Shown in pieces: positions 1 to 32,000 of a stretch of DNA of 32,000 bases (position 1 is its first letter; each line of letters starts with the position of its first letter). A model generated the notes under the pieces. The model was not told where the DNA came from. It worked only from the letters and a program-made list of their open reading frames with translations, and ran no database searches. The DNA is taken from contig NC_007517.1 in NCBI RefSeq assembly GCF_000012925.1, positions 570,001-602,000 on the forward strand. The letters are read 5' to 3'. This DNA is from Geobacter metallireducens GS-15. Lineage in GTDB: Bacteria > Desulfobacterota > Desulfuromonadia > Geobacterales > Geobacteraceae. Both the position numbers and the translations under genes were made by a program.

Positions 1-541
1 GGGCAGGTGAGTCGATCCCGAGGGACGGAGCGCTTAAAAAAATCATCTCGTCGTCGGGGAGCGGGTAGCCTCTGTGGCCGGCCATGTTCAGGTCATCGCA
101 GTGTTCGATAATGGCCAAGTCGAAGCGCCCGTTTTCGATTCCTTCGAGAGCCTGCTCAGGCATGTTAAAGACGAAATTCAGGTCAGCGGATTCGGCGTTG
201 TCGGCCATGAACGCGGAAACGATGGAAGGGAGTCGTCCGATGCCGAATGCAGGGGTACAGCAGAGGGAAATGCGCTGCTTCGGCTCATTGACATTGAGTT
301 TGTCAACGATTTGGCTTTCCAGATCGACGATCTGCTGGGCCTTGGCGAGCACAAACTGACCGGCCTCGGTGGGCCTGACGGCGTTGCCCGAGCGTATCAG
401 CAGTGGCTTGCCGATGTGATCCTCCAACTGCTTGAGCCGGCGCGAAACCGCGGACTGGGTGACGCAGAGCACTGCGGCGGCCTTGGAAATATTGCCGATG
501 GCCGCAACCTTGAGCAGTGTCTTGAAGAGCGTTATGTCCAT
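1..541 (-). CDS. LysR-family transcriptional regulator (N-terminal part; runs off the window start)
   Basis: Reverse-strand translation from the ATG at complement 539-541 gives MDITLFKTLLKVAAIGNISKAAAVLCVTQSAVSRRLKQLEDHIGKPLLIRSGNAVRPTEAGQ... This is the canonical LysR winged-HTH signature, and the frame stays open to position 2. It is absent from the ORF track because there is no stop inside the window. The + strand ORFs 74-634 and 84-359 are its antisense shadow. Confidence 0.85.
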   Translation of the reverse strand, partial: MDITLFKTLLKVAAIGNISKAAAVLCVTQSAVSRRLKQLEDHIGKPLLIRSGNAVRPTEAGQFVLAKAQQIVDLESQIVDKLNVNEPKQRISLCCTPAFGIGRLPSIVSAFMADNAESADLNFVFNMPEQALEGIENGRFDLAIIEHCDDLNMAGHRGYPLPDDEMIFLSAPSLGIDSPA

Positions 542-581
542 TGCCCCCCCCGGTGCTTGTTATGCCTGAAACGCATGGCTG

Positions 582-659
582 TCATGAAAATTAATCAGAG
601 AAACTATAGCAGTAAAATTGGGTCGAAACAATAAGTTAGAAAATCATGAATTAAATCAG
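582..659. repeat. Imperfect direct repeat TCATGAAAATTAATCAG (582-598) / TCATGAATTAAATCAG (644-659); candidate regulator binding sites
   Basis: Read directly from the sequence. The two copies are 62 bp apart in the AT-rich divergent intergenic region between the LysR gene and the rhodanese gene, upstream of the sigma-54 element. Confidence 0.4.
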
Positions 660-695
660 GCGTTTTTAGTTGTGGCTATTTCCGCATGGTTTTGG

Positions 696-711
696 TGGCA
701 TTAGGATTGCT
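696..711 (+). promoter_or_regulatory. Sigma-54 (RpoN) -24/-12 promoter
   Basis: TGGCAT-TAGGA-TTGCT matches the consensus TGGCAC-N5-TTGCW, with GG and GC in the correct spacing. It lies about 90 nt upstream of the ATG at 801. Confidence 0.55.
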
Positions 712-800
712 TATGTTAAAGCATCTTATACGAAGATGCATTATTGCTGGCCGGGAATTGGAAGCCCGGTGAACCATCATTACTGAGTGAAGGAGGTAGT

Positions 801-2138
801 ATGGCGAAACAGGCATGGAGGAAGGGACGCATCATTCTGAGCGGCATGCTCGGCGTGGTTGCGCTGGCTATGCTGACGTTGTGGGGCTGCGGCGGGGGCG
901 GGGGGAAAAGCTATGACACGCCCAGTCTGAACGGGCCTGCTCCGGTGGCGACGAAGACCGCTACTCCGCTGGTCGACGCGGTGACGCTCAAGGGATGGCT
1001 CGATGCCGGGCTGGTAAACAAGGCGGCAGGAAGTGAGCGGGTTGTCATCCTCGAGTTTTCAGGTAGCTACGTAGATACTAGCGTTACGCCGAATGTGACC
1101 AAGCTTCGCTACAACGATGGTCACATTCCCGGGGCGATCAGGGTTGATCTGACGGCTGAACTGATGGCAAACCGTGTTGAAGGGCCTGCCGAGTTCGCCC
1201 AGATGGTGGCCAGCGGCGCGCAGATGGACGCGCTCATCAAGCGGTGCGGCATCGACGAGAATACAACCATTGTTTTTACGACCTCTGAAGCGGAGATGAA
1301 CTCCAATACCCTCTGGAATATTACCCGCCCCTATACTACGTTCCGCTACTGGGGCTTCCCAAAAGAGCGTCTGAAGGTGCTTGACGGCGGCAACAAGGCT
1401 TGGGTTGCGGCTGCCTATCCCATGACAACGGTTGCTCCGACCATCACCGCTTCCACGTACAATGTGACTCCCCTCAATACCAACAGGGTCAAGGCAAATC
1501 TACGCGCATCGCTCTCTGAGATGATTGCGGCGGTGAATGCCGGTACTGGCCTGATCATCGATGGCAGGACCGATGGCGTTCCCGGTTCAACGACCGATCT
1601 GGTTGAAAGTTCCAAATATGTGGTCTTCGAAGGGCGGATGACCGGCGGCAGCGGGTACTCACATGTGAACCTTGTTGATGCAACGACTAAAAAATTCAAG
1701 GATCCCGCCGTTGTCGCGGCGGATATGACCACCAAAGGGCTCGATCTTACGAAGAATACCATCTATGCCATGTGCCGTGCAGGCAACATCGCGTCGGCCC
1801 TGTTCTTCTACTTTGACGGTATTCTCTACAACGACGGATCCAAGAACGTCGTCTGGTACGACGGCTCCTGGGGACAGTGGGGCCTCATGTCGGATAACGC
1901 GGCCAAGGGAGGCAAGCTCCCTGTCGGTTCCGCCTGGGCGACCGATTCCCTTACGCTGCCCATCACGTATGATGCCGACCTTGGCCGTACGGTGGTTGAC
2001 ATCACCTACCGCCTTGATCCCACTGTGTCCCATGCCACGGCAACCGCCAACCAGATCGAAGATGCCGACAAGGCCTACCTGAGCCCGGTCACGTCCGGTG
2101 GCGGTGGCGCAGGCGGCGGTGGTGGCGGCGGCTGCTAG
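801..2138 (+). CDS. extH: Rhodanese-family (sulfurtransferase-like) lipoprotein with a Gly-rich, Cys-terminated tail
   Basis: ORF 744-2138 trimmed to the ATG at 801 (AGGAGG at 791-796). Signal peptide with a lipobox-like LWGC followed by GGGGG. Rhodanese motifs DGHIPGAIRVD and active-site loop CRAGNIAS. The C-terminus is GGGGAGGGGGGGC-stop. The symbol is assigned from remembered synteny (rhodanese, porin, small protein, 5-haem cytochrome). Confidence 0.8.
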   Translation: MAKQAWRKGRIILSGMLGVVALAMLTLWGCGGGGGKSYDTPSLNGPAPVATKTATPLVDAVTLKGWLDAGLVNKAAGSERVVILEFSGSYVDTSVTPNVTKLRYNDGHIPGAIRVDLTAELMANRVEGPAEFAQMVASGAQMDALIKRCGIDENTTIVFTTSEAEMNSNTLWNITRPYTTFRYWGFPKERLKVLDGGNKAWVAAAYPMTTVAPTITASTYNVTPLNTNRVKANLRASLSEMIAAVNAGTGLIIDGRTDGVPGSTTDLVESSKYVVFEGRMTGGSGYSHVNLVDATTKKFKDPAVVAADMTTKGLDLTKNTIYAMCRAGNIASALFFYFDGILYNDGSKNVVWYDGSWGQWGLMSDNAAKGGKLPVGSAWATDSLTLPITYDADLGRTVVDITYRLDPTVSHATATANQIEDADKAYLSPVTSGGGGAGGGGGGGC

Positions 2139-2162
2139 AAGCGAGTTGTGATATCCCTGACA

Positions 2163-2184
2163 CCCCCGCCCGACGGGGCGGGGG
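2163..2184 (+). other. Intercistronic GC-rich stem-loop (no U-tract)
   Basis: CCCCCGCCC-GACG-GGGCGGGGG forms a perfect 9-bp stem between the rhodanese stop and the porin start. It is followed by atctacc rather than a T run, so it is more likely an mRNA stability or processing element than a terminator. Confidence 0.4.
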
Positions 2185-2209
2185 ATCTACCATGAAAAGG
2201 AGCGAATGC

Positions 2210-3457
2210 ATGATTAATATGCGCAAGATATCCACCATCTCCGGCGTCGCCCTCGGTACGGCACTGCTGGCAGGCACGGCCTTTGCCGGCCCCCGCATTA
2301 CCTTCGGACCTGAGGACCAGGGCGCCCTCCAGATCGACTACAAGGGGCAGTTCCAGATGACGGTTCGCGACAACGGTTCCGGCGCTGACGGCAACAGCAC
2401 CACCACCAACTTCAACTTCCGCCGCAACCGTCTCGCCTTCATGGGCAAGTACGGTGACATGGTGAGCCTCTATGTCCAGACCGAGTTCACCGAGGACCCC
2501 AATGTCGGCACCCTCGGTGTTTCCGACCAGAGTGCCAACACCGAATTCCAGTTGCTGGACGCAGTTGTGCGGTTCAAACTCAACGATGCCTTCCGGGTCA
2601 ACGTGGGCAAGTTCAAGTACGGCTTCTCCCGTGAGAACCTCGAGGCGTGCGAGATGCCTCTGACCCTCGACCGCTCTCTCTTTATCCGGGCCCCTTTCGT
2701 TTCTACCCGCGATATGGGGGTTGGAATCTGGGGTAACGTCCTGGAAGACAAGATCCAGTACCGTGCCGACGTGATGGAAGGGCGCAAGGCTGGTGATGAA
2801 GATGGTAACGGTCACAAATCACCCGACTCCAGCTTCCGTTATACGTTCCGGGGTCATGTGTCGCTGCTGGATCCCGAGTCGGATTATGGCTATAAGGGGA
2901 CCTACATGGGCAAGAAGCAGGTTCTCACCTTTGGCGCTGCCTACCAGTTCGAGCCCGACGTGGTGTACGGCAACCCCGCAGCCAAATCCGACAAGAAAGA
3001 TTACCAGGCATGGACCGTTGACGGCTTCTTCGAGTATCCCGTGGAAGCGGTCGGAACCTTCACCCTGTCGGCCGCCTATGCGGACTATGACCTGGACAAA
3101 TCCTACAATACGGCCATAAACGCTCTGACTGAGCCTGATAAAGACGCAATTGGCCTCAATGGCGAGAAGAACGGCTGGTACATGAAGGCCGGCTACATGC
3201 TTCCCAACCTGCCGCTCCAGTTCTTCGGTCGCTATGAGAAGTGGAGTTTCGCCATGCTCAACAATATCTACGATCAGGACGTTACCTGGTACGGCGGCGG
3301 GGTTAATTACTACATCTGGGGCCAGAACCTGAAGCTCACGGCTGAAATCAGCCGAACCGATTTCGACAAGGAAGGGGTGGCGAGCGGCATCCAGGGAACT
3401 AACCTGAAGACCGAGGACTTCACCACCTTCGTAACACAGCTCCAGCTTCTCTTCTAG
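2210..3457 (+). CDS. extI: Porin-like outer-membrane beta-barrel protein
   Basis: ORF 2192-3457 trimmed to the ATG at 2210 (AAGGAG at 2197-2202). Signal peptide ...LLAGTAFA/GP. Composition is rich in Gly, Tyr, Asn and Asp with an alternating beta-strand pattern. The C-terminal ...QLQLLF ends in Phe, typical of OM barrels. The symbol is from synteny. Confidence 0.8.
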   Translation: MINMRKISTISGVALGTALLAGTAFAGPRITFGPEDQGALQIDYKGQFQMTVRDNGSGADGNSTTTNFNFRRNRLAFMGKYGDMVSLYVQTEFTEDPNVGTLGVSDQSANTEFQLLDAVVRFKLNDAFRVNVGKFKYGFSRENLEACEMPLTLDRSLFIRAPFVSTRDMGVGIWGNVLEDKIQYRADVMEGRKAGDEDGNGHKSPDSSFRYTFRGHVSLLDPESDYGYKGTYMGKKQVLTFGAAYQFEPDVVYGNPAAKSDKKDYQAWTVDGFFEYPVEAVGTFTLSAAYADYDLDKSYNTAINALTEPDKDAIGLNGEKNGWYMKAGYMLPNLPLQFFGRYEKWSFAMLNNIYDQDVTWYGGGVNYYIWGQNLKLTAEISRTDFDKEGVASGIQGTNLKTEDFTTFVTQLQLLF

Positions 3458-3495
3458 GACGGAGCGCAACCCAATTCACGCAGGAGGAAAAGAGA

Positions 3496-3810
3496 ATGAA
3501 AAAAATCATGATGTCCATCGCAGCAGCCCTTGTGGCGGTTTCAATGGCGGCCGTTGCCTTCGCCTCCGGTTCCTTTTCTGGCAAGGTCACCAAGATTGAC
3601 GGCGCCAAGGTAACCGTCAAGGCCGACAAGATCCCCGCCTGGGTCAAGAAGGGTGGGAGCGTTTCCGCCATGGGCGGCTCTCCCAAGGTTCTCGATGTGA
3701 AGGGGAACGAAGTAACTCTTCGCTTCGGCAAGGCCAAGGCCGACAAGGTCAAAGTGGACTCTTCCCTGACCGTCTCCGAAGCTTCCGGAGACGAGCTCCA
3801 GGGGTGCTAG
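3496..3810 (+). CDS. extJ: Small secreted (periplasmic) Lys/Val-rich protein ending ...DELQGC
   Basis: ATG at 3496 preceded by AGGAGGAAAAG. Signal peptide MKKIMMSIAAALVAVSMAAVAFA/SG. The mature part is about 80 aa and beta-rich. The last residue is Cys. The symbol is from synteny only. Confidence 0.75.
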   Translation: MKKIMMSIAAALVAVSMAAVAFASGSFSGKVTKIDGAKVTVKADKIPAWVKKGGSVSAMGGSPKVLDVKGNEVTLRFGKAKADKVKVDSSLTVSEASGDELQGC

Positions 3811-3825
3811 GCTTATGATACCGTG

Positions 3826-3854
3826 CCTCCCCGCTCCGGGCGGGGAGGTTTTTT
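3826..3854 (+). terminator. Rho-independent terminator after the small secreted protein gene
   Basis: CCTCCCCGC-tccgg-GCGGGGAGG (9-bp stem) followed by TTTTTT. Confidence 0.8.
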
Positions 3855-3923
3855 GATTATGAATAAATCAAATTATTCAAATTGTTAATACCTAATGATT
3901 GGTCCCGGGTAAAGGAGAGGTGA

Positions 3924-5276
3924 ATGATGCTCAAACCTGTATGGCTGAAGCTATCGGTGGCCGCGGTTGCCTTCTGTGCCGCTACGCCGGTCTTTGCCGA
4001 AAAGGCCGGTATCGGCTGGCAGGGGACGATCTCCGCCAAGGCCGGCAAGGCTAAGACCATGGCAGAACTGGCCAAGATGTACGATTCAAGTTCCTGTATT
4101 GAATGTCACCAGGAGACCCACAACGATTGGAACAAATCGATCCATGCCCGCTCCATCTTCGGCACGAGCCGGACCGCGGCAACCCTCAAGACGGCGGTTG
4201 TCAACGGCCTGATGGAGTGGCCCTATTCGGGGGTTAAGAAACCGGAGGATGTGAAGGTTGAGCACCTGATGGGGTGTGCAAAGTGTCACCTTCCCCAGTT
4301 GGCTGATGCCGAGGATTCGGTGGCCAAGGAGATCATCGCCACTGTCGACAACTGGCAGGATGCCCTCAAGAAAAAGGATACGGTGAAAGCGTCTGCCGAA
4401 GCTGACAAGCTCAAAAGCCTGAACATCAGCTGTCTTGTTTGCCACAACCGCAACGCCATCACCCACAAATGGACCGACGGCTATCCCCAGGCGGGGGTCG
4501 TGTACGGCTCCAAGGATGGCGATCACCCGTCGGACGCCTTCCCGAAAATGAAGGCCAGTCCGATCATGAGCGAGTCGATTCAGTGTGGGCAGTGCCACGG
4601 CCTCGGTCCCAATATGGAACTGGACAACCCGACCCAGTGCTGCACCAGTTACGGCAGCTACCTCTGGGCCTACACGGCCGAGGGGGGGAGCGAGACCTGC
4701 CAGGACTGCCACATGAAGAAGAGCAAGCTCGGCCACAACATGCAGAGCTACCGCGATCCGGGCATGGCCAAGGCTGCGGTGGAGTTCAAGGCTGAGGCGC
4801 GGGCGTTCCACTGGCGTGACGGCGCCACGATCAAGCCCAAGGCGGTGGTGAAGGTGGAGATGGTGAACCGTGCCGGCCACTCCATCCCCGATGGCTGACC
4901 GACCCCCAACCGACTGGTTCTGTCGGTAATAGCAAAAACAAAAGATGGCCAGGAAGTGTTCAACCAGGAGAAGATCTACATGCCGGTTCCCCAGCAGCTT
5001 GGCCGGGGTGACCGGATGGGGCGCGGCCCCTATGAGAAGAGCGGAATTATTGAAGATACCGGCCTCCCGCCGGGCAAGGCGGTCCACGAGCGATTCGACA
5101 TTTTCTTCCCGGTTGATGAAGTGGAAGAGAACGGCAAGTGGGTGACGAAGCCCACTGCCAGCGAGTTGGACCTCGAAGTGAAGCTCTGGTATCTCCCCTT
5201 CGGCACCATGAATGCCGATCCCTTCCTGTGGCATGAGTTCACCAAAAAGGTGAGCATCAGCACCACCGGGAAATAG
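3924..5276 (+). CDS. extKL: Pentahaem c-type cytochrome, probable selenoprotein (TGA 4896-4898 read as Sec; ORFs 3924-4898 and 4956-5276 fused)
   Basis: GGAGAGG RBS and signal peptide ...TPVFA/EK. Five CXXCH sites: CIECH, CAKCH, CLVCH, CGQCH, CQDCH. Both ORFs are in the same frame with no other stop between 4899 and 4955. The tail has normal protein composition (...EVKLWYLPFGTMNADPFLWHEF...). The TGA falls inside ...NRAGHSIPDG[TGA]PTPNRLVLSV..., and a SECIS-like hairpin follows. The N-terminal cytochrome part on its own has confidence of about 0.9. Confidence 0.6.
4909..4927 (+). promoter_or_regulatory. SECIS-like recoding hairpin downstream of the in-frame UGA
   Basis: ACCGAC (4909-4914) pairs with GUCGGU (4922-4927) around the 7-nt loop UGGUUCU. 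The stem begins at the 11th nt after UGA and the loop contains GGUU. Both features resemble the minimal fdhF-type bacterial SECIS. Confidence 0.45.
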
Positions 5277-5309
5277 CAGTATCACGCTTGACCTCCTTCT
5301 CTGTTATGG

Positions 5310-5339
5310 GCCGGCAGGGTCACCTGCCGGCTTTTTTTT
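5310..5339 (+). terminator. Rho-independent terminator after the extKL-like gene
   Basis: GCCGGCAGG-gtca-CCTGCCGGC (9-bp stem) followed by TTTTTTTT. Confidence 0.8.
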
Positions 5340-5369
5340 CACGGGTCATTGCGCTATGATAGGCGCCAG

Positions 5370-7265
5370 ATGACGTACCTTTCCTTTCTGATAGATTCTC
5401 TTCCCCTGCTTCGGCGTTTGGCCACGTTCGCGCTGCTTCCGCTCGCCCTGCTGCTTTCAGGCTGCAATGGGGGTGGGGGAGAAAACGGCTCGTGCCTCTC
5501 ATGCCACCGGGGTATCGAGCATGCTTCTCCTGCCCATCCCCGCTGCGTTTCCTGCCACGGAGGCAATGAACGGGGCAGGGACAAGGAATCCGCCCACCGG
5601 GGCATGTTCGCCCTCCGCAATCCGTCGGATCCCCGCTCCTGGGAGCATAGCTGCGGTGCCTGCCACCCTTGGCAGCTTGCCCGGGTGAAGGGGAGTCTCA
5701 TGCAGACCAACACCGGGATGATTAAGAACATCCAGCTAACCTGGGAGGGGGAGGACGGAAAGCTCTACGGCAGCCGACGCGAGGATGTCTACTCCCCTGA
5801 TGGCAAAGAACGGCAGCTTGCCGCGGTGACGGAGCTGGACAATATCTCCGGAGAGCTCTACCGCAAGTTCTGCTCCCTCTGCCATGTCGGCATTGAAAAC
5901 CGTTACGCCTACGATGTGGGGCATTCGGCGGGGTGTGCCGCCTGCCACTTTCCCTGGAACGATACCGGCACCTATGCCGGCGGCGACCTGACCATGAAGG
6001 GGCGGGGGCCGGCCTCGGCTTCCCATGGGATGACGGGGCTTCCGGGCAACGACGTCTGCTTTCGGTGCCATAACCGGAGCGGCCGCATCGCCCTGTCGTA
6101 CATGGGGCTCAACGACGGCAACACCGCCCAGGTGCCGACGCGAAACGGGTTTCCCGGACCGCTTCTCACCAGCGGGAGCCGGAGCGTCACCCGCATCACG
6201 CCGGACATCCACTATGCCATGGGGATGGACTGCATCGACTGCCATACTTCCCGCGACATCATGGGTGACGGATACGCCTACGAGAACCTCTACCACCAGG
6301 TGGAGATCCGCTGCGAGGATTGCCACGGCAGCGGCACCGAGCTTCCCCGCTGGCGGGAAATCGTCCGGGAGAACGAAGCCCCGGTGCGCGAGTCGCGGCA
6401 GTACCGGCGGCAGATGCGCCCCGGCATGCGGATGATCGTCACCGGCAAGGGGCGCCCCTACTCGAACGTTTTCTACGAAAACGGACTGGTACGGCTTGTC
6501 GGCAAACGGAGCGGCCGCCTCTATACCAGCAAGGTGATTACCGGCACCCCGGCCCATACCGTAGCCGGCCACGGCAGGCTGGAGTGCTACAGTTGCCACT
6601 CCCGCGCGGTGGTCCAGTGTTACGGCTGCCATACCAACTACGACAAGTCCAGGACCGGCCGCGATTTTGTAAAGGATATGGATACCCTGGGGCTCTTTAC
6701 CGAGTCCGAGGACTACCGGATGCTCTACCCGTTCCCCCTGGCCCTCAACCAGCGGGGTAAAATATCGCCGGTCACCCCCGGTTGCCAGACCTTCGTGACC
6801 GTCACCGAGGTGGACGGGCGCGTGTCCAAAGAGGGGTATGTGACAACCTTCAAGGGTAAGCAGCAGCTGCGCTTTGCCCCCTTCTACTCCCACAACACCG
6901 GTGTGAAGGCCATCGGCTGCGGTGAGTGCCACGCAAACCCCGCCTTCCTGGGGTTCGGCCAGCATGAGGTGGAGGGGAGAAATATCGCTGCAACCATGCT
7001 CTGCCCCAAAAACGAGGAGAAGCCCCTGGACGGCTTCCAGACCATGGAGGGGGGGAAGGTGCGGGCTTTCTCGGCCGTTACCAGGGAAAATTCCCGCCCG
7101 CTTAACGAAGCGGAGGTTATGAAGGTATGGCGGGCAAACCTCTGCATTGTCTGCCACACCCGTCCCGACGACCCCATTTACCGCAAGGAGCTCGACTATC
7201 GTGCCCTGGATGATGCACTTCATCGCCGTATTCTGGCTGGCGGCGGCACTCGCGTCGCCCGCTGA
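5370..7265 (+). CDS. Dodecahaem c-type cytochrome lipoprotein
   Basis: ORF 5349-7265. The start is uncertain (ATG 5370 preferred, TTG 5349 possible). Lipobox LLLSGC followed by NGGGG. Twelve CXXCH motifs counted in the translation. Confidence 0.85.
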   Translation: MTYLSFLIDSLPLLRRLATFALLPLALLLSGCNGGGGENGSCLSCHRGIEHASPAHPRCVSCHGGNERGRDKESAHRGMFALRNPSDPRSWEHSCGACHPWQLARVKGSLMQTNTGMIKNIQLTWEGEDGKLYGSRREDVYSPDGKERQLAAVTELDNISGELYRKFCSLCHVGIENRYAYDVGHSAGCAACHFPWNDTGTYAGGDLTMKGRGPASASHGMTGLPGNDVCFRCHNRSGRIALSYMGLNDGNTAQVPTRNGFPGPLLTSGSRSVTRITPDIHYAMGMDCIDCHTSRDIMGDGYAYENLYHQVEIRCEDCHGSGTELPRWREIVRENEAPVRESRQYRRQMRPGMRMIVTGKGRPYSNVFYENGLVRLVGKRSGRLYTSKVITGTPAHTVAGHGRLECYSCHSRAVVQCYGCHTNYDKSRTGRDFVKDMDTLGLFTESEDYRMLYPFPLALNQRGKISPVTPGCQTFVTVTEVDGRVSKEGYVTTFKGKQQLRFAPFYSHNTGVKAIGCGECHANPAFLGFGQHEVEGRNIAATMLCPKNEEKPLDGFQTMEGGKVRAFSAVTRENSRPLNEAEVMKVWRANLCIVCHTRPDDPIYRKELDYRALDDALHRRILAGGGTRVAR

Positions 7266-8457
7266 CGGCGCCGAGAACTGCCGGGCCTGCCACCGGGACG
7301 CTGTTTCCGGTCCCCATGCCGCCATCGGCTGTACCCCCTGTCACGGGGACGACCGTTCCACGGTGGGGAATCCGGCCACCGCGGTTGACCGGGCCGCCCG
7401 TTGCGTCGCCTGCCACCGGGGCTTCGACCGGCTGTTCGATCACGCCATGGCGACCCGGACGGCGGAACGGCAGTTCGTGGCCAGAACCGTGGGGCGGTTC
7501 GATGGAGGATTCTGGGCCGACAACTGCACCGGCTGCCACGTTCGTGGCTGTCTCGACTGCCACGGCGGCAAGGGGCACGCCATGTCCCGACCCCGCGACG
7601 GCGTCTGTCTTGACTGTCACCGTGGCTATTTTGTGGGAAGCGACTACCACGGCCGGGCCCCCAGGGAGGACGCTTTCCGCTTCCAGCGGGGCCCCTTTGC
7701 CGGTGGAGAACAGTTTCTACCCATGCTTCCCGATGTCCATGCCGAGGCCGGCATCGGCTGCGGCGGCTGCCACGACATGGCGAGCCTGGCCGCCGGCAGG
7801 CGGAGCGGCAAGGGATGCCGCGACTGCCACGAACCCGACCAGAGGATAGTGGAGCACCGCATCCCTGCCCACAGGGAGCGGCTCGAATGCTACGCCTGCC
7901 ACTCGGCCTGGGCGCCCCAGGAGTACGGCACCTTCTGGCTCCGCTTCATCGACAGCCCCCGCCGCCAGGCGCGGTTCACGGCCATCCCCCATCAGGATGA
8001 GTGGGTAAAGAGCGCCTATCTCAAGCGGCAGGATGCCCCTCCCTTGGGGCTGAACAGTGCGGGGAAGGTGAGCCCCATTCGGCCGCAGTTCATCCTCTAT
8101 TTTTCAGATATCCGGAGCGAACGGGCGGTGGGGGAGGAGAACCGGCTCCTGGCCGCGGAGTGGAAGGCATTCTTCCCCCATACGGTCCGGCGGGGCACCG
8201 TCATGTGCGACGGCTGCCACGACAATCCGCGCCGCTTCCTCCTGGAGGGGGAAAAGGAGCGGATTTACCGGCTGAAGGATGATGGCTTGTCCCTGGAATC
8301 CTTCTGGCGCCGGGAGGGGCAGCGGGTGGTGAACGGGAGTTTCATGGACCCTGAACGGGTCAGGAAGATGGCCGTGAGGACACCGGCGTACACGAAGGGA
8401 TATATCGAGAAATGGCAGCGGTTGACCGGGGACGCCGGCACTTCATCGCGGCGCTGA
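7210..8457 (+). CDS. Decahaem c-type cytochrome (paralogous in its C-terminal half to the preceding 12-haem protein)
   Basis: ORF 7147-8457 trimmed to the ATG-ATG at 7210, giving the signal peptide MMHFIAVFWLAAALASPADG. Ten CXXCH motifs. Shared blocks with the upstream protein include LECY(S/A)CHS and GK(I/V)SP(V/I). It overlaps the upstream gene by 56 nt. Confidence 0.8.
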   Translation: MMHFIAVFWLAAALASPADGAENCRACHRDAVSGPHAAIGCTPCHGDDRSTVGNPATAVDRAARCVACHRGFDRLFDHAMATRTAERQFVARTVGRFDGGFWADNCTGCHVRGCLDCHGGKGHAMSRPRDGVCLDCHRGYFVGSDYHGRAPREDAFRFQRGPFAGGEQFLPMLPDVHAEAGIGCGGCHDMASLAAGRRSGKGCRDCHEPDQRIVEHRIPAHRERLECYACHSAWAPQEYGTFWLRFIDSPRRQARFTAIPHQDEWVKSAYLKRQDAPPLGLNSAGKVSPIRPQFILYFSDIRSERAVGEENRLLAAEWKAFFPHTVRRGTVMCDGCHDNPRRFLLEGEKERIYRLKDDGLSLESFWRREGQRVVNGSFMDPERVRKMAVRTPAYTKGYIEKWQRLTGDAGTSSRR

Positions 8458-8807
8458 TTGCGTTCATCGCTTCTTTAGCGGCGGCATGGCGGTTTCTTGT
8501 CCCCAAAAGGAGGGAATCCGGGGAGCGCTTCGTCATTGACATGGCGGCCGTTCCGCCACGGGGCGCCCTCGTCTATCGCGAACGCCGACTGGCGGTGATG
8601 CGGGATGGAGGTGAGATTTACGCCCTGAATCTGACCTGTACCCATCTCGGCTGTACCGTGACCGTAACCCCGGGGGAGATTGTCTGCCCCTGCCACGGCA
8701 GTCGCTTCGACCTCAAGGGCAATGTTCTGAAAGGGCCGGCCGACCGGCCCCTGGCCCGCCACCGGCTTGAAATCCGTGGTGGGAGGGTGGAGATTTATCC
8801 GGGATGA
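8412..8807 (+). CDS. Rieske [2Fe-2S] protein with a Tat-type signal
   Basis: Twin-arginine motif GRRHFIAAL followed by a TM helix. Rieske boxes CTHLGC and CPCHGS. It overlaps the upstream gene by 46 nt. Confidence 0.9.
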   Translation: MAAVDRGRRHFIAALIAFIASLAAAWRFLVPKRRESGERFVIDMAAVPPRGALVYRERRLAVMRDGGEIYALNLTCTHLGCTVTVTPGEIVCPCHGSRFDLKGNVLKGPADRPLARHRLEIRGGRVEIYPG

Positions 8808-9424
8808 TCAAGGAATTTGCCAAACATCTCTTCCCCCGGGTGGTGCTGCGGGAGAACCTGCGGTTCACCTACACCTTCTGTCTGGGGGGACTCGCCTTCA
8901 CGGCGCTCATCGCTCTGGCCGTGTCCGGGGTGCTGCTCCTGTTCTATTACCAGCCGACACCCGCCGGGGCCTTTGACTCCATCCTCTTCCTGGAATCGAC
9001 GGTCGTTGGCGGGAAGTACCTGCGGGGACTCCACCGGCTTGCCTCCCACGGACTTTTGGTCCTGCTGTTCCTCCATGTCCTTCGGGTGGTGCTCTCCGGC
9101 GCCTACCGGCCGCCGCGGGAGCTAACCTGGGTGGTGGGGGTGGGGCTTCTGGCGCTGTCGGTGTTCGAGGCGTACACCGGCTATCTCCTCCCCATGGACC
9201 AGTTGGCCTTCTGGGCGACCCGAACCGGTATGGAGCTTCTGGCCACCCTGCCTGGAGGTCCGTGGCTGAAGGCCGTCCTCGTCCCCGACGGAGTGGGGGA
9301 ACCCCTGTCGCTGCTGCGCTTTTACGCGCTCCATGTGGTAGTTGTCCCCGTGGCGGTGCTGGCCCTGTCGTTTCTCCACTTCTACCGGGTGCGCAAGACA
9401 AAGGGGATACTGCCGTATCTGTGA
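8804..9424 (+). CDS. Cytochrome b (b6-like N-terminal four-helix subunit)
   Basis: ATGA overlap with the Rieske stop. Two His pairs are placed in TM helices: HRLASHGLLVLLFLH (13 intervening residues between the outer His) and LHVVVVPVAVLALSFLH (14 intervening). This matches the bis-haem b ligation pattern. Confidence 0.85.
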   Translation: MIKEFAKHLFPRVVLRENLRFTYTFCLGGLAFTALIALAVSGVLLLFYYQPTPAGAFDSILFLESTVVGGKYLRGLHRLASHGLLVLLFLHVLRVVLSGAYRPPRELTWVVGVGLLALSVFEAYTGYLLPMDQLAFWATRTGMELLATLPGGPWLKAVLVPDGVGEPLSLLRFYALHVVVVPVAVLALSFLHFYRVRKTKGILPYL

Positions 9425-9431
9425 GGGCTCA

Positions 9432-9893
9432 ATGGCTGAAAGGATGGAAGTGAAAAACGACTTGAGGCGGGGACCGCGCGGCAGTGGCGAATACGTAAGG
9501 AGTTCCCCCCACTTTTTTCGCCTCGTCAAGCGGGCTTTCTGGGGGGGGCTGGTGGCCCTGGCGCTGCTGGCCATGGTTATCCCTGCGCCGCTTCTGGACC
9601 CAGCGAATCCGGGCGCGCCGCCGAATCCTGCCAAATCGGCCTGGTTTCTCCTCTGGACCCAGGAGGTGGTGAGCCACGGCAACGGCTTTGCCTGGATCAT
9701 CGTGGGGCTCTCCCTCTGGTTCCTGGCCCTGCCGTGGCTCGGTATGCACCGCCCCGAGCGCGCCGTCTGGTTTGGTGAGGGGAACCGCGCCGCTGCCTGG
9801 ACCACCATCGCCGTCTTTGCGGCCATCGTGTCAATGACGGTCCTGGCCATGTTCTTCAGGGGGGAAAATTGGTCGCTCGTCTCCCCCTTCTGA
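9432..9893 (+). CDS. Cytochrome b C-terminal / subunit IV-like membrane protein
   Basis: ORF 9342-9893 trimmed to the ATG at 9432 (MAERMEV...), just after the cytochrome b stop. It has three hydrophobic helices. The segment ANPGAPPNPAKSAWFLLWTQE is positioned like the P-E-W-Y region of PetD / cytochrome b C-terminus. Confidence 0.7.
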   Translation: MAERMEVKNDLRRGPRGSGEYVRSSPHFFRLVKRAFWGGLVALALLAMVIPAPLLDPANPGAPPNPAKSAWFLLWTQEVVSHGNGFAWIIVGLSLWFLALPWLGMHRPERAVWFGEGNRAAAWTTIAVFAAIVSMTVLAMFFRGENWSLVSPF

Positions 9894-10660
9894 TCCTGCT
9901 CTGCCTGGTGCTTGCCGCCTGCGTGGGGAAAGCGCCGGGCGAGGGGTGCCTCTCCTGCCACCCGTCCCATTACGCCGAGCGGGGGAGTTGTGTCTCCTGC
10001 CACCGGGGGAACGGGAAGAGCGTCCGCAAAGCCATTGCCCACCATCGGCTCATTCCGGCGGAACTTGCCCATTTTACGGTTCCGGGAAGTCGCCGGGTGG
10101 AGGAGGGGAAGCGTTTGGTAGAGCGGTTCGGCTGCCGCCGCTGCCACAACCTGGGCGGCAAGGGGACACGGCTTGCCGCCGATCTGGACCGTCTGGCCGG
10201 TGACGACCCGGTGCGGCTCTTCGGCGCCATCAAACGGCCGGTCCTCTTTATGCCCGACTTTCATTTCGACGACCGGCAAACGGCCGGCCTGGTCAATGCC
10301 GTCATGGCTTTTGCCGCGAAAGCTCCGCGGCCCGTAAGTGGCGGGCTTCCGGTTGTCGTTCACTTCGCCTCCCCCCAGCAAGGGGAGAAGAACATCTTTG
10401 AGAAAAAATGCGGTGGCTGCCATCGGCTGCTGACGGCCCGCGAGGGAGCGCTGGGTAACGGCGACGTCGCTCCCAATCTCTCGGGGCTATTTACCCCCTT
10501 CTACCCGACTCCCTTCAAGCCCGGCGAGCCATGGACCCCCGAACGGCTCGGACGCTGGCTCGACAATCCCAGGGCCGTGCGGCCGGACACCCCGATGCCG
10601 CCGGTGCGCCTTTCTCTCACTGAAAAAAAACAACTGACAGAGATGCTGAAAATCGATTAG
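9869..10660 (+). CDS. Tetrahaem c-type cytochrome lipoprotein
   Basis: The ORF-track start is TTG at 9869, which is uncertain. Lipobox LVLAAC. Four CXXCH sites: CLSCH, CVSCH, CRRCH, CGGCH. Confidence 0.8.
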   Translation: MVARLPLLILLCLVLAACVGKAPGEGCLSCHPSHYAERGSCVSCHRGNGKSVRKAIAHHRLIPAELAHFTVPGSRRVEEGKRLVERFGCRRCHNLGGKGTRLAADLDRLAGDDPVRLFGAIKRPVLFMPDFHFDDRQTAGLVNAVMAFAAKAPRPVSGGLPVVVHFASPQQGEKNIFEKKCGGCHRLLTAREGALGNGDVAPNLSGLFTPFYPTPFKPGEPWTPERLGRWLDNPRAVRPDTPMPPVRLSLTEKKQLTEMLKID

Positions 10661-11247
10661 CACCGTTCCGTTTTTATCAACGGGATGCGGAACCTTCTCC
10701 CCACGATGGTGTGGTGGCGGTTGCGTAGTTCCGCCATGGTGCCGTCGAGAAAGGCCGGGATAGCCGGTTCCCCGTGCTCTGCCAGGTAGGCATCCACGAG
10801 GGTTCCCATGTATGCGTTGAACTTTCGCGTGGAGCTGCCGTGGGCGAAATTGCGGCCCGGAAAGCGGCGGATGTCGCCGTCGAAGGCGGGCGAGATGTGG
10901 AAGAGTTCGTGGAAGATGGTGATGAGTTTTTCCCTGGGGGTGAGGTCGAAAAAGCGGGGGACCAGGAAGTAGATGACGTAGAGGATTTCATTGCCCCGGT
11001 GGGTCACTGACGGCATGGTGCTCCGGTAGGTGTGGCGACCCCGCTGCCGTTCGATGCTCTTCGCCCCTCCGGGGAACCGGAGGGGGTGGATCTTGGCGTA
11101 TGTTCCCCGGATGCCCCCGCTCCGGGTTGACGAGATGCAGATCAGGAGCCGGGACGGATCGATGTGGCACATCTCCGGAACGTGGCCCGCGATGTGGGTT
11201 ACGAGCTGTTCCAGTTCACGGGTGAGATTAAGGACGGTCCCCCCCAT
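10657..11247 (-). CDS. Hypothetical protein with an HExxH (zinc-metallopeptidase-like) motif
   Basis: 196-aa ORF with normal protein composition and the motif IFHELFHISP. Its stop overlaps the stop of the convergent cytochrome gene by 4 nt. The functional assignment is weak. Confidence 0.7.
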   Translation of the reverse strand: MGGTVLNLTRELEQLVTHIAGHVPEMCHIDPSRLLICISSTRSGGIRGTYAKIHPLRFPGGAKSIERQRGRHTYRSTMPSVTHRGNEILYVIYFLVPRFFDLTPREKLITIFHELFHISPAFDGDIRRFPGRNFAHGSSTRKFNAYMGTLVDAYLAEHGEPAIPAFLDGTMAELRNRHHTIVGRRFRIPLIKTERC

Positions 11248-11259
11248 GGCGCAGGCAGA

Positions 11260-11550
11260 TTACTTCGACTTGAATTTGTGGCAGAACAGGCAGCGCATGG
11301 GGCCGTCGGCCGGTTTCACCGGGTGTTCCTTGGGGAAGGGGATGCCGCCGGGGCCCTCAAAGTGGCACGATGGGCATTGCGCGTCCAGATCGATCTTGGT
11401 GGCGCCGCTGTTGAACGCATCGTAGAACCGCTTGTGGGCATCGTCATGGGGGACCTTCTTGGTCTTCACCTCGCCGGATATGGCCCAGAACCCGCCAAAC
11501 ACGGCGATGATGAGAATGATGAAAAACCAGTCTTTCTTTGCCAGCTTCAT
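11260..11550 (-). CDS. Membrane-anchored dihaem c-type cytochrome (96 aa)
   Basis: GGAGG RBS 5 nt upstream of the ATG. N-terminal TM helix WFFIILIIAVFGGFWAI. Two haem sites, CPSCH and CLFCH. Confidence 0.85.
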   Translation of the reverse strand: MKLAKKDWFFIILIIAVFGGFWAISGEVKTKKVPHDDAHKRFYDAFNSGATKIDLDAQCPSCHFEGPGGIPFPKEHPVKPADGPMRCLFCHKFKSK

Positions 11551-11565
11551 GAAACCTCCGAAAGG

Positions 11566-11702
11566 CCGGGACCAGGGACCGGGGACCGGGGACCAGGAAA
11601 AACATGCTGATCCTGTTACCGTCTCGGTCGCGTTGCCGTGGTTCCGTGATTGTCTTTTTCTTTTGTTTTTACCGGTCCCCGGTCCCCGGTCCCGGGTCCC
11701 CG
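11566..11702. repeat. Imperfect inverted repeat built from GGGGACC / GGTCCCC heptamers (arms 11566-11597 and 11671-11702, 73-nt spacer)
   Basis: The left arm is CCGGGACCAGGGACCGGGGACCGGGGACCAGG. The reverse complement of the right arm is CGGGGACCCGGGACCGGGGACCGGGGACCGGT. They share 20 contiguous matching positions plus 6 more across one mismatch. Each arm carries four G3-4 tracts on one strand. Confidence 0.85.
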
Positions 11703-12460
11703 AATTTTGCGCAGCCGATGGCTCCGTTGTGTTGAGGGTGTTCCGGCACGATCACCGTGAGCCTCGTTTTTTCTTCCAGCAGTCTGACAACCCCTCTGTT
11801 TTGGGCTACCCCTCCGGTCAGGACGATGGTCTCCGATGCGAAACGCTTGAGCATCGGCATGACCCGCGTGACGAGGGTCTGGTTCACCCCGGCGCAGAGC
11901 CGTTCCACCGGGTGTCCCCTGAGGATCTGGCCGATGAGCTCCGACTCCCCGAAGATGCCGCAGGTGGCGTCGAGCTTTACCGGGTCCTCCCAGTGGGAGG
12001 AGAGCTCGTCGAGGGAAAGCTCCAGGATTGCGGCCATGTTTTCCAGGTAGCGGCCGCTGGAGGCGGCGCACTTGTCGTTCATGACAAAGTCGGCCAGCTT
12101 TCCTTCACGCACGAGGGCCACCTTGGTGTCCTGCCCCCCCATGTCCAGGAGGGTGAAGTCCCGAAGTCCCGTCTGGAGCAGTGCCCCGGCCACGTGGGCC
12201 CTTATTTCCGAGATAACCTTCGCTCCCTTGAGGGAGAGCGTGTTGCGGCCGTAGCCGGTGACCACCACCGCGGCCCCGGCTAGTTCATCGGCGGAGAAGA
12301 TGCCGCTTGCCGCCAGGTCCAGTTCCAGCTCATCCTCGGCGAGGCGGCCGTAGCGCTTGTAGAAGGTGACGGTGTCGTGGTCCGCCAGTCGCACGATCCG
12401 CTCCCCGTCCAGGAGGGCGAACTTGGCTTTTCTGCTTCCCAAATCTATGCCGATCCGCAT
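11669..12460 (-). CDS. BadF/BadG/BcrA/BcrD-type ATPase (2-hydroxyacyl-CoA dehydratase activase, HgdC-like)
   Basis: MRIGIDLGSRKAKFAL is an ASKHA phosphate-1 motif. The cluster-ligand contexts NDKCAASSGRYLE and LDATCGIFGESEL are typical of HgdC-type activators. The last 10 codons (GDPGPGTGDR) are encoded by the heptamer repeat arm. Confidence 0.85.
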   Translation of the reverse strand: MRIGIDLGSRKAKFALLDGERIVRLADHDTVTFYKRYGRLAEDELELDLAASGIFSADELAGAAVVVTGYGRNTLSLKGAKVISEIRAHVAGALLQTGLRDFTLLDMGGQDTKVALVREGKLADFVMNDKCAASSGRYLENMAAILELSLDELSSHWEDPVKLDATCGIFGESELIGQILRGHPVERLCAGVNQTLVTRVMPMLKRFASETIVLTGGVAQNRGVVRLLEEKTRLTVIVPEHPQHNGAIGCAKFGDPGPGTGDR

Positions 12461-12466
12461 AGTTCG

Positions 12467-13444
12467 TTACCCTGCCAGCATTTCGAGGAATCCCTCGATC
12501 CGGATTTTTGTGCGGGCGTCCAGGGGGGTCGGCTTGTCCCCCTCTAGGGTCAGGATGGGGAGAGGCACCTTCTGGCGCACGATCATGTCCTCGATCTGCC
12601 GGAAGCAGAAGGACTGGACGTAGTGGATGACCGCGTCCACCTTGCGCCGCTCCAGCTCCAGAAGGATGTCGGAGAGGCGGTGGAAGATGTCATAGGGATA
12701 GGTGTAAACATGGTACTGCTCAACCATGTCCTGCGTGTCGTAGGGCATGGCGAACTGGCGCTGGGTTTCATTGAACACCACCCGTGCCCCCAGGCTCTCC
12801 GTGAACTGGTAAAGGTCGTCGAAGATGGGGGGGACCCCGATGTAGGCGAGCCGCAGCGTGTCCTTGAAGGGGGTGCGGTTTTTCGCCTCGGCCAGGAAGG
12901 CGTCCACGTCGGCCTCGAAGCGGTCCGGATCGCTGTTCATGTCCGACGTGCAGACTTGATAGTAGTGGTTTTCCGCGCCGGTCACCCGGTTCTCCTCCCA
13001 GGTGAGACGGTCGATTTCCCTGACTTTGCGCCGGATGCGCCCCAGCCGTTCCCGGGAGAGGTTGACCGCGTCCCATCCCACGCCGAAATGGCGCATGAGC
13101 TTCTCGATTTCGAACCGGATGCTCTCCGGCTGCCGGTCATGGGGATAGGCAAAGGGGACCGTCTCCACCCCCTTGAGGGAGAGCACTTCCATGAGCGCCC
13201 GGGTGTTGCTGCAATCCCCCTCGGTTACCGCTATCAGTTCTTTTATCCCCTTTTCGAGGATCGCCGCGTACATCCCCTTGATCCAGCTGCAGGTGCTGCG
13301 GGGGAAGCCGTCCACCTCTGCCTCCTCGATGAGCTGGTGGCTCCGGGGGCTGGTGATGAAGACGTTGTTCAGGTCCACGGGGACCTTTTCCGCCGCAAGG
13401 ATCACTTCCAGCGGGATAGTGGTGGTAAAGCCGACACGGTGCAC
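12467..13444 (-). CDS. 2-hydroxyacyl-CoA dehydratase / benzoyl-CoA reductase subunit-family protein (single D-component-like subunit)
   Basis: ORF 12467-13492 trimmed to the GTG at complement 13442-13444 (VHRVGFTTTIPLEV...). A GGAG lies 8-11 nt upstream, and the upstream gene stop lies just beyond it. Conserved Cys contexts (STCSWIKG, EGDCSNT, SFCFRQ) are consistent with the HGD-D family. The start is uncertain. Confidence 0.75.
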   Translation of the reverse strand: MHRVGFTTTIPLEVILAAEKVPVDLNNVFITSPRSHQLIEEAEVDGFPRSTCSWIKGMYAAILEKGIKELIAVTEGDCSNTRALMEVLSLKGVETVPFAYPHDRQPESIRFEIEKLMRHFGVGWDAVNLSRERLGRIRRKVREIDRLTWEENRVTGAENHYYQVCTSDMNSDPDRFEADVDAFLAEAKNRTPFKDTLRLAYIGVPPIFDDLYQFTESLGARVVFNETQRQFAMPYDTQDMVEQYHVYTYPYDIFHRLSDILLELERRKVDAVIHYVQSFCFRQIEDMIVRQKVPLPILTLEGDKPTPLDARTKIRIEGFLEMLAG

Positions 13445-13448
13445 GGGG

Positions 13449-13790
13449 CTACTCCGATTTGATGAAGAGGAAATAGATGAGGAAGCCGCCAATCACGAGC
13501 CCGCCAAAGGCAAAGGGGAGGGTGGAGCTGAGGGAAAGTTCGTTTCCCTCGCCGGCGGGAAGCGTAAAGCGGATCAGGAGCGCAATGGAAACCACGGCGA
13601 AGAGAAACGCCAGCACGGCCTTGGAGCGCTTGATGACGGCGTAGAAGACCAGGATCGTGAAGAGGCCGATGATCCACGGGTTTTCCATGGCTCCCTTGAG
13701 GGTGAGGTTCTTCACGAAGGTGACGATGTTCTGGGTCTCGAAGGGGGTGAGGGCTTCCTGCCCCTTGTTGAGCATTTCCTGTTTGTCCAT
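13449..13790 (-). CDS. Small integral membrane protein (about 3 TM helices)
   Basis: 113-aa ORF with a GGGAG RBS. A soluble N-terminus of about 35 aa is followed by hydrophobic helices (WIIGLFTILVFYAVI, AFLFAVVSIALLI, FGGLVIGGFLIYFLF). It is the first gene of the minus-strand operon. Confidence 0.7.
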   Translation of the reverse strand: MDKQEMLNKGQEALTPFETQNIVTFVKNLTLKGAMENPWIIGLFTILVFYAVIKRSKAVLAFLFAVVSIALLIRFTLPAGEGNELSLSSTLPFAFGGLVIGGFLIYFLFIKSE

Positions 13791-13831
13791 GGGGGCTCCC
13801 GATGGTGTGGGGTTGCTGCGGCGTTCCCGTC

Positions 13832-13860
13832 TATATAGCAGATTTTGCTTGGAAAATGAA
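13832..13860 (-). promoter_or_regulatory. Candidate sigma-70 promoter with extended -10 (TTCATT-N17-TATATA, with the spacer ending in the TGC extended -10 element) for the minus-strand operon
   Basis: Motif reading of the reverse complement of the AT-rich divergent region. There is no experimental support. Confidence 0.3.
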
Positions 13861-13895
13861 GCGTTCAGCTGTTGTTTCCCCGGGGGGCAAATACC

Positions 13896-13925
13896 TTGAC
13901 ATTTTGTCGACGGCTCACCTACTAT
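13896..13925 (+). promoter_or_regulatory. Candidate sigma-70 promoter for murI (TTGACA-N18-TACTAT)
   Basis: A perfect -35 hexamer at 13896-13901 and a 4/6 -10 hexamer at 13920-13925, located 55 nt upstream of the murI ATG. Confidence 0.4.
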
Positions 13926-13980
13926 ATATATTTTTTATTATTCCAACAACCGAAAGCACCGGCCGTTCGGGTCGGACCGG

Positions 13981-14811
13981 ATGCGCGGAGAAGAAACCTT
14001 GCCCTGGAAAGCCATCGGCATCTTTGACTCGGGGGTCGGCGGCCTCACCGTCCTCAAGGAGATCATCAAGGCCCTCCCCCAGGAGGACACCATCTATTTC
14101 GGCGACACGGCCCGGGTTCCCTACGGGACCAAGTCCCCGGAAACCGTCACCCGCTACAGCCTCGAAATCGCTTCGTTCCTCGTGCACCGCGATATCAAAC
14201 TCCTGGTGGTGGCCTGCAACACCGCCTCGGCCTGCGCCCTGGAAGCCCTGCAGCAGACTCTCTCAATCCCCGTGGTCGGCGTCATCGAGCCTGGGGCCCG
14301 CCGGGCCGCCGCCGTCACCCGCAGCGGCAGGGTGGGGGTGATCGGCACCGAGGGGACCATCCGGAGCAGCGCCTATGCCAAGGCCATCAAGCGGATTAAC
14401 CCCGAGGTGGAGGTGGTGACCCGGGCCTGTCCCCTCTTCGTTCCCCTGGCCGAGGAGGGGTGGACCGACAACGAGGTGGCGCACCTGACCGCCCGCACCT
14501 ACCTGTCGGGGCTGCGGGAGGCGGGGGTCGACACCCTGGTCCTCGGCTGCACCCACTATCCCCTTCTCAAGCGGGTCATCGGCGAGACCATCGGCGAGGA
14601 GGTGAAGTTGGTGGACTCTGCCGAGGAAACGGCCCGCATCGTGGCGGAAATCCTCCGGGGGGGGGAACTCCTGCGTCCCACCTCCGAGCAGGGAAACCAC
14701 CACTACTTCGTGTCCGATGTGCCGGCGGGGTTCATCCGGGTCGGTAACCGGTTCCTCGGGGGGAAACTGGGCGACGTCTATCAGGTGAGCCTCGAGGCGG
14801 AAAAGGAATAG
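13981..14811 (+). CDS. murI: Glutamate racemase
   Basis: Motifs GIFDSGVGGLTV, VVACNTASA and LGCTHYPLL, which include the two catalytic Cys contexts. Confidence 0.95.
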   Translation: MRGEETLPWKAIGIFDSGVGGLTVLKEIIKALPQEDTIYFGDTARVPYGTKSPETVTRYSLEIASFLVHRDIKLLVVACNTASACALEALQQTLSIPVVGVIEPGARRAAAVTRSGRVGVIGTEGTIRSSAYAKAIKRINPEVEVVTRACPLFVPLAEEGWTDNEVAHLTARTYLSGLREAGVDTLVLGCTHYPLLKRVIGETIGEEVKLVDSAEETARIVAEILRGGELLRPTSEQGNHHYFVSDVPAGFIRVGNRFLGGKLGDVYQVSLEAEKE

Positions 14812-14816
14812 GAGCC

Positions 14817-15404
14817 ATGAAGAGAACCAAGCCCCACAGCCGGGAGCAACTCGTGCTCGCCGCCTTCCTCATCGCCGCCATTGTGTTCGGCCTCCTGTTT
14901 TTCGGCAAGTACCAAGCGAGCCGCGAGCTTCCCACGACCAAGCCGGAGCCGAAACCGGTGGGCACCGTCCAGGTGACCCTCTTCTTTGCCACTCCCGACG
15001 CCGAGGGGCTCGGCCGCGAGGGGCGCCAGATGGCGGCCTGCGAATCCCTTCCCGAGTGCGTCGAGTCCCTCGTGGACGAGGTGGCCAATGGCCCCGTGGG
15101 GGACCTCCATCCGACCCTCCCCCCCAATGCCGTGGTGCATGATGTGCGGATCGAGGGGGATACGGCCGTGGTGGATTTCGGCGACGATCTCCTGAAGGGG
15201 CTTCCCGGCGGGAGTTCCGCCGAGATGGCCGCGGTCTACTCGGTTGTCAATACCATCTGCCTCAACTACCCCCAGATCAAGGGGGTCAAGTTTCTCGTCG
15301 ACGGCGCAGAGGTTGAGACCCTTACGGGACACCTGGACCTGCGCCTTCCCATCCCCCCCGATTTCTCCCTGGAAAAAAATAACAAAAAGGTGGCGACGCC
15401 ATGA
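14817..15404 (+). CDS. GerMN-domain protein (N-terminal membrane anchor)
   Basis: AGGAG RBS and the TM segment LVLAAFLIAAIVFGLLFF. The GerMN-like pattern runs VTLFF...DTAVVDF...SSAEMAAVYSVVNTI...IKGVKFLVDG. Confidence 0.8.
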   Translation: MKRTKPHSREQLVLAAFLIAAIVFGLLFFGKYQASRELPTTKPEPKPVGTVQVTLFFATPDAEGLGREGRQMAACESLPECVESLVDEVANGPVGDLHPTLPPNAVVHDVRIEGDTAVVDFGDDLLKGLPGGSSAEMAAVYSVVNTICLNYPQIKGVKFLVDGAEVETLTGHLDLRLPIPPDFSLEKNNKKVATP

Positions 15405-17815
15405 AAACACCCTTTCTGCAGGCGATCAAAGAACGGGTCCTGGTCCTTGACGGGGCCATGGGGACCATGCTCCAGGAGCGGGGGCTGCGCCCCGGCCAGT
15501 CCCCCGAAGAGCTGAACCTCACCATGCCCGACGTGGTGGCCGGGGTCCATCGGGAATATCTGGAGGCTGGGGCCGACATCATCGTCACCAACACCTTCGG
15601 CGGCACCCGCCCCAAGCTGGAGCACTACGGCCTGGAGGAGAAGGTCCGCGAGATCAACGCCCGGGCCGTGGAGATCGCCCGGGAGGTTTGCGGCGACCGG
15701 GCCTACGTGGCCGCCTCCATGGGGCCCACGGGGCTCTTCGTGGAGCCGGTGGGGGAGGCGACCTTCGACGCCATGGCCGCCTTCTTCCGGGAACAGGCCG
15801 CGGCCCTCATCGAAGCCGGCGCCGACCTCATCACCCTGGAGACCTTCCTCGACATCAAGGAGATCCGGGCAGCGGTCATCGCCATCCGTGAGGTCTCTCC
15901 CACGATCCCCGTCATCGCCCAGCTCACCTTCGACAACGAGGGACGCACTGTCCTCGGCACCCCCCCCGAAGCGGCGGCCGTGACCCTAGCGGCGGCCGGG
16001 GCCGACATCGTCGGCTCCAACTGCGGTCTCGGTCCCGATGGCATCTGCGCCGTCCTGGGAGCCATGCGTGGGGTGACCCGGCTTCCCCTCATTTCCCAGG
16101 CCAACGCGGGGCTGCCGAAGCTGGTGGACGGCAAGACCGTCTTCCCCGGCACCCCCGACGACATGACCGCCTTCCACGACCGGATGCTGGGACTGAACGT
16201 GCGGGTCATTGGCGGTTGCTGCGGCACCACCCCGACCCACATCCGGGCCATCAAGGAGGCCCTGGCGGGGCGCGACCAGTCGTGGCGCGACTGCGGCCCC
16301 CCGGCCGGGGTCACGTTCCTGGCGAGCCGCACCTCGGTCGTCGCCCTCGGCGGGGGCCTTCCCGCGGCCATCATCGGCGAGCGGATCAACCCCACCGGCA
16401 AGAAGGCCTTTGCCCAGGAGCTGCGGGAGGGGAAGATTACCACCATCCGCCGCGAGGCCATGGAACAGACGGCTGCCGGCGCCCACCTCCTGGACGTGAA
16501 CGTGGGGACCCCGGGGATCGACGAGCCTGCCGCCATGGAGCGGGCGGTCTTCTGTGTTACCGGAAGCGTCGCCGTGCCGCTGGTCCTCGATTCTTCCGAT
16601 CCGGCGGCCCTGGAACGGGGACTCAAGGCGGCCGACGGCAAGGTTCTCGTGAACTCCGTGAACGGCGAGACGAAGAGCATCGAGCGGGTCCTCCCCCTGG
16701 TGAAGAAGTACGGCGCCGCCGTCATCGGCCTGGCCCTGGACGAGACCGGTATCCCCGAGACCGCCGAGGGGCGCCTGGCCGTGGCGGAACGGATCGTGGC
16801 CGCTGCGGAAGGGCGCGGCATCTCCCGCAACGACGTGGTGATTGATTGCCTGACCCTCACCGTGAGCGCTGAGCAGAAGCGGGCCATGGAAACCCTGCGG
16901 GCGGTGCGCCTCGTGAAGGAGATCATTGGCTGCCCCACGGTCCTCGGCGTCAGCAACATCTCCTTCGGCCTTCCCCGCCGTCCCCTCATCTCTTCGGCCT
17001 TCTTCGCCATGGCCTTGGCCGCGGGGCTCGACGCCGCCATCGTCAACCCGAAGGAGGAGGAGATGATGGCGGCCTGGCGTTCGGCCATGGTCCTCCTGAA
17101 CCGGGACCCCAGCGCTGCCGCGTACATCGCTGCCTACGCCGGGACGGCCGCCGCTGCCCCTGAACCGGCAGCGTCCGGCGAGGCCCTCGACATTCGGGAG
17201 CGCTTGAAGCGTGCCGTCATCACCGGCGACAGGGAGAATATCGTTGCGTTGGTTGAGGAGGCGCTTGGCCAGGGGCTCGAACCGCTCCAGGTGAGCAACG
17301 AAGGGCTCCTCCCCGGCCTGGAGGAGGTGGGGCGGCGCTTCGAGAAGAACCTCGTCTTCCTTCCCCAGGTGATGCAGTCGGCCGACACGATGCAGGCCGC
17401 CTTCGGCCGCCTCAGGGAGGTCATGAAGGGTTCTCCCGCCGCCAGCCGGGGGAAGATCCTCATGGCCACCGTCGAGGGGGACATCCACGATATCGGCAAG
17501 AATATCGTCTGCACGCTCCTGGAGAACCACGGCTTCGAGGTGATCGATCTGGGGAAGAACGTCCCTGCCGACCGGATCGTGGGAAAGGCCCGGGAATTGG
17601 GCGTCGATGCCGTGGGGCTCTCGGCCCTCATGACCACCACCATGACCGAGATGGAGAATGTGATTGCGCGGCTGAAGGAGGCCGGCATCCGGACGTTCAC
17701 CATGGTGGGGGGGGCGGTGGTGACCCAGGAGTACGCCGACGAGATTGGCGCCGATCTCTACGCCCGGGACGCCATGGAGGCGGTGGCGCGGATCAAGGCG
17801 CTGCTGGAGAAGTAG
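15401..17815 (+). CDS. metH: Methionine synthase, short form (Hcy-binding + pterin-binding + B12-binding domains, no reactivation domain)
   Basis: LVLDGAMGTML and GGCCGTTPTHI mark the homocysteine / Zn domain. IGERINPTGKK marks the pterin-binding domain. EGDIHDIGKN is the D-x-H-x-x-G B12 motif. The protein is 804 aa and ends just after the B12 domain. Confidence 0.9.
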   Translation: MKTPFLQAIKERVLVLDGAMGTMLQERGLRPGQSPEELNLTMPDVVAGVHREYLEAGADIIVTNTFGGTRPKLEHYGLEEKVREINARAVEIAREVCGDRAYVAASMGPTGLFVEPVGEATFDAMAAFFREQAAALIEAGADLITLETFLDIKEIRAAVIAIREVSPTIPVIAQLTFDNEGRTVLGTPPEAAAVTLAAAGADIVGSNCGLGPDGICAVLGAMRGVTRLPLISQANAGLPKLVDGKTVFPGTPDDMTAFHDRMLGLNVRVIGGCCGTTPTHIRAIKEALAGRDQSWRDCGPPAGVTFLASRTSVVALGGGLPAAIIGERINPTGKKAFAQELREGKITTIRREAMEQTAAGAHLLDVNVGTPGIDEPAAMERAVFCVTGSVAVPLVLDSSDPAALERGLKAADGKVLVNSVNGETKSIERVLPLVKKYGAAVIGLALDETGIPETAEGRLAVAERIVAAAEGRGISRNDVVIDCLTLTVSAEQKRAMETLRAVRLVKEIIGCPTVLGVSNISFGLPRRPLISSAFFAMALAAGLDAAIVNPKEEEMMAAWRSAMVLLNRDPSAAAYIAAYAGTAAAAPEPAASGEALDIRERLKRAVITGDRENIVALVEEALGQGLEPLQVSNEGLLPGLEEVGRRFEKNLVFLPQVMQSADTMQAAFGRLREVMKGSPAASRGKILMATVEGDIHDIGKNIVCTLLENHGFEVIDLGKNVPADRIVGKARELGVDAVGLSALMTTTMTEMENVIARLKEAGIRTFTMVGGAVVTQEYADEIGADLYARDAMEAVARIKALLEK

Positions 17816-17821
17816 GCGTAA

Positions 17822-17845
17822 CTGGCCGATTCGGCTGGGTATTTT
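17822..17845 (+). terminator. Weak candidate terminator after metH
   Basis: CTGGCCG-att-CGGCTGG forms a 7-bp stem that includes two G-U pairs. It is followed by gtaTTTT. The loop is only 3 nt. Confidence 0.3.
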
Positions 17846-17915
17846 CAGTCCTTGCAACCGTGGGGCTATCCGTGATAGTTTTAATCGGTTACGTCATTTG
17901 ACGGACAGGTGCCCC

Positions 17916-18335
17916 ATGGTCGTCGGATTCAATCACAACGTCATGTACAAGGGAGAGGTCTTCCACGTCCAGACCGAGGACAGCGGGATCGCCAATCCCC
18001 ACATCGTTACCCTCATCTATCGGGAGGGGACGATTATCGCCGCCCGCAAGACGAGCTATGCCGACATCATCAAGGTGGATAACCTGGAGCGGGTAGTCGA
18101 GGAGCTCATGAAGGAGCAGCACAAGGGGATGCTCCGGAGGCTCAAGAACGGTGAATTCGATGCCAAGGCATTCCCTCCTTCCCGCATCGCTCCGGCTGCC
18201 CAGCCGGCGCCGAAACCCGCCCTCGCGCCCCAACCAGCTTCCGTCGCACCTCCCAAACCCCCAACCAAACCACAGGAAAAACCGTCCAGTCTCGACGACG
18301 TCATCCTCGACTTCCTCTTGACGGACGATAAATGA
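17916..18335 (+). CDS. Hypothetical protein with a Pro/Ala-rich C-terminal half
   Basis: ORF 17745-18335 trimmed to the ATG at 17916 (MVVGFNHNVMYKGEVFHVQTEDSG...). The upstream part of the ORF overlaps the metH end and the intergenic region. No recognisable catalytic motif. Confidence 0.65.
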   Translation: MVVGFNHNVMYKGEVFHVQTEDSGIANPHIVTLIYREGTIIAARKTSYADIIKVDNLERVVEELMKEQHKGMLRRLKNGEFDAKAFPPSRIAPAAQPAPKPALAPQPASVAPPKPPTKPQEKPSSLDDVILDFLLTDDK

Positions 18336-19192
18336 CCATCAGTATGGAAAGGAACATCGTGGACAGCGAAAAGATTGCTCAACTCCAGGAGAAGGCCCGG
18401 CAACTCCGGGTCGACATCGTCAAGACCCTCCACAAGTCCCAGTCGGGGCACACGGGAGGCTCCCTCTCGGCCATCGATATGGTTACGGCCCTCTACTTCC
18501 AGGTGATGAAGCACAATCCGGCCGACCCGGCCTGGCCCGGGCGGGACCGTTTCGTCCTCTGCAAGGGGCACGCGGCCCCGGCCCTCTACGTGGCCCTGGC
18601 CGAGGCGGGGTACTTCCCCAAGGAGGACCTCATGACGCTGCGGCGCCTGGGCTCCCATCTCCAGGGGCATCCCGACAGCAAGCAGACCCCCGGTGTCGAG
18701 GTCTGCACCGGCTCCCTGGGGCAGGGGCTTTCCATGGCCAACGGCATGGCCCTGGGGCTTCGTCTTGACGGAAGCTCAAGCCGCGTTTACGCCTTGCTTG
18801 GTGACGGCGAACTCCAGGAGGGGCAAGTCTGGGAGGCCGCCATGGCTGCCGGCCACTACAAGCTCGACAATCTCTGCGCCCTGGTGGATGTGAACCGTCT
18901 CCAGATCGACGGCGAAGTGGCCAAGGTCATGGCCGTGGAGCCGGTCACCGACAAGTTCCGGGCCTTTGGCTGGAACGTGATCGACATTGACGGCCACGAC
19001 ATGGGAGCCATCGTGACCGCCCTGGGACAGGCCGCCGAGGCCAAGGGGAAGCCGACCGTAATCGTTGCCCGTACCGTCAAGGGGAAAGGGGTTTCGTTCT
19101 TTGAGAACAAGGCTTCCTACCACGGCGTTGCCCCCAGTGACGAGGAGCTTCCCAAGGCACTGGAGTGCCTGGGCGAACAGTGCTACCTGTAG
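18332..19192 (+). CDS. Transketolase, N-terminal (TPP-binding) subunit
   Basis: Motifs SGHTGGSLS, CKGHAAPALY and GDGELQEG. An ATGA overlap links it to the upstream gene. An alternative ATG lies at 18344. Confidence 0.9.
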   Translation: MTISMERNIVDSEKIAQLQEKARQLRVDIVKTLHKSQSGHTGGSLSAIDMVTALYFQVMKHNPADPAWPGRDRFVLCKGHAAPALYVALAEAGYFPKEDLMTLRRLGSHLQGHPDSKQTPGVEVCTGSLGQGLSMANGMALGLRLDGSSSRVYALLGDGELQEGQVWEAAMAAGHYKLDNLCALVDVNRLQIDGEVAKVMAVEPVTDKFRAFGWNVIDIDGHDMGAIVTALGQAAEAKGKPTVIVARTVKGKGVSFFENKASYHGVAPSDEELPKALECLGEQCYL

Positions 19193-19195
19193 GTA

Positions 19196-19315
19196 GGGCT
19201 GCGGCTTTCACACCGGCTCGCCGCCGTCCTCGTCGCTCCTTTGTGCGGCGTAGCGCTGCTACGCCTCCGCAGTCTCTCCTGCGGGTGCGACGATCCGGCG
19301 CAAAATCCGCAGCCC
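19196..19315 (+). other. 120-nt multi-hairpin element between the transketolase halves
   Basis: The outer 9-bp stem is GGGCTGCGG (19196-19204) with CCGCAGCCC (19307-19315). One inner hairpin is GGCGTAGC-gct-GCTACGCC (19247-19265). The other is CCGCAG-tctctc-CTGCGG (19267-19284). Confidence 0.5.
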
Positions 19316-19382
19316 ACGGGACATTCAATGGACGCAAATGAATTGCGCCCATACACAACTGAACAGAAAGGACATTAACTAT

Positions 19383-20327
19383 ATGAGTACCATGATCGCC
19401 ACCCGCGACGCCTACGGGCAGACCCTGGCGGAGTTGGGGGAGGAAAACAGCAGCATCGTCGTCCTGGACGCCGACCTTTCCGGCTCCACCAAAACCTCCA
19501 CCTTTGCCAAGAAGTTCCCCGAGCGTTTCTTTAACATGGGGATCGCCGAGGCCAACATGGTCGGCACAGCTGCCGGCCTTGCCGCCGCCGGGAAGATTCC
19601 CTTCGTCTCCACCTTCGCCATCTTTGCCGTGGGCCGGGCCTGGGAGCAGGTCCGCCAGTCGGCTGCCTATCCCAAGGCAAATGTGAAGATCGTCGCCACC
19701 CACGGTGGGATCACCGTGGGCGAGGACGGGGGCTCCCATCAGTCGGTGGAGGACATCGCCATCATGCGGGCCGTCCCCAACATGACCGTTATCGTGCCGG
19801 CAGACGGCCCCGAGACCGCCAAGGCGATCCGGGCCGCCGCCGCGTATAAAGGGCCGGTCTACGTGCGGCTTGGCCGCAACAAGGTGCCGACCGTCACCGC
19901 GGCCGATGCTCCCTTCGAGATCGGTAAAGGTGTTCAGTTGGCCGACGGCACGGACCTCACCTTTGTCACCACCGGCCTCATGACCGCCCAGGCCCTGGCC
20001 GCCGCCGAGACCCTGAAAGGCGAGGGGATTTCCGCCCGCGTGGTGCATCTGGCAACCGTAAAACCCCTGGATGGGGATATCCTCCTGAAGGCCGCTCGGG
20101 AGACCGGCGCCATCGTCACCGCCGAAGAGCACTCCATTGTCGGAGGGCTGGGAGGCGCCGTGGCCGAGTTCCTGGCGGAAAACTCCCCCGTTCCCCTGAA
20201 GCGGGTGGGGATCAACGACCGCTTCGGCACCTCCGGCAAGGCAGAGGAACTCCTCAAGTACTTCGGTCTCATGCCGATAGATCTTGTGGAGGCTGCACGG
20301 GGGGTTGTCGCCCGAAAGGGGAAGTGA
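19383..20327 (+). CDS. Transketolase, C-terminal (pyrimidine-binding) subunit
   Basis: ORF 19338-20327 trimmed to the ATG at 19383 (MSTMIATRDAYGQTL...). Motifs FFNMGIAEANMVG and GEDGGSHQSVEDIA. Confidence 0.9.
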   Translation: MSTMIATRDAYGQTLAELGEENSSIVVLDADLSGSTKTSTFAKKFPERFFNMGIAEANMVGTAAGLAAAGKIPFVSTFAIFAVGRAWEQVRQSAAYPKANVKIVATHGGITVGEDGGSHQSVEDIAIMRAVPNMTVIVPADGPETAKAIRAAAAYKGPVYVRLGRNKVPTVTAADAPFEIGKGVQLADGTDLTFVTTGLMTAQALAAAETLKGEGISARVVHLATVKPLDGDILLKAARETGAIVTAEEHSIVGGLGGAVAEFLAENSPVPLKRVGINDRFGTSGKAEELLKYFGLMPIDLVEAARGVVARKGK

Positions 20328-20334
20328 GGTGGCG

Positions 20335-20910
20335 ATGGAGCCCCCCCGCTCCTCCCTGCTGACGTCCTCCTCCGGTTTCACCTACATCGCCGCCCTCATG
20401 ATCATCGTCATCATGGGGATCATGCTCGGCATCACCGGGCAGACCTGGCGGACAAAGATGAAGCGGGAACGGGAGACGGAACTCCTCTTCCGGGGAGTGC
20501 AGTATCAGCGCGCCATCCGGCGCTGGCACCAGTACGACGTGACGGAAGGGAAGCCGCTCAAGACGACGACGCAGGCCGCCCGCCCCCTCAATGATCTGAA
20601 AGATCTCCTGAAGGATCCCGGCTCCCTGTCCAAGGAGCGCTATCTGCGCCGGCTCTTCACCGATCCGTTTACGGACAAGGAGTTCGAGGTGGTCCGCAAT
20701 CCGCAGAAGGGGATCATCGGCGTTCGTGTAACCGAAGAGGATGAACCCTTTAAACAGGGGAACTTCGACAAGGAGCTGGAAGGGCTCGATCAGAAAAAAA
20801 AGTACAACGAATGGGTCTTTGGCCTTCCCGAAGCCGTGACCCCAACAGCCGGCAAGGTCACGCAGGGTTCACCCGCCAGCGCCGGCGCTGGCACTTCGTC
20901 GGTGCCGTGA
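20335..20910 (+). CDS. Prepilin-type N-terminal domain protein (pseudopilin-like)
   Basis: ORF 20284-20910 trimmed to the ATG at 20335 (GAGGTG RBS). The N-terminus ...SSSG/FTYIAALMIIVIMGIMLG resembles a prepilin cleavage/methylation site plus hydrophobic helix, but Ala replaces the usual Glu at +5. Confidence 0.7.
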   Translation: MEPPRSSLLTSSSGFTYIAALMIIVIMGIMLGITGQTWRTKMKRERETELLFRGVQYQRAIRRWHQYDVTEGKPLKTTTQAARPLNDLKDLLKDPGSLSKERYLRRLFTDPFTDKEFEVVRNPQKGIIGVRVTEEDEPFKQGNFDKELEGLDQKKKYNEWVFGLPEAVTPTAGKVTQGSPASAGAGTSSVP

Positions 20911-21017
20911 TCCGTCATGGCATCGCCCTTCTGGTGGAGCGGCATGCAGTGGATTGACATCAGCGCAGCGCAGTTGCCCCTGCAAGGATTCCCCGGCTCC
21001 GCCACCTCGGAGGTAGG

Positions 21018-22517
21018 TTGATCTTCAAAAGCCTGACAACGAGAGTTATCGTAACCCTGGTCGGCCTCCTTTCCGTGGGAATCGGCACCTTTACCTACTT
21101 CAACCTCAAACGGGAAAAAGACCAGCTTGTCAAGGCAACCCGCGAGAATGCCTACCTCCTTCTCGACACTATCGAGCGCAGCATCTACAAGTCCATGAGC
21201 GTTGGTGACACCCAGGATGTGCAGGTCATGCTGCAGATGGTGGGCCATAGCCACAGCAAACTCATCGGCGTCAGGATATTTCATCCCCAGGGAATCGTCC
21301 TCAAGTCGTCCCGGCCCGAGGAGGTGGGGATGCCGGTGCCCGAGGGGGATTACCAACTCTTTATCAACAACCGCAAGGAAGGTGTCTACTCCAGCGACGC
21401 CTTCGGTGAGGTCCTCGGGGTTATCAAGCCGATCTACAACGATGTGCTGTGCCAACGGTGCCACGGCACCAAAAAGCGGCTTATCGGGGTTCTCAACGTC
21501 AACTACTCCCAGGTCGAGACCAACCGCCGGATTCTTGAGGCAACGCGGCTTTCCCTCGTCTCCACCGGTGCGGTCATTCTCTTCTGCGCGGCAGCCATCT
21601 CCCTCGTCATCGTCCGATTTGTCCGGCAACCCTTGAACAACCTCATCGACAGCATGGCGCGGGTGGAGGAGGGAGACCTTTCCGTCCGCATAACCCCTGT
21701 GGCCGAGGACGAGATCGGCCGGCTCATCGTGAGTTTCGACTCCATGGTCGGCAAGCTCGACAAGGCGAAGAGGGAACTGGAAGAGTACCACTTCCAGCAG
21801 ATGGAACGGGCCGATCGTCTGGCCTCGGTGGGGGAAATGGCCGCGGGGATCGCTCACGAAATCAAGAACCCCCTGGCCGGCATCTCGGCGGCCATGACCA
21901 TCATCCGTCAGGATTTTTCCGACGAAGATCCCCGCAAGGAGATCATCGGAGAAGTGGTCGAGCAGGTGAGCCGGCTCGACAAGACGGTGAACGATCTCCT
22001 GTTCTTCGGCAAGCCGACCCCCCCCGAACCGACCTATGCCGACGTGAACGCGATCCTGCGGAAAACCCTCCTCTTCGCCCTGCAGCACAAGGGGGGAAAG
22101 AATATCGCCAAGAGCCTGGATCTTGCCGACGGCCTTCCGGAAATCTTCGTGGACCCGAAGCAGGTGCAGCAGGTTTTCCTGAATCTGATCCTTAACGCCA
22201 TCCAGGCCATGCAGGCCGACGGGGGGACCCTCACCGTGGGGAGTTCCCTGGTGGACCTTGACGGCAAGGGGTGGGTGCGCACCACCATTGCCGACACTGG
22301 CCCCGGCATCCCGGAGCCGATCATCGGCAAAATCTTTACCCCCTTCTTCACCACCAAGGCACAAGGGACGGGGCTTGGACTCGCCATCTGCCACAAGCTC
22401 ATTACCCAGCATGGCGGTACCCTTTCCGTGACCAGCGAAGACGGCAAAGGAACGGTGTTCACCATCGATCTGCCGGTGGCGGCATACGAAGAGGGTGCGC
22501 CGGAAGAAGAGGCATAG
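21018..22517 (+). CDS. Sensor histidine kinase (TM, periplasmic domain with CXXCH, TM, HAMP, HisKA, HATPase)
   Basis: TTG start with GGAGG 4 nt upstream. CQRCH lies at nt 21450-21464, between the two TM helices. HAMP region (RFVRQPLNNLIDSM...). H-box AAGIAHEIKNPL. G-box GTGLGLAICHKL. Confidence 0.9.
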   Translation: MIFKSLTTRVIVTLVGLLSVGIGTFTYFNLKREKDQLVKATRENAYLLLDTIERSIYKSMSVGDTQDVQVMLQMVGHSHSKLIGVRIFHPQGIVLKSSRPEEVGMPVPEGDYQLFINNRKEGVYSSDAFGEVLGVIKPIYNDVLCQRCHGTKKRLIGVLNVNYSQVETNRRILEATRLSLVSTGAVILFCAAAISLVIVRFVRQPLNNLIDSMARVEEGDLSVRITPVAEDEIGRLIVSFDSMVGKLDKAKRELEEYHFQQMERADRLASVGEMAAGIAHEIKNPLAGISAAMTIIRQDFSDEDPRKEIIGEVVEQVSRLDKTVNDLLFFGKPTPPEPTYADVNAILRKTLLFALQHKGGKNIAKSLDLADGLPEIFVDPKQVQQVFLNLILNAIQAMQADGGTLTVGSSLVDLDGKGWVRTTIADTGPGIPEPIIGKIFTPFFTTKAQGTGLGLAICHKLITQHGGTLSVTSEDGKGTVFTIDLPVAAYEEGAPEEEA

Positions 22518-22539
22518 TGGCCGGAGTCGGTCAGGTTTT

Positions 22540-22574
22540 ATTCTGGATTCTGGCTCCTGTATTCTGTATTCTTT
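22540..22574. repeat. Five tandem imperfect heptamers ATTCTGG ATTCTGG CTCCTGT ATTCTGT ATTCTTT
   Basis: Read directly from the kinase / response-regulator intergenic region. Confidence 0.6.
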
Positions 22575-22625
22575 TTTCATTCGGTAATTTCCAGATATCC
22601 GCTTGGTTACGATAAAGGAGCAGAT

Positions 22626-23999
22626 GTGAGAAAGACGAAGATTCTGGTTGTCGACGACGAGCACCTTATCCGCTGGTCCCTGGAGCAGAATCTGAAAAAA
22701 CAGGGATACGAGGTGGTTTCGGCCGGCAACGGCGAGGATGCCCTGCGGCTCGTCCGGGATGAACAACCGGACCTGGTGCTGCTCGATATCCAGCTCCCCG
22801 GCATCAGTGGCCTGGATGTCCTGGAGAAGATCAAGGAGCACGACGAGGAGATCATCGTGATCATGGTCACGGCCCACGGAGCGCTGGAGACGGCGGTTCA
22901 TGCCATGCGGCTCGGGGCCTTCGACTATATCAACAAGCCCTTTAACCTGGACGAGATGGCCATCGTCATCCGCAAGGCCCTGGAAACCTCCGATCTCCGG
23001 CGGGAGGTCCAGCGGCTGCGGGGTGAGCAGGCGAAGAAGTTCGGTACGCCCGATATCATCGGAGCGAGCCGCCACATGAAGAACGTCCTCGACATGATGG
23101 AGAAGGTGGCCAAGAGCGACGCCTCCACTGTCCTCGTTCAGGGAGAGTCGGGGACCGGCAAGGAGCTGGTCGCCAAGTGGATCCACTATAAATCCGCCCG
23201 GGCCGAACGCCCCTTTGTCGCCATAAACTGCGCTGCTGTCCCGGCGACACTCCTCGAAAGCGAGCTCTTCGGTCATGAAAAAGGGGCCTTCACCGACGCC
23301 AAGGCGATGAAAAAGGGGCTTTTCGAGCTGGCCGACGGTGGCACGGTCTTTCTTGACGAGATCGGCGACATGGAGTTGGGGATGCAGGCGAAGCTCCTCC
23401 GCTTCCTGGAGGAACGGACCTTCCGCCGCATCGGCGGCACCAAGTCGTTTTCCGTCGATGTCCGGATCATCTCCGCCACCAACCGCGACCTCATCAAGGC
23501 GATCGAGGAAAAGAGCTTCCGCAACGATCTCTACTATCGCCTCCAGGTGATCCCCATCTATCTCCCCCCCCTGCGGGAGCGGCGGGAAGACATCCTCACC
23601 CTGACCAGCCATTTCATCGAGCTGTTCAACGCCGAGTTCAACAAGCATGTCACCGGCATCTCCAAGATGGCGGAGAAACTCTTGCTCGACTACACCTGGC
23701 CCGGCAATATCCGCGAATTGAAGAACGTCATCGAGCGCGCCATCATTCTCGGCAATGACGAGACGCTCCTCCTTGAGCACCTGCCGCTGGAAATCGTCGC
23801 CAAGGCCTCCTCCCAGTCCGTGGGGCTCACCACCTTCAAGCTTCCCCCCGAGGGGATAGACATTGAAGAGGTGGAAAAGGAGCTTATCCGCCAGGCCCTG
23901 GAGATCTCGGACTGGAACCAGTCCAAGGCGGCCAGGAAGCTTAATCTCGGCATTGACGCCTTCCGTTACCGGATGAAGAAATTCGGGTATTTGAAGTAG
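22626..23999 (+). CDS. Sigma-54-dependent response regulator (NtrC family: REC + AAA+ + Fis-type HTH)
   Basis: GTG start with AAAGGAG 5 nt upstream. REC domain (ILVVDDE...LVLLDIQLPG). Walker A GESGTGKE. The sigma-54 contact loop is GAFTDA, a variant of GAFTGA. C-terminal HTH QSKAARKLNLGIDAFRYRMKKFG. Confidence 0.95.
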   Translation: MRKTKILVVDDEHLIRWSLEQNLKKQGYEVVSAGNGEDALRLVRDEQPDLVLLDIQLPGISGLDVLEKIKEHDEEIIVIMVTAHGALETAVHAMRLGAFDYINKPFNLDEMAIVIRKALETSDLRREVQRLRGEQAKKFGTPDIIGASRHMKNVLDMMEKVAKSDASTVLVQGESGTGKELVAKWIHYKSARAERPFVAINCAAVPATLLESELFGHEKGAFTDAKAMKKGLFELADGGTVFLDEIGDMELGMQAKLLRFLEERTFRRIGGTKSFSVDVRIISATNRDLIKAIEEKSFRNDLYYRLQVIPIYLPPLRERREDILTLTSHFIELFNAEFNKHVTGISKMAEKLLLDYTWPGNIRELKNVIERAIILGNDETLLLEHLPLEIVAKASSQSVGLTTFKLPPEGIDIEEVEKELIRQALEISDWNQSKAARKLNLGIDAFRYRMKKFGYLK

Positions 24000-24040
24000 A
24001 AGTAACCTTCCCCTTCATCGCAGCGTTGTCATTTGACGGA

Positions 24041-24073
24041 TTCCCGGAACCTTTCCGAAGTTGCCGGGAACCT
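24041..24073. promoter_or_regulatory. Candidate enhancer (UAS) sites: TTCCCGGAA (24041-24049) and TTGCCGGGAA (24061-24070), each extended by CCT
   Basis: Two imperfect palindromes share the 7-mer GGAACCT at an exact 21-bp offset. They lie about 190-215 bp upstream of the sigma-54 promoter and directly downstream of the activator gene. Confidence 0.3.
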
Positions 24074-24257
24074 CATTCCTTCCCTTTTCCCGCGAAATTC
24101 TCTTCCGTTTAGTCAAAAAAACGTCTCCGGACAAAACCCCCATCGGTGCGAAGTGGCGGAAAGTGGACCACGGTACAGGATTAGGGGTTTTTGTACGAGA
24201 AGCGACAGGGGTGTCTTCGTTGGGCAGGTGTGTCAAATGCTTGATTCGTCGAGTGTT

Positions 24258-24273
24258 TGGCACCGTTATTGCT
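24258..24273 (+). promoter_or_regulatory. Sigma-54 (RpoN) -24/-12 promoter
   Basis: TGGCAC-CGTTA-TTGCT is a perfect match to TGGCAC-N5-TTGC(A/T). It lies 86 nt upstream of the ATG at 24359. Confidence 0.8.
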
Positions 24274-24358
24274 CCTTGAGTACAGGAACGCCAGGTGCGA
24301 ATGGACAGAGAGTCCCGATTCAACCGGCTATCTGCACTATGAATGCGGAGGCATTACC

Positions 24359-27058
24359 ATGTTACACAGATCGCCTAAACGAATGGTGGCCGTTGCCCTC
24401 TTCCTGGCGTGTCTGGTTATTTCGCTGACAACGGTGACATTTGCCGCTCCAGCGCCAACCATTCAGATACAGAACCCAATGGTTGAGGGGATTCGCTCTC
24501 CACTTCGGATTGCATCGGATTCACTGGGTGGCGTGTATGTCTCCGATTCCCTTGCAAAGGGAGTCCTTAAATACGACGTAGTTGGCCATTTGGCGCAGAC
24601 CATAAAAACTGCCGCGCCTCCCCAGGGGATTGCCGTCGCCTCCGACGGAACACTCCTCGTGGGGCAGGGAACCTACGTTTCAATGTATAGCGCCGCCGGC
24701 CAGGAGATTGGAAAACTCGGCGCCGGCGAGGGGCAGTTCAAAATGGCCGATGGCATCACGGTGGACGACGACGGCTCCATTTATGTGGTCGACTGCCTCG
24801 ATAACAGTGTGCAAATCTTCAACGCCGCCGGCAGCTTCGTGAAAAAATTCGGATCATTCGGCACCACGCCGGGCAAGTTCTCCACCCCCAGCGGCATTGC
24901 TTTCGAAAAGGTTTCCCGGCAGGTGGCAGTTGTTGACACGCGAACCGGCCGAATCCAGTTTTTTGACAAAACCGGTGCCTATGTACGGACGATAGGGAGT
25001 TTCGGCACGAACCCCCTCCGCTTCACTGCCCCCCAAGGTGTCTCCTTCGAGTATTCCAGCGGCTCGACGCCGGTTCTCAAGCGCATGTACGTGGTCGATA
25101 CCTTCCAGAGCACCGTGCAGGCCATCGACCCGGCGGCAACGCCGGTATTCCTTTCCTACATCGGTACCTACGGGAGCGGCAACGGCAAGCTGATGGTCCC
25201 CTCCGACGTCCTCTTCGATCAGGCCACCGGCCGGCTCCTGGTGGTGAACGGCTTCGGCAACGTGTCCGTGTACGGCGTCGATGGCGGTGGCGTTTCCGTT
25301 GCCGTTGACCTCATTCCGCCGGCCCTCACCATAAACCCGGTCGTCTCCCCCTTCATGTCCCCGACCCTCGATCTTTCGGGCACCGTGGAGGCGGGCGCCA
25401 GGCTGACCATTGCAACCGGCGGAACCACGACGGTCGGCGCCATCTCGTTCCCGACCCCCACCACCTGGCAGACGACGTTGAGCGGTTTTGCCCCCGGTGG
25501 CACGACCATTACGGTGACTGCCCGCGACGCGGCAAACAACGCCACTAACCAGTCCGTAACGGTGAGCTATCTGCAGTCGGGCCCCATGCTGACCATGGAA
25601 CCCCTCCCCACCTTTACCGCCGATACGTTCCAGCAACTGTCCGGCCTGGTTGATCCGGGTTCGGTGGTTACCGTGACCAACGCCACAACGGGTGCCAGCG
25701 CCAAGGCCCTGGTATTCGGCAATACCTGGAGCTATCGGTTGCCCCTCGCTGCCGGCGCCAACAGCATCACCGTCAAGGCGGAAAAGTCCATGAGCGCCGC
25801 CACGACGGTGAGCGCCACGACAACCCTTGACGCAATCCCGCCGGCTCTTGCGGTATCGGCCCTGGCCGACGGCAGCTATACGAGCGGGCAGGTCCAGAAC
25901 ATCCAGGTGATGGTGACCGATGCCAACCTCGACGTTGTCACCCTCAACGGCCAGCAGATTGTCCCGGTGAACGGCTCTTACAGCACCGCCATTACCCTCA
26001 AGCCGGGCCCCAACGTCATCATGGCGGCTGCTGTTGACCTGGCCGGGAACGTGACAACCGACATCCGGACCATTATCTATGACGGAACCAGGCCGGTGGT
26101 CTCCTTCACCACTCCTGCCGAGGGGACCTATGTCACCTCCGACCATGTTTCCGTGAGCGGAATCGTCGATGAGACAGCCGTCGTCACGGTTGCCGGCTTG
26201 CCGGCCCGCATGGACGGCACCTCCTGGAGTGCAGACGTCCCCCTCGTCCCGGGAATGAATACCATCGACGTGGTTGCCGTTGACCTGGCCGGAAACGTCG
26301 GTTCCGTCAAACGGACGGTCACCTACGACACCGAAGCCCCGGCCCTGGTGGTCAGCGCCCCGAGCCAGGACGTTGTCACCAACCGGCCGACCTTTGGTTT
26401 TGCCGGCAACGTTACCGATCCGAGCCCCGTGACCCTCACCGCCGAGGTCGATGGCGCGCCCGTTGCTGTGACCGTGACCGACGGGTCCTTCACCCTTGCG
26501 GTAACCTTCGCCAACGAGGGGAGCCATGCCGTCACCTTTACCGCCACCGACGCCGCCGGCAACGCGAGTCGCGTGACGCGGACCGTAATCTATGACGGCA
26601 CCGCGCCGGCCCTTACGCTTGACCCGGTCAATACTCCCTATCCGTCGGTGCTGACCGGCACGGTGGAAGCGGGTGCGGCGGTCACCGTGGAGGACCGCAA
26701 CGGTTCCGCCGGCACGGTTACGGTCAGTGGCGAAAAGTGGAACGCAGCGCTGGAAGTGGGGGGCTACGATGCCGCTTCCCTGGCCGTACGCGCCACCGAC
26801 GTTGCGGGCAACAGCACGGTCCGCAGTCTCGTGGTCAACGTACCCGACGGCGATCTGAACGGTGACGGCGCGGTAACGGTCCATGACGTGATTCTGGCGC
26901 TCAGAATGTTCACCCGGCAAATGGTGCCGACGGCCAACCAGTTGGCCCACGGCGACATCGGCCCGCTCTATCAAGGGAAGGCGAAGCCCAACGGCGTTGT
27001 CGACCTTGTGGACGCAATACTGATCATGAGAAAGGCCCTCGGCATGCCGAGCTGGTAG
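24359..27058 (+). CDS. Secreted NHL-repeat beta-propeller protein with six Ig-like repeats and a dockerin-like C-terminus
   Basis: ORF 24257-27058 trimmed to the ATG at 24359 (GGAGG RBS; signal peptide ...TTVTFA/AP). Six NHL-type blades, for example GITVDDDGSIYVVDCLDNSVQIFN. Six repeats of about 85 aa each end ...AGN.....R(T/S)V(T/I)Y. The C-terminus contains DLNGDGAVTVHDVILALRM...NGVVDLVDAILIMRKALG. Confidence 0.85.
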   Translation: MLHRSPKRMVAVALFLACLVISLTTVTFAAPAPTIQIQNPMVEGIRSPLRIASDSLGGVYVSDSLAKGVLKYDVVGHLAQTIKTAAPPQGIAVASDGTLLVGQGTYVSMYSAAGQEIGKLGAGEGQFKMADGITVDDDGSIYVVDCLDNSVQIFNAAGSFVKKFGSFGTTPGKFSTPSGIAFEKVSRQVAVVDTRTGRIQFFDKTGAYVRTIGSFGTNPLRFTAPQGVSFEYSSGSTPVLKRMYVVDTFQSTVQAIDPAATPVFLSYIGTYGSGNGKLMVPSDVLFDQATGRLLVVNGFGNVSVYGVDGGGVSVAVDLIPPALTINPVVSPFMSPTLDLSGTVEAGARLTIATGGTTTVGAISFPTPTTWQTTLSGFAPGGTTITVTARDAANNATNQSVTVSYLQSGPMLTMEPLPTFTADTFQQLSGLVDPGSVVTVTNATTGASAKALVFGNTWSYRLPLAAGANSITVKAEKSMSAATTVSATTTLDAIPPALAVSALADGSYTSGQVQNIQVMVTDANLDVVTLNGQQIVPVNGSYSTAITLKPGPNVIMAAAVDLAGNVTTDIRTIIYDGTRPVVSFTTPAEGTYVTSDHVSVSGIVDETAVVTVAGLPARMDGTSWSADVPLVPGMNTIDVVAVDLAGNVGSVKRTVTYDTEAPALVVSAPSQDVVTNRPTFGFAGNVTDPSPVTLTAEVDGAPVAVTVTDGSFTLAVTFANEGSHAVTFTATDAAGNASRVTRTVIYDGTAPALTLDPVNTPYPSVLTGTVEAGAAVTVEDRNGSAGTVTVSGEKWNAALEVGGYDAASLAVRATDVAGNSTVRSLVVNVPDGDLNGDGAVTVHDVILALRMFTRQMVPTANQLAHGDIGPLYQGKAKPNGVVDLVDAILIMRKALGMPSW

Positions 27059-27123
27059 AACCCCTCGGGGTGGATGCAGGACGCAGCGCGGCGTAAGGGA
27101 TTACACGCAACGAGGTTTTCAAG

Positions 27124-27966
27124 ATGAAGAAACGATTTCTGGCAACAGCGGTAATGGCGGCCATCATGGCCTGGGGAGCGATTGTGAACGCGGGACCTGG
27201 CAAGATAAAAAATACGGTTCACAATATGTCGAGCGTTGCGCCATCCGGGTTTGTAGGGACGAGGCACTGGTACAGCACCGACACTGATGAGGTCTGCGTT
27301 TTCTGCCACACGCCCCACAACGCCAAGCCGGCCCAACCCTTGTGGAACAAGGTGAATCCTACCCAGGCTTTCAATATGTACACCTCGTCAACCACTCTGA
27401 CATCGGTGGCCAAGAAGGTAACAGCGCCGAGCCCCGAATCACTGTTGTGCCTGAGTTGTCATGACGGCCGCACGGCTATCAACGTTCTCCACAACAGCTC
27501 TGCCGGAATTGATGCTGGCGGTGGGGACAAAAAGCTGATGATTGGGGGGGTATATGATGATCCCACGGCCCCGGCGGGGGTTACCGGCATTCCGATGAAT
27601 ATAGACACTTTTACGATACCCAATACCTATAGGGCCAACCTCGGTAGGACTGAAGCTGACAGGTACGCCGGCACCAATCTCATGGACGACCATCCCATCT
27701 CCTTCTCCTATACCGCCGCCTATAACGAAAAGGTGGGCAGCGGATCAAGCGCCATTAATCCGATTGCCACTCCCTTGTCAAAGGGGCTGCGGTTTTTCGG
27801 TTCCAACAACCGCATGGAGTGTTCCACCTGCCACGATCCCCATGTGGATTACGGCATGGATTTCGATGGCAATCCGACCTATAGCGGCGGCAATACTGCA
27901 TTAAGACCATTTCTCGTACGCGATAATACCGGCAGCGCCATGTGCCTGGCCTGCCACAACAAATAG
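27124..27966 (+). CDS. Tetrahaem c-type cytochrome (paired-CXXCH type)
   Basis: Signal peptide ...GAIVNA/GP. Four haem sites: CVFCHTPHN...PLWNK, CLSCHDG, CSTCHDPH and CLACHNK. Confidence 0.9.
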   Translation: MKKRFLATAVMAAIMAWGAIVNAGPGKIKNTVHNMSSVAPSGFVGTRHWYSTDTDEVCVFCHTPHNAKPAQPLWNKVNPTQAFNMYTSSTTLTSVAKKVTAPSPESLLCLSCHDGRTAINVLHNSSAGIDAGGGDKKLMIGGVYDDPTAPAGVTGIPMNIDTFTIPNTYRANLGRTEADRYAGTNLMDDHPISFSYTAAYNEKVGSGSSAINPIATPLSKGLRFFGSNNRMECSTCHDPHVDYGMDFDGNPTYSGGNTALRPFLVRDNTGSAMCLACHNK

Positions 27967-27995
27967 GACGTGTCTGCCTTGCTCAGGAGCTCGCC

Positions 27996-30900
27996 ATGTA
28001 TGGAATGATAATGAAAGCCTCTGTAGTGATACTGCTGGCGATAATGGTCCCGGTTTCAGCGAGTGCCATCGATTTCCCCCATGAGACGGGCTCTGGCAAG
28101 GGGTATACCTGCTATTCCTGTCATACCGGCCACAGTACCCTCGGCACCACCAGTACCGATGCGCAGAATAACATATGCGTGACTTGCCACAAGGCGGGCG
28201 ACCCCTATGGCCAGAAAAAGAAATTCACGATGTCGGATTTCGCCAACCCTTTCCGTACCTATACGAGCAGTCGACCAGCCATACTTTACCAGACATCCCA
28301 CAACTGGGTTGGAAAGGACAATGTTCCTGCCGCAGGCGCCCTTCCTCCTGTCGATGTGCGCCTGAGCAAGTCGTTCCTGGTGGGGACCATTGCCTGCGCC
28401 CGCTGTCACAGTATCCACAACTTATATTCGTCAGTTCAGAACACTCGTCCCTTTCTGAGAACCCTCAATACAAACGACTCCATGTGCCTCGACTGCCACC
28501 GCCCCCGCAGCACCACTGACCATACCCTGGGTACCCACCCGGTCACCATGAACTACGCTGACAAGGCCGCGGCACGACCCGACGAGTTCTATGCCACGCC
28601 CCAGAACAGCAACCCGGCCAACCCCACGTCGGCCATGAAGATGTCCCGCAGCGGCGCGGTGGTCTGCACCACCTGTCACGGAGTCCACTATGCCGACTCC
28701 AACAGCCGGACCTTCGACAACGCCTCCAGCGCCCGGATGGGGCTCCTCTCCACCTCCCGCGGATTCCTGCTCCGGACCGACCTGAAGGGGGCCACGGTCA
28801 CCGACCGGAACATCTGCACCAACTGCCACAAGTCCGCCAACGATTCGGCCAACACCAACGCCAGGGTCAAGAACCATAACGGCACCAAGAATCAAAACGT
28901 GCAGTGCGCCGACTGCCACGGCGGCCACGTGGATGCTGCCGACGGCACGACCCCCAACGTCTTCCTCATCAACCGCTTCATGAATATCTCGACCCAGTAC
29001 GGCGCGGTCCGTAACGCCAAGGTCCTGTACCAGTACACCTCGGCCGCCCGGAAGAACTACAACAAGGATTCCTTCGGCGTCTGCGTGGCCTGCCACCCGA
29101 CGCTCCCCCCCACCATCAGCACCCACCAGACGAGCACCAATGCCGCGGACTGCGGCTCGTGCCATACCCACTCCCAGGGGTTCTCGGCCAACTGCACCCA
29201 GTGCCACGGCTTCCCGCCCCAGGCCAACGTGGCGTCCGGTCCGTCGGGTTATGCGAAGGACGGCGTCCGCGACTACAGCACCTCGGGGGTCTCCAAGGAT
29301 GAGTCGGCAACTCCGCACATCAGTCATGCCGGCGGCGGCTCCTATTACAGTTTCGCCTGCGACGACTGCCACAAGGGATTCGGACACAACCAGGGGACGT
29401 TCCAGGATGTCTTCCTCTCCCCGACCGGCACGAAAGCTGCGACCAACGGCGCCACCCCCGCATACAGCGGCACGGGGAGCGGCACCTGTTCAACCACCTA
29501 CTGCCACTCCAACGGGAACGGCGTCTACACTTCGCCCACCTGGGCCAACGGCAAGAACACCATTATGGGGCTCGCGCCGGCGGCCCGCTGCGGCAGCTGC
29601 CACAGCGCCACTCCCGTCACCGGCGCCCATAACCGTCACATCGCCGGCGGCGCCAGCGGCAAGAGCTACGGCTGCGCGAACTGCCACGCCGCGACGGTGA
29701 GCGACAACACGACGCTCCTGGCCGCTGCCCGGGCCAACGGCGGCGCCCACGTGAACGGTGTGAAGGACAAGCAGTTCTCCGGGGCCATTGGAGGTCAAGC
29801 CCTCTCGGGGACTGACTGCTCCACGGTCTACTGCCACTCCAACGGCAAAGGTGCCGCGCCGGTCGTCGCCCCGGTCTGGGGCAACCCTGCGTCGGGCCAG
29901 TGCGGCGCATGCCACAAGGCAACCGGTGCGACTCCCATGGACACCTATGGCCATACGGCCCACCTGACAGCCACCTACGGGCCGAATCTCGGGACTGCGG
30001 TCTCCGCCTGTCAGAAATGCCATACCTACACCGACGATCTGGCGGCTACCCACGTGAACGGGATTGTTGACGTGGGGGCAACCACCTGCACCACCAACTG
30101 CCACAAGCAGAGCGCTGCCTGGACCGGCGGCCGCGTAACCTGCGAGAGTTGCCACACCACCCCGCTATCGGTCATCAACGGCTTGACCGCGCCGTCGAAA
30201 CCGAATTTTACCTCCTCCGGCCACGGCCAGGCGGGTGCCAATTACGACGCAAGCCGCCAGTGCGTCAACTGCCACGACAACACCAGTGCCCATATCTCCA
30301 CGGCACTCGGCACCTACAAGCGGATCGCCGTCAACGACAATACCCTCTGCTCCGGCTGCCACAACGACTCGGTCAAGGTGCCGACCGCAACCAAGCGCAA
30401 TGTGCCGACCCACGCCACGGCCAAGGGTACCTACACCATGGACTGCAAGGTCTGCCACGACGTCCACGGCACCGGTAACCGGGGGATGGTCCGCACCTTC
30501 ATCACCTTCGGCACCCTCACCTCCACCATAACCTATGCCACCACCGCCGATCTCGTGCAGCTTGTCCCGCCCTACCGCGGTGTCTGTCAGACCTGCCATA
30601 CCGCCACGAGCCACTACAAGCGCGGCGTCGACGAGGGGGCGAACCACCCCACAACGAACTGCCTCAACTGCCACTCCCACAAGAACACCTATGCCTTCAA
30701 GCCGAGGGCCTGCAACGAGTGCCACGGCTATCCGCCGGCACCCAAGGGCTTCGTGGCGTCCCAGGCCACCTACTCGTCGGCCAAGCTCGAGAACTACTCG
30801 GGCGGTGGCGGCGCCCACGTGAAGCTGGGCCACCTCATGGCGAACCTCAGGCCGACCCAGGGCTTCACCCCGTGCCTCGCCTGCCACAATGGCGGACCGG

Positions 30901-31106
30901 CGGCCCACACGGGCGACGACACCATCTGGACCAGCGGCACCACCCAGTCGAAGAAGGCGCCGGTGACGGTGAAGATCGACCCGACCTACAAGTTCAACGC
31001 CACCAAGGGCCAGTGGTACTCGCAACAGGCGCCCGACGCCACCGGCAGCTGCTGGAACGTCAGCTGCCACTTCCAGCCGACACCACGCTGGTCCAACGAC
31101 AAGTAG
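27996..31106 (+). CDS. Giant multihaem c-type cytochrome (23 CXXCH + 3 CX4CH + 1 CX3CH)
   Basis: ORF 27942-31106 trimmed to the ATG at 27996 (AGGAG 6 nt upstream; signal peptide ...VPVSASA/ID). Motifs were counted in the translation. The atypical sites are CSTTYCH (29487-29507), CSTVYCH (29817-29837), CTTNCH (30087-30104) and CWNVSCH (31050-31070). It may correspond to one of the Omc-named outer-surface cytochromes, but I cannot say which. Confidence 0.9.
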   Translation: MYGMIMKASVVILLAIMVPVSASAIDFPHETGSGKGYTCYSCHTGHSTLGTTSTDAQNNICVTCHKAGDPYGQKKKFTMSDFANPFRTYTSSRPAILYQTSHNWVGKDNVPAAGALPPVDVRLSKSFLVGTIACARCHSIHNLYSSVQNTRPFLRTLNTNDSMCLDCHRPRSTTDHTLGTHPVTMNYADKAAARPDEFYATPQNSNPANPTSAMKMSRSGAVVCTTCHGVHYADSNSRTFDNASSARMGLLSTSRGFLLRTDLKGATVTDRNICTNCHKSANDSANTNARVKNHNGTKNQNVQCADCHGGHVDAADGTTPNVFLINRFMNISTQYGAVRNAKVLYQYTSAARKNYNKDSFGVCVACHPTLPPTISTHQTSTNAADCGSCHTHSQGFSANCTQCHGFPPQANVASGPSGYAKDGVRDYSTSGVSKDESATPHISHAGGGSYYSFACDDCHKGFGHNQGTFQDVFLSPTGTKAATNGATPAYSGTGSGTCSTTYCHSNGNGVYTSPTWANGKNTIMGLAPAARCGSCHSATPVTGAHNRHIAGGASGKSYGCANCHAATVSDNTTLLAAARANGGAHVNGVKDKQFSGAIGGQALSGTDCSTVYCHSNGKGAAPVVAPVWGNPASGQCGACHKATGATPMDTYGHTAHLTATYGPNLGTAVSACQKCHTYTDDLAATHVNGIVDVGATTCTTNCHKQSAAWTGGRVTCESCHTTPLSVINGLTAPSKPNFTSSGHGQAGANYDASRQCVNCHDNTSAHISTALGTYKRIAVNDNTLCSGCHNDSVKVPTATKRNVPTHATAKGTYTMDCKVCHDVHGTGNRGMVRTFITFGTLTSTITYATTADLVQLVPPYRGVCQTCHTATSHYKRGVDEGANHPTTNCLNCHSHKNTYAFKPRACNECHGYPPAPKGFVASQATYSSAKLENYSGGGGAHVKLGHLMANLRPTQGFTPCLACHNGGPAAHTGDDTIWTSGTTQSKKAPVTVKIDPTYKFNATKGQWYSQQAPDATGSCWNVSCHFQPTPRWSNDK

Positions 31107-31112
31107 CGATCA

Positions 31113-31144
31113 AGAGGGGAGGGGCTGAAAGGCTTCTCCCCTCT
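31113..31144 (+). terminator. Weak candidate terminator/hairpin after the giant cytochrome gene
   Basis: AGAGGGGAG-14 nt-CTCCCCTCT forms a 9-bp stem, but there is no T-run downstream. Confidence 0.3.
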
Positions 31145-31162
31145 GACGTTGCGGCGAATCGA

Positions 31163-31191
31163 TTGAGAAGCGGCACAGTGTGTGCTATATG
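31163..31191 (+). promoter_or_regulatory. Candidate sigma-70 promoter with extended -10 (TTGAGA-N17-TATATG, with the spacer ending in the TGC extended -10 element)
   Basis: The -35 hexamer is at 31163-31168. The extended -10 TGcTATATG is at 31183-31191. This would place a TSS about 20 nt upstream of the micro-ORF. Motif reading only. Confidence 0.35.
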
Positions 31192-31220
31192 ACGGGGAAC
31201 AAGGCGTAATGGAGGAAATC

Positions 31221-31283
31221 ATGAAGAAAAAGAGCTATGTACGTCCGAGAATCGTCGGGAGCGCGGCGGTTCACCCCTGCTGA
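31221..31283 (+). CDS. 20-codon micro-ORF MKKKSYVRPRIVGSAAVHPC (small protein or leader peptide)
   Basis: GGAGG at 31211-31215 lies 5 nt before the ATG, and the stop is TGA. It sits between a candidate promoter and a strong terminator. It is too short for the ORF track, and coding status is unproven. Confidence 0.3.
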   Translation: MKKKSYVRPRIVGSAAVHPC

Positions 31284-31301
31284 CATCCGGAACGACCCGC
31301 C

Positions 31302-31345
31302 GCAAGAGAGGTGCCGATTTACCGTTCGGCACCTCTCTTGCTTTT
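31302..31345 (+). terminator. Strong Rho-independent terminator / possible attenuator
   Basis: GCAAGAGAGGTGCCG (31302-31316) pairs with CGGCACCTCTCTTGC (31327-31341) as a perfect 15-bp stem, followed by TTTT (31342-31345). It ends only 8 nt before the next start codon. Confidence 0.8.
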
Positions 31346-31353
31346 GGGAAACC

Positions 31354-32000
31354 ATGACCATCTCATTGTTCAGGATTGCTTTCGTCTGCACGGTGCCGAT
31401 ACTCGCGCTGCTGGTGCTGCTGGCGCCTCGGAGCGCGTCTGCCGGCGTCATCACGGCCGATACGGTCTGGACGGGGAGCGTCACGGTGACCGAAGACGTG
31501 CTCGTCCCCGAAGGGGTCACCCTGACCGTCCGCCCCGGCACCTCCATAACGGTTGTTGCGGCGGAAAGCACCAAGACCGATCCAGAGTACCTCTCTCCCC
31601 TTAATGAAATAACCGTGCGAGGCACCCTGACAGTGGAGGGGACGGAAAAGGAGCCGGTCCGGTTTTCCGGCGCGGAAAAAAAGAAGGGGAGCTGGGCCGG
31701 GATTCTCGTCGATGGCGGCACGGCCGCGATCCGAGGGTGTCGTATTTCTGACGCGGACACCGGCGTTTCGGTGACGGATGGAACGCTCCGGCTGACCGGA
31801 TCGGCGCTGTTGGAGAACCGGTACGGTCTCGTGGTGCAGGGGACAAAGGCCCGGGTTGCCGTGGCCGACTCGCGGATCACTGGCAACGATTACGGTATCT
31901 TCACCCTCCAGGGGGCCCGGGTGGCAACCAGCGCCACGGAGGTGGCTCGCAACGGGAAGAAGGACACCTACGCGGCAACCTCTCGTGGGCAAATCCCCCC
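31354..32000 (+). CDS. Secreted right-handed beta-helix repeat protein (NosD/pectate-lyase-fold-like), 5' part; runs off the window end
   Basis: My own translation from the ATG at 31354 gives MTISLFRIAFVCTVPILALLVLLAPRSASA/GVITADTVWTGSVTVTEDVLVPEGVTLTVRPGTSITV...GCRISDADTGVSVTDGTLRLTGSALLENRYGLVVQGTKARVAVADSRITGNDYGIFTLQG... The periodic 22-25-aa beta-helix-like repeats stay open to the window end. It is not in the ORF track because there is no stop. Confidence 0.7.
   Translation, partial: MTISLFRIAFVCTVPILALLVLLAPRSASAGVITADTVWTGSVTVTEDVLVPEGVTLTVRPGTSITVVAAESTKTDPEYLSPLNEITVRGTLTVEGTEKEPVRFSGAEKKKGSWAGILVDGGTAAIRGCRISDADTGVSVTDGTLRLTGSALLENRYGLVVQGTKARVAVADSRITGNDYGIFTLQGARVATSATEVARNGKKDTYAATSRGQIP

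Follow-up and report, generated by a model that had tools for sequence, protein, structure and literature searches.

The ext locus and the extKL reading frame

The extKL (mccsep) gene occupies positions 3924..5276 on the forward strand of the window, by which we mean the whole 32-kb stretch of DNA that was analysed, and sits in an ext gene cluster read in the same direction. Upstream lie extH (744..2138; start codon uncertain), coding for a rhodanese-like lipoprotein (NF040901, 368 bits; Pfam Rhodanese), extI (2192..3457), coding for an outer-membrane porin (NF040900, 688 bits), and extJ (3496..3810), coding for a small protein (NF040942, 76 bits). The rhodanese that the initial annotation had placed first in the cluster is ExtH. 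Downstream, profile matches identify extMNOPQS (5349..10660), also on the forward strand: the 12-haem ExtM (5349-7265), the 10-haem ExtN (ORF 7147-8457), the Rieske protein ExtO (8412-8807), the cytochrome b ExtP (8804-9424), ExtQ (ORF 9342-9893) and the 4-haem ExtS (9869-10660).

Two ORFs, 3924-4898 and 4956-5276, share a common frame, and the translation of 3924-5276 (451 codons) meets a single internal stop, TGA 4896-4898, as initially annotated, before it ends at TAG 5274-5276. The residues around this TGA read ...VEMVNRAGHSIPDG on its 5' side and PTPNRLVLSVIAKTKDGQEV... on its 3' side. Read as selenocysteine (Sec), the TGA is codon 325 of a 450-aa product, and 125 sense codons follow it, not the 126 counted earlier. 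A Shine-Dalgarno-like sequence, AAGGAGAG (3912..3919, forward strand), read from the sequence and putative in function, lies 4 nt 5' of the ATG. Residues 1-25 (3924..3998) form a predicted Sec-type signal peptide, for which homology suggests cleavage between ...PVFA and EKAGIGWQ: the cleavage sequence is the same in MccSep of Geobacter sulfurreducens PCA, whose mature N-terminus EKAGIGWQ... was fixed by Edman sequencing (PMC13510729). Forward-strand hairpins followed by T runs, between extJ and extKL (3825..3855) and 3' of extKL (5308..5341), are only putative terminators, as such sites are no more numerous in the window than in shuffled sequence. An alignment of the region upstream of extKL revealed no conserved element beyond the closest relatives. 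The spacer upstream of the gene is AT-rich.

The fused 450-aa product matches the NCBIfam model NF040886, "multiheme c-type cytochrome (seleno)protein ExtKL", with 629.3 bits (cut-off 250), and the match, from aa 13-445 to profile positions 5-422 of 423, spans the TGA. Residues 3-450 align without gaps to PDB 9WT8/9WT9 (E 1e-266), the MccSep protein of G. sulfurreducens PCA, and the mature proteins are 84% identical. MccSep is the same protein as ExtKL, GSU2937-GSU2936 and GS_RS14775 (PDB 9WT8, 9WT9, 9WTA-C). The precedent in G. sulfurreducens named by the initial annotation is real: GSU2937-2936 is the extKL that was proposed as a selenoprotein. In the genome collection the closest loci are two, both from metagenome-assembled genomes, with 84.5-92% nucleotide identity to the window locus. 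Positions 3924-5276 are extKL (mccsep), from a Geobacter species that is a close relative of G. sulfurreducens.

Haem motifs and active-site residues

ExtKL is a pentahaem cytochrome, as first described: its five CXXCH motifs, at residues 58, 118, 170, 221 and 259, align to those of 9WT8. They are, all on the forward strand, CIECH of haem 1 (residues 58-62; 4095..4109), CAKCH of haem 2, the active-site haem (118-122; 4275..4289), CLVCH of haem 3 (170-174; 4431..4445), CGQCH of haem 4 (221-225; 4584..4598) and CQDCH of haem 5 (259-263; 4698..4712). By reference to the orthologue, H122 would be the proximal and Cys239 (codon 4638..4640) the distal ligand of haem 2; this His/Cys ligation is inferred for the window protein from the ungapped alignment. 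Cys239 is invariant, even in homologues without Sec. Arg83 (4170..4172) and Lys372 (5037..5039) are likewise conserved in the alignment; in PCA MccSep the former serves in anion or substrate binding at the channel entrance and the latter makes a water-mediated contact to the selenium of Sec (PMC13510729). Residues 326-450 align to the solved MccSep chain, in which a C-terminal Ig-like beta-sandwich follows the haem domain without a break.

The in-frame UGA as a selenocysteine codon

The UGA at 4896..4898 (forward strand) aligns to U325 of MccSep (9WT8/9WT9), in agreement with the initial reading of this codon as Sec. TGA stands at column 325 in 80/80 related loci (50-92% identity), from Geobacter, Geomonas, Geotalea, Desulfuromonas, Desulfuromusa, Desulfobulbaceae, Nitrospirota and Gemmatimonadota, and the frame goes on beyond it in every one of them. 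The surrounding motif is H-x-x-[PA]-D-G-U-P-[TS]-P. Codons 338-450 have a dN/dS of 0.045 against loci L001 and L002, and codons 26-324 one of 0.043 and 0.037; selection 3' of the TGA is thus as strong as 5' of it, and the downstream part evolves under purifying selection.

Cys replaces Sec at column 325 in three homologues (P0127, P0130 and P0131), which are continuous across the position; the expectation that homologues would run through it with Sec (TGA) or Cys aligned is borne out. These Cys-type members came from a further HMMER search, with the C-terminal 125 aa as query, as the full-length homologues retrieved first have neither Sec nor Cys and are unfit for this comparison. Such full-length ExtKL-like homologues (e.g. 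P0035, P0039 and P0095) resemble ExtKL in their five CXXCH motifs and C239, at 50-55% full-length identity, but have G, T, V, I, L or S at column 325 and the motifs 'PDSxS' or 'PGSGS', and Sec/Cys chemistry is therefore impossible for them.

Other readings of this codon can be envisaged. The TGA could be a true stop that separates two genes, one for a 324-aa pentahaem cytochrome and the other for a 106-aa protein starting at GTG 4956, which is how GSU2937 and GSU2936 were originally annotated. ORF callers do give 3924-4898 and 4956-5276 apart, and public gene calls are mostly fragments of ~324 aa and ~100-120 aa, as is also expected if the UGA is misread as a stop. However, the stretch of 57 nt that separates the TGA from GTG 4956 encodes a conserved PTPNRLVLSV... 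in 80/80 loci, the selection on either side of the codon is matched, and the Cys-type homologues have no break at column 325. In its crystal structure, a tetramer solved at 1.75 Å with U325 in the active site, the orthologue, moreover, forms one uninterrupted chain as far as residue 450, and an antibody against the C-terminal part (anti-GSU2936) detects a 49-kDa band in PCA (PMC13510729). With these data, the existence of two genes is very improbable. That the TGA arose by a sequencing error, or by a mutation that inactivated the gene and left a pseudogene, has nothing but the in-frame stop to recommend it; given a TGA in 80 independent assemblies and a downstream dN/dS of 0.045, its probability is practically negligible.

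Alternatively, the UGA might be read through without selenocysteine, for instance by a near-cognate Trp or Cys tRNA, with the hairpin described below merely stimulating the read-through. A UGA followed by C is commonly held to be a weak termination context, and the next nucleotide is C in 81/81 sequences. Nor is the Sec machinery visible in the 32-kb window: ARAGORN found no tRNA (hence no selC) in it, and an NCBIfam scan matched sel-gene families in 0/28 of its ORFs, with selA, selB and selD not in the window. Against this, the literature puts the number of selenoprotein genes in G. sulfurreducens at eight or more, and Sec325 of the PCA protein was identified both by ESI-MS, in the peptide VEMTNHAGHSIPDGUPTPNR, and by selenium quantification, with 0.96 Se and 4.9 Fe per subunit (PMC13510729). 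In the orthologue, the U325C exchange leaves hardly any activity, so that selection acts specifically on Sec. The UGA is also strictly conserved across phyla, Cys is its only replacement within the PDG-x-P motif, and homologues with other residues at column 325 lack that motif as well. We give read-through by another amino acid very little credence. None of these three alternatives, two genes, a pseudogene and read-through without Sec, was retained. Judged by the comparative sequence data, the in-frame TGA 4896-4898 is a genuine selenocysteine codon; the insertion itself has been shown for the PCA orthologue.

The hairpin 3' of the UGA

A hairpin, here called S2 (4909..4927, forward strand), starts 10 nt after the UGA; its stem is formed by ACCGAC (4909-4914) and GUCGGU (4922-4927) and closes the loop UGGUUCU (4915-4921), exactly as initially annotated. 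Its six pairs are kept in 44/44 unique sequences of its own clade, bar one terminal A-C, and the loop is unchanged in 43/44 (50/51 in all). Covariation is minimal, with one change of A-U to G-U, because the sequence is nearly invariant within this clade. Codons 329-335 form the stretch of lowest codon entropy in the gene (0.13 bit, gene mean 1.2), and the only codons without any synonymous variation among 259 columns (329, 331, 333 and 334) all lie in the hairpin. Rare codons are fixed over it: CGA (9% usage) in 50/51 and TCG (18%) in 51/51 sequences. The loop and stem sequences of S2 are under selection at the RNA level.

The stability of the hairpin is at chance level (z = -0.34), since 65/200 shuffles fold equally well or better; we therefore dropped stability as evidence and relied on the comparative data. 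Short SECIS hairpins may not stand out by energy alone. It is the conservation of the TGA in 80 loci, together with the collapse of synonymous variation over the hairpin, that makes S2 more than a chance structure. The earlier description of a SECIS-like hairpin is supported by this conservation and by synonymous variation that is nowhere lower in the gene. S2 is neither the computed minimum-free-energy fold nor more stable than chance. Rfam searches of the whole window at gathering thresholds, and of 4860-4990 at E <= 10, matched neither a SECIS nor another credible RNA family. A second clade has a different hairpin at a similar offset from the UGA, counted as a hand-specified structure; in 2/26 unique sequences it shows a double change of G-C to A-U, which coincides with amino-acid changes. 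RNAalifold gave no consensus structure for this clade as a whole. By analogy with known elements, S2 is most likely a hairpin acting in Sec decoding and a candidate SECIS.

The computed minimum-free-energy fold is an alternative hairpin, S1 (4898..4927, forward strand; -11.5 vs -9.1 kcal/mol for S2), in which an ACCGAC copy at 4898-4903 pairs with the 3' arm 4922-4927 around an inner stem AACC/GGUU (4908-4911/4916-4919). The two folds are mutually exclusive, as two ACCGAC copies (4898-4903 and 4909-4914) face one 3' arm. S1 is broken in 2/44 unique clade sequences. The synonymous G at 4901, in the CCG codon of Pro326, pairs in S1 only, and CCG is found in 49/51 sequences of the own clade against 12/30 of the clade without the 3' arm, a hint that both folds are selected. 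One could thus imagine that the SECIS of the Geobacter/Desulfuromonas clade is a two-state element in which S1 and S2 compete for the single 3' arm, a proposal that we regard as doubtful. Free mRNA would fold as S1 with the UGA buried; a ribosome at the UGA would unwind the first arm, the 3' arm would pass to the second ACCGAC copy, and the S2 form that presents to SelB would arise only at the moment of decoding.

Proposed function and mechanism

The initial annotation considered the chemistry of this protein still unresolved. Its structure, mechanism and physiology have in fact been published, in a bioRxiv preprint of Nov 2025 and by Mihara et al. in Sci Adv in Aug 2026 (PMC13510729), which makes the finding a correct rediscovery: the ExtKL/MccSep selenoprotein is already known, and the reading of the window is right but not new. 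PCA MccSep reduces polysulfide with a Vmax of 83 µmol/min/mg and selenite, in vitro, with a Vmax of 59 µmol/min/mg and a K0.5 of 0.99 mM; polysulfide is kinetically preferred, its Vmax/K0.5 being ~sevenfold above that of selenite (PMC13510729). The variants U325A, U325C and C239H are inactive (U325C nearly so), deletion of mccsep impairs both growth and sulfide formation on S0, and the protein is induced by S0 (PMC13510729).

The explanation that we very strongly favour is that extKL makes one secreted 450-aa, five-haem polypeptide with Sec325, probably a polysulfide reductase like that of PCA. By analogy with the fdhF-type SECIS, the hairpin, most likely S2, would present its loop with G and U to SelB-GTP-Sec-tRNA(Sec) as the ribosome meets UGA 4896-4898; in place of termination, Sec would enter the chain as residue 325, and the remaining 125 codons would then be translated. 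The N-terminal helical domain would bind five c-type haems, as shown for the PCA orthologue, and the C-terminal beta-sandwich would put Sec325 on the D-G-U-P loop adjoining Cys239, the presumed distal ligand of haem 2. By homology, ExtKL would be a periplasmic homotetramer whose selenolate attacks polysulfide or, with lower efficiency, selenite, giving rise to a Sec-Se-(S/Se)-S-Cys239 intermediate; electrons of the haem chain would reach haem 2 and cleave the intermediate, and the release of sulfide would support elemental sulfur respiration. For the window gene, the analysis shows how it is built and to which family it belongs, that the UGA and the catalytic residues are conserved, and that selection acts at protein level after the UGA and at RNA level on the hairpin; Sec insertion, structure and activity have been demonstrated for the 84%-identical PCA orthologue, from which the activity is extrapolated.

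It is also conceivable that Sec is decoded as proposed while the main role of the protein is another one, either selenite/tellurite reduction or periplasmic electron transfer as part of an ExtHIJKL conduit through the outer membrane to metal oxides. The NCBIfam label for the cluster is 'selenite/tellurite reduction operon', published work reports that selenite and tellurite reduction drops on extI loss, and MccSep itself reduces selenite in vitro. A strain left with extHIJKL alone reaches up to 50% of wild-type Fe(III) oxide and 75% of wild-type Mn(IV) oxide reduction, and the abundance of ExtKL is higher with Fe(III) and its regulation reportedly by Fur, both according to published studies. 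The kinetic preference for polysulfide, the defects of the deletion mutant on S0 and the induction by S0 argue against such a main role, which we consider unlikely; the roles are, however, not mutually exclusive.

A polysulfide-reducing MccSep explains elemental sulfur respiration in Geobacter and Desulfuromonas, as published for the orthologue. In practice the result matters for the annotation of the window, where a single selenoprotein gene should take the place of the two ORFs; the NCBI annotation pipeline already has a dedicated ExtKL family model. The case also illustrates that a real selenoprotein is recoverable by reading sequence alone.

Comparison with known systems

The closest known system is PCA MccSep, from another Geobacter species than the window ExtKL. 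Both proteins have 450 aa, five CXXCH motifs at matching positions and Sec at residue 325 in a D-G-U-P loop; R83, H122, C239, C240, D323, G324, P326 and K372 are identical, and the order extHIJ-KL-MNOPQS is common to both loci. About 16% of the residues differ, and the Sec peptide begins with VEMTNH... in PCA and with VEMVNR... in the window.

The hairpin S2 resembles the fdhF-type SECIS of E. coli in its position inside the coding sequence, directly 3' of the UGA, and in the G and U of its apical loop. The fdhF stem begins 11 nt after the UGA, compared with 10 nt for S2. Unlike the fdhF-type element, S2, with a stem of 6 bp and a loop of 7 nt, has no evident bulged U, and the window has a duplicated 5' arm that makes a competing fold possible.

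A selenol adjoining a haem with Cys ligation, where a wire of five haems ends, is a notable piece of biology. In the NCBIfam, Pfam and PDB searches, the His/Cys-ligated multihaem sulfur enzymes TsdA and SoxAX and the multihaem reductases NrfA and MccA showed no detectable sequence relationship to the window ExtKL beyond weak generic cytochrome-domain matches, and these enzymes lack selenocysteine and differ from ExtKL in overall fold. In TsdA and SoxAX, as in MccSep, Cys is the distal ligand of a catalytic haem, and the branched five-haem core of other multihaem cytochrome c enzymes superimposes on that of MccSep (PMC13510729).

Identity of the gene and its reading frame

The frame at 3924-5276 (+) is extKL, an orthologue of a named selenoprotein that has been characterised structurally and biochemically, and is already known. 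It comprises 451 codons, ends with TAG and contains a single internal stop, the TGA at 4896-4898; translation places the open reading frames 3924-4898 and 4956-5276 in one frame, as the initial annotation had proposed, and reproduces exactly the peptide quoted there around the TGA. Five CXXCH motifs (residues 58, 118, 170, 221 and 259) agree with its description as a five-haem cytochrome, and the sense codons following the TGA number 125 rather than the 126 originally counted. With Cys written for the TGA codon, the fused product hits NCBIfam NF040886 ("multiheme c-type cytochrome (seleno)protein ExtKL") at 629 bits, where the cut-off is 250; the match covers residues 13-445 and therefore spans the TGA. 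In the PDB, residues 3-450 align ungapped to 9WT8/9WT9, "Multiheme cytochrome c selenoprotein (MccSep)" (E about 1e-266), and the TGA is aligned to U325 of MccSep, which bears out the reading of UGA as selenocysteine (Sec). The nearest loci in the genome collection, 84.5-92% identical at the nucleotide level, both stem from metagenome-assembled genomes. MccSep had been predicted in silico earlier by Mihara's group, 2018 papers cite the GSU2937-GSU2936 product of Geobacter sulfurreducens PCA as a probable single protein containing Sec, and a 2026 review of prokaryotic selenoproteins lists MccSep/ExtKL under NF040886.

Read-through of the TGA

When one genome per species was scanned, 153 relatives were recovered, and our analysis was based on the best 80 (50-92% identity), from Geobacter, Geomonas, Geotalea, Citrifermentans, Desulfuromonas, Desulfuromusa, Desulfobulbaceae, Nitrospirota, Gemmatimonadota and other lineages. 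Each of these best relatives carries the TGA in the same column, within the motif H-x-x-[PA]-D-G-U-P-[TS]-P, and in 80/80 the frame remains open past it into a conserved C-terminal domain. The part downstream of the TGA is clearly under purifying selection: dN/dS against the two closest loci is 0.045 in codons 338-450, compared with 0.043 and 0.037 in codons 26-324, and more distant pairs give similar values. Public gene calls in the ExtKL family are mostly fragments, either about 324 aa or about 100-120 aa long, with full-length calls in the minority, which is the signature expected where UGA is misread as a stop. Cys is aligned to the TGA in the full-length homologues P0127 (…GHGFPDGCPTPNRLVLD…), P0131 and P0130 (…PDGCPTTT…), and this alternation of TGA and Cys is a classical Sec/Cys pair. 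These Cys-type homologues are continuous across the position.

In the Cys-type homologue P0127, CFQCS stands in place of the family's haem-2 CXXCH, so that the active-site haem has no proximal His; an error or a true variant could account for this. A sister group outside the window (P0035, P0039, P0057, P0068, P0073, P0076, P0083, P0090, P0095, P0103, P0117, P0118 and P0120) consists of full-length proteins (about 445-480 aa, 50-55% identity) that retain the five CXXCH motifs and the haem-ligating C239. Sec and Cys are both absent from their Sec column, which holds G, T, V, I, L or S within 'PDSxS' or 'PGSGS', and they must work by a chemistry other than that of MccSep. One of them, P0095, nevertheless bears the NCBI name ExtKL (seleno)protein.

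Selection on the hairpin RNA

The hairpin S2, correctly located in the initial annotation, starts 10 nt after the TGA and pairs ACCGAC (4909-4914) with GUCGGU (4922-4927) around the loop UGGUUCU. Among 51 sequences sharing Ser334 (window included; 53-93% protein identity to the window; 44 unique), the 20 nt AACCGACUGGUUCUGUCGGU at 4908-4927 are almost invariant. Codon entropy was computed at 259 alignment columns with a conserved amino acid, only four of which (329, 331, 333 and 334, all within the hairpin) show zero synonymous variation; the entropy is 0.13 bit for codons 329-335, the lowest among 207 windows, and 1.2 bit on average for the gene. The codons fixed here are non-preferred ones: CGA occurs in 50/51 sequences, though 9% of the genes' Arg codons are CGA, TCG in 51/51 (18% of Ser codons) and GTT in 50/51 (25% of Val codons). 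This synonymous constraint, for which the remainder of the same genes serves as control, is direct evidence that the RNA is under selection. The six pairs of S2 are intact in 44/44 unique sequences except for one terminal A-C, and one A-U to G-U change is found. No Rfam model matches the hairpin region, and its folding energy is not distinct from that of shuffled sequences (z = -0.34; 65/200 shuffles fold at least as well).

The single 3' arm at 4922-4927 has two competing partners, the copies of ACCGAC at 4898-4903 and at 4909-4914. The UGA-proximal fold S1 (4898-4927), which combines the first copy with an inner AACC/GGUU stem, is the minimum-free-energy structure (-11.5 vs -9.1 kcal/mol for S2), and is broken in two of the 44 unique sequences. 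The synonymous G at 4901 pairs only in S1, and its codon is CCG in 49/51 Ser334-clade sequences but in only 12/30 of the clade without the 3' arm, which hints that S1 may likewise be under selection. While UGA occupies the A site, the first arm is expected inside the ribosome or at its mouth, and therefore only S2 could exist during decoding. A hand-over from S1 to S2 is possible but speculative. In the decoding step, SelB would bind the loop of the hairpin, by analogy with the fdhF paradigm; none of selA, selB, selC and selD lies within the 32-kb window.

A second clade of 30 loci (Nitrospirota, Desulfobulbia and others: L029, L038, L042, L045, L047, L050-L052, L054-L057, L059-L065, L067, L070-L072 and L074-L080), compared over the TGA plus 48 nt, possesses a different hairpin, GGUC/GACC at nt 21-36 counted from the U of UGA, with the loop CUGGAAGU or CUGUAUGU. 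Wobble changes occur in it, as does a double change from G-C to A-U that coincides with amino-acid changes. As both clades carry a hairpin, one at a SECIS-like offset is a feature of the family and its sequence is clade-specific; the SECIS sequence has thus been replaced from one clade to the other, with the UGA and the peptide PTPNR staying constant.

The ext cluster and other cytochrome genes

NCBIfam profiles and an ORF scan identify the neighbours of extKL as the remaining members of the ext cluster: the rhodanese-like ExtH (744-2138), the porin ExtI (2192-3457) and ExtJ (3496-3810), followed downstream by ExtM with 12 haems (5349-7265), ExtN with 10 haems (ORF 7147-8457), a Rieske protein (8412-8807), the cytochrome b ExtP (8804-9424), ExtQ (ORF 9342-9893) and ExtS (9869-10660). 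The 10-haem ORF is matched at about 680 bits by both NF040967 ('cytc_ExtN') and NF040968 ('FeS_ExtO', described as an iron-sulfur subunit), and the Rieske ORF has no match among the Ext-specific models; the ExtO label of NF040968 looks misassigned. With 221 bits, the ExtP-like protein falls short of the curated NF040969 cut-off of 290, yet it matches over its full length.

On either side of extKL lies a terminator-like GC hairpin with a T run (3825-3855 and 5308-5341), and the gene is preceded by about 60 nt of AT-rich spacer (3855-3915). This layout is common only to the closest relatives, L001 and L002; Geotalea and Geomonas have almost no gap from extJ to extKL. The arrangement suggests that extKL is under its own transcriptional control in the lineage of the window.

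A second cytochrome cluster (24257-31106), with a histidine kinase and sigma-54 response regulator pair upstream (21018-23999), begins with a 933-aa protein matching NHL-repeat and Ca-tandemer, continues with a 4-haem ORF (27124-27966) and ends with a 1054-aa protein (27942-31106) with 23 CXXCH and 3 CXXXXCH motifs.

Comparison with the characterised orthologue

The interpretation in the initial annotation is supported in each main element, and its sole outdated point is that the chemistry was called unresolved: the PCA orthologue has been characterised by Mihara et al. (Sci Adv 2026, PMC13510729; bioRxiv Nov 2025). An antibody to the GSU2936 part detected one 49-kDa periplasmic protein, which in its mature form begins EKAGIGWQ... 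and contains 4.9 Fe and 0.96 Se per subunit, and ESI-MS identified the carbamidomethylated Sec peptide VEMTNHAGHSIPDGUPTPNR (PMC13510729). The structure, at 1.75 Å, is a homotetramer whose subunit combines a five-haem helical cap with a C-terminal Ig-like beta-sandwich; H122 and C239 are the ligands of haem 2, and U325, on the D-G-U-P loop, adopts two conformations about 3.6 Å from the C239 sulfur (PMC13510729). Polysulfide is reduced with a Vmax of 83 µmol/min/mg and a K0.5 of 0.19 mM, and selenite is a poorer substrate; the variants U325A, U325C and C239H are near-inactive, and on S0 the deletion mutant is defective both in producing sulfide and in growing (PMC13510729). In the model of Mihara et al., selenolate attack on the substrate leads to a Sec-Se-(S/Se)-S-Cys intermediate, which is cleaved when electrons of the haem chain reach haem 2 (PMC13510729).

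The mature part of the window protein is 84% identical to PCA MccSep, and its Sec peptide begins VEMVNR... in contrast to VEMTNH... in PCA; judged from these residues and from the nucleotide identities to the nearest collection loci, the window is not strain PCA. R83, H122, C239, C240, D323, G324, P326 and K372 are the same in both proteins, and because every residue involved is conserved, the window protein would, by homology, work by the mechanism of PCA MccSep.
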